Below are positions 1 to 64,000 of a stretch of 64,000 bases of DNA, piece after piece. The stretch is taken from assembly GCA_017539045.1 (NCBI GenBank), contig JAFYHS010000012.1:109124-173123 (forward strand), given 5' to 3'. The position numbers and the translations under genes are program-made. The notes below the pieces were generated by a model. That model saw only the letters and a list, made by a program, of their open reading frames with translations, did not search any database and had not been told where the DNA came from. Each line of letters opens with the position of its first letter. Position 1 is the first letter of the stretch. This stretch comes from Bacteroidales bacterium (lineage in GTDB: Bacteria > Bacteroidota > Bacteroidia > Bacteroidales > F082).

Positions 1-390
1 TGCGAAAGTGTGGCCCGCCTTGATGATCTTGACTACTTCGTCATATTCCAAAGGGATGTCGAAAGTGCGGCGCCAGTCGTTGCCCGTCCCAATAGGAAGG
101 GCAGCCATGGTGATTTCATTGGTGGGAACGACATCCTGGGTGAAGATGCCGTTGATGACTTCGTTGTTGGTGCCGTCGCCACCCACCGCGATGAACTTGC
201 GATAGCCTTTCTCCACAATGGCGTTGCGGACGATTTCAATGGCGTGACGGGGATATTCGGTCAGTATGTCGTCAAAGTCAATGCCTTGGTCAATCAGTAT
301 CTGTTTGATCTCAGGCCAGTCTTTTCCCGATTTCCCCACCGAGGCCATCGGGTTGACGACCACTAACCATTTGCTGTTTTCTTCAGTCAT
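1..390 (-). CDS. Diacylglycerol/lipid kinase family protein (YegS/BmrU-like). Only the N-terminal 130 codons are present; the 3' end lies outside the window.
   Basis: Absent from the ORF track because it runs off the window edge. My translation of the minus strand from the ATG at 390-388 reads MTEENSKWLVVVNPMASVGKSGKDWPEIKQ...FIAVGGDGTNNEVINGIF. The GGDGT motif and layout match DAGK-catalytic-domain lipid kinases. Confidence 0.7.
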   Translation of the reverse strand, partial: MTEENSKWLVVVNPMASVGKSGKDWPEIKQILIDQGIDFDDILTEYPRHAIEIVRNAIVEKGYRKFIAVGGDGTNNEVINGIFTQDVVPTNEITMAALPIGTGNDWRRTFDIPLEYDEVVKIIKAGHTFA

Positions 391-433
391 AGAATGAGTC
401 AGTTTTACTTGTAAAATCTTTCGATTTCGGGGT

Positions 434-441
434 CAAAGATA
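434..441 (-). promoter_or_regulatory. Candidate Bacteroidetes -7 box (TATCTTTG) for the lipid kinase gene
   Basis: caaagata on the plus strand, about 44 nt upstream of the ATG at 390. Matches the TAnnTTTG consensus. Confidence 0.4.
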
Positions 442-553
442 AGAAATAAAACAATCAGTCAAGCCAAAAGTTCTCATCTTAAGAAAAAGAAAGGCCTTTT
501 TCGATTTTCTATCCGCCTTAATTTAAATATGTGTGGCGAAATGGATTTTTTTC

Positions 554-561
554 TATTTTTG
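554..561 (+). promoter_or_regulatory. Candidate -7 box (TATTTTTG) for the SusC-like gene
   Basis: Matches TAnnTTTG, 22 nt upstream of the ATG at 583. Confidence 0.45.
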
Positions 562-582
562 TCCCCAAAGTTATCAAATACC

Positions 583-3500
583 ATGTTTATGAAAAAGAAA
601 ACGCTACTTTTCCTTTTTTTCCTTGCATTATTGAGCCCGTTGGCCTCGCTTGCCCAAAGCCTGACGGTGAGCGGTAAAGTCATCTCGAGCGACGACGGCT
701 ACGGTCTCCCTGGCGTCACCATTCAGGTGAAAGGCACCACCTCGGGGACGACCACCGACCTCGATGGTAACTACTCTGTGAAAGCCGACAGCCAGGATGT
801 GCTGATTTTCAGCTATGTGGGCTTTAAGACCAAAGAGATTGCCATTAAAGGCAAGAATACGATCAACGTCACCCTTGAGACCGACGCCCAGATGCTCGAC
901 GACGTGGTGGTCACCGCCCTTGGCATCAAGCGTCAGAAACGTGAGCTGGGTTATGCCACCGAAGAGATCGGTGGCGAGATGATCGCCAAGTCGGGCTCGG
1001 GTAGCGTCATCAGCGCCTTAAGCGGCCGTTCGGCGGGTGTGCAGATCATCAACCCCAACGGCGTCGACGGCGGCTCGTCGCGTATCACCATCCGTGGTAA
1101 CAACAGCATCTTCGGCGACAACCAGCCCCTCATCGTCGTCGATGGCGTGCCGATGTCGAACGAAGGCGGTGTCACCGACTGGAGCGGTGGTCGTGACTGG
1201 GGTACGGCCTTGAACAACATCAACCAAGAGGACATCGAGAGCCTCGACATCCTGAAAGGCCCCACGGCGGCAGCTCTTTACGGCTCGCGTGGCGGCAACG
1301 GCGTGGTGCTCATCACCACCAAGAAAGGATCGAAACAACGCGGCCTCGGCATCAGCTACTCTGCCGGTTTCAAGATCACGACACCTTATCTCTACCGCAC
1401 AGTGCAAAACAAATACGGCGCCGGTGGCCCCATCACCTTCCATACGCCGACCCTGACGCCCATCGAAGGTATGACGGATGAGAATGGCAACCAAGTGTAT
1501 GAATACCCAGGCATCTATAGCGTCGACAACGGTCCGGCGGGCGAGCCCACCAACACTACCTTCGGCTACTATGGCGGCGCCCAGAGCTGGGGTCCCGCGA
1601 TGAACGGCGAGAGCGTCCTTTGGTGGGACGGCGTGGTGAGAAAATACGACCCCCAGCCCGACAACCTGAAGATGCTCTTCAAGAACGGCCACACGATGAA
1701 CCACAACGTCGCCTTCCAAAACGCTGGCGACTTTGGTAGCGTCCGTGTGTCGTTCACCGACTCGCGCACCGATGCCATCATTGATAACTGTAACTTGCGT
1801 CAGACCACGGTCAATGTGGGTACTTTGATCAATGTGTCGGAGAAGATCAAGGTCGATGTGTCGTTCAATTACTTGGATTACTACCGCCTTAACTCGCCTG
1901 AGATCGGTGAGTCGAACAGCAACTTCAACAAAGGTCTGCTTTATAGCTGGCCCCGCAGCTGGAAAGGCCTCGAGGTCACATCCTACGAGAACCCCGACGG
2001 CACAATGAACCAGTTTGACGGCTATCCTTATCAATACATCTACAACAGTACCTTCTGGACGTTCTACAACAACAACACGACCCTCGACCGTGACAAGATG
2101 TACGGCTCTGTTCGCCTGATGTACGACGTCACGCCTTGGTTGAGTGCTAGCGCCAAGGTGGCCTTGGACTGGACAGCCGACAACTACACCACCAAACACA
2201 AGCCCACCACCATCGACGGTATGGCGGGCGGCTACTACTCAAAGAGCAAGTCGAACTCCGTAACTCGCGACATGGATTTCTTGCTCACTGCTTATAAGGA
2301 CAAGATCTTTGGCTCAAAGTTCAATGTAAGTCTTTCAGCCGGTGGTGAACAGTATTATGGTTACCGCGATGGTTTGAATGGCTCCTCCGGCAGGTGGGCC
2401 TATGCCAACTTGTATGCCATCAACAACTACTCTAATGCTACTGAACGCACCTTTGGAGAGTCGATGTGGGAAAAACAAGTCAATTCGTTGTACGCTTTCT
2501 TCAATTTGAGTTACAGCGACTGGATGTTCTTGGATATCACTGGACGTAACGATTGGTCATCGACCCTGCCCATTACCAACAACAGTTACTTCTATCCCTC
2601 GGCTACGTTGAGTTTCGTGCCGACCTCGGCCTTCAAGGACTGGAACTGGGGCCCGGTGAACTACCTGAAACTAAGAGGTTCGTGGGCCCAGACCGCCAGC
2701 GACACCGAACCCTATCAGCTGACATATACTTATAACACGGGCTCTTTTGGCCATCAATTGTCGGCCACCTTGCCTTCCGTTGTGCCGCCTTTGGAGCTGA
2801 AGCCGCAACGTCAACGCGCTTATGAATTGGGCTTCGACTTGGGATTGGGTGCGCGTTTCAATATGGACTTCACCTATTATGACATCTATTCTTGGGACCA
2901 GATCCTTTCCTCGCCGTTGGCTCCTTCATCGGGTGCCAACAACGTGACCATCAACACGGGTGTGGTGACCAACAAGGGTATCGAGGCCATCTTGACCTAC
3001 GACATCGCCCAGGGCAAGGATTACGGCGTGCAGGTGGGTTTGAACCTCGCCCGTAACAAGAACCGTATCGTTGATCTGGCTGGTTCCGACATGTATCTTC
3101 TTTCCGAGATTTGGGGTTCCAACGGTCCTGCCATCGCGGTTGAAGAAGGAGAGGAGTATGGCACCATCTACGGATGGGACTATGTCTATGAATACACCAT
3201 GCCCGACGGTTCCGTCGTGGGACCGTTCTACGATGCCAACGGCAAGCCTTTGCCGCTCCTCAACGAGACGGGTACCACCTATCTGAAAACCAGCAATCGT
3301 GTGCCGATTGGCAACTGCGCGCCTTTGGTGACGGGAGGTATCAACCTGAGGGCTTCCTATAAGAACTGGTCGCTCTACGCCTTGATCGACGCCAAGTTGG
3401 GTGGTCAGATTTATTGCGCATCCTACGTGGTGGGTATGCAGACGGGTCAAAGTCTTGAGACGCTTTATGAACGTGAGGGCAATGGCTTGCCCTACTATGA

Positions 3501-3915
3501 AAACGGAGAGCTGCTGGGCAACTATGGCATCATCCTTCCTGGTTATTGCATCAACACCGAGACGGGCGAAGCCGTTGAGAACGAACATGTGGTGCATTAT
3601 CTCTACAAATACATGCCTAACTTCGGCGGCTGGGGCAACATCCTCAGCACCCCGGGCATCGTCAACAACACTTGGGTCAAGATGCGTGAGCTCTCGTTGA
3701 CCTTTGACTTCCCGCGCAAGTGGCTCGACAAGCAGAACCTCTTCAAGCAGGCCTCCATCTCCTTGGTGGGACGCGACCTGTTCTATTTCTACAAGACCCT
3801 GCCCGACAACATCAACCCCGAAGGCACCCAAGGCTCCGGCAACGCCCAAGGCCTCGAGTACGCCTCTTATCCTGGTTCTCGCTCATTTATGGTAACACTT
3901 AAAGTCAATCTCTAA
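583..3915 (+). CDS. SusC/RagA-family TonB-dependent outer-membrane receptor
   Basis: Signal peptide MFMKKKTLLFLFFLALLSPLASLAQ. Carboxypeptidase-regulatory-like N-domain (LTVSGKVISSDDGYGLPGVTIQVKGTTSGTTTDLDGNYSV), then a plug (DVVVTALGIKRQKRELGYA...LDILKGPTAAALYGSRGGNGVVLITTKKG). About 1100 aa, immediately followed by a SusD-like gene. I chose the ATG at 583 rather than the track start at 529. Confidence 0.9.
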   Translation: MFMKKKTLLFLFFLALLSPLASLAQSLTVSGKVISSDDGYGLPGVTIQVKGTTSGTTTDLDGNYSVKADSQDVLIFSYVGFKTKEIAIKGKNTINVTLETDAQMLDDVVVTALGIKRQKRELGYATEEIGGEMIAKSGSGSVISALSGRSAGVQIINPNGVDGGSSRITIRGNNSIFGDNQPLIVVDGVPMSNEGGVTDWSGGRDWGTALNNINQEDIESLDILKGPTAAALYGSRGGNGVVLITTKKGSKQRGLGISYSAGFKITTPYLYRTVQNKYGAGGPITFHTPTLTPIEGMTDENGNQVYEYPGIYSVDNGPAGEPTNTTFGYYGGAQSWGPAMNGESVLWWDGVVRKYDPQPDNLKMLFKNGHTMNHNVAFQNAGDFGSVRVSFTDSRTDAIIDNCNLRQTTVNVGTLINVSEKIKVDVSFNYLDYYRLNSPEIGESNSNFNKGLLYSWPRSWKGLEVTSYENPDGTMNQFDGYPYQYIYNSTFWTFYNNNTTLDRDKMYGSVRLMYDVTPWLSASAKVALDWTADNYTTKHKPTTIDGMAGGYYSKSKSNSVTRDMDFLLTAYKDKIFGSKFNVSLSAGGEQYYGYRDGLNGSSGRWAYANLYAINNYSNATERTFGESMWEKQVNSLYAFFNLSYSDWMFLDITGRNDWSSTLPITNNSYFYPSATLSFVPTSAFKDWNWGPVNYLKLRGSWAQTASDTEPYQLTYTYNTGSFGHQLSATLPSVVPPLELKPQRQRAYELGFDLGLGARFNMDFTYYDIYSWDQILSSPLAPSSGANNVTINTGVVTNKGIEAILTYDIAQGKDYGVQVGLNLARNKNRIVDLAGSDMYLLSEIWGSNGPAIAVEEGEEYGTIYGWDYVYEYTMPDGSVVGPFYDANGKPLPLLNETGTTYLKTSNRVPIGNCAPLVTGGINLRASYKNWSLYALIDAKLGGQIYCASYVVGMQTGQSLETLYEREGNGLPYYENGELLGNYGIILPGYCINTETGEAVENEHVVHYLYKYMPNFGGWGNILSTPGIVNNTWVKMRELSLTFDFPRKWLDKQNLFKQASISLVGRDLFYFYKTLPDNINPEGTQGSGNAQGLEYASYPGSRSFMVTLKVNL

Positions 3916-3927
3916 AATCGAAACATC

Positions 3928-5616
3928 ATGAAAAGATATATTCTCATCATTTGTGCAGTAACAATAGCTTTAGCCTCCTGCACCAAGAACTTCGAAGAGA
4001 TGAACAAAGACCCGTTCTCGCCGACGGGAACGACCATCGAGGCCTTGTTTAACGGTGTGGTAAGCTCCTTGCAGCAGAGCATGAACGAGCAGTTCTACCT
4101 GCAAAACGAGATTTGGTACCCTGAGACGGAACTCGGCGCCTTGACGTCAGAGTCATGGGGTAACTCGCAGATAGGAACCTCAGAGCTTTGGACGAACTAT
4201 TATCTCATGCTGTCCAACATCCGTGAGTTGGAGAAACGCTTCGATGCGTACAACGAGGAACAGGGCGATGATGCCGTTTGTGACAAGGTGCGTGCCCAAC
4301 TCAACATCCTGAAGGCCTATCAGACCTTTAAAGTCACGGATATCTTTGGCGATATGCCTTATTCGCAGGCGGGTCGTATTTGGGATAACCCCTCATCGCA
4401 GGCCACCATGAAACCCGAATGGGACACCCAAGAGAGCATCTACAAATCGCTGTTGGAAGAGCTGGTATGGTCGCGCGACCTCTTGCATGCCGACTCCGTC
4501 ACCACTGCTAGCGGCAACGATTATTACAAGCTGCCTTATGACGTGCTGCTCAACAACGACTACACACTTTGGGCCGAGTTTGCCAACTCCCTCATCTTGC
4601 GCCACGGCCTGCGTATGTACGACAAGGATCCCAACTATGCCACACCTTTGCTGGTGGAGGCCTATAATTTCATCTACTCGAAGTTGAGTGCTTCGGGTGG
4701 TGTGGCTACGGGAGGCGCCATCTGCTTGTGGCCCAGTGTGTTGGGCACTAGCTGGGACACCAACTGGTCGTTCCGCGAACATAAGCACCTCCGTATGGGT
4801 GAGACCATCTGGAGCTGCCTCTCCTCGACCGACGACATGGACGGCAGCGGCATCTTCGACTACCGCACCTACCTCTTCTTCGACACAAGCCACAAGAACG
4901 ACAGCTTCCCCGACGGTGCCTGGCGTCCTTACCCGCAGATCCGTACCCTTGAGACGCCCACCGAAGGTGGTTCGCCTTATGCCCAAAGCCGTGATGGCAG
5001 TTATACCTTCAAAGGCCCATCATGTCTCTTCTCTCCCTTCAATTACTATCTCACCCGTGACGAGAGATACGTGCCGCAGATACTGGTCACCTACGCCGAT
5101 GTGCTCTTCATGAAAGCCGAAATCGAGGTTAGGAACATTGGCGGTATCATGCCTCCGCTGAATGCCGACGAATCCATTCGTTCTGGCGTCTACCAATCGT
5201 TCCTCTTCTGGACCCACATACCGCAACAAACCAGCCGCTGGACTTATTTTTATACGCCATACACCAACTATATCGGCAATTTGGATATTTGGTCGTATTG
5301 CAACAACATGGCGGCCAACGTGATGAACTACGCCGTATGGATGAATCCCGAATATGACGGCAGTCAGGAGTTTTACCTGAAGATGATCTACGAGCAGCGT
5401 TGGCTCAACCTCTTCCGTCAGCCTTGGGAAGCCTGGGCCTTAGCCCGCCGCACCATGGCGACGCCGACCACCACCAACCATGCCAAGCTGACTTCGTTCC
5501 GTATGGAATATCCCCAGAAGGAAATCGAATACAACTATGAAAACTATGCCGCACAGCTCGCTCGCATGTCGCATGGCGACACGAGGCAAACCAAGGTGTG
5601 GTGGAATGAGTTTTAG
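3928..5616 (+). CDS. SusD/RagB-family nutrient-binding outer-membrane lipoprotein
   Basis: Lipoprotein signal with lipobox (MKRYILIICAVTIALASC). 562 aa, located 12 nt downstream of the SusC-like gene, with an N-terminal region typical of SusD-like_2 proteins. Confidence 0.85.
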   Translation: MKRYILIICAVTIALASCTKNFEEMNKDPFSPTGTTIEALFNGVVSSLQQSMNEQFYLQNEIWYPETELGALTSESWGNSQIGTSELWTNYYLMLSNIRELEKRFDAYNEEQGDDAVCDKVRAQLNILKAYQTFKVTDIFGDMPYSQAGRIWDNPSSQATMKPEWDTQESIYKSLLEELVWSRDLLHADSVTTASGNDYYKLPYDVLLNNDYTLWAEFANSLILRHGLRMYDKDPNYATPLLVEAYNFIYSKLSASGGVATGGAICLWPSVLGTSWDTNWSFREHKHLRMGETIWSCLSSTDDMDGSGIFDYRTYLFFDTSHKNDSFPDGAWRPYPQIRTLETPTEGGSPYAQSRDGSYTFKGPSCLFSPFNYYLTRDERYVPQILVTYADVLFMKAEIEVRNIGGIMPPLNADESIRSGVYQSFLFWTHIPQQTSRWTYFYTPYTNYIGNLDIWSYCNNMAANVMNYAVWMNPEYDGSQEFYLKMIYEQRWLNLFRQPWEAWALARRTMATPTTTNHAKLTSFRMEYPQKEIEYNYENYAAQLARMSHGDTRQTKVWWNEF

Positions 5617-5662
5617 TTTAGAGTTTAAAGTTTAGAGTAATTATAATTTAAAGTTAAAAGTT

Positions 5663-8314
5663 ATGAAAAAACTATCACTAATCCTAATGCTTTTGGCTTT
5701 CTCCTTTGGGATGAACGCCCAAGTTGAAAAGACCTTTACCTTCAATGATTATGGCGAAGGTCAAATCCTTAACGGTCAAGACGGCTGGTACGTCCGTGTA
5801 CACAGCGCAGGTAACGGCAGCATGGGTCCCATGTATACCGATTACCTTGGCCACTTCTGGGGCACCACGCCGGAAACGCCCACGGCCGACGAAACCCTGG
5901 GTGTGTTTTCGCACGCCTCCGGCACCAGTTTTGGCGACATCGCCACGCACGACATCACCCAATACGGCTTCGACTTCTCCAATGGCGGTGTCGTCGAGAT
6001 CGAATGCGACCAGCTGCGTGAGTGGTGGGGCACCCTGTTCGGCATCGGCTATGACGGCGATGGCGACGGCTCCGTCCTTCCTCCCATCATGGCAGCCCCC
6101 AATCACGCCCTCTACGAACCCATCACCCCCAATCCCAACAGCACCCTCCCCGATGGCGGCGTCTATTTTCTCCTCACGGGTAGCGACACCGATCCCCTCT
6201 TCATCAAAGGCGTGGTGTTGCCCAACAACACTCCTGCCTGCAACTTTACCCCTAACGTCACGGAAAAGAACTGGGCCCGCTATAAGGTTTCCATCGACCT
6301 GGATGCTAACGACGGCGCCGGTGCTGTCACCCTGTATGCGATGTATGATGTGCCTGGCGGCGAATGGGAAGCCGTGCCGGAATGCCAAGGAGTGAACGTA
6401 GGTCTGACTCCGGGCAGTGGCGATAAATACGACCCTGCCACATGGCACCACATCTTCATGCTCAACAGCGGCTGGTGTGGCTTCGATAACTTCACCGTTC
6501 GCCATTTCCCTGGCGGCTTGACGGCACAGTTCATCGACTTCACTGAAATCCCTGACCAGTTGGTCTACAACGAACCCATCACCCTTGAAGCCAGCGCCAC
6601 CTCGGGACTTCCTGTGACCTTTGAAGTCCTCCAAGGCCCTGCCACTATCGATGGTAACATTCTCACCCTCACCGGCGAAGAAGGCGTTGTGAAAGTACGC
6701 GCCTCACAGCCTGGCGATGGCACCCAATGGCAACCTGCCCCTGCGGTGAACCGTTCTTTCTATGTGGTCGACCCAGAGAACTACGAGCCTGAGATCACCA
6801 TCCGCCGTCCCTACGAAGGCACTAAGGTGTATATGCCCGATTTTGAAAATCCTGTGATGGTGGTGATCAGCGCTTATATCGACCATGGCTCCATCCTTAA
6901 GTTCGAAGAAGTAAAATGCAATGTCGATGGTCAAGAGCTGTATTTGAAGACCGATTATCCCAACAACCCCAACAACGGCTATTGGTACACCACCTGGACG
7001 CCTTCGGGTGAAGGTTCCTACAACATGACCGTATCCATCACCCAAACGGGTGGCAAGGTCACCACGGCTTCCAACACTTTCGATGTGACCACCGACTATG
7101 ACGACATGAACGTCTCAGCCCTCAATGGCGAGGTGGTGGTGAATACAACCTATTTTACTGCCTACGGCGAATACCCCTTCCCGACCCATGTCAACGCTTT
7201 CAATGCCATCAACTTGCATTATTTGCACAACTGCGTGAATGGTGACTGCAACACTTACGACCACCAGAGCTATCTCCGCGTGAAAAACTACCGTGGTGAA
7301 TGGGTGGAACTTTGCCGTTACATCACCCCGTTTGGTGTGGAATGCGTGGATGACCTCGATGTGACCGATTTCACCTCCGTGCTGCAAGGACTCGTCGAAT
7401 TTGAATATTATAGCGAACAGTATTCAACCGGTCAAGGTTACAACCCCACAGCCATCTTTGAATACACCAAAGGCATGCCGGAATATCCTTACGTTGATTT
7501 GCAAGAACTTTGGTATGGTAGCTATTCCTTCGGCGACTACGAGAACCTGTGCCCGCTCCCGATGCGTACAGTCGAGTTTGATCCTTGTGTCGAAAAGGCC
7601 AAGCTGCAACTCACAACCTCTGGACACAACTGGAGTGATACGGGCAACGGTGCCTACAACACGGGCAATGCCGCTGAGTTCTATGAAGCTACTCATAACA
7701 TTAATATCAATGGTGCCACAACCTACACGCAGCACCTCTGGGAAAACTGTACACCTAACCCTGCTGGTTGCCAGCCCCAAAACGGCACTTGGACTTATGC
7801 CCGTGCTGGTTGGTGCCCAGGCAGCATGACGATGGTTTGGGATTACAGCCTCGACGAATATCTCTCCGATGGCAAAGCGGATGTGCTCTATGAGTTCGAC
7901 CCGACCTACGTCGACCAATGCCACCCCAACTACCCCGACTGCGTGAGCGGCCAGAACAGCTGCCCGGATTGTACCAATTCCAGCAACCCGATCTTAAAGG
8001 TCTCCGGTAAGTTGGTGACCTACAGCCACAACACCGACATCCTGACGGAAGTTCCTGAATTGCCCGATGTGGACGCCGAACCCTTCAATGTGACCATCAC
8101 CCCCAACCCCGCGAGAGGCCAAATGACCATCACCACGGATTATGACAAAGGCAGCGCCAGCGTCGTCATCATCAACCCGCAAGGCGCCAAAGTGCGTGGC
8201 TTCAACGTGAATGGCCAGCGCACCATCGACGTGAGTGACCTGCCCTCGGGCATCTACTTTGTCCATATCATCGGTGGCAAGGTGGTGACGAGAAAGGTGA
8301 TGATTCAGAACTAA
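5663..8314 (+). CDS. Secreted PNGase F-like (peptide-N-glycosidase F domain) protein with a T9SS C-terminal sorting domain
   Basis: Signal peptide MKKLSLILMLLAFSFGMNAQ. Around nt 7200-7900 the motifs match the PNGase F sequence of Elizabethkingia as I recall it: CNTYDHQSYLRVKNYRGEWVELCRYITPF, DLDVTDFTSVLQG and TYARAGWCPGSM, against recalled GEWYEIGRFITPY, DVTDF and DRAGWCPG. The C-terminal ~75 aa (ITPNPARGQMTITT...LPSGIYFVHIIGGKVVTRKVMIQN) is a typical Por/T9SS CTD. Confidence 0.75.
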   Translation: MKKLSLILMLLAFSFGMNAQVEKTFTFNDYGEGQILNGQDGWYVRVHSAGNGSMGPMYTDYLGHFWGTTPETPTADETLGVFSHASGTSFGDIATHDITQYGFDFSNGGVVEIECDQLREWWGTLFGIGYDGDGDGSVLPPIMAAPNHALYEPITPNPNSTLPDGGVYFLLTGSDTDPLFIKGVVLPNNTPACNFTPNVTEKNWARYKVSIDLDANDGAGAVTLYAMYDVPGGEWEAVPECQGVNVGLTPGSGDKYDPATWHHIFMLNSGWCGFDNFTVRHFPGGLTAQFIDFTEIPDQLVYNEPITLEASATSGLPVTFEVLQGPATIDGNILTLTGEEGVVKVRASQPGDGTQWQPAPAVNRSFYVVDPENYEPEITIRRPYEGTKVYMPDFENPVMVVISAYIDHGSILKFEEVKCNVDGQELYLKTDYPNNPNNGYWYTTWTPSGEGSYNMTVSITQTGGKVTTASNTFDVTTDYDDMNVSALNGEVVVNTTYFTAYGEYPFPTHVNAFNAINLHYLHNCVNGDCNTYDHQSYLRVKNYRGEWVELCRYITPFGVECVDDLDVTDFTSVLQGLVEFEYYSEQYSTGQGYNPTAIFEYTKGMPEYPYVDLQELWYGSYSFGDYENLCPLPMRTVEFDPCVEKAKLQLTTSGHNWSDTGNGAYNTGNAAEFYEATHNININGATTYTQHLWENCTPNPAGCQPQNGTWTYARAGWCPGSMTMVWDYSLDEYLSDGKADVLYEFDPTYVDQCHPNYPDCVSGQNSCPDCTNSSNPILKVSGKLVTYSHNTDILTEVPELPDVDAEPFNVTITPNPARGQMTITTDYDKGSASVVIINPQGAKVRGFNVNGQRTIDVSDLPSGIYFVHIIGGKVVTRKVMIQN

Positions 8315-8340
8315 AAATCATCATTGTCACAATCATATAA

Positions 8341-8376
8341 AAATCCCTCTGCCGTTAGGCGGAGGGATTTTTTATA
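8341..8376 (+). terminator. Rho-independent terminator after the PNGase F-like gene
   Basis: aaatccctctgcc-gtta-ggcggagggattt followed by a T run. Confidence 0.75.
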
Positions 8377-8394
8377 ACATACCGAAAAAATCCG

Positions 8395-8402
8395 TACTTT
8401 TG
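8395..8402 (+). promoter_or_regulatory. Candidate -7 box (TACTTTTG) for proS
   Basis: Matches TAnnTTTG, followed by CA, 36 nt upstream of the ATG. Confidence 0.5.
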
Positions 8403-8437
8403 CAGCCTGAAAAACGAGAATAAAAAATCAACAAGAT

Positions 8438-10165
8438 ATGAAAGTTGCAACATTATTAGGCGAACGTTTCAAAAAGGCACCAGCCGACTGCGTTTTCGAC
8501 AGTCAGGCGCTGATGGTGCGTGGTGGATATATCAAGTCGGTGGGTACCGGCCTGTTTTCCTTCTTTATGCCAGCCAAGCGCATCGCGAAGAAGATCGAGA
8601 ATATCATCCGTGAGGAGATGGACCGCATCGATGGACAAGAAGTGATGTTCCCCGTCGTGATGCCGGGCACGCTGTGGCAAGAGTCAGGGCGTTACAACAG
8701 CATCGGCTCGGAGCTGCTCCGCTTCAAGGATCGCAATGGCATCGACATGGTGCTGGGTATGACCCACGAAGAAGCCGCCGTGCAGCTGGCTCGCGACGCC
8801 GCGAAGAGCTACACGCAGTATCCCTTTATGATTTACCAAATCCAGACCAAATTCCGCGACGAACCCCGTTCACGTGGCGGCTTGATCCGCACCCGTGAGT
8901 TCACGATGAAGGACGCCTACAGCTTCCACACCTCGCAAGAGGACTTGGAGCAATACTATGCCAAGGCCTATCATGCCTATGACCGCATCTTTGCCCGTGC
9001 TGGCGTGCCGCAGGTCGTGGCCGTCAAGTCCGACTCGGGCATGATGGGTGGCCGCATCTCGCACGAGTTCATGCTGCTCACCGACATTGGTGAGGACACC
9101 ATCGTCATCTGCCCCGAATGCGGTTACCGCTCCAACAGCGAAGCCGCCGATTGCATCGTCCACAACGAGGAGTATCCCATCGAGTCTTTGGAAGAGGTTT
9201 ACACCCCCGACCAAAAGACCATCGAAGATGTTTGCAACTACTTGCACAAGTCACCTCTGCAGTCCTGCAAGGCCGTGCTCTATCAGCGCAACATGGATGA
9301 CTCGTTAGTCATCGTCTTCTTGCGTGGAGACCTTGAGGTGAACGAGACCAAACTCCGTAACCTGCTGTGTGCCGAGGTGCATGCTGCCACCGTCACCCCC
9401 GAGATGGGTGTCTGTGCCGGCTTCATCGGTCCTAAGGGCTTGCCGGAAGGCATCACCGTGGTCTACGACGAGTCGCTGAAGACCTTAAACAGCTTCGTAG
9501 CGGGTGCCAACAAGGAAAACTACCACTACAAGGGCATGAATATGGCTCGCGACCTTGGCGAGGTAAAGTACGACAGCGTGGCCAAGGCCACCGCCGGCGG
9601 CATCTGTCCCGTGTGCGGCAAGCACAGCATCACCATCAGCCGCGGCATCGAGGTGGGCAACATCTTCCAACTTGGCACCAAGTACACCGAGTCGATGAAC
9701 ATGCAGTACCTCGACAGCGACAACACACTGAAATACCCCATCATGGGTTGTTACGGCATCGGCGTGGGTCGTTTGATTGCCTCTGTCTGCGAGGTGAGCC
9801 ACGACGACTACGGTCCGATATGGCCTATCACCATCGCCCCTTGGCAGGTGCAGATTTGTGCCCTGCGCATCGCTGATGAGAATGTGCGCCGCGTGGCCGA
9901 CAAACTTTACGAAGACTTGAAGAAGGCTGGCGTGGAAGTCATCTACGACAACCGCAACATCAGCGCCGGTGTGATGTTCTCCGACGCCGACTTGCTCGGC
10001 GTTCCGCTGCGCATCGTGGTCAGTCCGAAGACGCTGGAACGCAACGCCATTGAATTTGCCAGCCGCGACAAGAGCTTCAAGGCCGACCTCAATCCTGACA
10101 ATGTCGTCGGCGAGGTGAAGGCCAAGATTGCTGAGATGATTGCGGCGTTGACGCCTGAGTATTAA
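8438..10165 (+). CDS. proS: Proline--tRNA ligase, bacterial type with an INS/YbaK-like editing insertion
   Basis: 575 aa. Class II motifs are present (FRDEPRSRGGLIRTREFTMKDAYSF; GCYGIGVGRLIA) along with the internal editing-domain region and an anticodon-binding C-terminus. Confidence 0.9.
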   Translation: MKVATLLGERFKKAPADCVFDSQALMVRGGYIKSVGTGLFSFFMPAKRIAKKIENIIREEMDRIDGQEVMFPVVMPGTLWQESGRYNSIGSELLRFKDRNGIDMVLGMTHEEAAVQLARDAAKSYTQYPFMIYQIQTKFRDEPRSRGGLIRTREFTMKDAYSFHTSQEDLEQYYAKAYHAYDRIFARAGVPQVVAVKSDSGMMGGRISHEFMLLTDIGEDTIVICPECGYRSNSEAADCIVHNEEYPIESLEEVYTPDQKTIEDVCNYLHKSPLQSCKAVLYQRNMDDSLVIVFLRGDLEVNETKLRNLLCAEVHAATVTPEMGVCAGFIGPKGLPEGITVVYDESLKTLNSFVAGANKENYHYKGMNMARDLGEVKYDSVAKATAGGICPVCGKHSITISRGIEVGNIFQLGTKYTESMNMQYLDSDNTLKYPIMGCYGIGVGRLIASVCEVSHDDYGPIWPITIAPWQVQICALRIADENVRRVADKLYEDLKKAGVEVIYDNRNISAGVMFSDADLLGVPLRIVVSPKTLERNAIEFASRDKSFKADLNPDNVVGEVKAKIAEMIAALTPEY

Positions 10166-10169
10166 TATG

Positions 10170-10195
10170 TAGAGACGCGCCATGGCGCGCCTCTA
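10170..10195. repeat. Near-perfect 26-bp GC-rich palindrome centred on CCATGG
   Basis: tagagacgcgccatggcgcgcctcta, located between the convergent proS and nrdG ends. Confidence 0.6.
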
Positions 10196-10204
10196 TGGTG
10201 ATGA

Positions 10205-10241
10205 CAAAAAAATCCGACAGAATTACTCTGCCGGATTTTTT
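10205..10241. terminator. Bidirectional terminator between proS and nrdG
   Basis: aaaaaaatccgacag-aattact-ctgccggattttttt, a hairpin flanked by an A run and a T run. Confidence 0.7.
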
Positions 10242-10723
10242 TCTACCTCAGCGACCTTTTTGTTCTTTCGGAACCATTCCGTGATGTCCTTCACACGGCC
10301 GTCGGCCAAACGTTTCATCATGCGTTGGTTCGTGGTTGCGCTGTCCAAAGGACCTAGCTCAGCCACGTAACGTCCCACTTTGATGTAGTCGAAATGGTCG
10401 GTCGAAACGTTGTGGGGCAACTCGTTCTTGCCCGAATACCAGGCCACCTTGACGCCGTAGTTCTTCTTCACCTGATCGGCCAATTGTGCCACCGATTCGG
10501 GTTCGTTGTCACCGCCCATGAAGCACACACAGGTGATGCCCGTCTTGTATTGATCCACAAGGCGATACAACTCGGTGGTATCCAGCTGTTTGCCGCTGTT
10601 TTCCCACAAATATTTGCTGTGGCAACCGGGACATTGGTTGGGACAGTTAGTGATATTAATAGCAAGCGTAACCTCTTCCGGAACTTCCTGGAAGACGATA
10701 TCAAAATTGGCGTACTTTAACAT
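10223..10723 (-). CDS. nrdG: Anaerobic ribonucleoside-triphosphate reductase activating protein (radical SAM)
   Basis: MLKYANFDIVFQEVPEEVTLAINITNCPNQCPGCHSKYLW is the NrdG-type Cys cluster. The ATG at 10723 overlaps the nrdD stop by 7 nt. The track ORF start at 10858 would be an Arg/Pro-rich extension lying inside nrdD. Confidence 0.85.
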   Translation of the reverse strand: MLKYANFDIVFQEVPEEVTLAINITNCPNQCPGCHSKYLWENSGKQLDTTELYRLVDQYKTGITCVCFMGGDNEPESVAQLADQVKKNYGVKVAWYSGKNELPHNVSTDHFDYIKVGRYVAELGPLDSATTNQRMMKRLADGRVKDITEWFRKNKKVAEVEKNPAE

Positions 10724-12828
10724 CTGTCCATCTCCATTTTTCCATAGTGACGGCGGGCAGCTTCTTCTTGGCGCGGCTCGCTGAAATTGCTGACGCGCTT
10801 CAGGTAACCGATGATGCGGGTCAGGTAGTCGATGTTGTGGCTGTGACACTCGGGGCATTCCTTCAGGTAACGCTTGTCGATGTGGCCGCAGTCGTTACAA
10901 ATCGTGTTCGGGATGTTGAAGGTGAAGTAGTTGCAGCCTTCGCGAGCAGCCACGCGCAGCAGCTGGCGATACTGTTCCTTGGTGAGGTGTTCCTCCAGGT
11001 TGCAGTGCAAGGCCGAGCCGCCGGTGAGGTGCTTGATGTACTTCTCGCCGTGGAGACGGAACTTGTCCAACACGTTGGTGTTGGGGTCTTCCACGATGTA
11101 GAAGTAGCTATTGTAGCAGTCGCGGTGCACCTCGTAGCCGTCTTCCTTGTCCCACTTGGCATGCTTCACGCCCACGTTCTCGGCAGGGATCATCTCGCAG
11201 TTGAACATGAGGCCTTCTGCCTTGGAATAGTATTTCTTATTATACCTTTCGATGAGTCCGAGCACATCCTGCACAAACTTCTCGTATTCCGGGTTGTCCG
11301 AGATCTTGATCTTCAGGAACTCAGCGGCTTCCACGAGACCGTTCACGCCGATGGTGAGGTACTGGCGGCCCAGGTTGATGTAGCCGGCATCGAAGAGCGG
11401 CAACATGCCTTTCTTCTGCAGATCCTTCAGGTTTTCGTTGTAGCAAATCTGCACCTTGTGGCAGAGGTCGACGATTTCCTCGAGGAAGGTGAGGTAGTGC
11501 ATGTTGTTGCGTGTGGCATACTGGATGCAGCGGTTGAGGTTGATGGTGAGCACGCTCTTGGAGCCTGTGCTGACGCCACCGGCGCCGAGGGTGTAGCTGA
11601 AGCCGTTATCTTGGATCTCGTTACGCAGACGGCAGCACGACGACAGTGAGTCGGCGTTGTCGCTGAGGTAAGTGAAGAAGGAGTGGCCTTCCGAATACAT
11701 CTCAGCGGTGAAGTCACCCCATTCCTGGTCGATGACGTCGCCGTCTTTCGAGAGCAACGCCATCGTTTCTACCGGGAAGGTGAGCACACTCTTCAAGCGC
11801 TCGGCGTTGAACCACTTCATGAAACGTTTCTGGAGCCAGCTCAGCGACTCCCAATCGGGTTTCGAGCCATCGGGGAAGTAGAAGTTGCCAAACAGCGACT
11901 CGAAATAATAACGGTCATAGTAGGCGATGTTCCAGAACACCGACTGGTAGTTTCTTGCTCCTGCAGGTTGGTTCAAGGAATAGACAATCTGCTGGAAGCA
12001 GTCGGTGATGACCTTGTCGATGGTACGCGGTTTGAGCGAATGGTCGACAATTTCATCGGCACGTTTGTAATAGTCTGTACCATAGTCTTTCCCGATGAAA
12101 TAGTTCATATACATCAGGAACTCAGGCGTGGCACAGGCACCCGACAGCTGCGAGGAGACCATGAACACCATATTAATGAAGCCGCCGCAGAAGGAACGCA
12201 GCTTAGTGGGCGCTGAGGAGTTGCCGCCGATGGAGGCGGTGCCTTCGTTCAGCCAGGGGTACATGGTGATGGAGGCGCAATAGTTGGCCAACGAGGTCTC
12301 GTCGTTCTTATAAATGAAGTGGTTGTTGAGCAGGTAGAGGTAACGGTCGGCAAGCTCTTTGCCAAACACCGACTTGATGCGGTCCGTCAGCAAGCGGCGG
12401 TTGATGCGGATGAAGCTTGACTTAGGCAACTCGCCGATGAGCGTGGCGATGTTTTTCTTCTCCACGTTGGCGTTGGCGTCATACTTCGATCCAGTGGCCG
12501 CATTCGAGGCATTGCAATAGTTACTCAGAAACTCGATTTTCTCACGCACTTCGCGGTCTTCGGTGTGCTTCTGGCGGTACAGGATGTAGTTTTTGGCTAC
12601 CGTGTAATACTGTTCCGCCATCAAAGCGGTCTCCACCTGGTTTTGGATCTCTTCCACGGTGATGCCGTTGGTCACGCGGACACGGCTCAAAATACCGTTG
12701 AGGTCCTCATCGGTGGCATAAAAACCCGAGGCGAGAAACGCCTTGCTGATAGCTACTTTGATCTTGTCGAGTGAGAAGGCCTCCTTCTGACCATCTCTTT
12801 TTGTAATGTACAGTCCTCCGTTGCTCAT
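10717..12828 (-). CDS. nrdD: Anaerobic ribonucleoside-triphosphate reductase (class III)
   Basis: 703 aa with an N-terminal ATP-cone (LYITKRDGQKEAFSLDKIKVAISKAF), a C-terminal Zn ribbon (CNDCGHIDKRYLKECPECHS) and the glycyl-radical motif (TRIIGYLKRV). Confidence 0.95.
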   Translation of the reverse strand: MSNGGLYITKRDGQKEAFSLDKIKVAISKAFLASGFYATDEDLNGILSRVRVTNGITVEEIQNQVETALMAEQYYTVAKNYILYRQKHTEDREVREKIEFLSNYCNASNAATGSKYDANANVEKKNIATLIGELPKSSFIRINRRLLTDRIKSVFGKELADRYLYLLNNHFIYKNDETSLANYCASITMYPWLNEGTASIGGNSSAPTKLRSFCGGFINMVFMVSSQLSGACATPEFLMYMNYFIGKDYGTDYYKRADEIVDHSLKPRTIDKVITDCFQQIVYSLNQPAGARNYQSVFWNIAYYDRYYFESLFGNFYFPDGSKPDWESLSWLQKRFMKWFNAERLKSVLTFPVETMALLSKDGDVIDQEWGDFTAEMYSEGHSFFTYLSDNADSLSSCCRLRNEIQDNGFSYTLGAGGVSTGSKSVLTINLNRCIQYATRNNMHYLTFLEEIVDLCHKVQICYNENLKDLQKKGMLPLFDAGYINLGRQYLTIGVNGLVEAAEFLKIKISDNPEYEKFVQDVLGLIERYNKKYYSKAEGLMFNCEMIPAENVGVKHAKWDKEDGYEVHRDCYNSYFYIVEDPNTNVLDKFRLHGEKYIKHLTGGSALHCNLEEHLTKEQYRQLLRVAAREGCNYFTFNIPNTICNDCGHIDKRYLKECPECHSHNIDYLTRIIGYLKRVSNFSEPRQEEAARRHYGKMEMDRC

Positions 12829-12903
12829 AAAAGGTGCTCGTTTTCAAAAATTATTGATTATCAGGAAGTTTTCTGTTGGCTCGAGGGGGTAAACCTCGTT
12901 GTG

Positions 12904-12911
12904 CAAAGGTA
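12904..12911 (-). promoter_or_regulatory. Candidate -7 box (TACCTTTG) for nrdDG
   Basis: caaaggta on the plus strand. Implies a leader of about 70 nt. Confidence 0.4.
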
Positions 12912-12993
12912 AGTCATTTTGCTGTCATCAGTCAAATTAATTCTCAATTTTTTTGTCAACAAAATTATCAACAAGCTAATCAAGTGATTTATT

Positions 12994-13001
12994 TATCTTT
13001 G
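12994..13001 (+). promoter_or_regulatory. Candidate -7 box (TATCTTTG) for rnr
   Basis: Matches TAnnTTTG, followed by CA, 21 nt upstream of the ATG at 13022. Confidence 0.5.
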
Positions 13002-13021
13002 CAGAAAATTTCAGAATCATT

Positions 13022-15229
13022 ATGGCAAAAAAGAAAAAAATCGAGAATAAACTCAGCACTTTTACGAGTGTCATCTTAGGCATTTTCGCCGATCAGCCTT
13101 TCCGCCCAAAGAACTATAAGCAGGTCTGCAAGATCATGGGTATCAAGGACCAAGCCGGAAAGGATGTGGTCTATAATCTTCTTATCGACCTGAAAGACAA
13201 AGGATTGCTCAAGGAGGAACGCCCCTATAGTTACGTAATGAGCAACGCAGGCATGGCCCAATTTGGTCCCAAGACGAAATATGTGGAAGGCACGGTGGAG
13301 ATGAAGTCAACAGGCAAGGCCTACGTAGTGCGCGACGACGGCGAAGGCGAGGATATCTTCATTGCCGCCCAGGACACCTACAAGGCGCTGCATGGCGACC
13401 ACGTGCGCGTGGCCATGTTTCCCAAACGTAACAACAGCAAACCCGAAGGCGAGATTGTGGAGGTGCTCGAACGTCGCCACACCGAGTTTGTCGGTGTCCT
13501 CACCATCTCGCACGGCTATGTTTTTGTCCGCCCCGACGTGGAATGGATGCCGGTCGACATCTTCATCCCGCTTGGCGACCTGCGTGGTGCCAAAGACGGC
13601 ATGAAGGTCATTGTCCACTTGGTGGACTGGCCCGATGGCTCTGGCAACCCCTTTGGTGAGATTGTACGCGTGCTCGGCAAGCCAGGCGAGAACGACGTGG
13701 AAATGGAGTCTATCCTCGCCGCTCATGAGTATCCCATCGAGTTCCCGGAAAACGTGGAGCGTGAAGCCGCACAGATTCCAGTCAAGATCAGCGCAGCCGA
13801 GATCAAGAAACGCCGCGACTTCCGTAAGACCTTCACCATTACCATCGACCCGGCCGATGCCAAGGACTTCGACGACGCCATCAGCCTGCAGAAGATGAGC
13901 AATGGCCATTGGGAAGTGGGTGTCCACATCGCCGACGTGTCGCATTACGTGCGGAAAGGCTCCGCCATCGACAAGGAAGCCCTCGACCGCGGCACCTCGG
14001 TCTACCTCGTCGACCGCACCATCCCCATGCTGCCCGAGAAGCTCTGCAACAACGTCTGCTCACTCCGTCCCGATGAGGAGAAACTGACGTTCTCCGTCGT
14101 TTTCGAGATGGACGACGATGCCAAGATCTACGACAAGTGGATCGGCAAGACCATCATCAAGTCATGCCGCCGCTATACCTACGAGGAGGTGCAGACCATG
14201 ATCGAAGGTGGCCCAGGTGACTACAAGGATGAAATCTTGAAATTCAACAGTTTGGCTACCAAACTGCGTGAAAAACGCATGGAGGCAGGCAGCATCAACT
14301 TCCACTCGGAAGAGGTGCGTTTCATCCTCGACGAGAACAAAAAACCCATCGATACCTATGTGCGTGTACAGAACGAATCACATGAATTAATCGAAGACTT
14401 CATGTTGCTGGCCAACCGCACCGTGGCCGAGACCTTCGGCAAACCGGAGAGCCGATGGCACAACGACACCTTCGTGTATCGTGTCCACGACGAGCCTAAC
14501 CCCGAGAAACTCAACAAATTCATGCTGCTCATCTCGCGCTTGGGCTATTCGATGAACATCAGCAACCGCAGCACCTTGGTCAATTCCTATAATAAGCTCT
14601 TTGAGGACGTGGAAGGCAAGGGCGAGAAGAACCTCATCCAGACCGTCGCCCTGCGCACCATGGCCAAGGCCGTCTATAGCACCGACAACATCGGACACTA
14701 TGGCTTGGCCTTCGACTACTACACCCACTTCACCTCGCCCATCCGCCGCTATCCCGACCTCATGGTGCACCGATTAATAGAAAGGTATCTCATCGAAGGG
14801 CAAGGGTCGGTCAACAAGAAGGAATACGAAGAAATGTGCGTCCACGCCAGTGAGATGGAGAAACAGGCCGAAGAGATGGAACGCCAGAGCATCAAATACA
14901 AGCAGGCTGAATATCTGCAAGATAAGATTGGGCAGGTGTTTGAAGGTTTGGTCTCTGGCGTCAGCAAATGGGGTCTTTTCGTGGAGCTGAAAGGCAACAA
15001 ATGCGAGGGCTTGGTTCGCTATGAGGACCTCCCTGGCGATTATTATTACCTCGACGACGACAACTTCCGCGTCATCGGACAGGACACCGGGCGCATCATC
15101 CAACTGGGCGACGAAGTGCGTATCCGCGTGAAGGCCGTCGACCTCTTCAAACACAAGATGGACTTCGAGATGCTGGCCGACACACCCATGAAAATGAAGA
15201 AGTCGAAACAGAAAAGACGTCCGTATTAA
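13022..15229 (+). CDS. rnr: Ribonuclease R
   Basis: 735 aa. RNB-domain motifs are present (TITIDPADAKDFDDAISL; HYGLAFDYYTHFTSPIRRYPDLMVHR), followed by a C-terminal S1 domain and a basic tail. Confidence 0.95.
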   Translation: MAKKKKIENKLSTFTSVILGIFADQPFRPKNYKQVCKIMGIKDQAGKDVVYNLLIDLKDKGLLKEERPYSYVMSNAGMAQFGPKTKYVEGTVEMKSTGKAYVVRDDGEGEDIFIAAQDTYKALHGDHVRVAMFPKRNNSKPEGEIVEVLERRHTEFVGVLTISHGYVFVRPDVEWMPVDIFIPLGDLRGAKDGMKVIVHLVDWPDGSGNPFGEIVRVLGKPGENDVEMESILAAHEYPIEFPENVEREAAQIPVKISAAEIKKRRDFRKTFTITIDPADAKDFDDAISLQKMSNGHWEVGVHIADVSHYVRKGSAIDKEALDRGTSVYLVDRTIPMLPEKLCNNVCSLRPDEEKLTFSVVFEMDDDAKIYDKWIGKTIIKSCRRYTYEEVQTMIEGGPGDYKDEILKFNSLATKLREKRMEAGSINFHSEEVRFILDENKKPIDTYVRVQNESHELIEDFMLLANRTVAETFGKPESRWHNDTFVYRVHDEPNPEKLNKFMLLISRLGYSMNISNRSTLVNSYNKLFEDVEGKGEKNLIQTVALRTMAKAVYSTDNIGHYGLAFDYYTHFTSPIRRYPDLMVHRLIERYLIEGQGSVNKKEYEEMCVHASEMEKQAEEMERQSIKYKQAEYLQDKIGQVFEGLVSGVSKWGLFVELKGNKCEGLVRYEDLPGDYYYLDDDNFRVIGQDTGRIIQLGDEVRIRVKAVDLFKHKMDFEMLADTPMKMKKSKQKRRPY

Positions 15230-15239
15230 TAAAAATGTG

Positions 15240-15247
15240 TACTTTTG
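15240..15247 (+). promoter_or_regulatory. Candidate -7 box (TACTTTTG) for the lipoprotein/GT-C pair
   Basis: Matches TAnnTTTG, followed by CA, 25 nt upstream of the ATG at 15272. Confidence 0.45.
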
Positions 15248-15271
15248 CACCTGAAATAAAACATAAACACA

Positions 15272-16096
15272 ATGAAAAGAAGCATTAGATCAATGATGAT
15301 GGCCGTGGTGGCCATGTTTGCCATTTGTCTTTCCAGTTGTAGCCCCAAAGAGAGCATCCAAGTCTCACAACAAGAGATCTGGTTCCCGATCGAGGCTTGT
15401 ACCGATACCCTTGTTATTAATGCCAACTGCAATTGGTACATCGAAAAGAACGACAATGCCGACTGGTATACCATTTCGCCTATGGAAGGCGCCAAGGAAG
15501 TAGACGGCAAGATCACCGTTTCGGTCCAGGAATATGAGGGCGACCAGTTCCGGGATGCTTGGTTCACCATCATCTCCAAACACGGTCACATTCGCAGGTC
15601 GATATATGTCTCCCAAAACACCCTTCACATGGGTAGCATCACCAATAAGATTTTTGGTGTGATCAAAGACGAACAATGGGCTGTCGACTTTGAAGGCCAA
15701 ATCGTCGAAGACTCCTATAACGTTTTTGAAGGTAACCCTTATGACACTTCGGGCGGTTATCAGATGTATTTCCTCGACGATAGCGTAGGTATCCAGAGAG
15801 ACCATCACAAAAACGGTCCCGCTGTTTATTACCCCTTCAAATACTATTACAACCCCTTCGATCGTAGCCTGTTTTTGAAATTTGAAACGGTTGACGATTA
15901 CATTGAGAACTACACCGTTGAGGTGATGACAGCCACCGACTCCCTGTTCCGTTTTGTCCACGAGTTCAAACCCAAACAATGGGAGCGTTGTGATATGAGA
16001 AAGATCGGTATCATTGATCCTGACGCGAAGCTCGAATTCACGCGTTACCTGTCGAAACGCTCAGGCCGCGGTCCTATCTTTGACCTTAGCAAATAA
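15272..16096 (+). CDS. Hypothetical lipoprotein with an N-terminal BACON-like domain
   Basis: Lipobox (AICLSSCSP). The segment ISQQEIWFPIEACTDTLVINANCNWYIEKNDNADWYTISPMEGAKEVDGKITVSVQEYEGDQFRDAWFTIISKHGHIRRSIYVSQ follows the BACON pattern as I recall it. Confidence 0.5.
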   Translation: MKRSIRSMMMAVVAMFAICLSSCSPKESIQVSQQEIWFPIEACTDTLVINANCNWYIEKNDNADWYTISPMEGAKEVDGKITVSVQEYEGDQFRDAWFTIISKHGHIRRSIYVSQNTLHMGSITNKIFGVIKDEQWAVDFEGQIVEDSYNVFEGNPYDTSGGYQMYFLDDSVGIQRDHHKNGPAVYYPFKYYYNPFDRSLFLKFETVDDYIENYTVEVMTATDSLFRFVHEFKPKQWERCDMRKIGIIDPDAKLEFTRYLSKRSGRGPIFDLSK

Positions 16097-16098
16097 GG

Positions 16099-17508
16099 AT
16101 GAGCAAGAAATTGCTCCGTCACCTTGCCCTGTTTGGCGTGGGCGTCTATCTGTTGGCGCTCATCGTCATTAGTGTGGCGTTTCGTGACCATGCCCTACAA
16201 GCCAAGTGGATGATGTGGGGCATAGGCGAGGTACTGTTTTTCTTCCTGTTGACGACCGTCTTCTATCCCCGATGGAAGGACGACACGCCCAAGGCCTTTT
16301 GGCATAAGGTGTTTTGGACGGCTTTGGCCATCCGGGTAGTGTATGTGGTCGCCATCTCCTACTATTACTACTATCAGACGGGCATCGCCTTCGAATACAA
16401 TGCGGGCGACAGCCATGGGTATCATTCCACGGCCGCCTATCTCTCGCAGTGTGTCAGACATGGCTATGTGGCCTATATCTTCAAATACCTGAATGCCTAT
16501 ACCATGGGCTTCTCCGACCAAGGCTATCCGCTTTGGCTGACGCTGATCTATACCATCTTTGGTCGTAGTCTGCTGACGCCCAGGTTGTTCAAAGCCTTGA
16601 TGAGCGCCTATATGTGCATCGCGGTCTACAAGTTAGGCTCGCGCACCTTTGGCGAACGCACGGGCCGTTTGGCAGGCGTCATGTGCGTGTTTATGCCCAT
16701 CTTCATCCAGATGTGCGGTCTCCACACCAAGGAGGCTGAGATGATCTTCCTTACCGTCCTCGCCCTCGAGCGTATGGACAACCTCATCCGAAGCAAGAAA
16801 TACACCTTCTGGAACATCTTCTCGCCTATTCTCTTCACCGCCTTGACCTTCGGTTTCCGCACCATCATCGGCATGTGCCTGCTCTTTGCCTTCTTGGTAT
16901 TTGTGCTGCTCTCGCATCAAGACCTGGTGGGGAAGAAAGCCAAAATCATCACCAGCGCGGCAACGGTAGTGGTGTTTCTTGCCTTCCTCCTTTCGCCCAT
17001 AGGTTGGGAGATGAAGATTATCAACACGGTGAAATTCAGGCACTTGAATTATCAAGTTGAGAAATACGACAAGTTAGGCATGAAACACAATGAGTTGGCC
17101 CATGGCAAATATATGGCGCCCGCCGCTTTTGTGTTACCTCTTGCGCCTATGGTGGAGGAGAGCCCCGACCACAACAAGATGATTCATGGCAGCACTTATG
17201 TGAAGAACTTCCTGGCTTTCTTTGCGATGCTGGCCATCGTCATCGCTATCCGACAGCGGAAATGGCGCGATTTCTCTTTGATTGGGGCTTTCGAGCTGTC
17301 GTATCTGCTCCTCATCATGTTTTCTTTTGCAGCCAACTCGGAGAGGTATCACGAACCAGCCATCCCCATGATCGTATTAATGGGCGCTTATGCCATGACG
17401 CATCTGCGGCATAAAGACCTGAAACTCTTCTATGTATACTGCGGCGTGCTCTTCCTTGCCTTGATTGCCTGGAACTGGATGAAACTGTCGGCACGAGGCT
17501 TGGTGTAA
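16099..17508 (+). CDS. Polytopic membrane protein, GT-C-fold (ArnT/PMT-like) glycosyltransferase candidate
   Basis: 469 aa with many hydrophobic spans and an acidic first-loop motif (YNAGDSHGY). Starts 2 nt after the preceding lipoprotein gene. Its architecture resembles the 41057-42454 protein. Confidence 0.45.
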   Translation: MSKKLLRHLALFGVGVYLLALIVISVAFRDHALQAKWMMWGIGEVLFFFLLTTVFYPRWKDDTPKAFWHKVFWTALAIRVVYVVAISYYYYYQTGIAFEYNAGDSHGYHSTAAYLSQCVRHGYVAYIFKYLNAYTMGFSDQGYPLWLTLIYTIFGRSLLTPRLFKALMSAYMCIAVYKLGSRTFGERTGRLAGVMCVFMPIFIQMCGLHTKEAEMIFLTVLALERMDNLIRSKKYTFWNIFSPILFTALTFGFRTIIGMCLLFAFLVFVLLSHQDLVGKKAKIITSAATVVVFLAFLLSPIGWEMKIINTVKFRHLNYQVEKYDKLGMKHNELAHGKYMAPAAFVLPLAPMVEESPDHNKMIHGSTYVKNFLAFFAMLAIVIAIRQRKWRDFSLIGAFELSYLLLIMFSFAANSERYHEPAIPMIVLMGAYAMTHLRHKDLKLFYVYCGVLFLALIAWNWMKLSARGLV

Positions 17509-17548
17509 TTTTTTTCACGGAAAAACTTTGCGTTTCGTTAAAATGTTG

Positions 17549-17556
17549 TATCTTTG
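17549..17556 (+). promoter_or_regulatory. Candidate -7 box (TATCTTTG) for tRNA-Cys
   Basis: Matches TAnnTTTG, followed by CA, 36 nt upstream of the tRNA 5' end. Confidence 0.45.
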
Positions 17557-17591
17557 CAGCCGCAAATCGTAAGATTCAACGTAGTTAAAAG

Positions 17592-17662
17592 GGTACCTTG
17601 CCCGAGTGGTTAGGGATCGGTCTGCAAAACCGGGGACGGCGGTTCGAGTCCGCCAGGTACCT
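17592..17662 (+). tRNA. tRNA-Cys (GCA)
   Basis: Hand-folded cloverleaf. Acceptor stem GGTACCT/AGGTACC, 3-bp D stem CCC/GGG, anticodon stem TCGGT/ACCGG with loop CTGCAAA (anticodon GCA), T arm GGCGG-TTCGAGT-CCGCC, and discriminator U, which is typical of tRNA-Cys. CCA is not encoded. Confidence 0.9.
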
Positions 17663-17663
17663 C

Positions 17664-17689
17664 AAAAGCCTGCTTTGCAGGCTTTTTTT
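17664..17689 (+). terminator. Terminator after tRNA-Cys
   Basis: agcctgc-ttt-gcaggct followed by tttttt. Confidence 0.7.
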
Positions 17690-17720
17690 GTTTTCTTTGT
17701 TTTGAATCGCTAAGATTCCG

Positions 17721-17728
17721 TATTTTTG
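17721..17728 (+). promoter_or_regulatory. Candidate -7 box (TATTTTTG) for gltX
   Basis: Matches TAnnTTTG, 20 nt upstream of the ATG at 17748. Confidence 0.45.
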
Positions 17729-17747
17729 CCGCCTAAAACCATCAAAA

Positions 17748-19265
17748 ATGAAAGAAGTCAGAGTAAGATTTGCCCCCAGCCCGACGGGTCCTTTGCACAT
17801 CGGGGGCGTGCGTACCGCATTATATAACTACCTGTTTGCCAAGAAGAACGGTGGCAAGATGATCCTCCGTATTGAGGACACCGACCAAACCCGTTTCGTG
17901 CCTGGTGCCGAGCAATACATCGTCGAGTCGCTCGACTGGTGCGGCATCAAGTTCGACGAGAGCGACTATGTCGGCGGTGCGTTTGGTCCTTACAAACAGA
18001 GCAACCGCAAACACCTCTACAAACAATACAGCGACGAGTTGCTGGCCAAAGGCTGCGCCTACATCGCCTTCGACACCGCTGAGGAGCTTGACAAATACCG
18101 TAAGGAGGCCGAAGCCAACAAGCAGACATTCATCTATAACTGCCAAAGCCGCAAGCACTTGCGTAACAGCTTGACGATGAGCAAGGAAGAGGTCGACAGA
18201 CTGATGGCCGACGGCACACCTTACACGGTGCGTTTCATGATCCCTGAGGACCGTGAGATCGTCATGCACGACCTCATCCGTGGCGAGGTGCGTGTGCAAA
18301 CCAACACCCTCGACGACAAGGTTTTGTTCAAGAGCGACGGCATGCCCACCTATCACTTGGCTAACATCGTCGACGACCACCTGATGCAGATCAGCCACGT
18401 CATCCGTGGCGAGGAATGGCTGCCTTCGATGCCGCTCCACGTCATGCTCTACGAGGCCTTCGGTTGGGAGGCACCCCAGTTTGCCCACCTGCCCCTGCTG
18501 CTCAAACCCGACGGCAACGGCAAGCTCAGCAAACGCGACGGCGACCGCCTTGGCTTCCCCGTCTTCCCGATGTATTGGGTCGACCCCAAGACGGGTGACA
18601 CCGCCATGGGTTACAAGCAGTCGGGCTATTATCCTGAGGCTTTCATTAATATGCTGGCTTTGTTGGGTTGGAACCCCGGCACCGAGCAGGAGATCTTCAC
18701 CATGGACGAACTCATCCAGGCTTTCTCGCTCGAGCGTTGCAGCAAGAGCGGTGCCAAGTTCAATGTGGAGAAGACCAAGTGGTTCAACCACGAATGGCTT
18801 ATGCGTAAGTCGAACGAAGAGGTCGGCAAGGACTACCAAGCTTGGCTCAAGGCCGAGAAGAACCTCGACGTGCCGCTCGACTTCGCCGTGAAGGTGGCTG
18901 GCCTGGTGAAAGACCGCGTCAACTTTGTGAAGGAGATTTGGGATCAGAGTTTCTTCTTCTTTGAGGCGCCGACGGAATACGACCCCGTCACGGTGAAGAA
19001 ACGCTGGAAGGAGAACTCGGCTGAGACCATGCTCAAGGTGAAGGAAGTCATCAAAGGCATCGAGCCGTTCAGCTTGGCCAACATCGACGAGACCTTGAAC
19101 AACTGGATCACCTCCAATGAATTGAATATGGGCCTCGTGATGAACGGCCTTCGTCTGATGGTGGTGGGTGCCGGCAAGGGCCCGCACATCGGCGAGATTC
19201 TGGAGCTTCTTGGAAAAGAAGAGACGCTGAAACGCATCGACGCCGGCGTCAAGGTCTTAGGGTAA
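17748..19265 (+). CDS. gltX: Glutamate--tRNA ligase
   Basis: [27 protein letters not shown] (HIGH motif) and a KLSKRDG (KMSKS-like) motif; 505 aa. Confidence 0.95.
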
Positions 19266-20477
19266 GACGATGAATGAATGCGTGGTGATGCCTTTGGGTG
19301 TCACCACGTTCATTATATACAAGCCTGAGGTATAGGAGCTTGTATTCAGCATGGCTTTGTTTTCGTTAGGTAAAGGCAGTACTTCAACCGCCTGGCCAAG
19401 AAGATTGTAGATTCGGATTTGCTGCATGGGCGTTTCCGAAACAATTTGAAGTTGGTCTTTGGCGGGATTGGGATAAAGCGCTATCGTAATGCTTTCATTC
19501 TCAACCACGTCATGGTTTTGTAGGCCAGCCAAGGTCGCTACCAAACCCAAGTTGAGTTCGGTAAAGCGTTTGGACTGCTCCAAGTTGTTGACACTCAACC
19601 CTAACACATCCTGTCTTGAATGGATATACGGTGAGCTGGCACGGACGTCCTCGAAGGGATGGACGGCGGGGTAGCCGTTTCGGTTGAACGAGGAATAGTC
19701 GCTGTCGCCCCAAGCGAGCCAGTCCTGATGGATGGGCATGTCGGGAAAATAGGTATGGCTGAAGCCGTAAACATAATCGGCGATGGTCGAGTCCTGTGTG
19801 GTGTACATAAGGTGGACATGGATGTCGGAGCCTTCCTGTAGGTAGCCCGTCATATCGAGGTTGAAATACCCGACGATATCCATGCCTTGTTCGGCCATGT
19901 CGCGCGCATAGGCGGCGCTGCCCACGAGGCCGATCTCCTCGGCGCACCAGTTGGCATAGATGATACTCCTATCGAAAGTATGATTACTTAATAATCTGGC
20001 AGTTTCAAGGATGCCTGCCACCCCCGAGGCATTATCGTCGGCCCCCGGTGAACGTATGGTGTCAGGGTCCTCGCCGTCGTCGTTCCATGAGTCGTAATGG
20101 GCACCGCAGACGACAAACTCTTGAGGCGTTTTAGCACCCCATTGCACGGCGATGATGTTGTCAGCTGTTTCGATAGTGGAGTCGGGTACGGGGAAGTCGT
20201 GGAGCATCACTGTGTCGACGCCGAAAGCTTGGTAACGGCTTACAAGCCAGTCTTGTACCTCCCAGATATAACGGCTGTCATAACGTCGGTTATGGTAGGA
20301 ACAGAGGTGCTCGATATAGGCTTTGATGCTGTCGACCGCGACCGAGTCCATCAGTGCCCTGATCTGTGGGTTCTCCGAAGCCACCACAGGATAGGTATGC
20401 TCATAGATATGCGGCGCCTGAGCCCTTACCCCCAGACATCCTACCACCATCAACACTATAATCACCAACCTCTTCAT
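19257..20477 (-). CDS. M28-family aminopeptidase with a T9SS C-terminal sorting domain
   Basis: Metal-ligand context (GAHYDSW...[15 protein letters not shown]...[11 protein letters not shown]). C-terminal CTD ([17 protein letters not shown]...[23 protein letters not shown]). I prefer the ATG at 20477 ([21 protein letters not shown]) over the TTG at 20489. Confidence 0.8.
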
Positions 20478-20495
20478 TACTCTAAACAATAAACT

Positions 20496-21194
20496 CTAAA
20501 CTAACCCTTTGACATGCGGTTTCCCCGCAATGAAATCTTTCAGATAAAACGGCTCAAAATACGCCACATCCACAAACTGTTGCTTCTGCAAGGCCTGCTC
20601 TGCCAAGACACGCATATAAGCCGCCGAAGGTTTAAAACCTTTGATTATGTTTATATTTTTCTGATTCTCAAATAATTCACTCAACTTGGGTGCGCCATCG
20701 CCAAAGAGCCAAAGACGGTGGTCTTTTCTCAAGTCTTCAAACGAGTTTTCGTCGATGACCATGGCAGACGTGTCGTTGACTTTGTTCAAATTGGCATCGA
20801 ACACGGCGGCATAAACCTCCATCCTTCGAGCGTCGATCATGGGGATGAGCAGATCGGTGGGTTCGATTTGTCCGCCCAGTTTCTCCTTCATGCCATATGC
20901 CATGGCTTCCAAGGTGTCGATGGCCATTAGCGGGAGGTCGGCGGCATAGCATACACCCTTGGCTGTACTCACCCCGATGCGCAGACCTGTATAAGACCCA
21001 GGACCTTGGCTCACGGCCACGGCATCCAGCTTGGAATAGTCAATGCCAACCTCTTCCATCACCGCTTTGATGAAGTTGGTAATCTTTTCAGAATGAGCAT
21101 TTTGTCCTTCGGTCTCGCGCATCGCCAACGTACAACAAGCCGAGTTGAGTGCGACCGAACAAATCGGGGTCGCCGTTTCCAAACAAAGTATCAT
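20496..21194 (-). CDS. tsaB: tRNA threonylcarbamoyladenosine biosynthesis protein TsaB
   Basis: MILCLETATPICSVAL...VAVSQGPGSYTGLRIGVSTAKG is the TsaB/YeaZ signature; 232 aa. Confidence 0.85.
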   Translation of the reverse strand: MILCLETATPICSVALNSACCTLAMRETEGQNAHSEKITNFIKAVMEEVGIDYSKLDAVAVSQGPGSYTGLRIGVSTAKGVCYAADLPLMAIDTLEAMAYGMKEKLGGQIEPTDLLIPMIDARRMEVYAAVFDANLNKVNDTSAMVIDENSFEDLRKDHRLWLFGDGAPKLSELFENQKNINIIKGFKPSAAYMRVLAEQALQKQQFVDVAYFEPFYLKDFIAGKPHVKGLV

Positions 21195-21214
21195 TTGCTT
21201 ACGTTTTTATGAGG

Positions 21215-21222
21215 CAAAAATA
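21215..21222 (-). promoter_or_regulatory. Candidate -7 box (TATTTTTG) for the tsaB-M28 operon
   Basis: caaaaata on the plus strand, 21 nt upstream of the tsaB ATG. Confidence 0.4.
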
Positions 21223-21293
21223 GGCAAAAATCACGTTAAAACCACCCCTTGTTTATTTTATTAATAAAATAGTTGTGAAACCTAAGAAATTCT

Positions 21294-21301
21294 TATATTT
21301 G
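21294..21301 (+). promoter_or_regulatory. Candidate -7 box (TATATTTG) for the methyltransferase-galE operon
   Basis: Matches TAnnTTTG, followed by CA, in an AT-rich divergent intergenic region. Confidence 0.45.
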
Positions 21302-21367
21302 CAAGATTAATATGCCTTATTAGGCAATTTTGTATATGGTTGAATTAGAGTTCGTTAAGTAATCTTG

Positions 21368-23104
21368 ATGGGACTTAGGAGGCGGAGCTGTATCATGACG
21401 GAAACAAGCATTTTCATATCAAAGGCGACAAAAAGAAACTGGGACAAGCTGAAAAACAATGGTGATGACCGCCTGACGCGTAGGGCCAATAAGAGTCGTT
21501 CGCAGAAGGTCATCGTCCCCGACAGCTATGTCATAGCGGGCAGTCTGCCCCGTTTCGTGGAGGAACTGAGGCAACAGTGTCATCCCATCAACGACCTGAT
21601 TTTTAGCCTTTGTGCGATGAAGATTGAGCACAACAAGGTGAACGAGGCCAACGCCAAGCGTTTCTTTGAGGAGTATACCCATTATCAGCGTCTCGACCTT
21701 GAGGTGCCGCGACAGATCCTGAAGAACCGTTTCGACGACTGGATCGGCTTCGTGTATCAGTCGCTGACCGCCGAAGGTCGCCGTATCATGACGGGCTTGT
21801 ATTACACCAGCCCGACCATCGTCGACGAGATGCTGTCGGATGTGGAAGTGGTGGAGAACCAACGCTTCCTCGACCCCTGCTGCGGCAGCGGCATCTTCCT
21901 GATGAAGGCCAACGGCGCTCGCCCCGAACAGCTCTATGGCATCGACAACGACCCTCTCGCCGTGATGATCGCCAAAGCCAACCTCCTGGTGAAATTCAAT
22001 GATTCGGAGGTCTATCCCCAAATTTATCAGCTGGACTTCTTGTTGCATGCCGCTTCGGCTTTGGCAGGTTTGAAGTTCGATTACATCGTCACCAATCCGC
22101 CGTGGGGTAGTGAGAAACAAAGACATCATTCCTCGGAGATCATCTCCTCGAACGAACAGTCGACCTTGTTCTTCACTGAGTCATTCAAATTCCTGAACGC
22201 CAACGGGATATTGCATTTCTTGCTTCCCACCTCAGTGCTGAAGATCAAGGTTCATGCCGACTTCCGCCGTTTTGTCGGTCAGTCCACGAGCCTCGACACC
22301 ATCAAATGCTACCATGAGCGTTTCAAGGGTGTTTTCACCGATTTCATCAGCATGAAAGTCAGGAATAAAGCGGTGGAAGGAAGTCAGACCTATCTGGTGA
22401 AGACGGCCCACAACGAAGTCTACCGAAAGACATGGCAGGTGCAAGACGATGGCTTCTGCGCCATCCCCATGCTCGACGACCGCATCGAAGCCATCCTCAA
22501 CAAGGCGGAATGCCTGCGCCACGACGACCTCTCGCACAGCCAATGGGCGCTTGGCATCATCACAGGCAACAACGCCAAGGTGTTGAAGACTCGTCCGCGC
22601 AAAGGTTTGGAGCCCATCTATACGGGCAAGGACATCATCAAATATGGCTTGAAGAGAGCTAACCGTTATATCAAGTATAATCGCGTCGATTTCCAGCAGT
22701 GCGCCAAGGACGAGTTCTATCGCGCTAAGGAGAAACTGGTGTATAAGTTCGTGTCGAGTCGCCTCTGTTTCACCTACGACGACAAGCAGCGCCTCTTCCT
22801 CAACAGTGCCAACATCCTCATCCCCGAGGTAGACGGCATGAGTACCAAGACCGTGTTGGCGTTCCTGAACTCGGCGTTGTTTAACTTCTTGTATGCCAAA
22901 CGGTTTAATGATATCAAGATCCTCAAGGGCAACCTCTCGTCTTTGCCTTTCCCGAAGATCAGCGCTGAGCAAGACCAACAACTCTCAGCCTTAGTCGACC
23001 GTGCCTTGAAGGGCGATGTAGAAGCACAAGATGAGATGGATAGTTTGATTTATGATCTGTATCAGTTTGATGCAGAAGAAATAGCTTTAGTAAACTCGAT
23101 ATGA
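21368..23104 (+). CDS. N6-adenine DNA methyltransferase (gamma class) with a TaqI-like C-terminal target-recognition domain
   Basis: Motif I FLDPCCGSGIFL and motif IV IVTNPPWGS in gamma-class order, followed by a long C-terminal TRD. The start is ambiguous among TTG 21365, ATG 21368 and ATG 21395. The stop overlaps the galE start (ATGA at 23101-23104). Confidence 0.8.
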   Translation: MGLRRRSCIMTETSIFISKATKRNWDKLKNNGDDRLTRRANKSRSQKVIVPDSYVIAGSLPRFVEELRQQCHPINDLIFSLCAMKIEHNKVNEANAKRFFEEYTHYQRLDLEVPRQILKNRFDDWIGFVYQSLTAEGRRIMTGLYYTSPTIVDEMLSDVEVVENQRFLDPCCGSGIFLMKANGARPEQLYGIDNDPLAVMIAKANLLVKFNDSEVYPQIYQLDFLLHAASALAGLKFDYIVTNPPWGSEKQRHHSSEIISSNEQSTLFFTESFKFLNANGILHFLLPTSVLKIKVHADFRRFVGQSTSLDTIKCYHERFKGVFTDFISMKVRNKAVEGSQTYLVKTAHNEVYRKTWQVQDDGFCAIPMLDDRIEAILNKAECLRHDDLSHSQWALGIITGNNAKVLKTRPRKGLEPIYTGKDIIKYGLKRANRYIKYNRVDFQQCAKDEFYRAKEKLVYKFVSSRLCFTYDDKQRLFLNSANILIPEVDGMSTKTVLAFLNSALFNFLYAKRFNDIKILKGNLSSLPFPKISAEQDQQLSALVDRALKGDVEAQDEMDSLIYDLYQFDAEEIALVNSI

Positions 23105-24111
23105 AGATATTAGTCACAGGCGGTGCCGGTTTCATCGGCTCCCATACTTTGGTTGAACTCAACGCTGCAGGTCACGACACCGTAGTAGTCGATAACCTCA
23201 GTAACAGCAACCGCAAGTCGCTCGAGCGTGTGGCGGAACTGACAGGGAAAGAAATTCCCTTCTATGAAGTTGACATCCGCGACCGCAAAGGCCTCAACCG
23301 CGTGATGGAAGCCCATCACTTTGATGCTTGCATCCACTTCGCCGGACTGAAAGCTGTGGGCGAGAGCGTAGAGAAGCCGTGGGAATACTACGAAAACAAC
23401 ATCGGCGGCACGCTGACGCTCCTCGACGTGATGCGCCATCACGGCTGCAAGAACATCATCTTCTCTTCGTCGGCCACGGTCTACGGCGACCCAGCCATCA
23501 TCCCGATCACGGAGGAATGCCCTAAAGGACATTGCACCAATCCGTATGGCCAGACCAAGAGCATGCTCGAGGAGATTATGATGGACATGCAGAAGGCCGA
23601 CAAGGAATGGAACATCGTGCTGCTGCGCTATTTCAACCCCATCGGCGCCCACCCGAGCGGTAGGATAGGGGAGAACCCCAACGGCATCCCGAACAACTTG
23701 ATGCCTTATATAACACAAGTTGCTATTGGTAAGCGCAAGGAGTTAGGGGTTTTTGGTAACGATTACCCTACACCAGACGGTACCGGAGTTCGTGATTACA
23801 TCCACGTGTGTGACCTAGCAGCAGCACACGTTTGTGCGCTTAAGGCTATCATTCGTCAGAGTGGCATAGGAATTTATAATATTGGCACTGGTCATGGATA
23901 TAGTGTATTGGATATGGTTAAGGCGTTTATCCGCGTGAACGGAGTGGACGTTCCTTATAGCATTAAGCCACGTAGGGCTGGTGATATTGCTACTTGCTAT
24001 TGTAATCCTGCTAAAGCAAAAGCCGAACTCGGTTGGGAAGCTATATACGGTTTAGAGGAGATGGTTCGTGATAGCTGGAACTGGCAGAAAAACAACCCCA
24101 ATGGTTATTAA
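23101..24111 (+). CDS. galE: UDP-glucose 4-epimerase
   Basis: MKILVTGGAGFIGSHT...SSSATVYG...PYGQTKSM (YxxxK)...LRYFNPIGAHPSGRIGE; 336 aa. Confidence 0.95.
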   Translation: MKILVTGGAGFIGSHTLVELNAAGHDTVVVDNLSNSNRKSLERVAELTGKEIPFYEVDIRDRKGLNRVMEAHHFDACIHFAGLKAVGESVEKPWEYYENNIGGTLTLLDVMRHHGCKNIIFSSSATVYGDPAIIPITEECPKGHCTNPYGQTKSMLEEIMMDMQKADKEWNIVLLRYFNPIGAHPSGRIGENPNGIPNNLMPYITQVAIGKRKELGVFGNDYPTPDGTGVRDYIHVCDLAAAHVCALKAIIRQSGIGIYNIGTGHGYSVLDMVKAFIRVNGVDVPYSIKPRRAGDIATCYCNPAKAKAELGWEAIYGLEEMVRDSWNWQKNNPNGY

Positions 24112-24135
24112 TGTAAAGAGCCTATTCGACACAAT

Positions 24136-24177
24136 CATTCTCAAAGGAGTCATTGCGGACTCCGATCCGCAATCTCC
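24136..24177 (+). repeat. Hairpin repeat family A, copy A1
   Basis: cattctcaaaggagtcattgcggactccgatccgcaatctcc; internal stem attgcgga/tccgcaat. Lies 27 nt upstream of GIY-YIG gene 1. Confidence 0.85.
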
Positions 24178-24204
24178 TGAGCAACACGACACAACCCAAT
24201 AAAC

Positions 24205-24597
24205 ATGTCACATCAAGGCTTTGTTTACATACTAACAAACAAGTACAACACAACGTTGTATATTGGTGTGACTAATGATTTAAAACGTAGAATTGCCGAA
24301 CATAAACTCCATATTAATAGTGGGTTTAGTGACAAATACAACGTTGAAAAGCTTGTATATTACGAAACCCACGAACAAATGTATGATGCTATTTCGCGAG
24401 AGAAGCAACTGAAAAATTGGCATAGAAAGTGGAAAGAGGATTTAATAAAGGAAAACAATCCTGAGTGGAATGATTTAGCTGAAAGCATCGGTTTGGATGA
24501 AGAGTATGTGCAATCAGTAAAAGAGCATTATGAGGACATGAGTACTGCTGAAGCGTCGTCCAAAAGTGTAGGAGATTGCGGATCAAGTCCGCAATGA
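24205..24597 (+). CDS. GIY-YIG nuclease family protein (small URI-domain protein, COG2827-like) with an extended C-terminal tail
   Basis: GFVYILTNKYNTTLYIGVTNDLKRRIAEH...KLVYYETHEQMYDAISREKQLKNW covers the GIY...YIG, R and E motifs. The last 9 codons and the stop are supplied by an inverted copy of hairpin repeat family A. Confidence 0.85.
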   Translation: MSHQGFVYILTNKYNTTLYIGVTNDLKRRIAEHKLHINSGFSDKYNVEKLVYYETHEQMYDAISREKQLKNWHRKWKEDLIKENNPEWNDLAESIGLDEEYVQSVKEHYEDMSTAEASSKSVGDCGSSPQ

Positions 24598-24598
24598 C
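24571..24598 (-). repeat. Hairpin repeat family A, copy A3 (inverted)
   Basis: ggagattgcggatcaagtccgcaatgac is the reverse complement of the A1 core except in the loop. Overlaps the last codons and stop of GIY-YIG gene 1. Confidence 0.85.
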
Positions 24599-24673
24599 GT
24601 TTCACGGCGAAGTATATTCAAAATGCGCGGTTATTGTTATTACAGTTAGAAAAACCTACTTAAACAAATCATT

Positions 24674-24715
24674 CATTCTCAAAGGAGTCATTGCGGACTC
24701 CAATCCGCAATCTCC
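24674..24715 (+). repeat. Hairpin repeat family A, copy A2
   Basis: Identical to A1 over 42 nt except for one loop base (g to a). Lies 30 nt upstream of rfbA. Confidence 0.85.
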
Positions 24716-24745
24716 ATTTTTGTATAGACAATAAACACAATCAAT

Positions 24746-25672
24746 ATGAAAGGTATTGTATTAGCAGGCGGTTCTGGAACCCGTCTTTACCCCATCACCA
24801 AAGGCGTCAGCAAACAGCTGCTCCCCATCTACGACAAGCCGATGGTCTATTACCCCATCTCGGCCCTGATGCTCGCAGGCATCCGCGACATCCTCATCAT
24901 CAGCACCCCGTATGACTTGCCGGGCTTCCAGCGTTTGCTGGGCGACGGCTCCGACTACGGCGTCCACTTCGAGTATGCCGAACAGCCCTCACCCGATGGA
25001 CTGGCCCAGGCCTTCATCATCGGCGAGAAGTTCATCGGCGACGACTGCGCTTGTCTCGTGTTGGGCGACAACATCTTCTACGGCAGCGGCTTCACCAGCC
25101 TGCTTCGTAATGCTGTCAGAGACGCCGAGGAGAATAAGAAAGCCACCGTGTTTGGCTATTGGGTCAGCGACCCCGAGCGTTACGGCGTGGCCGAGTTCGA
25201 CCGCCAAGGCAACTGCCTCAGCATCGAGGAGAAGCCCAAGGAACCCAAGAGCAACTATGCCGTGGTGGGACTCTACTTCTATCCCAACAAGGTCGTCAAC
25301 GTGGCTAAGAACATCAAACCCTCGGCACGCGGAGAGTTGGAGATCACCACGGTGAACCAACGCTTCCTTGAAGACGGCGAGCTGAAGGTGCAGGTGTTTG
25401 GCCGTGGCTTCGCCTGGCTCGACACCGGAACACACGACAGCCTCTCGGAGGCCTCCACCTTCGTGGAAGTCATTGAGAAACGCCAAGGCCTGAAGATAGC
25501 TTGTCTCGAAGGCATCGCCTACCGCAACGGCTGGATCACTGAAGAGAAGATGCGTGAACTGGCCAAGCCCATGCTGAAGAACCAATACGGACAGTACCTT
25601 TTGAAGGTCATCGATGAATACAAGTCGGAGATCACTTCCGATACCTTGACGCATCCGCATAGAAACGAATAA
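24746..25672 (+). CDS. rfbA: Glucose-1-phosphate thymidylyltransferase
   Basis: [37 protein letters not shown]...[14 protein letters not shown]; a strong RmlA signature. Confidence 0.95.
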
Positions 25673-25683
25673 TAGCTTGAACC

Positions 25684-26892
25684 ATGAAAAGAACCATCAT
25701 CATCACTGGAGGCGCTGGCTTCATCGGCAATCACGTCGTTCGCCTCTTCGTCAACAAATATCCTGAATACAAGATCATCAACCTCGACAAGTTGACCTAC
25801 GCAGGCAACCTCGCCAACCTGAAGGACATCGAAGACAAGCCGAACTACCGCTTTGTCAAGATGGACATCTGCGACTTCGAGGGTGTCTACAAGTTGATGC
25901 AGGACGAACACGTCGACGGCATCATCCACCTCGCCGCCGAGAGCCATGTGGACCGCTCCATCAAAGACCCGTTCACCTTTGCGCAGACCAATGTGATGGG
26001 CACGCTGAGCCTGCTGCAGGCTGCCAAACTCTATTGGGAAGCCCAACCAGAGCCTTGGAAAGTTAAGGTCCCTGAGCCCGTCGAAGGGCCGACCATAAAA
26101 GACGGTGCTTCGACAGGCTCAGCAACCTGCGTTCCTTGCCGCTTCTACCACATCAGCACCGATGAGGTCTATGGTGCCTTGGAGCTGACCGACCCCGAAG
26201 GCATCATGCCTCCTTTCAGCACCAAGGCCAGCAGCGGACAGCACCACTTGGCCTATGGCAGCAAGTTCTTCACCGAAGACCTGAAATACCAACCCCATAG
26301 TCCCTATAGTGCCGCCAAGGCAAGCAGCGACCACTTTGTGCGCGCCTTCCACGACACCTACGGCATGCCCACGGTGGTGACCAACTGCTCCAACAACTAC
26401 GGCCCATACCAGTTCCCCGAGAAGCTGATCCCGCTGTTCATCAATAACATCCGTCACCGCAAGCCGCTGCCTGTCTACGGCAAAGGTGAGAACGTGCGCG
26501 ACTGGCTCTATGTGGAAGACCACGCCCGCGCCATCGACCTCATCTTCCATGAAGGCAAGGTGGCCGAGACCTACAACATCGGCGGCTTCAATGAGTGGAA
26601 GAACATCGACCTCATCAAGGTGTTGATCAATACCGTTGACCGCCTGCTGGGTCGTCCCGAAGGAGCCGATATGGACCTCATCACCTATGTCACCGACCGT
26701 GCCGGACATGATATGCGCTATGCCATCGACTCGACCAAACTCCAGAAAGAACTGGGTTGGGAGCCCAGCCTGCAGTTTGAGGAGGGCATTGAGAAGACCG
26801 TCCGTTGGTATCTCGATAACCAGGAATGGATGGACAACGTGACAAGTGGTGACTATCAGAAGTACTACGACGACATGTACAAAAACAGATAA
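25684..26892 (+). CDS. rfbB: dTDP-glucose 4,6-dehydratase carrying a ~20-aa in-frame repeat-derived insertion
   Basis: IIITGGAGFIGNH...HISTDEVYG...SPYSAAKASSDHFVRAF...VTNCSNNYGPYQFPEKLIP. At 402 aa it is longer than the RmlB sequences I recall. The extra segment KVPEPVEGPTIKDGASTGSAT coincides with hairpin element B1. Confidence 0.95.
   Translation: MKRTIIITGGAGFIGNHVVRLFVNKYPEYKIINLDKLTYAGNLANLKDIEDKPNYRFVKMDICDFEGVYKLMQDEHVDGIIHLAAESHVDRSIKDPFTFAQTNVMGTLSLLQAAKLYWEAQPEPWKVKVPEPVEGPTIKDGASTGSATCVPCRFYHISTDEVYGALELTDPEGIMPPFSTKASSGQHHLAYGSKFFTEDLKYQPHSPYSAAKASSDHFVRAFHDTYGMPTVVTNCSNNYGPYQFPEKLIPLFINNIRHRKPLPVYGKGENVRDWLYVEDHARAIDLIFHEGKVAETYNIGGFNEWKNIDLIKVLINTVDRLLGRPEGADMDLITYVTDRAGHDMRYAIDSTKLQKELGWEPSLQFEEGIEKTVRWYLDNQEWMDNVTSGDYQKYYDDMYKNR
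26067..26127 (+). repeat. Palindromic repeat family B, copy B1 (inside rfbB)
   Basis: ggtccctgagcccgtcgaagggccgacc-ataaaa-gacggtgcttcgacaggctcagcaacc, with imperfectly complementary arms. Confidence 0.8.
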
Positions 26893-29103
26893 ATGGACAA
26901 AGTAACTATCATTGACTACGACCGGATCTACAAGAACTTCATCGACGAAAAGTACTTGCATGACGGTCACGACGAATACTACTACCGCAACCAACAGGTG
27001 AAGAAACCCGAAGGCGGCTGGCGTCACCTGCGTTCCGACGAAATCGAACGCCTGGTGAAGAACAGCAACTCCGCCACCAACTGGGACGACATCTGGGTCA
27101 CCGACGAGTTCGACACCAACATGGTGCGCAACAACCACTTCTTTGGCATGGTGCGCATCGGTCGCGTGACGCGTAATGTGCTTCAATACCACGACCTGCG
27201 CGTGCCCATCGGCATCACCGACAGTAGCATCATCTCTTGCGACATCGGCGACGATGTAGCCATCCATGATGTTCATTATATGGCCAACTACATCATCGGC
27301 GACCGCACCATCCTTTTCAACATCCAGGAGATCTCCACCACCGACCACTCCAAGTTCGGCAACGGCACCATTAAGGAAGGTGAACCGGAAAGCGTACGCG
27401 TGTGGCTCGAGGTGATGAATGAGATTGGGAGCCGCAAAATCATGCCTTTCGACGGCATGACCACCGCTGATGCCTATCTCTGGGCCAAATACACCGACGA
27501 CACCCAGCTGCAAGCAAGACTAAAAGAGATTACCCAGGCCAGCGTCGACTTCCACCGTGGCTACTACGGCACCGTGGGTGAGTCATGTGTCATCAAGAAC
27601 TGCTGGATCCTGAAGGATGCCAAGGTGGGACCGCACTGTTACATCAAAGGCGCAAGCAAGCTGAAGAATGTCACCATCAACTCGTCGGAAGAAGAGCCTT
27701 CACAGATCGGTGAGGGTGTCATCCTCGTCAATGGTATCACGGGCTACGGCTGCCGTATCTTCTATTCGGTGGTGGCCACTCGCTTTGTCCTCGGCGACAA
27801 CTGTAACCTGAAATATGGCGCCCGCCTGATTAACTCTGTGTTGGGCGACAACTCCACCATCTCTTGCTGCGAGGTGTTGAACAACCTTATCTTCCCTTCA
27901 CACGAACAACACCACAATAACTCCTTCCTCATCTCCGCCTGTGTGATGGGACAGAGCAACATGGCCGCTGGTGCCACCATCGGCTCCAACCACAACAGCC
28001 GCGCCACCGATGGCGAGATCGTCGCCTCTCGTGGTTTCTGGCCTGGCCTTTGCTCCAGCATCAAGCACTCGTCGAGGTTCGCTTCCTTTACCCTGTTGTC
28101 GAAGGCCGACTACCCCAATGAACTCAACATCATGTTGCCGTTCTGCCTTGTCAACAACAACACGGCAGCCAATGAGCTAGAAGTCATGCCCGCCTACTGG
28201 TGGATGTACAACATGTACGCCATCGCTCGCAACACCTCGAAGTACATGAGTCGTGACAAGCGCAAGCGTAAGATACAAAACATCGAGTTCGAGACCCTTG
28301 CCCCTGACACCGTGGAAGAAATCATCGAAGGTCGCAAACTACTCGAGGTATGGGTCGCTAAGGCTTATCTCCGCAAGAAAGGCGAAAACCCTGAAAAATA
28401 TGAGTATTATGACCTGCGTGAATGCGGTAAAAACCTGCTCGACAACGAAGCCACTACGGTGAACTCGCTGGAGGTCTTCGGCGAGCATATGGAGAAAGGC
28501 AAGCGTAAGGTGCGCATCCTCAAGCCTTTGGAGGCATATCATGCCTATGGCGATATGATCACCTATTATGCCGTCACCAATTTACTGCATTATCTTGAGG
28601 CCCATCCTGAAACGGACATGGAAGGCATCGTCAACCACATGAAAGGCAAACGTCTGCGCAAATGGATTAACCTTGGCGGTCAGACCATGCCTGAGGAAAA
28701 TGTCGATCAGCTGCGTGCCGACATCCGCGAGGGCAAGCTCAACAATTGGGACGAGATACATCGCCGTTATGATGCGTTATGGCAAGACTATCCAGCGGAG
28801 AAGATGCGTCACGCCTATTTTGCGCTGATGTTCCTCTACAAGGACGACGCCGACGTGCTCACCAAGGAGATGTGGCATGAGAACCTGGAAAAAGCCATCT
28901 GTATACAACACTTCATCTGTGATCAGGTGTACGAGAGCCGCAAGAAAGACTACGACAACGAGTTCCGCAACGCCACCTTCCGCAACGAAGCGGAGAAGAT
29001 TGCCGTCATCGGCAAAATCGATGAAGTCTCCTTCGTTAAGCAGATCCGCAAAGAGACGGAAGATTTCGTGGCCTTAATCCAAAAATACAAAACCACCCAC
29101 TAA
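26893..29103 (+). CDS. Conserved protein of unknown function with a left-handed beta-helix core (DUF4954-like)
   Basis: 736 aa. Hexapeptide-like repeats run through the centre ([35 protein letters not shown]...[30 protein letters not shown]). The N-terminus resembles Bacteroidales DUF4954 proteins as I recall them. Starts on the nucleotide after the rfbB stop. Confidence 0.55.
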
Positions 29104-29138
29104 TTATCAATTGTCAATTATCAATTAAACTATACATT

Positions 29139-30898
<1,760 letters not shown>

Positions 30899-30933
30899 CT
30901 GAACAACTGATAACTGTCAACTGAACAACTGAA

Positions 30934-32223
30934 ATGAACATAGCTGTCGCAGGTACCGGCTACGTCGGCCTGAGCATCGCCACCCTGTTGGCCCAACACA
31001 ACCACGTCACCGCGGTGGATGTCATCCCCGAGAAGGTGGACTTGATCAACCATAAGAAGTCACCCATCCAGGACGAATATATCGAGAAATACTTGGCCGA
31101 GAAAGACTTGGACCTCACGGCCACCCTCGATGGTGCCGCAGCCTATCGCGACGCCGAGTTCGTCGTCATCGCCGCCCCCACCAACTACGACCCGCAGAAG
31201 AACTTCTTTGACACGAGCCACGTGGAAGAGGTCATCGACCTCGTCCTGAGCGTCAACCCTGATGCGGTGATGGTCATCAAGAGCACCATCCCTGTGGGTT
31301 ACACCCGTAGCCTCTACGTGAAGTATGCCGCCAAAGGCGTGAAGAAGTTCAACCTCTTGTTCTCGCCCGAGTTTCTGCGTGAGAGCAAGGCCTTGTATGA
31401 CAACCTCTATCCAAGTCGTATCATCGTGGGTTACCCCAAACCCATTCAGGGTTATGATGTGGAAAACGATGCCATCTGCAAAGTGGTCACTCAAGACTTG
31501 GAAGCCAAAGCACATCAGTTTGCTGATTTGCTGAAACAAGGTGCCATCAAGCAGGATGTGCCTACGCTCTTCATGGGCATGAAGGAGGCCGAGGCAGTGA
31601 AACTCTTCGCCAACACTTATCTGGCCCTGCGTGTGAGTTATTTCAATGAACTCGACACCTATGCCGAGGTGAAAGGCCTCGACCCGCAAGCTATCATCGA
31701 AGGCATCTGCCTCGACCCGCGCATCGGCACGCATTACAACAACCCATCGTTCGGTTATGGCGGTTACTGTCTGCCCAAGGACACCAAGCAGCTGTTGGCC
31801 AACTACGAGGACGTGCCGCAAAACATGATGAGTGCCATCGTGGAGAGCAACCGCACGCGCAAGGACTTCATCGCCGACCAGGTGCTGAAGAAAGCAGGCT
31901 ACTACGACCAAGGACAGTATAACGCTGCCCAGGAGAAACACTGCGTCATCGGCGTGTACCGCCTGACGATGAAGTCGAACAGCGACAACTTCCGTCAGAG
32001 CTCCATCCAAGGCGTGATGAAACGCATCAAAGCCAAAGGTGCGGTGGTCATCATCTACGAACCCACGCTGAAGGATGGCTCGACCTTCTTCGGCAGCCTG
32101 GTGGTCAACGACCTCGCCAAGTTCAAGGCTCAGAGCCAAGCCATTATCGCCAATCGTTATGATGCCTGCCTGGATGATGTAATCGATAAAGTTTATACAA
32201 GGGATATTTTTAAGAGGGACTAA
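30934..32223 (+). CDS. ugd: UDP-glucose 6-dehydrogenase
   Basis: [20 protein letters not shown]...FSPEFLRE...[10 protein letters not shown] (catalytic Cys); 429 aa. Confidence 0.9.
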
Positions 32224-32240
32224 ATAAGATGTAAAAGTGA

Positions 32241-32291
32241 GCTTTCCATGTCATACCGACCGACGTAGGAGGGAGTGTATCTATGGAAAGC
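32241..32291 (+). repeat. Hairpin repeat family C, copy C-a
   Basis: gctttccatgtcataccga...gagtgtatctatggaaagc; outer stem gctttccat/atggaaagc. Confidence 0.75.
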
Positions 32292-32327
32292 GGCACAAAG
32301 AAACAAGGTTTAAAGGACGGTTTTAGC

Positions 32328-32370
32328 AAGCATAGATACACTCGCCTTTTGGGCTCGGTATGACATGCTT
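32328..32370 (-). repeat. Hairpin repeat family C, copy C-b (inverted relative to C-a)
   Basis: aagcatagatacactc...tcggtatgacatgctt. Its reverse complement shares catgtcataccga...gagtgtatctatg with C-a. Confidence 0.75.
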
Positions 32371-32393
32371 TCTAAAACCTGCAGAAAAACAAA

Positions 32394-33788
32394 ATGTTCA
32401 ACAAAACTGACCCATCCTACTTTGACGGTCCATGGACCTTCGAGAAGACCGAACACGCCGTGCTCGGCCTCTGCAAGATCATCGATCGTTATGCCCATAA
32501 GCTGACACTGGAAGACCTGCAGAACGACTCACGTTGCGCCCGCATTCCGGACCTCAGCCTCGATAGGGTGCAGGAGGTCATCGCCGCCGTGGAAGCCAAG
32601 CTCTGGCGTGGTGCTAAGTTCTTCGAGAACGAGGTGATCTATCACACTGGTCCGCATCACGACGACATCATGTTGGGTCTCATGCCCTTCATCAACAGGC
32701 AGTTGAGGACGCCTACCAATCAGGTGCATTTCGCCATCATGACCTCGGGTTATCACTCCGTCACCGATGAATTCCTTCAGAATGCCTTGGAAGACACCTT
32801 GGACTACCTGCATCAAGGCCGCATCCAGATGGTGCTTTACCCCGATTTCTTTGAGCGGGGCTACCGTTTCAAGCAGGAGAAGGACATCCACCATTACCTC
32901 GACAACGTAGCCCGCAAAAACCCCGATGAGATGCGTCGTGGCTTCTGCCATCGCATCCTTCGCGATGCCGTAGGGCTGTGGGGGCTGAAGAACGTCGCCG
33001 ATGTGGAAGCACGCTTCAGGATGGAGATCGAAAACCTCAAGGAGGGTAAGCCCAACAGCAGTGAGCTCCAGAAGCTCAAAGGCGAGATCCGTGAGTTTGA
33101 AGAGGAGCTCGTCTGGGCCTATGCCGGCACCGCCTTGGACCATATCCATCATCTGAGGTTAGGGTTGTATGAAAGTAAAAGCGAGGTGCCTGAGCCTGTC
33201 GAAGGCCCGACTAATAATGAACCGGCCCTTCGACAAGCTCAGGGACCTTGGTCTCCCAACCGTCAGCGTGACGTCGAGCCCATCCTCAATCAATTGCGTG
33301 CGCTGAAGCCCACCGTCATCACCGTAGCCATTGACTCGGAGGGTCAAGGACCCAACACGCACTACAAGGTCATGCAGAGCATCGCCGAGGCCGTCAGGCT
33401 GTGGGGCGAGGAGGCCGACCTCAGCCAGCTGAGGATCTTCGGCTACCGTAACGTGTGGTCGACCTTCCATCCTGCTGAGGCCAACGTATACGTGCCCGTG
33501 TCGCTCAACGCTTTTGCAGTGTTCGAGAAGGCCTTCAAAGACAGTTACCTGACGCAATATAAGGCAGAGTTTCCCAATCCCGACTTCGACGGACCTTTCA
33601 GCGAGCTGGCGGAGCAGATTTGGGTGAAGAACTATAAGGATATCCAGTTCATCCTCGGGAAGAACTTCTTCTACGAAAACGACCACCCGCTCATTCGCGC
33701 CACGCATGGACTGATTTTCTTGAAGGAAATGGACGCGAAGGACTTTGTGGGCTTGGCGGAGGAGATGAAACAAAAGATAAATGTGTAG
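32394..33788 (+). CDS. PIG-L/LmbE-like domain protein (related to the C-terminal half of long Bacteroidales NagB-type proteins), carrying an in-frame repeat insertion
   Basis: HTGPHHDDIMLG resembles the PIG-L HPDD motif, and DSEGQGPNTHYK resembles the second conserved block as I recall it. The segment VPEPVEGPTNNEPALRQAQGPW coincides with hairpin element B2. Confidence 0.45.
   Translation: MFNKTDPSYFDGPWTFEKTEHAVLGLCKIIDRYAHKLTLEDLQNDSRCARIPDLSLDRVQEVIAAVEAKLWRGAKFFENEVIYHTGPHHDDIMLGLMPFINRQLRTPTNQVHFAIMTSGYHSVTDEFLQNALEDTLDYLHQGRIQMVLYPDFFERGYRFKQEKDIHHYLDNVARKNPDEMRRGFCHRILRDAVGLWGLKNVADVEARFRMEIENLKEGKPNSSELQKLKGEIREFEEELVWAYAGTALDHIHHLRLGLYESKSEVPEPVEGPTNNEPALRQAQGPWSPNRQRDVEPILNQLRALKPTVITVAIDSEGQGPNTHYKVMQSIAEAVRLWGEEADLSQLRIFGYRNVWSTFHPAEANVYVPVSLNAFAVFEKAFKDSYLTQYKAEFPNPDFDGPFSELAEQIWVKNYKDIQFILGKNFFYENDHPLIRATHGLIFLKEMDAKDFVGLAEEMKQKINV
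33185..33247 (+). repeat. Palindromic repeat family B, copy B2 (inside the PIG-L-like gene)
   Basis: ggtgcctgagcctgtcgaaggcccgac-taataatgaa-ccggcccttcgacaagctcagggacc. The arms pair at 19 of 21 positions by my count. Confidence 0.85.
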
Positions 33789-33791
33789 TTT

Positions 33792-33850
33792 AAGCCGCCT
33801 ATGTCATTCCAAGCGGAGGATGTGCGACTGGAATCTATAGGCGGCGGCTT
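33792..33850 (+). repeat. Hairpin repeat family C, copy C-c
   Basis: aagccgcctatgtcattccaagcggaggatgtgcgactggaatctataggcggcggctt; outer stem gccgcctat/ataggcggc and inner stem attcca/tggaat. Confidence 0.8.
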
Positions 33851-33873
33851 ACAATACTAACAAACAATCTATT

Positions 33874-34155
33874 TTGAATCAGTATTGGGTATATATGATG
33901 CAGAGTGCTAATGGACGAGCACTATATACAGGAGTCACAAACGACCTAGTTCGTCGTGTTGGAGAGCATAAAGAGGGCAAAGGGTCCTTTTTTACTGCAA
34001 AGTATAAATGTCATAAATTGGTTTATTATGAAGATTTTGGTTTGATGGACCAAGCCATTCTTAGAGAGAAGGAAATAAAGAATATGACACGGGCAGATAA
34101 AGAAAAGCTTATTGATACTATCAATCCACAACGACTAGATCTATTAGAACAATAA
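33874..34155 (+). CDS. GIY-YIG nuclease family protein (small URI-domain protein, COG2827-like)
   Basis: YWVYMMQSANGRALYTGVTNDLVRRVGEH...KLVYYEDFGLMDQAILREKEIKNM; 93 aa. The TTG start from the track preserves the first beta-strand. Sits between family C hairpins. Confidence 0.8.
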   Translation: MNQYWVYMMQSANGRALYTGVTNDLVRRVGEHKEGKGSFFTAKYKCHKLVYYEDFGLMDQAILREKEIKNMTRADKEKLIDTINPQRLDLLEQ

Positions 34156-34160
34156 AGATA

Positions 34161-34211
34161 GCCTTCCATGTCATTCCAAGTGGAGGTTGTGTGACTGGAA
34201 TCTATGGAAGG
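34161..34211 (+). repeat. Hairpin repeat family C, copy C-d
   Basis: gccttccatgtcattccaagtggaggttgtgtgactggaatctatggaaggc. The core is nearly identical to C-c, and the outer stem differs but still pairs. Confidence 0.8.
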
Positions 34212-34251
34212 CGGCATGAAAGAAAAGACATTAAATATATGACGGTATTAT

Positions 34252-34300
34252 AAAGCATAGATTCCAAACGCACGTTCCCCTGCAAGGAATGACATGCTTT
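34252..34300 (-). repeat. Hairpin repeat family C, copy C-e (inverted relative to C-d)
   Basis: aaagcatagattccaaacgcacgttcccctgcaaggaatgacatgcttt. Its reverse complement shares catgtcattcc...tggaatctatg with C-d. Confidence 0.75.
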
Positions 34301-34323
34301 ATAATCCCTGCAAAAACAACTCT

Positions 34324-34911
34324 ATGGACTTCCTATCTCACCATTGGCTCGACATCACCACCACGGCCCTCGGCCTGGCCTACATCCTCCTGGAATACAA
34401 GGCCAGCGTCTGGATGTGGGTCGTCGGCTTCGTGATGCAGAGCCTCGGCATCGTCTTATACTACCAGAAAGGCCTCTACGCCGACTGCGGCATGGAGTTC
34501 TACTACCTCGCCATGACCGTCTACGGTTTCATCGCCTGGATGCGTCACAAGCAGAAGGTCGCTGACCTCCCCATCCGTCACATGCCCAAGAAGATGGCCT
34601 TTATCTGGCTGGGTGCCGGTTTGGCGATCTGGGCTCTCATCTATTTCGTCTTGAGCCGTTTCACCAACTCCAACGTCCCTGTGGCCGATGCCTTCACCAC
34701 CGCCTTGAGCATCGTGGGCATCTGGGCTTTGGCACGCAAGTACCTCGAGCAGTGGTTCGTGTGGATTGTGGTCGACATCGTTACCAGCGCATTGTATTTC
34801 TACAAGGACATCCCCTTCAAGGCCAGCCTTTATGCCTTGTATGTCGTCATCGCGGTGTTCGGCTACTTCAAGTGGAAGAAGATGATGCAGGAAAAGGCCC
34901 AAACGGCCTGA
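34324..34911 (+). CDS. pnuC: Nicotinamide riboside transporter PnuC family
   Basis: The pattern of transmembrane spans and LEYKASVWMWVVGFVMQSLGIVLYYQKGLYADCGMEFYYLAMTVYGFIAW match PnuC. I chose the ATG at 34324 because the track start at 34294 lies inside hairpin C-e. Confidence 0.8.
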   Translation: MDFLSHHWLDITTTALGLAYILLEYKASVWMWVVGFVMQSLGIVLYYQKGLYADCGMEFYYLAMTVYGFIAWMRHKQKVADLPIRHMPKKMAFIWLGAGLAIWALIYFVLSRFTNSNVPVADAFTTALSIVGIWALARKYLEQWFVWIVVDIVTSALYFYKDIPFKASLYALYVVIAVFGYFKWKKMMQEKAQTA

Positions 34912-34950
34912 TAGCATAACAAGAATAACAAATCATAAATACATATAGCC

Positions 34951-35259
34951 ATGGATAAAATTAAAGATCAAATCACGAACAACATTGAGCAGGCCAAGTC
35001 GTTGGGCGACAGATTCCCCGCGCCTGTCATCGACAGAAAAGACGTCCATATCGTTGAGACGAAACTGAGAGCCTGCGGCTTAACGCGTTACAAAAGAAGT
35101 TACAAGATCGATTTCGACAACGGCGGTTGGATCTTGGTGGAATACACCTCAAAGGCCCCGAGCCGTACGGCTGCCACCACTGCCAACCGCAGTGAGGTAA
35201 AAGTCACCAGCAGCGACCCCTCGCTCAACTTCTCGGACTCTTGGGATGAGAAGGCGTAA
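34951..35259 (+). CDS. Hypothetical small protein
   Basis: 102-aa ORF with codon usage like its neighbours. No recognisable motif. Confidence 0.4.
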   Translation: MDKIKDQITNNIEQAKSLGDRFPAPVIDRKDVHIVETKLRACGLTRYKRSYKIDFDNGGWILVEYTSKAPSRTAATTANRSEVKVTSSDPSLNFSDSWDEKA

Positions 35260-35298
35260 GAAGGCTTCAAAAAGCTCATAAATAATACTTTTTATTAT

Positions 35299-36270
35299 AT
35301 GTACTCGAATCTTCAATTTCCTAAAGATTCTCTTTTTCTCATCACAGGTGGCGCCGGTTTTATTGGCTCCAACCTCTGCGAGGCTATTCTTAAACTAGGC
35401 TACAAAGTACGTTGTCTCGATGATTTAAGTACAGGCAAGCAGTCTAACGTGGATCCGTTTTTGGGCCATCCGAACTATGAGTTCATCAAAGGCGATATCA
35501 AGGATCTTGACACATGCATGAAAGCCTGCAAAGGAGTTGATTATGTGCTTAACGAAGCTGCTTGGGGCAGTGTGCCACGAAGCATTGAAATGCCTTTGTT
35601 CTATAGCCTAAACAACATTCAAGGCACTTTGAATATGCTTGAAGCCGCACGACAAAACAAAGTAAAAGCCTTTGTTTATGCTTCGAGCTCTTCTGTTTAT
35701 GGCGACGAAGCCCTTCTTCCCAAGCAAGAAGGCGTGGAAGGCAATCTACTTAGTCCATACGCTGTCTGCAAACGTTGTGATGAGGAATGGGCCAAGCAAT
35801 ATGCTAAGCATTACGGCTTGAAGACAATAGGACTTCGTTATTTCAATGTTTTTGGTAGACGCCAAGACCCCAATGGCGCCTATGCTGCGGTTTTGCCGAA
35901 GTTCATCAAGATGTTATTGAACGATGAAAGGCCGACCATCAACGGTGATGGTAAGCAAAGTCGTGATTTTACCTATATCGAAAACGTAATAGAAGCCAAC
36001 TTGAAGGCCTGCATGGCTCCTGATGAGGCTAGCGGAGAGGTCTTCAATATAGCCTATGGTGGCAGGGAGTATCTCATCGACATCTATCATACCTTGACCA
36101 AGGCATTAGGAAAAGATATTGAGCCTATCTTTGGCCCCGAAAGGCCTGGCGACATCAAACATTCCAACGCCGATATTTCTAAAGCAAAGCGATTGTTGGG
36201 GTATGACCCAGAATATGACTTCGAAAGGGGTCTAAATGAGGCCATTGAATGGTACAAAAACAATCTGTAA
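35299..36270 (+). CDS. NAD-dependent nucleotide-sugar epimerase, SDR family (WbpP/TviC-like)
   Basis: LITGGAGFIGSNL...ASSSSVYG...SPYAVCKRCDE (YxxxK)...LRYFNVFGRRQDPNGAYAAVLPKF; paired with the downstream TviB/WbpO-like dehydrogenase. Confidence 0.85.
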   Translation: MYSNLQFPKDSLFLITGGAGFIGSNLCEAILKLGYKVRCLDDLSTGKQSNVDPFLGHPNYEFIKGDIKDLDTCMKACKGVDYVLNEAAWGSVPRSIEMPLFYSLNNIQGTLNMLEAARQNKVKAFVYASSSSVYGDEALLPKQEGVEGNLLSPYAVCKRCDEEWAKQYAKHYGLKTIGLRYFNVFGRRQDPNGAYAAVLPKFIKMLLNDERPTINGDGKQSRDFTYIENVIEANLKACMAPDEASGEVFNIAYGGREYLIDIYHTLTKALGKDIEPIFGPERPGDIKHSNADISKAKRLLGYDPEYDFERGLNEAIEWYKNNL

Positions 36271-36291
36271 ACAATTAACACACACAATACA

Positions 36292-37560
36292 ATGAAAGAA
36301 ACAAAAATCTGTGTAATCGGTCTCGGTTACGTCGGCTTGCCTTTGGCACGCCTTTTTTCCACCAAGTATCCCACTGTTGGTTTCGACATGAGTCAAGCTC
36401 GTGTTGATGCCTTGATGAGCGGTCACGATGCCACGCTTGAAGTGGCTGACGACCTGTTGCAGGATGCCATCAAAAACCATGGTTTCAAATGCACCTGCAA
36501 GCTCGAAGACATCAAGGACTGCAACTTCTATGTGGTTGCTGTTCCCACACCAGTCGACAATGATAACAATCCCGACTTGACCCCGCTTGTGGGTGCAAGC
36601 ACTACTGTTGGTAAGGTCATTAGCAAGGGCGATGTGGTGGTATATGAATCCACCGTCTATCCTGGTGTCACCGAAGACGAATGTATTCCTGTGGTGGAGA
36701 AGGTCTCGGGCTTGAAGATGAATGTCGACTTTTATGGCGGCTATTCTCCTGAGCGCATCAATCCGGGTGACAAGCTGCACACTGTGGAGCACATCAAAAA
36801 AGTGACGAGTGGCAGCACGCCTGAAATTGGTAAGTACATCAACGAGGTGTACAGCTCGGTGATTACTGCTGGCACGCATCTCGCTCCTACCATCAAGGTG
36901 GCTGAAGCTGCCAAGGTGATTGAGAACTCGCAGCGCGACATCAACATCGCTTTCGTGAACGAGCTGAGCAAGATCTTCAACAAGATGGGTATCGACACCT
37001 TGGATGTTTTGGAGGCTGCCGGCACCAAGTGGAATTTCCTGCCTTTCCGTCCGGGACTCGTGGGTGGCCACTGCATTGGCGTGGACCCCTATTATCTGGC
37101 CCAATGCGCCAAGCGTTACGGTTACAACCCTGAGATTATCCTCGCTGGCCGTAGGATGAACGATGGCATGGGCGAGTATGTTGCCACCGAGACCATCAAG
37201 CTGATGCTGAAGAAAGGCATCCAGGTCTTGAACAGCGACATCCTCATCCTTGGTTTCACTTTCAAGGAGAACTGCCCCGATGTGCGCAACACCAAGGTCA
37301 TCGACATCTATAAGGCCTTGAAGGAGTACAACCTCAACATCACGGTATATGATCCTTGGGCTAACCCTGCCATCGTAAAACACGAATACGGCATTGAGGT
37401 GGTAAACGAGCTGCCTAAACAGCAGTTCGATGCTTGCATCGCAGCCGTTGCCCACAAGAAATTCGAGGGTTTGGATGTCCTCGGCCTGTTGAAGGAGCAC
37501 CACGTAGTGTATGACGTGAAGTGCACGTTGAATAGGAAGATGGTGGATGGGAGGCTTTGA
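36292..37560 (+). CDS. UDP-N-acetyl-hexosamine 6-dehydrogenase-type nucleotide-sugar dehydrogenase (TviB/WbpO/Cap5O-like)
   Basis: KICVIGLGYVGLPLA...GYSPERINPGD...GLVGGHCIGVDPYYL (catalytic Cys); 422 aa. Confidence 0.85.
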   Translation: MKETKICVIGLGYVGLPLARLFSTKYPTVGFDMSQARVDALMSGHDATLEVADDLLQDAIKNHGFKCTCKLEDIKDCNFYVVAVPTPVDNDNNPDLTPLVGASTTVGKVISKGDVVVYESTVYPGVTEDECIPVVEKVSGLKMNVDFYGGYSPERINPGDKLHTVEHIKKVTSGSTPEIGKYINEVYSSVITAGTHLAPTIKVAEAAKVIENSQRDINIAFVNELSKIFNKMGIDTLDVLEAAGTKWNFLPFRPGLVGGHCIGVDPYYLAQCAKRYGYNPEIILAGRRMNDGMGEYVATETIKLMLKKGIQVLNSDILILGFTFKENCPDVRNTKVIDIYKALKEYNLNITVYDPWANPAIVKHEYGIEVVNELPKQQFDACIAAVAHKKFEGLDVLGLLKEHHVVYDVKCTLNRKMVDGRL

Positions 37561-37669
37561 TAGTTTTTAGATTCTAATTCTATTTCAAGATACTCGTAAA
37601 TCAAATCCGTACGATAATAATGTGTTTGTATCTTATCAAATACGAAAGGGTAATTAATGTAAACTATTG

Positions 37670-38179
37670 ATGAAAAGAATTATTCTTTATATACGATCTG
37701 GTATTCTTAATATATGGCATTTTCATTCATTATCAAAAAAAATAGTATTTGGTAGAAATGTCAATATTGAGGGAAATGTTACTTTTGGCAAAAAAGTGAT
37801 TCTTGATGATAATGTTGAAGTAAGAAACAGAACCAAAGAAGAAGCCACTGTTGGAGATTTTGTATCTATCAATCGAAATACCGTAATCCGTGGAAAAGTA
37901 AATATTGGGGAATCAGTTTCTATAGCACCAAATTGTATGATTATCGGTGCAAATCATCATTTTGAAGATACCAAGAAATCAATAAAAGAACAAGGAGTTA
38001 AAACCAAAGGAATCGTTATCGAACCAGATGTTTGGATTGGAGCAAATTGTTGTGTATTAGATGGTGTGACAATTGGTAAAGGTTCTATAATTGGAGCTGG
38101 TTCAATTGTTACAAAAACAATTCCACCTATGAGTATCGCAGTTGGGAATCCTTGCAGGGTAATAAAACAAAGAACCTAA
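37670..38179 (+). CDS. Hexapeptide-repeat (left-handed beta-helix) acetyltransferase
   Basis: The repeats IGESVSIAPNCMIIGANHHF...VWIGANCCVLDGVTIGKGSIIGAGSIVTKTIPPMSIAVGNPCRVIK match the maltose/galactoside O-acetyltransferase-like pattern. Confidence 0.75.
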   Translation: MKRIILYIRSGILNIWHFHSLSKKIVFGRNVNIEGNVTFGKKVILDDNVEVRNRTKEEATVGDFVSINRNTVIRGKVNIGESVSIAPNCMIIGANHHFEDTKKSIKEQGVKTKGIVIEPDVWIGANCCVLDGVTIGKGSIIGAGSIVTKTIPPMSIAVGNPCRVIKQRT

Positions 38180-39609
38180 TGGGACTTAAAAACCAAGCAG
38201 TTAAAGGTGTTGCATGGACCTCTATAGGAACAATTGGGTCTGGGCTCTTGAATTTGTTGGTTACAATCATATTGGCAAGATTACTGACGCCACATGATTT
38301 TGGTATTATCGAATTGTTGGTTATTTTTTCTAGTTTGTCAGATATTATCGTAGATAGTGGTTTTTCGCAGGCTGTCATCAAGGACAATAATGCAACAGAT
38401 ACTGATTTATCCTCGGTGTTTTGGCTCAACTTGTCCATTGCAATAGTTTTGTATCTGATTTTGTTTTTTGCTTCTCCTTTTATTGCACGTTTTTATGATG
38501 CACCTATAATGGAAAATCTTTCTAAAGTGGTGTTTTTAACGATTATTTTTAATTCTTTATCTGTTATCCAAAATGCAAATCTCAGTAGAAAATTAGCATT
38601 TCGTCCTTTTGCTTTGGCATCGATTATTAGCATTGTTATATCGGGAAGTATAGCTATCTTTCTAGCAATGCAAGGTTATGGTGTGTGGGCTTTGGCGTTT
38701 AATTTGGTTGGTTTCAGTTTTTTTAGAATGTCTGTGTTATGGTTGTTAAGTGGTTGGCATCCAAAATTCAAATTTAGTCATGTTTCTGTAAAAAGATACT
38801 TTTCTTTCGGTGTAAATCTTTTAATTCAAGGGCTGTTAGATAAGCTGGTGACCAATTTGGAGTCACTTATCATTGGGAAAATATACACAAAACAACAACT
38901 TGGTTATTTTTCGCAAGGCCGTAAACTTGATTCTTATGTGACCCAAGCAACCAATAATATAGTCTTAAAAGTATCGTATCCAGTTCTGTCAAAAATCAAA
39001 AACAATGAAACTCATTTAAAAGAGGGGTATAGAACAATTGTGGGCGTGACAATGTGTTGTATATCTCCCATAATGGCAATCATGTTTTTTGGGGCCGAAT
39101 ATATCATGAATGGTGTTTTTGGCGTGCAATGGTTGCCAGCTACACCTTATCTTAGACTATGGTCGATCTGTGGTTGGTGCTTAGTTGTATATTCCATCTT
39201 TATAAACATATTTTTAGTGAAGGGGAAAAGCAAACAATTGTTGCACTGTTCTATAGCAAAACAGGTAATGAGGATATTGGTTATAATTTGTTTGGTGAGA
39301 ATCAGCATTATGCATATGATGTTGGGTATAGTTGCTGTTACGCTCCTTACAGGTTTGATGTATATTTTTTTCGGAGGAAAACTAATTGATTATTCATTAG
39401 GTGAGTTTTTTAAAGACATTTCAATTACTTTTATTTCAGTTGTGATCGCTGGTTTATCAGCTTTCATCATTACACCAATGATAATAGCTTCAAATGGCAT
39501 TTGTGCTTTGATAGTATTGGTTATGATTTTAAGTTTGGTTTACCTTTTATTATTGTTGTTGTTTAAGAGCCCATATTTACAAACTATTTTTTCAATTATA
39601 AAAAAATGA
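38179..39609 (+). CDS. Polysaccharide flippase (Wzx, MOP superfamily)
   Basis: About 477 aa with about 12 hydrophobic spans. N-terminus [42 protein letters not shown] is typical of Wzx. The ATG overlaps the upstream stop (TAATG). Confidence 0.8.
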
Positions 39610-40088
39610 AACGCTTAAAAAGTATATTCGGAATTTTTCTGTTGAGAAATGTTTATAGCGTACATCTATTTCATGTTCTTTCTAGAGGAAGGCTGCGCCC
39701 TGCCATATTGAGATTTTGTGGGGCAAAAGTTGGAAAAAATGTTCAGCTTGGGCCTTTTGTCTATTGGGACCCTCATCTTGATATGTTGGAAGTTGGAGAC
39801 AACGTAATTGTTAGTCCCCAGGCTTGTTTTATTTTTCATGACCGGGATTTGTCTGAGTTTGGTTATGGAAACTTGTATTTGAATGTTCCACACAAGTTAC
39901 AAAAAACAACCCTTTGCAATAATTGCAGAGTGGGAACACGTGCTTTAATTCTTCCAGGTGTAACGATTGGAGAAGGCGCGTGTGTGGGAGCTGGGGCGTT
40001 GGTGACAAAAGATGTCCCTGCTTGGTCAGTCGTGGCCGGCATCCCCGCCAAAATCATTAAAACATTTGCCCCAAGCGATGAGTTATAA
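39606..40088 (+). CDS. Hexapeptide-repeat acetyltransferase
   Basis: [44 protein letters not shown]; ATGA overlap with wzx. Confidence 0.7.
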
Positions 40089-41055
40089 AAAAACAATTGC
40101 CTCGTTTGTGGGAAAAACACCACTTTGGAGATTGGGAGAACCTTTCAGAAACATGCCGCGGATTTTGTTTTATCATGGCGTAACCCAAGGATATTATGAT
40201 GCAAAGGTACAAGCAAATCAAATACTACTAAAGGATTTCAAGGAGCAGATCGAGTTCTTAAAACGTCATTATGTATTCATTTCAATAGATGAGTTTTACG
40301 AACGGTTTATCCTTAAGGATAAGTTTTGTGGAAAGGAAATCATCCTTACTTTTGATGATGGATACAAAAACAATTTGACCATCGTTGCACCTTATCTTCA
40401 ATCTTTAGGCATTCCTTTCATTGTTTTTGTCTCCACCGGTTGTATTGAGGATTTTGTTCCGACTTATTATATTAGATCTGCTTTATTGTCGAAGAAACTT
40501 AGTAAAATTGATGTTACCACAATAAAAAAACAGTTTTCTATAACTGAAGAAACCATAATTCCCATATTGGAGGAATTAATAACTCTTATAAAAACATCCG
40601 ATGACATAGTAGTACAAAATGTTATAGCTGAGATAGAAATGCAATTGGGAGCCACTAATAGAGAGGAGATTAATAGTCATTTTGAATCTGAGCGCATTTT
40701 GTCATGGCGAGACGTTGTAGAACTTAATAATTTGGGTGCCATTATCGGTTCGCATTCAGTCAACCATAGCATTTTGCATAAGAACCAGCAAATTGAAACA
40801 ATAGATTATCAATTAAAAGAAAGCAAAAGGCAGATAATTGACCATGTCGGAAAATGTAGATATTTTGCTTTTCCTAACGGCGACCGCTTTTCTGTTTGTG
40901 CAGACTCTTTGAAACTTTCAAAAGACTATTATGACATGAGTTTTGCGGTTAATGGGAAGTCTGTTGGTTTTCAAGACCCCGTTTGTTACGTTTCGAGGAT
41001 TGGGGCGGCTTTTGAGTTAAGCATACTAAAAACACAGCTTTCATTATTATCATAG
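40078..41055 (+). CDS. Polysaccharide deacetylase family protein (NodB homology domain)
   Basis: [11 protein letters not shown]...[10 protein letters not shown] motifs. I prefer the ATG at 40078, which overlaps the preceding stop by 11 nt, over the track start at 40012. Confidence 0.7.
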
Positions 41056-41056
41056 T

Positions 41057-42454
41057 ATGATAGAAAACCAAATAATACGGAGGTCTTTGTTTTCTTACTT
41101 GATCCTCTTGTTGTTTTCGGTTTCTTTTACACTTATTGTGCAAGGATTTCAAGACTTTTTGTTGTCTTTTATCCTTCCTTTGTTTGACATTTTATTCTTA
41201 GATTATTATTATCACAAAGGGCTTGCTAAAACCGAAAAACACTTTGTTCTTTCAATCTTTTTTTGGTCATTATTTATAAGGGTTGTAACCGTCTTCGTGA
41301 TGGGCAAAATACTAATTGCCTATAATGGAATGCCTTTTATCTCCGAAAAGGATGATTTTATTTATCAAATGACCTCAGTAGAAATATTGGAACGGTGGAA
41401 GATGTCGGGTATCGGTTTTTATGACGATATTAGGTTTTCTTCTGATTCCTATTCTGGATTTCCGAATTTTAGCGCAGCTTTGATGTATCTATTTGGTACT
41501 TCGTTTTGGGTTCCTAGAATTGGTAACGCTTTCCTTTCTTCATTTACTGTCGTTTTGGGTTACAAGATGTGCAAAAAATATTCAACAATGGAATCGGCAA
41601 GATTTGTCGGTGTGTTGTTATGTCTTTTCCCTATTACAATCATTTTTTCTTCTCTTCAACTAAAGGACACACTACTACTATTCTTCATTGTGTTAGCTCT
41701 TTATGCTTCTATTGATATCTTACAAAACACCAAACCATTTAAGTCTATTATCTTACTAATCATTTCATTTCTTGGTATTTCTTTTGGCAGACCAGCAGCT
41801 ATTGTTCCTATTGCCGGTGGTCTTATATTTATAATGGTTCACAATCTATTTAATAAAAAATCTTACCATGGTTTTATAAAAGTTTTTAGTTTGGTGGTGG
41901 TTTTTGTGCTTTTAATCTATGCTTATCAGTATCTTAATTCTTTGGGGTTTGAATCAATGGGGGATTATTTTGAAACGCGTTCCGATTCGATGAGAAATAC
42001 AGGTATTCAGGATAGTAATTCTTTGATTAAAAACTATTCTATTTCTAGGTTTTTTGGTGCATATTTATATTTATTAGGAAGTTTCTTTATGCCCCCGGCT
42101 TTGTTAGTTGATCTTGGGGAAGTAATTAATTATCCCGCATGGGGAGTTTTGCAGCATTACGCTTTTTTGCCAGTTTTAGTACCAACCGTTTTTATTTGTT
42201 ACAAAAACCGCAAGGAACAACACATTCCTTTTTTCCTTTTAGTTGTTTATCTTTTATTCTTAGTTGGTCAAGCGAATTCCATGTTCACGGTGTTTTCGCC
42301 CAGACAAACAATGGGTAGTGTTTTTATTATGTACCTTTTAATCCCAATGTATCAACCAACAAAACAAAACTGGCACGGTTTGGTGTTGATACTATCTATA
42401 ATTGTTTTGGCTGCATATAATATTGTTCGCCTTTACTCGCATGGATTGTTTTAA
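41057..42454 (+). CDS. Polytopic membrane protein; candidate polymerase (Wzy-like) or GT-C-fold glycosyltransferase
   Basis: 465 aa and highly hydrophobic. It is the only non-Wzx polytopic protein in the locus. Its architecture resembles the 16099-17508 protein (acidic first loop SEKDDF, then ...GFPNFSAALMYLFG...). Confidence 0.5.
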   Translation: MIENQIIRRSLFSYLILLLFSVSFTLIVQGFQDFLLSFILPLFDILFLDYYYHKGLAKTEKHFVLSIFFWSLFIRVVTVFVMGKILIAYNGMPFISEKDDFIYQMTSVEILERWKMSGIGFYDDIRFSSDSYSGFPNFSAALMYLFGTSFWVPRIGNAFLSSFTVVLGYKMCKKYSTMESARFVGVLLCLFPITIIFSSLQLKDTLLLFFIVLALYASIDILQNTKPFKSIILLIISFLGISFGRPAAIVPIAGGLIFIMVHNLFNKKSYHGFIKVFSLVVVFVLLIYAYQYLNSLGFESMGDYFETRSDSMRNTGIQDSNSLIKNYSISRFFGAYLYLLGSFFMPPALLVDLGEVINYPAWGVLQHYAFLPVLVPTVFICYKNRKEQHIPFFLLVVYLLFLVGQANSMFTVFSPRQTMGSVFIMYLLIPMYQPTKQNWHGLVLILSIIVLAAYNIVRLYSHGLF

Positions 42455-42703
42455 AAGCTGTTCTTTAAATGCAACTAACTGACTATAAATCCTCTCAATA
42501 CGGCGTCATATTGATTGGGACAGCAATGAACCAACGAGTTTTTGGTATGTCATTAAAGACATGCCTATTGCCATCTCCGGGTGACTTATGTGTGGTGGTT
42601 AAGAATACTTGTTAATCTTTTATTTCCATTTCGCAAGTTGTTTGGTAACAGCAAATTAGAGTATTTACTTCGGTTTGAAGCCATCAATAGAAATGAATAT
42701 TGA

Positions 42704-43852
42704 ATGAACATAGCACTTCTAGCTTCTTGGAGCCTAGTCCAATCAGGTTCCTACATCTATATTCCTACCACGCATTATGTATATTTGAATTATGTGGCGG
42801 GCTTATATGATGAAGTTTATCTTATTAGCCCACTTTCAAAAGACGAGTCAAAAAAGAAGGGAAAGATTGTCAATTTTCCCAATGTGAGAATTATTCCGTT
42901 GCCTTATAATGGTAGTTATTTGGGCGCCTTGAAAAATAATATGGCATATCGTCGGGCTTTGCGTCAGGTGTGCGATAAGGTTGATGTGATTTATTGCCGA
43001 GTGCCCGACCCGTTCTCATGGATGCCCGCTCTGCTTTTCAAGAAGAAAACCATAATGCACTTCGTGGGCGACACAATCGATGCCACCCAACACAATGAAA
43101 AGTGGGGTTGGCTGAAGAAGCAAGTAATGATAGCTGGCTATCTGCCCGATTATTGGCTGACTTTGAAAGCCGCCCGAAGGAGCAAGGTCTATACCAATGG
43201 GCATCATTTGGCAGACAAATTGAAGAAGCATCGCATAAAGGCTATTCCTGTAATATCGTCAACCGTTTCTGAAAAAGATTTGCATGAGGACTTCAAAGCA
43301 TTGCCCATCGAAAAAGGGATCGTAAACATTACCTACATTGGCTACGTGCGCTTCGCCAAAGGAATGACTTGCTTGATGGAGTTTTGTAAGCGTTTGAAAA
43401 ACGAAAACATACAGTTCCATTTCCATTTGGTAGGTGTAGGGGAAATGTTTGATGATGTGAAAGCATTTATTGAGCGGGAAGTTTTGTCGGATAAAGTCAC
43501 CATGTATGGATATATTGATGATAAAGCAAAGATGAGCGAGATTTTACGGAATTCCGACCTGTTCTTTTTCCCATCCCTCTCTGAAGGGTCTCCTCGGGTG
43601 GTCATAGAAGCAATGGCCCAAGGAACATCTGTGATGTCCACCCCTGTAGGTTCGCTTCCTACAACCTTTGAAGATGGAAAGACGATTCGTTTCTTTGGCT
43701 TTGATGATGCTGAAAAAGCCATAGAAATAGTAAAAGAGTATCTCGCTGATCCTGTTTCTTTTGAAGCGCAACGGCAACTCGCCTACCGAATAGTGTCCGA
43801 ACGATTCACTATAGAGAAATTCCTTTCTAAAGTATTCAGTTATGAAGCATAA
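42704..43852 (+). CDS. Glycosyltransferase family 4 (GT-B)
   Basis: C-terminal EX7E region FFFPSLSEGSPRVVIEAMAQGTSVMSTPVGSLP. Confidence 0.85.
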   Translation: MNIALLASWSLVQSGSYIYIPTTHYVYLNYVAGLYDEVYLISPLSKDESKKKGKIVNFPNVRIIPLPYNGSYLGALKNNMAYRRALRQVCDKVDVIYCRVPDPFSWMPALLFKKKTIMHFVGDTIDATQHNEKWGWLKKQVMIAGYLPDYWLTLKAARRSKVYTNGHHLADKLKKHRIKAIPVISSTVSEKDLHEDFKALPIEKGIVNITYIGYVRFAKGMTCLMEFCKRLKNENIQFHFHLVGVGEMFDDVKAFIEREVLSDKVTMYGYIDDKAKMSEILRNSDLFFFPSLSEGSPRVVIEAMAQGTSVMSTPVGSLPTTFEDGKTIRFFGFDDAEKAIEIVKEYLADPVSFEAQRQLAYRIVSERFTIEKFLSKVFSYEA

Positions 43853-44354
43853 ACTATTGTTGATTTATTCGTGGTTGATTAGAACATTGCTTTTCTTTTT
43901 GCCAGATATTCCGTTTATTATGCGGTTTAGGGGGTGGCTTTATGGATTAGGGATGCTACATAAAGGCAAGAACTTTCAGTTGGCGCATTCCACTATTCTT
44001 AATACCATAGAAATGATATCAGTTGGAGAAAACGTATACATCGCAAATTTTTGTTCAATAATTGCCAACGGAAATATAACCATAGGTGATAACACTTTGT
44101 TTGGTCCAGGAGTGGTCATTTCATCTGGAAATCATAGATTTGAGGATGGTCTTTTCATCAAACAATCAGACAAAAAAGACGTGGCAATAGGAAAGAATAG
44201 TTGGGTGGCTGCAAATTGTACGATAGTCGGAGGCTCTGTTTTGCCAGAAAGTAGCATATTGGCCGCCAATTCTGTATTAACAAGCAAACTTGACGAGACT
44301 TTAGCAGGTTGTCTTTATGGTGGTACGCCAGCTAAATTTATCAAAAAGCTTTAA
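43842..44354 (+). CDS. Hexapeptide-repeat acetyltransferase (WcaF-like)
   Basis: ITIGDNTLFGPGVVISSGNHRF...VAIGKNSWVAANCTIVGGSVLPESSILAANSVL; overlaps the GT4 gene by 11 nt. Confidence 0.7.
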   Translation: MKHKLLLIYSWLIRTLLFFLPDIPFIMRFRGWLYGLGMLHKGKNFQLAHSTILNTIEMISVGENVYIANFCSIIANGNITIGDNTLFGPGVVISSGNHRFEDGLFIKQSDKKDVAIGKNSWVAANCTIVGGSVLPESSILAANSVLTSKLDETLAGCLYGGTPAKFIKKL

Positions 44355-44357
44355 TAC

Positions 44358-45347
44358 ATGCTCACCATCATCTGCCCCATCTACAACGAAGAAAAATACA
44401 TTGCCCGTTGCATTGAGAGCATATTGCGGCAGGATTATCCCAAAGATGATTTGGAAGTCCTTTTTGTGGATGGTATGAGTACCGACCACACAAGGGAAAT
44501 CATTGCCTCTTACCTGCCGCAATGCCCCTTTCTGCGTGTGCTCGACAATCCGCACAAGATTGTGCCTTACGCCATGAACAAAGGCATCAGCGAGGCCAAG
44601 GGCGATATCATCATGCGCATCGATGCACATACCTTCTATGAACCCAACTACTGCTCGGCCATCGTGAAAAGACTGAAGGAACTAGATGCCGACAATGTGG
44701 GTTGCGTGTGCAAGACGGATGTGCTTAACAAGACTTCCAAGACCTTGGCCATCCGCGAGGTGCTGAGCAACAAGTTCGGTGTGGGCAACTCGGCTTTTCG
44801 CACGGGCATCGAAGGGGTCAAAGAAGTAGACACGGTGCCTTTCGGCTGCTGGCCGAAGAGGGTGTTCGAAAAATATGGTCTATATGATGTACGTTTGGTG
44901 CGTAACCAAGACATTGAGCTGAGCAAGCGCATCATCAACGGTGGTGGTAAAATCTATATCATCCCCGATACCTTCTGCACCTATCTGGCGCGTGAGACTT
45001 TCAGCGACTTGGCCAAAAATAACTTCGGCAACGGCAAATGGAATATTCTCACGGTGTATTACACCCGTCAGATGAAGTCTTTGTCGCTACGCCATTTCAT
45101 CCCGTTGCTGTTTGTGTTGGGAGTCATCCTTCCTGCTTTAGTAGGCCTATTCTGGCATCCTGCTTTACTGTTGTCTGCTTTTGTACTACTTGTCTATTTG
45201 GTGGCTTTGTGCGGCATAAGTGCCCAACTCGCTGTTCAGAAGCATCTGAACTCTTTCTATCTCCTCTGGAGCTTCATCACCTTGCATTGCAGCTACGGAT
45301 GGGGGTCGCTAGTAGGTCTTCTTTCTTTGCCATTCAAAAAACGATAA
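44358..45347 (+). CDS. Glycosyltransferase family 2
   Basis: LTIICPIYNEEKYIARCIESILRQDYPKDDLEVLFVDGMSTDHTREII...RIDAH; C-terminal transmembrane spans. Confidence 0.9.
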   Translation: MLTIICPIYNEEKYIARCIESILRQDYPKDDLEVLFVDGMSTDHTREIIASYLPQCPFLRVLDNPHKIVPYAMNKGISEAKGDIIMRIDAHTFYEPNYCSAIVKRLKELDADNVGCVCKTDVLNKTSKTLAIREVLSNKFGVGNSAFRTGIEGVKEVDTVPFGCWPKRVFEKYGLYDVRLVRNQDIELSKRIINGGGKIYIIPDTFCTYLARETFSDLAKNNFGNGKWNILTVYYTRQMKSLSLRHFIPLLFVLGVILPALVGLFWHPALLLSAFVLLVYLVALCGISAQLAVQKHLNSFYLLWSFITLHCSYGWGSLVGLLSLPFKKR

Positions 45348-45353
45348 TCCCAC

Positions 45354-46004
45354 ATGTTCCTCAAATTCCTCTTCGACCGCCTCCTTTCCTTCCTTGGCCT
45401 TATCGTCCTTTCGCCGGTGATGCTGGTCGTGGCTATCCTCATCATGGTTAAGATGGGCGGCCCCGTGCTGTTCAAACAGCAACGCATAGGTAAGGATGGC
45501 AAGCAGTTTACTTTGGCAAAGTTCCGAACGATGAAGGCTGACCATGGCGGATCGTCGGTGAGCGTGGCGGGAGAGAGCCGCATCACCCCCTTAGGCGCCA
45601 AATTGCGTAAATACAAGCTGGATGAGCTGCCCGAGCTGTGGAACGTGCTCAGAGGCGACATGAGCTTCGTCGGCCCGCGACCCGATGTGCCTGGCTATGC
45701 TGATAGGCTGGAAGGCGACGACCGCGAGGTCTTGCTGTTGCGCCCCGGCATCACAGGACCCGCCTCGCTGAAGTACCGCAACGAAGAAGAAATGATCGCC
45801 GAGTATGTCGCACAAGCCAAAACACAAGGCGATTCCCGCTCAGAACAAGAGATAGCACTTTGGTATAACGACAACATGATTTGGCCCGACAAAGTGCGTA
45901 TCAACCGATATTACCTGCATCACTATTCCTTTGGCATGGATTTGAAGATGATCCTTGCCACCGTGCTGGGACGTCATATTTTGTATAACGGAGAAACCAT
46001 CTAA
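45354..46004 (+). CDS. Undecaprenyl-phosphate sugar phosphotransferase (small PglC/WcfS-type initiating transferase)
   Basis: LSPVMLVVAILIMVKMGGPVLFKQQRIGKDGKQFTLAKFRTM...DELPELWNVLRGDMSFVGPRP is the bacterial sugar transferase signature; 216 aa. Confidence 0.9.
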   Translation: MFLKFLFDRLLSFLGLIVLSPVMLVVAILIMVKMGGPVLFKQQRIGKDGKQFTLAKFRTMKADHGGSSVSVAGESRITPLGAKLRKYKLDELPELWNVLRGDMSFVGPRPDVPGYADRLEGDDREVLLLRPGITGPASLKYRNEEEMIAEYVAQAKTQGDSRSEQEIALWYNDNMIWPDKVRINRYYLHHYSFGMDLKMILATVLGRHILYNGETI

Positions 46005-47407
46005 TGATCAAAAAACGCATCTACCTCTGCCTCGCTCATATGAGCGACGCAGGCCTCGAACAGAAATATATACAAGAGGCCTTCGACACCAACTGGGTGG
46101 TGCCGCTGGGACCCAATGTCAATGGGTTTGAAAAGGACCTGGAGTCCTTTGTGAATGAGATTAAGGTCCCTGAGCTTGTCGAAGGGCCGACCTTCAATGA
46201 CGGCATTTCGACAGGCTCAACGACCTGCTTAAACAAACGTGTTGTTGCTCTCTCCGCCGGCACGGCGGCCATCCATCTCGCCTTAATCGCCTGCGGCGTG
46301 GGCCCTGGCGACGAGGTCATCGTGCAGTCGTTCACCTTCTGCGCCTCGTCCAACCCTATCACCTACCTCGGCGCGACCCCCGTCTTCGTCGACAGCGAGA
46401 AGGACTCGTGGAACATCGACCCCGAGCTGATGGAAGAGGCCATCCGCGACCGCATCGCCAAGACGGGCCGTAAGCCCAAGGCCATCGTGCCCGTGGCGCT
46501 CTATGGCATGCCTTACGACATCGACCGTATCATGGAGATTGCCAACCGCTACGACATCCCCGTCATCGAAGACGCCGCCGAAGGCTTCGGCAGCCGCTGG
46601 AAGGGACAGGTGCTGGGCACCTTCGGCCGTTATGGCGTACTCTCCTTCAACGGTAACAAGATGATCACCACCTCGGGTGGCGGCGCACTCATCTGCCCCG
46701 ACACACAGGCTTGGCAGCGCATCATGTGGCTGGCCACACAAGCCCGCGAGGCCTACCCTTATTACCAACATGAGGCCATTGGCTACAACTACCGCATGTC
46801 GAACATCTGCGCCGGCATCGGCCGTGGACAGATGACCGTCGCCAATGACCATATCAACCACCACAAGCATGTGCAGAAGATGTATGAGGAGCTGCTGGCT
46901 GGTGTGCTGGGCATACATGTCCACTCGCAGCCTTGTTCCCTTTACGACCGTCATGCCGGACTTGATCCGGCATCTCATGAGATTGCGGGTCAAGCCCGCA
47001 ATGACGGTATGCAGGGTGAGAAGTACGACAGTAACTATTGGTTATGCACCATCACCCTCGACCCAAGCCTGCACGTCAAAGGACAAGAAAACGCCTATAA
47101 GACCGTTATACAAGGTGCGGTAGGTGGTGCGGCAGGCGTGGTTCATGCCAGCAAGAGCGCCCACACCGACTGCGAGCCCAACGCCAACGTGGAGGCCTTG
47201 CGCGTCATCCTCGACCAGGCGGGCATCGAGGCAAGGCCCTTATGGAAGCCCATGCATAAACAGCCCGTCTATAAAGACGCTCCTGCCTATGTCAACGGCG
47301 TCAGCGAAAGCCTCTTCAAGGTAGGCATGTGCCTGCCCAGTGGCCCCTGTGTCAGCGACGAGGACGTGGACTATATCGTAACGTGTATCAAAAACGCTAT
47401 CATCTAA
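46004..47407 (+). CDS. DegT/DnrJ/EryC1-family sugar aminotransferase (PglE/WcfR-like) carrying two in-frame repeat-derived insertions
   Basis: EQKYIQEAFDTNWVVPLGPNV...ALSAGTAAIHLAL...SFNGNKMITTSGGGAL (PLP Lys)...YNYRMSNI...RPLWKPMHKQPVY. At 467 aa it is about 90 aa longer than family members I recall. Confidence 0.9.
   Translation: MIKKRIYLCLAHMSDAGLEQKYIQEAFDTNWVVPLGPNVNGFEKDLESFVNEIKVPELVEGPTFNDGISTGSTTCLNKRVVALSAGTAAIHLALIACGVGPGDEVIVQSFTFCASSNPITYLGATPVFVDSEKDSWNIDPELMEEAIRDRIAKTGRKPKAIVPVALYGMPYDIDRIMEIANRYDIPVIEDAAEGFGSRWKGQVLGTFGRYGVLSFNGNKMITTSGGGALICPDTQAWQRIMWLATQAREAYPYYQHEAIGYNYRMSNICAGIGRGQMTVANDHINHHKHVQKMYEELLAGVLGIHVHSQPCSLYDRHAGLDPASHEIAGQARNDGMQGEKYDSNYWLCTITLDPSLHVKGQENAYKTVIQGAVGGAAGVVHASKSAHTDCEPNANVEALRVILDQAGIEARPLWKPMHKQPVYKDAPAYVNGVSESLFKVGMCLPSGPCVSDEDVDYIVTCIKNAII
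46165..46225 (+). repeat. Palindromic repeat family B, copy B3 (inside the aminotransferase gene)
   Basis: ggtccctgagcttgtcgaagggccgacc-ttcaatga-cggcatttcgacaggctcaacgacc. Confidence 0.8.
46950..47005. repeat. Composite of two family A-like hairpins in opposite orientation, located inside the aminotransferase CDS
   Basis: gtcatgccggacttgatccggcatc + tcatga + gattgcgggtcaagcccgcaatgac. Translated in frame as RHAGLDPASHEIAGQARNDG. Confidence 0.8.
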
Positions 47408-47418
47408 ACAGCATCATT

Positions 47419-48447
47419 ATGAACAACCATGTAGTGATTATGGCCGGCGGCATAGGAAGCCGTTTCTGGCCGTTGAGCACACCTGAATATCCCAAACAGT
47501 TTATCGACATCCTGGGTTGTGGCCGCACGCTGATACAGCTGACGGTCGACCGCTTCGAAGGTCTCTGTCCCATGGACAACTTCTGGGTGGTGACCAACGC
47601 CGCCTATGTCGACATCGTGCGCCGACAGATTCCTTCCATCCCTGAGAGCCATATCCTGGCCGAGCCGGCAGCACGCAACACCGCGCCTTGCATCGCTTGG
47701 GCCTGCTGGCGCATCAAGGCGGAAGACTCCGACGCCAATGTGGTGGTGACGCCTGCCGACGCCGTAGTGATGAACCCCGTGGAGTTTAGGAGGGTGATGC
47801 GTAATGCCTTGGCCTTCACCGAGAATCACGACGCCATCGTCACGATAGGCATCAAGCCGTCGAGACCCGAGACGGGTTATGGCTACGTGGAAGCCGCGGA
47901 ACCCGTAGAAAACGAGATCCGTAAGGTGGCCGCCTTCAAGGAGAAGCCACAACGCGAGGTGGCTGAGCGTTACCTCGCTGCGGGCAACTACCTCTGGAAT
48001 GCCGGCATCTTCGTTTGGAATGTGGCTACCATCACCGAAGCCATCCGTACTTATAAGCCCAACATCGCTGCCGATATGGAACGCATGAGGACCGCTGCCG
48101 ATGTGCTGAGCATCTTCCCGCAGTGCGAGAAGATCAGCATCGACTTCGCCGTCATGGAACCCGCAGCTGCCGATGGCAAGGTCTATACCCACCCCGCCGA
48201 CTTCGGCTGGAGCGACCTCGGCAACTGGGCCTCGCTCTACGACAAGCTTGAGCACGATGCCGATGGCAACGGCATCGTCGGCAACGTCCATCTCTATGAA
48301 TGCCATAACTGCGTCGTCCATGCCGAAGACGCAACGAAAGTCGTCCTTCAAGGCCTCGACGATTACATCGTCTCGACCAAAGATGGCCGTATCTTGGTAT
48401 GTAAGCGTAGCGAGGAGCAGAGGATAAAAACATTCTCGGGTCAATAA
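47419..48447 (+). CDS. Mannose-1-phosphate guanylyltransferase
   Basis: MNNHVVIMAGGIGSRFWPLSTPEYPKQF...EPAARNTAPCIAWA...ETGYGYV. The track start at 47329 would overlap the aminotransferase gene by 79 nt. Confidence 0.85.
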   Translation: MNNHVVIMAGGIGSRFWPLSTPEYPKQFIDILGCGRTLIQLTVDRFEGLCPMDNFWVVTNAAYVDIVRRQIPSIPESHILAEPAARNTAPCIAWACWRIKAEDSDANVVVTPADAVVMNPVEFRRVMRNALAFTENHDAIVTIGIKPSRPETGYGYVEAAEPVENEIRKVAAFKEKPQREVAERYLAAGNYLWNAGIFVWNVATITEAIRTYKPNIAADMERMRTAADVLSIFPQCEKISIDFAVMEPAAADGKVYTHPADFGWSDLGNWASLYDKLEHDADGNGIVGNVHLYECHNCVVHAEDATKVVLQGLDDYIVSTKDGRILVCKRSEEQRIKTFSGQ

Positions 48448-48481
48448 TCCACTTTTTCTCTTGCCCAATCGCTTTATTTGT

Positions 48482-48489
48482 TATTTTTG
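48482..48489 (+). promoter_or_regulatory. Candidate -7 box (TATTTTTG) for mutAB
   Basis: Matches TAnnTTTG, followed by CA, 52 nt upstream of the ATG at 48541. Confidence 0.45.
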
Positions 48490-48540
48490 CAAATTGATTG
48501 AATATTTTAGCAATTCAAGAATATCAATAAATACAACAAC

Positions 48541-50391
48541 ATGGAAGAAAAGAAAAGACTCTTTGAGGAATTTCCTCCCGTGAGCACCCAGGAATGGGAA
48601 GCCGTCATCGAGAAGGACCTCAAAGGCGCTGACTACAACAAAAAGCTGGTTTGGCGTACGGCCGAAGGCTTCAACGTGAGGCCTTACTACCGTGCCGAGA
48701 ACCTGGCGGACATCCCTTGGACGGGCATGGCTCCCAACCAATTCCCCTATGTCCGCGGCAACAAACCCGAAGGCAACAACTGGCTCATCCGTCAGGACAT
48801 CACCGTGAAGGACGTGCATGAGGCCAACAAGATCGCCCTCAACGCCATCAGCCGCGGCGCCAACAGCATCGGCTTCAAGTTGGAGTACGACAAGCCTTAC
48901 GACACCATCGCCATCTCGACGCTGCTCAACGGCATCGACCAGAAGGCTGTGGAGATCAACTTCTACAACAACAAGTACCACTTGCCGATCCTCGAGATGC
49001 TCTCGAAGATCCCGGACATCAAGGGTTCGTTGAACTACGACCCGCTGACGCGTTATCTGCGTCGTGGTGTGTGGTATATCAACGAGGGTGCCGACATGGA
49101 ACTGGGCTACATCATGGTGAAAGCCGAGATGCCTGGCTTCGACACCATCGGCGTCAACGGCCACGTATTCACCAACGCCGGTGCCACCATCGTGCAGGAG
49201 ATGGCCTTCAGCCTCGCCGTGGGTGCCGAATATCTCGACAAACTCACCGAGAAAGGCCTGACCATCGACGAGATTGCACCCAAGATGCGCTTCAACATCG
49301 CTGTGGGTCAGAACTACTTCATGGAGCTGGCTAAGATGCGTGCCTATCGTCTGCTGTGGGCCAACATCGTGAAGGCCTACGGCGGCAAGGAAGAGAATGC
49401 CAAGATGCACATCCACGCCACCAACGCCGAACTCGGCATGAGCCTCTACGACGCTTACGTCAACATGCTGCGCACCACCACGGGCACGATGTCAGCCGTC
49501 CTCGGTGGCGTCGACTCGTTCACCGTGATGCCGTTCGACACGCCGTTTGAGATCCCCACCGACTTCGCCGACCGTATCGCACGCAACCAACAGCTCGTCC
49601 TCAAGGAAGAGGCCCACTTCGACAAGGTGGCCGACCCCGCCGCAGGTTCTTACTACATCGAGAACCTCACAGAGAGCCTGGCCGTGGCCGCTTGGGACCT
49701 GTTCAACAAGATCCAAGACGAAGGCGGCTATCTCGCAGCCGTCCGCAAGGGCATGATCCAAGGCCTCATCAAGGAGAGCGCTGCCAAGAAGTTCAGCAAC
49801 GTGGCTACCCGCCGCGAGACCATCCTGGGCACCAACCAGTTCCCGAACTTCACCGAGACGATGAAGTTCACGCCCGAGGCTTGGGTCTTCGAAGCCGACG
49901 ACCGCCGCGATGCCAATGCCGAGGTCGAGACCATCGTCACCTTCCGCGCTGCCCAGCAGTTCGAGAAGCTGCGTTTCGCCACTGACGTCTATGCCCAAGA
50001 CCACAAGCGTCCTGTGGCTTGGATGTTCACCTACGGCAACCTCGCCATGCGTAAGGCCCGTGCCAACTTCGCGTCTAACTTCTTCGCCTGCGCCGGCTTC
50101 CAAGTCGTCGACAACCCAGGCTTCAAGACCTTGGACGAAGGCATCGCCGCCGCCCGCGAAGTGAAGCCCGAGATCCTGGTCATCTGCTCTTCCGACGAGG
50201 AATATGGCGAAGGCAACGCCCTTAAGATCTACGAGGAGTTGAAGAACGAAACCATCGTGGTGCTTGCCGGTAACCCCGAAGGCACCATCGACATCCTCAA
50301 AGAAGCTGGCCTGAAGTATTTCATCCACGTCAAGAGCAACGTGCTTGATACCTTAACGGAATTCCAAAAGCAATTAGGTATAACGAAATAA
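48541..50391 (+). CDS. mutA: Methylmalonyl-CoA mutase small (beta) subunit
   Basis: 616 aa. The N-terminus (FPPVSTQEWEAVIEKDLKGADYNKKLVWRTAEGFNVRPYY) and its position immediately upstream of the large subunit fit MutA. Confidence 0.85.
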   Translation: MEEKKRLFEEFPPVSTQEWEAVIEKDLKGADYNKKLVWRTAEGFNVRPYYRAENLADIPWTGMAPNQFPYVRGNKPEGNNWLIRQDITVKDVHEANKIALNAISRGANSIGFKLEYDKPYDTIAISTLLNGIDQKAVEINFYNNKYHLPILEMLSKIPDIKGSLNYDPLTRYLRRGVWYINEGADMELGYIMVKAEMPGFDTIGVNGHVFTNAGATIVQEMAFSLAVGAEYLDKLTEKGLTIDEIAPKMRFNIAVGQNYFMELAKMRAYRLLWANIVKAYGGKEENAKMHIHATNAELGMSLYDAYVNMLRTTTGTMSAVLGGVDSFTVMPFDTPFEIPTDFADRIARNQQLVLKEEAHFDKVADPAAGSYYIENLTESLAVAAWDLFNKIQDEGGYLAAVRKGMIQGLIKESAAKKFSNVATRRETILGTNQFPNFTETMKFTPEAWVFEADDRRDANAEVETIVTFRAAQQFEKLRFATDVYAQDHKRPVAWMFTYGNLAMRKARANFASNFFACAGFQVVDNPGFKTLDEGIAAAREVKPEILVICSSDEEYGEGNALKIYEELKNETIVVLAGNPEGTIDILKEAGLKYFIHVKSNVLDTLTEFQKQLGITK

Positions 50392-50406
50392 GAAAGGAGC
50401 ATCACA

Positions 50407-52542
50407 ATGAAACCCAATTTTAAAGATATCAACATCAACGCTATACCTAAGAACAACGGCATCATCCTGCCGAACGGCGAGCTTTGGGAGACCCACGAAC
50501 ACATCATGGTGAAGCCTGCCTATACCGAGAAAGACCTCGAAGGCATGGAACACCTCAACTACGCCGCTGGTATCGCTCCCTTCCTCCGTGGACCTTACTC
50601 GACGATGTATGTGATGCGTCCTTGGACCATCCGTCAGTACGCCGGTTTCTCCACTGCTGAAGAATCCAACGCCTTCTACCGCCGTAACATCGCGGCAGGT
50701 CAGAAAGGTCTGTCCGTGGCCTTCGACTTGGCCACCCACCGTGGCTACGACGCCGACCACGAGCGCGTCATGGGCGACGTGGGTAAGGCTGGCGTGAGCA
50801 TCTGCTCCGTCGAAGACATGAAGGTCCTGTTCGACCAGATCCCGCTGAATAAGATGTCCGTCTCTATGACCATGAACGGTGCCGTGTTGCCGATCTTGGC
50901 CTTCTATATCGTCGCTGCCTTGGAGCAGGGTGCCAAGTACGAAGAGTTGCAAGGCACCATCCAGAACGATATCCTGAAGGAGTTCATGGTGCGTAACACC
51001 TATATCTATCCGCCTGAGTTCTCGATGCGCATTATCGCCGACATCTTCGAGTTTACCTCGCAGAACATGCCGAAGTTCAACAGCATCTCCATCTCGGGTT
51101 ACCACATGCAGGAAGCCGGTGCCACCTCCGACATCGAGATGGCTTATACCTTGGCCGACGGTTGGGACTACCTCCGCACCGGTGTCAAGGCTGGCTTGGA
51201 CATCGACGCCTTCGCACCGCGTCTGTCCTTCTTCTGGTGCTCGGGCATGAACCACTTCATGGAGATTGCCAAGATGCGTGCCGCCCGTATGCTGTGGGCC
51301 AAGATCGTAAGCACCTTCAACCCGAAGAGCACCAAGTCATTGGCCTTGCGTACCCACACGCAGACCTCTGGCTGGAGCCTTACCGAGCAAGACCCGTTCA
51401 ACAACGTGGCCCGTACCTGCATCGAGGCTATGGGCGCCGCCTTGGGTCACACCCAGTCGCTGCATACCAACGCTTTGGACGAAGCTATCGCTCTGCCCAC
51501 CGACTTTAGCGCCCGTATCGCACGTAACACCCAGATCTACATCCAGGAAGAGACCAACGTCTGCCGCGTGGTTGACCCGTGGGCTGGTTCCTACTACGTG
51601 GAGAGCCTTACCAACGAGATTGCCCACCGCGCTTGGGGTCACATCCAGGAGGTGGAAGCTATGGGTGGTATGGCCAAAGCCATCGAGACCGGTCTGCCTA
51701 AGATGCGTATCGAGGAAGCCTCAGCCCGCAAGCAGGCCCAAATCGACTCAGGTCGCGAGACCATCGTAGGTATCAACAAGTACCGCCTCGACCACGAAGA
51801 CCCCATCGAGACCTTGGAAATCGACAACACCGCCGTGCGCGAGTCGCAAATCAAGCGTCTGAAGGAGCTCCGCGCCAACCGCAACGAGGCCGACGTGCAG
51901 CGTTGCCTCGATGCCATCACCAAGTGCGCAGAGACCCACGAGGGCAACTTGCTGGCATTGGCTATTGAAGCCGCCAAGTGCCGCGCATCCTTGGGTGAGA
52001 TTTCGATGGCATGCGAGAAGGTCGCAGGCCGTTACAAAGCAGTTATCCGTTCAATTTCAGGAGTGTATTCTATGGAAACAAAAAACGATGCAAGATTTGA
52101 GGAGGCCTGCAAGATGGCTGACGAGTTTGCCAAGTTGGAAGGTCGTCGTCCGCGTATCATGGTTGCCAAGATGGGTCAGGACGGTCACGACCGTGGCGCC
52201 AAGGTGGTCGCCACCGGTTATGCCGACATCGGCTTCGATGTCGATATGGGCCCGTTGTTCCAGACGCCCGCCGAGGCTGCCAAGCAAGCTGTGGAGAACG
52301 ACGTCCACATCATGGGCGTGAGTTCGCTGGCCGCAGGTCACAAGACCCTCGTGCCTCAGGTGATTGAAGAGTTGGAGAAACTCGGTCGTCCTGACATCAT
52401 GGTCACTGTGGGTGGCGTGATTCCCGCCCAGGACTATCAGTTCCTCTACGACGCCGGCGCTGTGGCCATCTTCGGTCCCGGTACTCCCGTCAGCGAGTCC
52501 GCTATCAAGATGCTGGAACTGCTGCTGGCTGCCAGAAAATGA
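50407..52542 (+). CDS. mutB: Methylmalonyl-CoA mutase large (alpha) subunit, B12-dependent
   Basis: [37 protein letters not shown]...[18 protein letters not shown] and the C-terminal B12-binding domain ([12 protein letters not shown], containing the DxHxxG motif). Confidence 0.95.
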
Positions 52543-52556
52543 GCTTAGGCTAGAAT

Positions 52557-52591
52557 GAAAAAAGGGAGCGCCAATCGCGCTCCCTTTTTTT
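52557..52591. terminator. Bidirectional terminator between mutB and lspA
   Basis: aaaaaaa-gggagcgc-caatc-gcgctccc-ttttttt. Confidence 0.8.
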
Positions 52592-52593
52592 GT

Positions 52594-53235
52594 TTATTTC
52601 AACGTCTTCAGCCATTTCCACTGGAAGATGAGCATGTAGAACACGCCGATGGTTATGGCGGCGTCAGCGAAGTTGAAGATAGGTCGGAAAAAGATGAAAT
52701 GTCCGTCAGGGCCGAAGAAGAAATCGGGTAGCCAGGTGGCGTTCTCGCGGGCCACATCGATGATGGGGAAGTAGAGCATATCGACCACGCGCCCGTGTAG
52801 CCAGCCGGCATAACCGCCGCCGTCGGGGAAGAGCGTAGCAATCTGGGTGTAGGTGCTCTCGCTGAAGATGCGGCCGTAGAACACACTGTCGATGATGTTG
52901 CCCATGGCACCCGCCGTGATGAGGGCGATGCCAAACAACACACCGAACTTGGTGTCTTTCTTCGACAAACGGATCAAAATCCAGAACAAGGCAACGATGG
53001 CAACGATTCTAAAGATGCTAAGAGCCAGCTTTAAGAAGCCGCCACCGCCCAGCCAACCGAAGGCCATGCCATTGTTCTCTATGAACAACAACTTAAACCA
53101 ATTGCCGATGACAGGGGTTTCTTGACCGAGGGCCATAGTGGTCTTCACCCAAATCTTGAGGATTTGGTCGAAGAGTAGGATGAGGAAGATCACCACAAAC
53201 GACCACCAAAGGCCGCGGTTACCCTGCTTTTTCAC
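52594..53235 (-). CDS. lspA: Lipoprotein signal peptidase II
   Basis: DQILKIWV...FIENNGMAFG...GAMGNIIDSVFYG...FNFADAAITIG motifs. I prefer the GTG at 53235, which forms a GTGA overlap with the dksA-like stop. The track TTG start at 53262 is the alternative. Confidence 0.85.
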   Translation of the reverse strand: MKKQGNRGLWWSFVVIFLILLFDQILKIWVKTTMALGQETPVIGNWFKLLFIENNGMAFGWLGGGGFLKLALSIFRIVAIVALFWILIRLSKKDTKFGVLFGIALITAGAMGNIIDSVFYGRIFSESTYTQIATLFPDGGGYAGWLHGRVVDMLYFPIIDVARENATWLPDFFFGPDGHFIFFRPIFNFADAAITIGVFYMLIFQWKWLKTLK

Positions 53236-53621
53236 TTTTTCTTTAGTTTGACGTCGAGGCAACGGGTGGTGATGGGCACGCAGCGGAGACGCTCCTTGGG
53301 GATCAATCGGCCGGTCTCACAGCAGATGCCGTAGGTCTTGTTTTCGATGCGCATCAGAGCAAGCTCCAGGTTATGGATGTACTTCTCCTGACGGGCCACC
53401 AGACGGGCGTTTTCTTCTTTCTCAGCCACAGCATAGCCTTCTTCCAAGATCTTGAAAGTGGGAGCCGTGTCGTCGGTGCTATGTTCACCGCCGGAGAGGT
53501 TGGCTTGTAAGGTCTCCAAGCTGGCTTTGGCCTGTTCGAGCTTTTCGAGAATCAGTGCTTTGAATTCCTCAAGATCTTCATCTGAGTAACGCACTTGGGG
53601 AGCTTTCTTATTGTCGTCCAT
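53232..53621 (-). CDS. DksA/TraR-family C4 zinc-finger protein
   Basis: C-terminal YGICCETGRLIPKERLRCVPITTRC (a C4 finger) after a coiled-coil N-terminal part. The ileS-dksA-lspA gene order is typical of Bacteroidales. Confidence 0.8.
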   Translation of the reverse strand: MDDNKKAPQVRYSDEDLEEFKALILEKLEQAKASLETLQANLSGGEHSTDDTAPTFKILEEGYAVAEKEENARLVARQEKYIHNLELALMRIENKTYGICCETGRLIPKERLRCVPITTRCLDVKLKKK

Positions 53622-53637
53622 AGTAATATAGGTTGGT

Positions 53638-56600
53638 TTATTTCTTTTGAATCTTCAGTTTCACATTAATGCCTTCAACGAGTTCCTCAGCCTCCACGCC
53701 CTCCAAGGCATCCACCTCGGTGATGGTGGCCAGGGTCTCGTTGCAGATGTAGTCGCCATATTTTGCCACGGCGTTGTTGATCTTATCGTTCTTCTCGATG
53801 AGCAGCTCGATGCGGTCGGTCACCTCGAAACCACCCGTCTTACGGAGGTTCTGCACGCGGTTGACAATCTCGCGGGCGAGGCCTTCCTGCATCAGCTCGT
53901 CGGTAATGGTCATGTCAAGGGCCACGGTGAGGTCGTCCTGTGAGGTGACGGCCCAACCGGGGATGTCCTGCGTCGAGATCAAGGCATCTTCGAGGGTCAG
54001 CTCGACGTCGACGCCGTCCACATTGAGGTGGGTGCCGCCGTTCTTCTCGAAGGCATGGATCTCATCTTGGCTCATATTGGTGAAGTAAGCTTGGATTTGT
54101 TTCATCTGCTTGCCGTACTTCTTGCCCAAGGTCTTGAAGTTAGGCTTCACGTTCTTCACCAGAATGTTGTTGTCGGGCGAAAGGAACTCGATTTCCTTGA
54201 TGTTGACCTCGCTCTTGATGAGGTGCGACACCTTCTCGATCTGGGCTTTCATCTCCTCGTTGGCAACGGGGATCATGATCTTCGACAGGGGCTGACGTAC
54301 GCGGATGTTGGCTTTCTTACGCAGCGAGAGCACCAGTGAAGAGATGAGCTGAGCGGCTTCCATGCGTTCCTCCAAGGCCTTGTCGATGAAAGTCTTGTTG
54401 GCTTCGGGGAAGTCGGTCAGGTGGACCGACTCGGCCTTGTTGCGGCCTGTGACGTTGTTCAGGTCGCGGTAGAGCTGTTCGCTGAAGAACGGAGCGATGG
54501 GTGAGCTGAGGCGTGCCACGGTCTCGAGGCAGGTGTAGAGGGTCTGATAGGCCGACAGCTTGTCGGTGTTATCCTCGCTCTTCCAGAAACGGCGGCGCGA
54601 GAGACGCACGTACCAGTTGCTGAGGTGAGCATCGACGAAGTCGGCGATGGCACGACCGGCACGGGTAGGCTCATAGCTCTGATAGGCATTGTCCACTTCG
54701 AGGATGAGGGAGTTGAGCTCCGAGAGGATCCAGCGGTCGATTTCGGGACGCTCCTTGATGTCGATGTCGGCTTGACTATAGTCGAACTTGTCGATGTTGG
54801 CATACAAGGCGAAGAAGGCATAGGTGTTATACAAGGTTCCGAAGAACTTACGGCGCACCTCGTCCACGCCAGCCTCGTCAAACTTCAGGTTGTCCCAAGG
54901 CTGCGAGTTGGTGATCATGTACCAACGCACGGCATCGGCACCGTATTTCTCGATGGCACCGAAGGGGTCGACGGCATTGCCCAGACGTTTCGACATCTTG
55001 TTGCCGTTCTTGTCGAGCACCAAGCCGTTGGAGATGACGTTCTTGTAGGCCACGCTGTCGAAGCACATCGTTGCGATGGCATGCAGGGTGAAGAACCAAC
55101 CACGGGTTTGGTCGACGCCCTCGGCGATGAAGTCGGCCGGGAATACGTCCTTGCCCAGTTGGCCTTTCTTGCCCATGTAGTGGTATTGGGCATACGGCAT
55201 GGCGCCGCTGTCGAACCACACGTCGATGAGGTCGGGTTCGCGCATCATCTTCTTTCCGCTTGCGGAGCAGAGGATGACGCCGTCGATATAAGGTCTATGC
55301 AGGTCGAACTTGGTGTAGTCGTCGCTGGCATAGGGGTTCTCTTTCATAAAGCCCGCCTTGATGGACTTCTCGATCTCGTTGCGGAGCTCTTCGACGCTGC
55401 CGATGCAGATCTCTTCCTTGCCGTCTTCGGTGCGCCAGATGGGCAGCGGCGTGCCCCAGTAACGCGAGCGCGACAGGTTCCAGTCGACGAGGTTCTCCAG
55501 CCAGTTGCCGAAACGGCCACTACCGGTGGCTTCGGGCTTCCAGTTGATGGTCTTGTTGAGTTCAATCATACGGTCTTTCAAGGCCGTGGTCTTGATGAAC
55601 CAGCTGTCGAGGGGATAGTAGAGCACGGGTTTGTCGGTGCGCCAGCAGTGCGGGTAGTTGTGCGTATGTTTCTCGCTCTTGAAGAGCTTGCCTTGTTCCT
55701 TGAGGAGCATCACGATGTCGACGTCGAGGCTCTTGTCCTTCTCGGTCTTGGTGGGGTCGTAGGCGTTCTTCACGAACTGGCCGGCGTAGGGGCGGTAGGC
55801 CTCCACGTCCATGCAGTTCTTGACGAACTCGGGGTCGAGGTCTTCGATACGGAAGAACTTACCTGTGCGGTCAACCATAGGCTGCGGCTTGCCATCCTTG
55901 TCGATCATCTGCAAGGGCGGGATGCCAGCGGCGGCGGCCACGCGCTTGTCGTCGGCGCCGAAGGTGGGTGCGATGTGGACGATACCCGTACCGTCCTCGG
56001 TGGTGACGTAGTCGCCAGGGATGATGCGGAAGGCACCTTCGCCCGGGTTGACCCAAGGAATCAGCTGTTCGTATTCGATGCCGACGAGGTCCTTACCTTT
56101 GTACTCGGCAATGACTTCGGGGGCTTCCTTGAACATCGTCTCCACCAAGGCTTTAGCCATCAGGATCTGGCAGGGCTCTTCTGTGTAAGGATGCACAGTC
56201 TTGAGCAGCACATAGTCGATATTAGGACCAACACAAAGAGCAGTGTTGCTCGGCAGAGTCCAAGGTGTGGTCGTCCACGCAATGGCGTGTGTGTCTTTCC
56301 ATTTCTCGCCTTTCAATTTGAACAAGGCAACGCAAGTCAAATCCTTCACGTCGCGATAGCAGCCGGGCATGTTCAGTTCGTGTGAGCTGAGGCCAGTGCC
56401 AGCGGCAGGCGAATAAGGTTGGATGGTATAGCCTTTATAGAGCAGGCCTTTGTTATAGAGGTCTTTCAGCAGGAACCACAAGGTCTCGATGTAGTCGTTG
56501 GTGAAGGTGATATAGGGATCGTTGAGGTTGACCCAGTAGCCCATTTTACGGGTGAGGTCGTCCCACATATCCTTGTATTTCATCACCTCTTCACGGCAGG

Positions 56601-56961
56601 CGCGGTTATAGTCGTCGACACTGATCTTCTTGCCGATGTCTTCCTTGGTGATGCCGAGTTTCTTCTCTACGCCCAGTTCGACGGGCAGGCCGTGGGTGTC
56701 CCAGCCGGCCTTACGCACCACGTGTTTGCCTTTCAGGGTCTGGTAGCGGCAAACCACGTCTTTGATCGAGCGGGCCATCACATGGTGGATGCCCGGGGTG
56801 CCGTTGGCGCTCGGTGGACCTTCATAAAACACAAAAGCATTGTCCTTGTCGCGATTGTCAAGGCTCTTTTGGAAGGTGTCGTTCTCTTCCCAATACTTTC
56901 GGATGGCATCAGCTGTCTCGGTGAGATTCAGCTGTTTATATTCCTTGTAGTTGTTGTTCAT
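53638..56961 (-). CDS. ileS: Isoleucine--tRNA ligase
   Basis: FVFYEGPPSANGTPGIHHVMAR (HIGH region), GNKMSKRLGN (KMSKS), and a CP1 editing region; 1107 aa. Confidence 0.95.
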   Translation of the reverse strand: MNNNYKEYKQLNLTETADAIRKYWEENDTFQKSLDNRDKDNAFVFYEGPPSANGTPGIHHVMARSIKDVVCRYQTLKGKHVVRKAGWDTHGLPVELGVEKKLGITKEDIGKKISVDDYNRACREEVMKYKDMWDDLTRKMGYWVNLNDPYITFTNDYIETLWFLLKDLYNKGLLYKGYTIQPYSPAAGTGLSSHELNMPGCYRDVKDLTCVALFKLKGEKWKDTHAIAWTTTPWTLPSNTALCVGPNIDYVLLKTVHPYTEEPCQILMAKALVETMFKEAPEVIAEYKGKDLVGIEYEQLIPWVNPGEGAFRIIPGDYVTTEDGTGIVHIAPTFGADDKRVAAAAGIPPLQMIDKDGKPQPMVDRTGKFFRIEDLDPEFVKNCMDVEAYRPYAGQFVKNAYDPTKTEKDKSLDVDIVMLLKEQGKLFKSEKHTHNYPHCWRTDKPVLYYPLDSWFIKTTALKDRMIELNKTINWKPEATGSGRFGNWLENLVDWNLSRSRYWGTPLPIWRTEDGKEEICIGSVEELRNEIEKSIKAGFMKENPYASDDYTKFDLHRPYIDGVILCSASGKKMMREPDLIDVWFDSGAMPYAQYHYMGKKGQLGKDVFPADFIAEGVDQTRGWFFTLHAIATMCFDSVAYKNVISNGLVLDKNGNKMSKRLGNAVDPFGAIEKYGADAVRWYMITNSQPWDNLKFDEAGVDEVRRKFFGTLYNTYAFFALYANIDKFDYSQADIDIKERPEIDRWILSELNSLILEVDNAYQSYEPTRAGRAIADFVDAHLSNWYVRLSRRRFWKSEDNTDKLSAYQTLYTCLETVARLSSPIAPFFSEQLYRDLNNVTGRNKAESVHLTDFPEANKTFIDKALEERMEAAQLISSLVLSLRKKANIRVRQPLSKIMIPVANEEMKAQIEKVSHLIKSEVNIKEIEFLSPDNNILVKNVKPNFKTLGKKYGKQMKQIQAYFTNMSQDEIHAFEKNGGTHLNVDGVDVELTLEDALISTQDIPGWAVTSQDDLTVALDMTITDELMQEGLAREIVNRVQNLRKTGGFEVTDRIELLIEKNDKINNAVAKYGDYICNETLATITEVDALEGVEAEELVEGINVKLKIQKK

Positions 56962-56988
56962 AAGATACTATGCTCCTATTTTAAGGCG

Positions 56989-56996
56989 CAAAGATA
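56989..56996 (-). promoter_or_regulatory. Candidate -7 box (TATCTTTG) for ileS-dksA-lspA
   Basis: caaagata on the plus strand, 28 nt upstream of the ileS ATG. Confidence 0.45.
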
Positions 56997-57031
56997 CGAA
57001 ATCTTAATGAATGGGTAACAAAGAATGTGTT

Positions 57032-57832
57032 TTATTCCATTCTTTCCGCGCAAAACGCGGTCAAATCACGCAGTGCCTCGATGATTTCCGAAGGCGGGAA
57101 GCCTCCAAGGGCTTGCAAAGCTTTGTCGTGATAAATGGGAAGTAAAGCTTGGGCTTGTTCCAAGTTTTCCCCATCAAGGAGGTCGTCGCGGAGCTGGAAG
57201 AGGATGCCGAAGTTGATGCCGAAGTTGGCGATTTGCTGGACTTGTTCGGACGTAGCATTCACCGAGAGGGCCCCTGCGGCACAGCAGGAACGCATCAGCA
57301 TGGCGGTTTTTCTTGTTATGATGTCTAAATAGGCATCGGTTGTAACCGATGCATCTTGCATCAGTTCCCCTTCGCTCATGGCAGCGGTGGTGCGTAGCAT
57401 CTCCTGTAGGATGGCATGGTCGCCAGGCTCGCTGAGCAGAAGCATGGCCTTAGCCAAAAGGAAATCACCGGCCAGCACGGCCGACAGGTTGCCGAACTGG
57501 GCTTTCACGGAGCTTCTGCCGCGGCGTTCGTCGGCATCGTCCACCACATCGTCGTGGAGAAGCGTGGCGCTGTGCACCAACTCCACAAAGGTGGCTGCAC
57601 GCACTGTCCGTTCGTTGACTTGGCCAAAGAGCTTCGCGCACAATAGCACCAACACGGGACGAAGCCGCTTGCCGCGCGTGTCGCCCACGTAGCGCATGAT
57701 GCTGTTCATAGGCTCGGTGTCGGCATGTAAAGTCTTCTCGAAGAAGGCCTCAAATTGTGCCAACTCCGTGGCGATGGGGGATATGATTTGTGCCAATTCT
57801 TTCACGGCTGCAAAAATAGAATAAAATTGCAC
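57032..57832 (-). CDS. Polyprenyl synthetase family protein (unusually short; start uncertain)
   Basis: First Asp-rich motif LLHDDVVDDADERRG and second FQLRDDLLD. It lacks the GK...D...K segment normally found after the second motif. The track start is a GTG at 57832; alternatives are discussed in the findings. Confidence 0.7.
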   Translation of the reverse strand: MQFYSIFAAVKELAQIISPIATELAQFEAFFEKTLHADTEPMNSIMRYVGDTRGKRLRPVLVLLCAKLFGQVNERTVRAATFVELVHSATLLHDDVVDDADERRGRSSVKAQFGNLSAVLAGDFLLAKAMLLLSEPGDHAILQEMLRTTAAMSEGELMQDASVTTDAYLDIITRKTAMLMRSCCAAGALSVNATSEQVQQIANFGINFGILFQLRDDLLDGENLEQAQALLPIYHDKALQALGGFPPSEIIEALRDLTAFCAERME

Positions 57833-57841
57833 GATATTTGA

Positions 57842-57849
57842 TATCTTTG
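57842..57849 (+). promoter_or_regulatory. Candidate -7 box (TATCTTTG) for the alpha-2-macroglobulin gene
   Basis: Matches TAnnTTTG, 27 nt upstream of the ATG at 57876. Confidence 0.45.
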
Positions 57850-57875
57850 CGTTATAATTTGCAAACCATTATATC

Positions 57876-60800
57876 ATGAAATACAAGGGTATCATCATCG
57901 CTGCGGCAACGCTTTTGGTCGTTGGCGCCCTCTCTTTTGCGTCGACGAACACTTTGACGAAAGTCCCGGCAGCACCTAAAAACAATTATGAAGACATGTG
58001 GAAAAAAGTAAAGGAAAACCTCGACAAGAACCTGCCTGAATCGGCAGAGAAGGAGCTGGATGCCATTGAGCAACAGGCTGCAAAAGACAAAAATGACATA
58101 CAACTGCTGAAGACCTACCTCTATCGACAAAAGATCTTCCAGTTCACCGTCGAGGAAGACCCCGACCAACACTTCATCCAATATGCCGAGTCGAAGATCG
58201 GGCAACTGGACGAGGTGTGCAACGCCCTCTTGCACGAAGAAATCGCCAAGGCTTACGCCAACTATCTGGAGTCGAACGAATGGACTATCAACGAAAACCT
58301 GCCCATCGATGGCGATATCTCCAAGGTAGAGATGAAAAATTGGGACAAGGAGAGTTTCAAGACGCGCATCAACCAACACTATGACGAGGCGCTGAAGCCC
58401 ATCGAGGCACTGAAAAAAGCCAAGACCGCAGATTTCATGGAGCTGTTTGAAAACAAGAACAACAACGAGGAAAACATCGAATACGAAGCCTCGCTCTTCG
58501 AGTTTATGTTCCACCGCGTGGCCAAATATTATCAAGAAGAGGCCAACGCCGACCAAGCCGAGGGCGACACCGAAAAGTGGTGGCTGCCCGCCAAGGACTT
58601 CGTGAAAGCCGACTTGGGCGATTTCGACAACCCGCTTGTCAAATGTCTGAAAATCTATCAGGAACTGATTGCCTACAACCTCAAAAACTCGAATGAGGAT
58701 GTTTTGATTTACAACGATTTCAAGCGTTTTGAATTCGTCAACAACACCCTCGGCATCCTTCTCCATTACACGCAATACCAAGTCGCAATGGAGGACCTGA
58801 AGGCGCAACACAAAGAAAACCCACTTTCTGCTGAAATCACAGCATTGATAGCGCGAAACTTGATGAACCAATACGAGAACAATATCGAGGACAGCACTTA
58901 TTTCGACAACTACAAGAAAGCCAAGACGATGTGCGAAGAGGCCATCGCCAAGTTCCCGAAGTCACAGGGCGCGAAAAACTGCGAAAACCTCATCAAACGC
59001 ATTGAGGAGCCGCAAATCGACCTGACTTTGAATAAAGTGCAACTGCCCAACGAGGCCATCCCCGCCGTGTTGGAATACAAAAACACGACTGCACCTTATT
59101 ATAGAATCGTGAAAGTCAGCGAGAAAGAATTGAGCAAATTGAATACTATGCAAAAGGAGGATTTGCTCAAGGAATTGAACAAAAAAATGCCCGTCGCGGA
59201 GCAGGACCTCATGTTGCCCGCTGAAACCGACTATCGCAGCCACAGCACCTTGATTGCCTTGCCCGCTTTGGAGGAAGGCATCTACTACCTGACTGCCACC
59301 ACCAAACAAGGTGTCAAGAGTGAGGATAAAACGTTGGTACTCACTTTCCAAGTCTCCAACCTCGGTTATATCGTTGACCAAAAGGACGAAAAAATGACCG
59401 TAGTGACCGTGGACCGCAAAACGGGGAAAACCGTGGAAGGCGTCACCGTGGAACTCTACCGTCGCGAGTGGGACTACAAAGCCCGCGAACACAAGACCAT
59501 CATCATCGCCACGATGAAGTCCGACAAAAACGGTCGCGCCGTGCTTGATGGCAAAGTGGGCAGCAACAATTCCTTTGGCATCAACCTGCGCAAAGGCGAT
59601 GACAACCTGCTTGCGAACAACCAATTCAGCCTCAATGAGCGATACAAGAACAACAACGAGGTGTACGAAACGAAACTCTTCACCGACCGCGCCATCTATC
59701 GTCCCGGTCAGACCGTTTACTTCCAAGGTATCGTGACGCGCCGCCAAGGTGAAGACTTGAGCCTTGTGAACAATTATTCGGAAAAGGTTTCTTTCCGCGA
59801 TGCCAACTGGCAAGAGATCAGTTCGGCCAACTTTAACACCGACGAATACGGCTCATTCAGCGGCTCTTTTGTCATCCCCTCCGACAGGCTGAACGGCGTG
59901 TTCCACCTCAACGCCAATCGTGGCAGCGTGACCATCCGTGTGGAGGAATACAAACGCCCGACTTTCGAGGTGACTTTTGAACAGCCGAAAGAGCAATACA
60001 AACTGAACCAAGAAGTTACAGTGCGCGGCGACGTGAAAGCCTACGCCGGTTTCGGCTTGGACGATGTGGAATACAGCTACCGTGTCGTCCGCAAGACCTC
60101 CTTCCCGTGGCGTTGCTGGTGGTGGTGGTACCCAGTCGTCGATGACGAGCAAATCGCCCACGGCAAGGCCCGCACCGACGAAAACGGCAAGTTCGCCATC
60201 ACCTTCAACCTGAAGCCTTCCAAGACCATCGCGCCGGAGAAACAGCCTATGTTCACCTACGAAATCGAGGTGACCGCCACGAGCAAGCAGGGCGAAACCC
60301 ACGCCGACACTTACAGCATTCGTGCGGGCTACAACGAAATCGCCATCAGCACCGACTTGCCCCGCACCATCGAGAAATCAGACATCGGCAAGTACCAAAT
60401 CACTGTGAGCAACCTCAGTTGGCAGCCCGCCAAGAGCCGCATTTCGCGGAAGATTTACCGCTATGACGACAAGGCCAAGATTAATTATTTCGAGGCGATG
60501 CAACATTTGGAAGTCCTTGACCGACAATTGCATAGTGATGAACAATTGAACAAACTTTTCCCTGAATACAGTTTCTATGACAAGCGAACCAAGACTTTGG
60601 TCGATGAGGCCGAAATTATGGTGGACGACAAGGCCAAGTTCTTGGAAGGCAAGACTTTGGAATCTGGGAATTATGTCATGGAACTCAAGAGTTTGGACGA
60701 TCCCTTGGCTGTAATGACGGAGGAATTCACTATTTACGAGAATGAAGCCAAAAAGATGCCTTATACCGCTATGGTTTGGAGCGATGTGGACAAATCGACC

Positions 60801-63800
60801 GCCCATCCCGGCGACGAAATCCATTTCAGCATCGGCAGTTCGGCCAAGGATGTGGACATTTGGGTGCAGTTGCTCCATGGCGACGAAATCCGTCTGGACA
60901 AGAAAATCACCGTCAGCAACAGTGTGCAGACCTTTACTTATAAGGTGACCGAAGGCGACCGTGGTGGCCTCAATTTCCGTTATGTCCTCTTGAAGGAAAA
61001 TGCTTTCAGGACTGGTGACGATCATATTTCCGTGCCTTTCGACAACTATGATTTGGACGTGAAATTGGCCACCGTGCGCGACAAACTCAACCCCGGTGCT
61101 GAAGAGACTTGGGAAGTGACCGTCAACGACTACAAGAAAAAACCTTTGGAGGCCGCTTTACTGGCTGGAATGTATGATGCCTCATTGGATGAATTTGAAC
61201 GCAATTACTGGAGTTTCAGTTTGTCGCCTTGGGGCCCACGCAGTTTCCGTTTTTCCACCTGTGCGCACGACTTCACCTCATCCAACACGGGGCTGGAATA
61301 CTTTTATTTCGCTGAACTCTTCAACTTCAGCCTGCCTTCTGATGCGCCCTTCTTTGATTTTGGATATGGCTTCGGAATGCGCCGTTATAGAAAAGGTGGG
61401 CGTGTGCTTTATGATGTTGTGGAAGAATATGCCGCACCGATGGAAGCGGGAGCAGCGTTAGAGAAATCCTCCAATTCAGTGGATTACGAAATCCCCTTGG
61501 TGGCACAAAATGCTGCGGATGAAGAAATGGTCGAAATAACGAAACAAGAAGGCGTTTATCTTTATGAATCAGAAGGACAGAACGAAAAAACCGAAGAATT
61601 CGCCGAGCCCACCCTCCGCGAGAACTTCAACGAGACCGCCTTCTTCTTCCCGCAACTGCGCACGAACAACGACGGTAGCGCGACCTTCAGCTTCACCATG
61701 CCCGATGCCCTCACACGTTGGCGCCTGATGCTGTTGGCTTACACCAAGGACCGCAAGACTGGCAGCAAGGACTACACTTTCACTTCGTCGAAGCCCGTGA
61801 TGATTATGGCCGACATGCCGCGCTATATGTACGACAACGACGAACTATGGTTTGTGGCCAACGTCATCAACACGGGCGATGAGCCTGTCACGCCCAAGGC
61901 GAAACTCGAGATTTTTGATGCGGGCACGATGCAACCTGTGAATTTGATTGTTATGGACGGCCCTTCGACAGGCTCAGGGACCTACACGATACCGATGGAA
62001 ACCATACAGCCCGGTCGCAGCAAGGAAGTACGCTGGAAAGTGAAGGGACAATATGATTTGAGTCTGTTGGCCTTCCGTTTCACGGCCTACGCGGGACAGT
62101 TCAGTGATGCCGAGCAGCATCTCCTGCCCGTGTTGAGCAGCGAAATCTTCATGACGCAAACCCTGCCCATCACCGTGAAGGCCGAGACCGAGAAAACCTT
62201 CGACTTCGAGGCCATCGCCAACCCCGACAGCCACGAGCGCGACTACAGCCTGACCTTGAACTTCAGCACCAACCCCGTGTGGTACGCCGTGCAGGCCCTG
62301 CCTTACCTGGCCAACGTCAGCACCGACCGCGCCGAGACGGCCTTCTATGTGTTCTATGCCAACACGCTTTCGTCCTACATCGCCGACCACATCCCGAACC
62401 TCTTGAACTACATCAAGAAATGGCAAATCGAGACGCCCGATGCCCTGCTCTCGCAACTCGAGAAAGACCAAGACTTGAAAGCCATCATGTTGCAAGAAAC
62501 GCCGTGGGTACTTGAGGCCAAGAGCGAAACCGAGCAACGTAGCCGCATCGCCAACCTGTTTGAAATCAACACGCTGCGCGGCCAACAAACCCGTGCGCTG
62601 CAACTCATCCAGCAGAAACAGAAATACAATGGCGGCTGGCCTTGGATGGATGGAATGCCCGAGAGTCCCTACATCAGCACCTATATCTTGAGCGGCTTCG
62701 GCAAGTTGCAGAAGATGGGCGCTTGGAGTTCGTTGAGCAAGGCCGACCAAAACACCGCCCAAAGCATCTGCGACAAGGCCGTGCGTTACCTCGAATACGA
62801 AGTGGCCGAGACCTATCGCAACATGAAGCGTTACAGCAAAGGCAAAGACTGGCCCATCGGTTCCAGCACTTTGAACGAACTCTATGCCTTGAGTTTCTTC
62901 AAGGAGCAAAACTCTGACAAGGACTTTGCCACGGCCAAGAAATACTACCTTGGCAGCCTCGACAAGGAGTGGACTTCGTTCAATTTCAACCAACGCTCGA
63001 AGGGAGCCTTGGTGCTCTACCGCAACGGCAACGAAAAGACCGCCAAGCTGATGATTCAGAGTTTCAAGGAATGTGCCCAGAAAAACGAGCAAATCGGCAT
63101 GTACTGGCCGAAGAAATACTTCTCGTTTGAATCGCATATCGCCACCCACGCCAACATCATGGCCGCCTTCGCCGAGATTGACCAGAACCAGGAGATGATT
63201 GACGAACTGCGTGTGTGGCTGCTGACCCAGAAGCAGACCAACAAATGGGAAAACTCCGCCTCCACCGCCGATGCCATCTATGCCCTGCTCATGCGCGGCA
63301 GCGATTGGTTCGAGGAAGGGAAGGAAGTCATCCTGCGCTTCGGCAACACGCCTATCAGCACCGAGGGCGGCGTAGCCGGCACGGGCTTCATCCAACGCCG
63401 TTGGAACGCCAACGAAGTGACACAAGACATGCGTCAACTCACCGTCAACAACCCGACCCCGCACTTGGTCTGGGGCGGTCTGTTCCGCCAGTATTTCGTC
63501 CCGATTGACGAAGTCAAGAGCGACGAGTCGGGCTTTACCATCAAGCGCGAGTTGTTTGTGGAGACGGTCACTGACAAGGGCAAGAAACTTGTTCCCGTGG
63601 AGAAGCAAGCCTTGAAAGTCGGTGACAAACTGACTGTGAAGATCACCTTCACCAGCCAGCAAGACATGAGTTTCGTCTTCATCAAGGACCTCCGCGCCGC
63701 CGGTTTCGAGCCGATAGAGCAGATCTCGCGCTATGAATACAACGACCGCATGAGCTACTACCAGAGCAACACCGACACCGACATGGAGTTCTTCATCGAG

Positions 63801-63950
63801 TTCCTGCCCAAGGGCACGCATCAGGTGGAATACAGCATGTTCGTCACCAAGGAAGGCTACCTCAACAACGGCTACGCCTTGATACAGTGTCAGTATGCGC
63901 CGGAGTTCAGTGCGTATTCTGACGGCATGCGCGTGAAGGTAGGGGAGTAA
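57876..63950 (+). CDS. Alpha-2-macroglobulin family protein (large MG-domain protein; no CxEQ thioester seen)
   Basis: 2024 aa with a signal peptide, repeated MG-like beta-sandwich segments, a TED-like region (QKYNGGWPWMDGMPESPYISTYILSGFGKL) and a C-terminal receptor-binding-like domain. Confidence 0.8.
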   Translation: MKYKGIIIAAATLLVVGALSFASTNTLTKVPAAPKNNYEDMWKKVKENLDKNLPESAEKELDAIEQQAAKDKNDIQLLKTYLYRQKIFQFTVEEDPDQHFIQYAESKIGQLDEVCNALLHEEIAKAYANYLESNEWTINENLPIDGDISKVEMKNWDKESFKTRINQHYDEALKPIEALKKAKTADFMELFENKNNNEENIEYEASLFEFMFHRVAKYYQEEANADQAEGDTEKWWLPAKDFVKADLGDFDNPLVKCLKIYQELIAYNLKNSNEDVLIYNDFKRFEFVNNTLGILLHYTQYQVAMEDLKAQHKENPLSAEITALIARNLMNQYENNIEDSTYFDNYKKAKTMCEEAIAKFPKSQGAKNCENLIKRIEEPQIDLTLNKVQLPNEAIPAVLEYKNTTAPYYRIVKVSEKELSKLNTMQKEDLLKELNKKMPVAEQDLMLPAETDYRSHSTLIALPALEEGIYYLTATTKQGVKSEDKTLVLTFQVSNLGYIVDQKDEKMTVVTVDRKTGKTVEGVTVELYRREWDYKAREHKTIIIATMKSDKNGRAVLDGKVGSNNSFGINLRKGDDNLLANNQFSLNERYKNNNEVYETKLFTDRAIYRPGQTVYFQGIVTRRQGEDLSLVNNYSEKVSFRDANWQEISSANFNTDEYGSFSGSFVIPSDRLNGVFHLNANRGSVTIRVEEYKRPTFEVTFEQPKEQYKLNQEVTVRGDVKAYAGFGLDDVEYSYRVVRKTSFPWRCWWWWYPVVDDEQIAHGKARTDENGKFAITFNLKPSKTIAPEKQPMFTYEIEVTATSKQGETHADTYSIRAGYNEIAISTDLPRTIEKSDIGKYQITVSNLSWQPAKSRISRKIYRYDDKAKINYFEAMQHLEVLDRQLHSDEQLNKLFPEYSFYDKRTKTLVDEAEIMVDDKAKFLEGKTLESGNYVMELKSLDDPLAVMTEEFTIYENEAKKMPYTAMVWSDVDKSTAHPGDEIHFSIGSSAKDVDIWVQLLHGDEIRLDKKITVSNSVQTFTYKVTEGDRGGLNFRYVLLKENAFRTGDDHISVPFDNYDLDVKLATVRDKLNPGAEETWEVTVNDYKKKPLEAALLAGMYDASLDEFERNYWSFSLSPWGPRSFRFSTCAHDFTSSNTGLEYFYFAELFNFSLPSDAPFFDFGYGFGMRRYRKGGRVLYDVVEEYAAPMEAGAALEKSSNSVDYEIPLVAQNAADEEMVEITKQEGVYLYESEGQNEKTEEFAEPTLRENFNETAFFFPQLRTNNDGSATFSFTMPDALTRWRLMLLAYTKDRKTGSKDYTFTSSKPVMIMADMPRYMYDNDELWFVANVINTGDEPVTPKAKLEIFDAGTMQPVNLIVMDGPSTGSGTYTIPMETIQPGRSKEVRWKVKGQYDLSLLAFRFTAYAGQFSDAEQHLLPVLSSEIFMTQTLPITVKAETEKTFDFEAIANPDSHERDYSLTLNFSTNPVWYAVQALPYLANVSTDRAETAFYVFYANTLSSYIADHIPNLLNYIKKWQIETPDALLSQLEKDQDLKAIMLQETPWVLEAKSETEQRSRIANLFEINTLRGQQTRALQLIQQKQKYNGGWPWMDGMPESPYISTYILSGFGKLQKMGAWSSLSKADQNTAQSICDKAVRYLEYEVAETYRNMKRYSKGKDWPIGSSTLNELYALSFFKEQNSDKDFATAKKYYLGSLDKEWTSFNFNQRSKGALVLYRNGNEKTAKLMIQSFKECAQKNEQIGMYWPKKYFSFESHIATHANIMAAFAEIDQNQEMIDELRVWLLTQKQTNKWENSASTADAIYALLMRGSDWFEEGKEVILRFGNTPISTEGGVAGTGFIQRRWNANEVTQDMRQLTVNNPTPHLVWGGLFRQYFVPIDEVKSDESGFTIKRELFVETVTDKGKKLVPVEKQALKVGDKLTVKITFTSQQDMSFVFIKDLRAAGFEPIEQISRYEYNDRMSYYQSNTDTDMEFFIEFLPKGTHQVEYSMFVTKEGYLNNGYALIQCQYAPEFSAYSDGMRVKVGE
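61957..61982 (+). repeat. Palindromic repeat family B, right-arm-only copy B4 (inside the alpha-2-macroglobulin gene)
   Basis: gacggcccttcgacaggctcagggacc matches the right arms of B1-B3. No left arm is present upstream. Confidence 0.65.
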
Positions 63951-63953
63951 GGG

Positions 63954-63980
63954 GTGTGTCGAAGACACACACTCTTATTT
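63954..63980 (+). terminator. Possible terminator hairpin after the alpha-2-macroglobulin gene
   Basis: gtgtgtc-gaa-gacacac followed by actcttattt, a weak T tract. Confidence 0.3.
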
Positions 63981-64000
63981 ACCCCATACGTAGTGTGGGG

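Follow-up and report, generated by a model that had tools for sequence, protein, structure and literature searches.

Palindromic repeats lying in frame within protein-coding genes are known from the Rickettsia palindromic elements (RPE), whose host proteins stay functional and carry the insert in surface regions. The CGTC-tagged REPs have a CGTC tag (variants TGTC and CCTC), stems of 8-9 bp opening with A-T pairs, loops of 4-5 nt and short tails with the consensus CCA, and occur as dimers; some copies are intragenic, including Rickettsia RPE-4 and RPE-6 (PMC3733652). A second framework pairs repeats with nucleases: the Ssn proteins, small single-domain GIY-YIG nucleases of Neisseria and Wolbachia, bind a motif as single-stranded DNA and cut it a few bases 5' (PMC11893778). 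In the NTS form of this motif, CGTCATTCCCGCG..GCGGGAATC, cutting depends most on the trio of bases 5' of the palindrome and binding most on the C just 3' of it, and the published Ssn activity is cleavage of single-stranded DNA, with no transposition (PMC11893778). The case described here is a clear further example of palindromic repeats colonising protein loops, an element kind that is already known; the hairpin family and its GIY-YIG partner have also been described (PMC3733652, PMC11893778).

A hairpin doublet within a sugar aminotransferase gene

Coordinates below are positions in the window, the whole stretch of 64,000 nt that was analysed (contig JAFYHS010000012.1, 109,124 to 173,123, forward strand). 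The host gene and the repeat features within it are:

46004..47407, +, host gene, DegT/DnrJ/EryC1-family, PglE/LegC-like sugar aminotransferase, 467 aa (Pfam PF01041, E = 3e-83)
46154..46234, +, site 1, insert in frame from another inverted-repeat family (NEIKVPELVEGPTFNDGISTGSTTCLN; RNA fold -36.6 kcal/mol)
46939..47013, +, insertion of 75 nt (25 codons), translation LYDRHAGLDPASHEIAGQARNDGMQ, its outermost codons straddling the boundaries (DNA alignment gap)
46943..46948, +, left copy of the 6-bp direct repeat TACGAC, within the insert's left flank (sequence)
46949..46976, +, hairpin 1: C-GTC tag, 8-bp stem ATGCCGGA/TCCGGCAT, loop CTTGA, C and tail TC
46975..46980, no strand, spacer TCATGA (sequence)
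46979..47006, -, hairpin 2: C-GTC tag, stem ATTGCGGG/CCCGCAAT, loop CTTGA, C and tail TC
47024..47029, +, right copy of TACGAC, codons Y-D of the conserved YDSNYW (sequence)

By its PF01041 match and its closeness to solved PglE, the host gene is classed as a PglE-like DegT/DnrJ/EryC1 aminotransferase. PglE is the nearest solved structure (1o61/4ztc, E = 1e-74), and its alignment to the host protein is broken exactly at both insert sites; the NCBIfam LegC family scores 319 bits, under the family cut-off, and neither the LegC nor the PseC equivalog cut-off of NCBIfam is reached. The gene is under purifying selection, with dN/dS of 0.12-0.18 against four orthologues (about 0.13) and of 0.12-0.14 among insert-bearing alleles compared pairwise. 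It lies within a polysaccharide-synthesis (glycan) locus, and the hairpins and two GIY-YIG genes are inside the same locus.

An earlier note, made from the sequence alone, had described two 25-nt hairpins in opposite orientation, gtcatgccggacttgatccggcatc (46950-46974) and gattgcgggtcaagcccgcaatgac (46981-47005), separated by tcatga (46975-46980) and read in frame. The sequence bears this out, the ORF at 46004..47407 giving ...GIHVHSQPCSLYDRHAGLDPASHEIAGQARNDGMQGEKYDSNYWLCTI... as that note had it. Each 25-mer consists of an 8-bp stem (AT plus 6 bp) and a 5-nt loop: hairpin 1 reads GTCAT GCCGGA CTTGA TCCGGC ATC and hairpin 2, as its reverse complement, GTCAT TGCGGG CTTGA CCCGCA ATC, so that the two have a common frame, (C/T)GTC + AT-stem + CTTGA + stem-AT + C, and different stems. 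The doublet is a heterodimer of two hairpin repeats, with the tails facing each other (ATCTC-AT-GAGAT) and the tags outward. The tagged, putatively Ssn-recognised strand of hairpin 1 is the + strand, which reads HAGLDPAS in the ORF; hairpin 2 is on the - strand in the same frame as hairpin 1, and its + strand reads EIAGQARND. The DNA fold of 46930-47025 has an energy of -23 kcal/mol (z = -4.6), and 0/200 shuffles fold equally well; the chance expectation for exact or near hairpin matches in the window is 0.00. An identical ATCTCATGAGA junction is found in unrelated genomes, e.g. L028.

The insertion and its alleles

Alignment with close orthologues, from which it is absent, shows the 75-nt segment to be an insertion, made up of the doublet and a further 10 and 7 bases flanking it. 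Alignment to L001/P0003, an empty allele from an orthologue with 93% DNA identity, leaves a gap of exactly 75 nt. Empty alleles occur in six protein clusters, and the close orthologues P0003, P0007, P0009, P0011 and P0012 read 'SQPCS-GEKYDS' at this point; the nearest solved homologue, PglE 1o61, also does without the inserted segment. Conservation of the segment in distant homologues was what the earlier note had named as evidence against its reading; since both the close orthologues and PglE lack it, the reading stands. The insert is 75/75 identical in the DNA of L002, L128 and L129 and is present, by protein sequence, in P0002/P0004/P0006, which with the window makes five independent assemblies and rules out an assembly artefact.

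Two features of these alleles bear on how the insert may have come and gone. The allele P0010 (L123), TGTTCCCTT|TACGAC, is the exact product expected of deletion between the two copies of TACGAC, though it may just as well be the site as it was before insertion, with a 6-bp duplication; since the filled allele carries P0003-specific as well as P0010-specific flanks, either order of events would fit. At the junction as aligned to P0003 no target-site duplication was found, and from these alignments a clean one is not evident at the insert.

The insert is also constant in sequence. Across four alleles with synonymous divergence of 0.31-0.59 it is identical at 75/75 positions, whereas 166 flanking bases include 19 variable sites; an old neutral passenger should have drifted, which argues for either recent recombinational spread or constraint at the DNA level. 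P0070/P0056 carry a doublet in the same loop that departs from this one by exactly one base-pair flip in each hairpin; every stem difference is compensated.

Permissive loops in the aminotransferase

Internal indels among 121 orthologues all fall at three loops, each with varied repeat-like peptides. Site 2, the loop of the insert, holds at least 10 unrelated repeat-derived peptides in orthologues that are 74-94% identical, and site 1 holds more; examples of unrelated peptides found elsewhere in the same loop as the insert include KVSPKGGDLEGA and FESSELRVESLESVE. This flexible surface loop joins two beta-strands of the C-terminal domain of the aminotransferase. The 25 added residues are predicted to form a disordered loop by a mediocre AlphaFold model (63 close homologues, mean pLDDT 64), from which nothing was taken beyond the disorder of both insert segments, residues 312-337 and 55-73, both coil with pLDDT below 50.

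The presence of two repeat families in one gene, as the earlier note had proposed, is borne out at site 1, where the second, different repeat lies at 46154-46234 and has further copies in the window at 26063-26130, 33189-33248 and 61958-61983; empty site-1 alleles read 'FVGQ-NKRVVALS'. Alleles at site 1 and site 2 assort independently, and the gene is visibly mosaic. The length of the protein had been put at about 90 aa beyond that of its relatives; the two repeats add 27 + 25 = 52 aa, the remaining extra length over PglE (386-394 aa) being a segment conserved in the subfamily (residues about 355-400). The suggestion that HAGLDPAS and AGQARND recur in short hypothetical proteins of Bacteroidota was right as to recurrence, HAGLDPAS and IAGQARND being found in called ORFs of 47-76 aa, but too narrow as to range, these ORFs extending beyond that phylum, with one from Mariprofundales. 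The search behind this result, with the insert peptide doubled to 40 aa as query, returned 31 candidates, nine of them short ORFs at E <= 10; it confirms the recurrence and is not a census of host proteins.

The hairpin family and its GIY-YIG neighbours

A strict scan of the window (GTCAT + perfect stem + AT) yields 5 copies, where shuffles give 0.13. Public genomes scanned with the pattern GTCAT-N6-CTTGA-N6-ATCTC gave 144 matches in many phyla, and in 108 of these (75%) the stem pairs perfectly at 6/6 positions, against 1.2% expected from column composition, with 35 distinct stems; 57 of the 108 perfect copies have C before GTCAT and 46 have T. In architecture the hairpins are members of the CGTC-tagged REP superfamily, for which Ssn-related motifs (SRM) is another name. 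Both carry cCGTCAT on the tagged strand, both have 8-bp stems with the loop CTTGA, and copies in the window and in public genomes vary in stem sequence while keeping the pairing. The 3' tail of both is CTC(A/C), against the REP consensus CCA, and the copies next to the first GIY-YIG gene, at 24149 and 24687, are tagged AGTC instead.

Two GIY-YIG genes in the window are accompanied by motifs of this kind:

24132..24177, +, 46-nt direct repeat with a family hairpin (GTCATTGCGGACTCCGATCCGCAATC, 24149-24174), 30 nt upstream of GIY-YIG gene 1
24205..24597, +, GIY-YIG gene 1, 130 aa (Pfam PF01541, E = 5.5e-18)
24574..24598, -, family hairpin overlapping the gene 1 stop, the closest relative of hairpin 2
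24670..24715, +, second copy of the 46-nt repeat (96% identical) with hairpin, downstream of gene 1
33793..33848, +, long-loop relative of the motif (TGTCATTCC...GGAATC in an outer palindrome), upstream of GIY-YIG gene 2
33874..34155, +, GIY-YIG gene 2, 93 aa, single domain (Pfam PF01541, E = 3.6e-16)
34160..34215, +, second copy of the long-loop motif (84% identical), downstream of gene 2

Both genes are small and bracketed by direct copies of such hairpins, as has been described for Ssn nucleases. Hairpin 2 is, as had been noticed from the letters, of the type found at gene 1: it matches 24574-24598, at the 3' end of the gene, with two mismatches that amount to one compensated base-pair change (A-T to G-C). 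The final codons of that gene, DCGSSPQ*, and its stop codon come from this hairpin. In other assemblies the homologues of gene 2 have the long-loop motif on both sides in 6/6 inspected loci; it was seen on direct reading of the flanks, the perfect-stem scan around these homologues giving no match because the stem of that motif is bulged and its loop long. In L128 a family hairpin lies 33 nt upstream of a GIY-YIG start. Among 120 randomly sampled public hairpin loci only one has a GIY-YIG gene within 8 kb, an uninformative figure, since it is what would be expected with few GIY-YIG genes and many repeats. Membership of CDD family cd10448 is a mark of Ssn proteins; for the window's two GIY-YIG proteins the match shown is to Pfam PF01541, with no NCBIfam family and no PDB relative.

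The sequence features reported as decisive for Ssn are present in both hairpins of the doublet, with GTC just 5' and C just 3' of the palindrome. The published SRM pattern, HGTCWYN(0-2)YYVSBRHN(0-5)WNVSBRGN(0-2)RNCYNB, matches 0/7 window copies, whose stems start with GC or TG rather than YY; as that pattern was made by hand from 29 genomes of 4 phyla, the mismatch limits the claim to be an SRM as defined, and not that of a shared architecture.

Origin and role of the insert

The explanation that we consider quite probable is insertion of a repeat doublet into a loop of the aminotransferase that permits it, with the doublet now translated and tolerated. The doublet would derive from the genome's own pool of such hairpins, whose spread probably took a route involving single-stranded DNA and linked to the GIY-YIG genes that the same hairpins bracket. 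Because the insert is 25 codons long and both hairpins are in two of the motif's four stop-free frames, the gene reads through, and the insert would persist as tolerated extra residues in a loop: passenger translation, rather than a functional peptide. Each DNA strand may now carry one potential Ssn site. We know of no demonstration that these hairpins are mobilised.

Another possibility, unlikely though by no means negligible, is that the doublet is kept for a job at the DNA level, as a pair of Ssn sites, one per strand, modulating recombination or uptake of a polysaccharide-locus gene; the parallel would be the NTS repeats around Neisseria surface-protein genes, and coding read-through would be the mere price of location. 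From the sequence comparisons such a role as Ssn target is possible. It would fit the identity of the insert at 75/75 nt while dS reaches 0.31-0.59 and the flanks vary, the intact determinants of Ssn binding and cutting in both hairpins, the exclusively compensated flips of the P0070/P0056 doublet, the occurrence of two GIY-YIG genes and hairpins in one glycan locus, and the mosaic gene with its independent site-1 and site-2 alleles. However, presence of the insert is polymorphic among near-identical alleles, one of which resembles a deletion scar, and other lineages fill the same loop with completely different repeats; recent recombinational spread explains the identity of the insert equally well, and Ssn function beyond Neisseria is unknown according to the discussion in PMC11893778. 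Were the hairpins instead to act in the operon transcript, as a processing or stability element or as a pause in transcription or translation, they could tune the aminotransferase and the downstream genes. The 90-nt site does fold strongly as RNA (-41.5 kcal/mol), and a role as RNA element has been proposed for REPs generally (PMC3733652), but no T-run follows the hairpins, close orthologues do without the insert, RNA is not bound by Ssn (PMC11893778), and Rfam, searched at the gathering threshold over the whole window and at E <= 1 over 46850-47100, returned only tRNA elsewhere and a chance P13 match, all of which makes this highly improbable.

That the 25 extra residues form a new interaction or regulatory loop seems extremely improbable, even with the frame kept and the gene under purifying selection: close orthologues lack them, others have unrelated peptides in the same loop, the segment is predicted to be disordered, and the peptide is simply the coding content of hairpin DNA, recurring in spurious short ORFs. 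Virtually no credence can be given to removal of the insert before the protein is made (as an intron, an intein or by ribosomal bypass) or to an assembly artefact, for which no supporting evidence was found and which are effectively refuted: the 75 nt have no intron or intein features and no Rfam match, they are in frame and free of stops, neither of which bypass or splicing needs, and they recur in the five independent assemblies.

A bolder reading, and a decidedly doubtful one, is that the three permissive loops have not merely survived random insertion and are recurrent landing pads where hairpin repeats replace each other. It draws on the at least 10 fillings of site 2, the compensated stem flips, the insert frozen at dS 0.3-0.6 and the independent site-1 and site-2 alleles. 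If true, there would be a hairpin-targeted turnover, possibly in the form of a GIY-YIG Ssn nicking single-stranded DNA beside a resident hairpin, with repair from another copy; its effect would be to diversify loops of proteins and to punctuate recombination within the glycan-synthesis loci of Prevotellaceae.

A single enzyme loop has filled, empty and scar alleles side by side, and the many alternative fillings of the same loops add to what is a very clean natural experiment, usable for studying how repeats move, whether Ssn acts on them and how much foreign sequence the loop of a PLP enzyme tolerates. For annotation, inserts of this kind explain variable lengths and strange low-complexity stretches of Bacteroidales proteins, and account for one group of spurious short ORFs (HAGLDPAS, IAGQARND, DCGSSPQ*).

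Comparison with known systems

The oddity in the sequence is tied to two published frameworks, CGTC-tagged REPs and Ssn/SRM nuclease-motif pairs, and extends both to a Prevotella-like Bacteroidales genome, in which the published SRM search pattern would miss the motif. Its resemblance to RPE is one of behaviour, that of an in-frame palindromic repeat in the gene of a functional protein; RPE-1, at about 100-150 nt, is much longer, and lineage and host genes differ. REPINs are likewise inverted doublets of REP-type hairpins, and RAYT genes, like the GIY-YIG genes of the window, encode a small nuclease and are bracketed by their own repeats, but the tag here is CGTC rather than GTAG and the partner gene encodes a GIY-YIG nuclease, whereas RAYT is a Y1 HUH transposase. 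Dispersal of the doublet in the manner of a REPIN was considered and rejected: a metagenome scan with the 23-nt junction returned one contig, carrying the same aminotransferase gene. Within the metagenome collection no other gene has the exact junction; the doublet is therefore no dispersed unit and may have arisen by assembly at this site; neither of the marks of REPIN/RAYT membership, the GTAG tag and dispersal as a unit, is seen.

NTS and SRM have an (H)GTC(A/T)(C/T) head, a palindrome and a C directly 3' (Chenal et al. 2025, PMC11893778), as does the insert, and small single-domain GIY-YIG genes with the motif on both sides, as does the window; SRM reach hundreds of copies in some genomes and have a broad phyletic range (PMC11893778). 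The stems differ, TGCGGG and GCCGGA here as against TCCCGCG in NTS, and NTS is seldom intragenic (2%), with in-frame copies not discussed (PMC11893778), whereas the insert here is in frame. The main text of PMC11893778 mentions neither Bacteroidota nor Prevotella; the window's GIY-YIG proteins are likened to Ssn proteins by their Pfam domain and motif context.

CGTC-tagged REPs were described from five phyla including Bacteroidetes, in four families (Di Nocera, De Gregorio and Rocco 2013, PMC3733652), and the comparison with them here is one of architecture. The tail differs, CTC here and CCA in the consensus, and PMC3733652 reports no sugar aminotransferase as host, nor the same loops colonised repeatedly by many repeat families. 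The insert otherwise has what these REPs have: an unpaired tag, an 8-bp stem with two leading A-T pairs, a 5-nt loop and a short tail, in an inverted heterodimer of the sort frequent among them, belonging to a repeat class that is mainly extragenic, with a minority in frame as inserts of 20-30 aa (PMC3733652).

The hairpin doublet in the aminotransferase gene

Two 25-nt hairpins in opposite orientation lie in frame within the aminotransferase ORF at 46004..47407 (+), as the earlier note had read them and as the sequence, the ORF reading and the fold bear out:

46950-46974, tagged strand +: hairpin 1, GTCATGCCGGACTTGATCCGGCATC
TCATGA: spacer between hairpins 1 and 2
46981-47005, tagged strand -: hairpin 2, GATTGCGGGTCAAGCCCGCAATGAC

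Each 25-mer has an 8-bp stem and a 5-nt loop, and the reverse complement of hairpin 2 has the framework of hairpin 1, GTCAT-N6-CTTGA-N6'-ATC, with a self-complementary N6 of its own. Folded as DNA, the doublet region reaches -23 kcal/mol (z = -4.6); 0.00 chance near-matches to the hairpins are expected within the window, where a strict scan gave five family copies (24149, 24575, 24687, 46950, 46982) vs 0.13 in shuffles. The in-frame translation is ...SQPCSLYDRHAGLDPASHEIAGQARNDGMQGEKYDSNYW...; four of the motif's six frames lack a stop, and hairpins 1 and 2 use two of these four. Short called ORFs containing HAGLDPAS and IAGQARND are present in public data; the earlier note had named HAGLDPAS and AGQARND as recurrent peptides. 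Its estimate of about 90 extra residues was too high: the two repeats in this gene contribute 52 aa.

The host protein belongs to the DegT/DnrJ/EryC1 aminotransferases (PF01041, E = 3e-83), is nearest to the LegC and PseC models, scoring below both cut-offs, and has PglE (1o61/4ztc, E = 1e-74) as its nearest solved structure. Its gene lies directly downstream of a Bac_transf gene in a polysaccharide locus (epimerase, rmlA-like and rmlB-like genes, glycosyltransferases).

Filled and empty alleles

Among 120 homologues (74-94% identity), the HSQP-to-YDSNYW segment is hypervariable: P0001, P0002, P0004, P0005 and P0006 have the same insert peptide as the window, and P0003, P0007, P0009, P0011, P0012 and P0026 have SQPCS-GEKYDS or SQPCS-EEKYDS in its place. 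DNA alignment to the P0003 contig (93% identical across the gene) is interrupted by a single clean gap of 75 nt (window 46939-47013); the inserted DNA is made up of CCTTTACGAC, a 58-nt palindrome CGTCAT...ATGACG, and GTATGCA. The PglE alignment falls into three blocks, with breaks coincident with both insert sites. Absence of the segment from close orthologues and from PglE upholds the earlier interpretation of it as an insertion. Pairwise comparison of insert-bearing alleles gave dN/dS of 0.12-0.14 (dS 0.31-0.59); the gene stays functional with the insert in place. In an AlphaFold model (mean pLDDT 64), residues 55-73 and 312-337 are coil with pLDDT < 50, the latter segment flanked by strands 304-306 and 348-352.

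All internal indels in the 121-sequence alignment are confined to three hot-spot loops: query residues 53-76 (site 1), 311-337 (site 2, the doublet) and after 424 (site 3). Site 1 may be empty (FVGQ-NK) or hold a single Ssn-related motif (SRM; NEIAGQARND, NEIPHQVRNE), the VPELVEGP...STGSTTC family (as in the window), VETYGRTSLQ or many others. At site 2, native short loops (DER, ATGE, CSGEK) alternate with the window SRM doublet, a second SRM doublet (HAALDAASQEIPGQARNEV; longer form in P0056) and at least eight other repeat-like peptides, including KVSPKGGDLEGA, FESSELRVESLESVE and KRSLGLARDDNKEDARDD. Site 3 (window about 47275) holds GVESLEFRVESLPNGIVRQTSDKS in 14 orthologues, P0002 and P0005 among them, and is empty in the window allele. 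The DNA of several loop inserts is strongly self-complementary. Site-1 states combine almost freely with site-2 states on a tree inferred after removal of the variable sites, and identity between pairs of sequences changes in blocks along the gene; recombination is therefore frequent.

Repeat-derived in-frame segments occur in at least four genes of the 64-kb window. The site-1 family recurs at 26063-26130 (68 nt, 85% identical to 46161-46228; read as VKVPEPVEGPTIKDGASTGSATC) in an rmlB-like dehydratase (25684..26892, +) whose GDP_Man_Dehyd match is in two stretches, at 33189-33248 in ORF 32394..33788 (+; VPEPVEGPTNNEPALRQAQGP), and as a half copy at 61958-61983 in ORF 57876..63950 (+; GPSTGSGT). 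Matching stretches of 60 and 116 nt (72-85% identity) between 49311-49670 and 51249-51611, in the large adjacent ORFs 48541..50391 and 50407..52542, resemble paralogous subunits more than a mobile repeat.

GIY-YIG genes in the window

A GIY-YIG domain was found in two window ORFs:

24205..24597: GIY-YIG gene 1, 130 aa
33874..34155: GIY-YIG gene 2, 93 aa

Gene 1 lies between two 46-nt direct repeats of 96% identity, and each of them contains one family hairpin. A third, inverted copy (24574-24598) gives the gene its last codons (...GDCGSSPQ) and TGA stop, the terminating frame being the motif's DCGSSPQ-stop frame. This copy and hairpin 2 are one compensated base pair apart; hairpin 2 is, as had been noticed, of the type found around gene 1. 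The longer ORF of gene 1 (130 aa vs 93 aa) continues until the hairpin ends it, and its annotated C-terminus is therefore probably repeat-derived. Gene 2 lies between 56-nt direct repeats that contain a long-loop relative, TGTCATTCC...GGAATC, which also flanks its homologues on both sides in all six foreign loci read; at L128, a locus from another assembly, an SRM-type hairpin precedes a GIY-YIG start by 33 nt. The window therefore has the SRM-gene-SRM architecture. In a comparison of L130, L131, L133 and L134 with L132, the motif-GIY-YIG-motif unit (490-nt period) was found twice in tandem in some assemblies and once, at the corresponding position, in another, which looks like copy-number change via recombination between the flanking direct repeats.

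Origin and retention of the doublet

We consider it probable that a heterodimer of CGTC-tagged palindromic repeats (REPs) of the SRM type entered a permissive loop, where it is translated as part of the aminotransferase and its extra residues are tolerated by the enzyme. The main rival, which we regard as unlikely, is that the doublet is retained for a role at the DNA level, as putative sites for Ssn, a small GIY-YIG nuclease, in a recombining glycan locus. Three observations are not fully covered by a simple passenger reading. First, the inserts of the window, L002, L128 and L129 match at 75/75 positions, with 19 variable sites in the 166 flanking bases; this could be due to recent spread, carried on short recombination tracts, or to a constraint at the DNA level. 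Second, relative to the window doublet, that of P0070/P0056 has one compensated flip per hairpin (GCCGGA/TCCGGC to GCCGCA/TGCGGC; TGCGGG/CCCGCA to TCCGGG/CCCGGA), implying either a single old insertion with structure kept or conversion from other repeat copies. Separate insertions in this loop could account for the different stems, but not for the left flank that P0056 shares with the window doublet (CTATACAAC vs CTTTACGAC). Third, the exact doublet junction had no other occurrence across the metagenome collection; the doublet itself is therefore not a dispersed unit.

The site also contains a direct repeat:

46943-46948 and 47024-47029: TACGAC

The P0010 allele, TGTTCCCTT followed by TACGAC, is the product expected from deletion between the two copies, but could also be a site as it was before insertion, with the 6 bp later duplicated. 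The filled allele has both P0010-specific and P0003-specific flanks. Specialist attention is deserved by the Bacteroidales setting, by the series of filled, empty and scar alleles, and by the three recurrent landing loops.

Relation to known repeat families

A public scan (one genome per species; GTCAT-N6-CTTGA-N6-ATCTC, pairing not demanded) gave at least 120 loci. Among the matches listed, the N6 arms are perfectly complementary in 108 of 144, vs 1.2% expected from column composition; the 108 perfect copies have 35 distinct stems, and GTCAT is preceded by C in 57 and T in 46. Hosts among these matches include Bacteroidota, Alpha- and Gammaproteobacteria, Campylobacterota, Chloroflexota, Actinomycetota, Fibrobacter, Treponema and candidate phyla. 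This profile is that expected of a structure-constrained repeat superfamily. In eight of the 108 (matches listed), the hairpin sits 30 or more codons within a stop-free frame of 200 codons or longer; these candidate in-frame copies in other phyla include L057 (Sulfurimonas), L112 and L043. In some related genomes the hairpin tag is CCTCAT, not CGTCAT, both within the aminotransferase gene (L124) and elsewhere (L127, L128); in-gene copies may follow the genome's own tag variant, but L128 has both tags.

The earlier interpretation is supported, with a further correction beyond the residue count: published descriptions already exist for the hairpin family and for its GIY-YIG partner. CGTC-tagged REPs have a CGTC, TGTC or CCTC tag, 8-9 bp stems opening with A-T pairs, 4-5 nt loops and a short tail, with heterodimers frequent; Neisseria dRS3 and Rickettsia RPE-4/-6 belong here, copies occur in Bacteroidetes, some are in frame within genes, and "no dedicated transposase" was identified (Di Nocera et al., 2013, PMC3733652). 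The Neisseria version, NTS (CGTCATTCCCGCG..GCGGGAATC), and its relatives, the SRMs, flank genes of small single-domain GIY-YIG proteins, Ssn, which bind the motif only as ssDNA and in a single orientation, and cut a few bases upstream of it (Chenal et al., 2025, PMC11893778). The hand-built degenerate pattern of those authors fits none of the window copies, whose stems begin GC or TG, not YY. By the same report, cutting depends most on the three bases 5' of the palindrome and binding most on the C immediately 3' of it; hairpins 1 and 2 both keep the GTC and this C.
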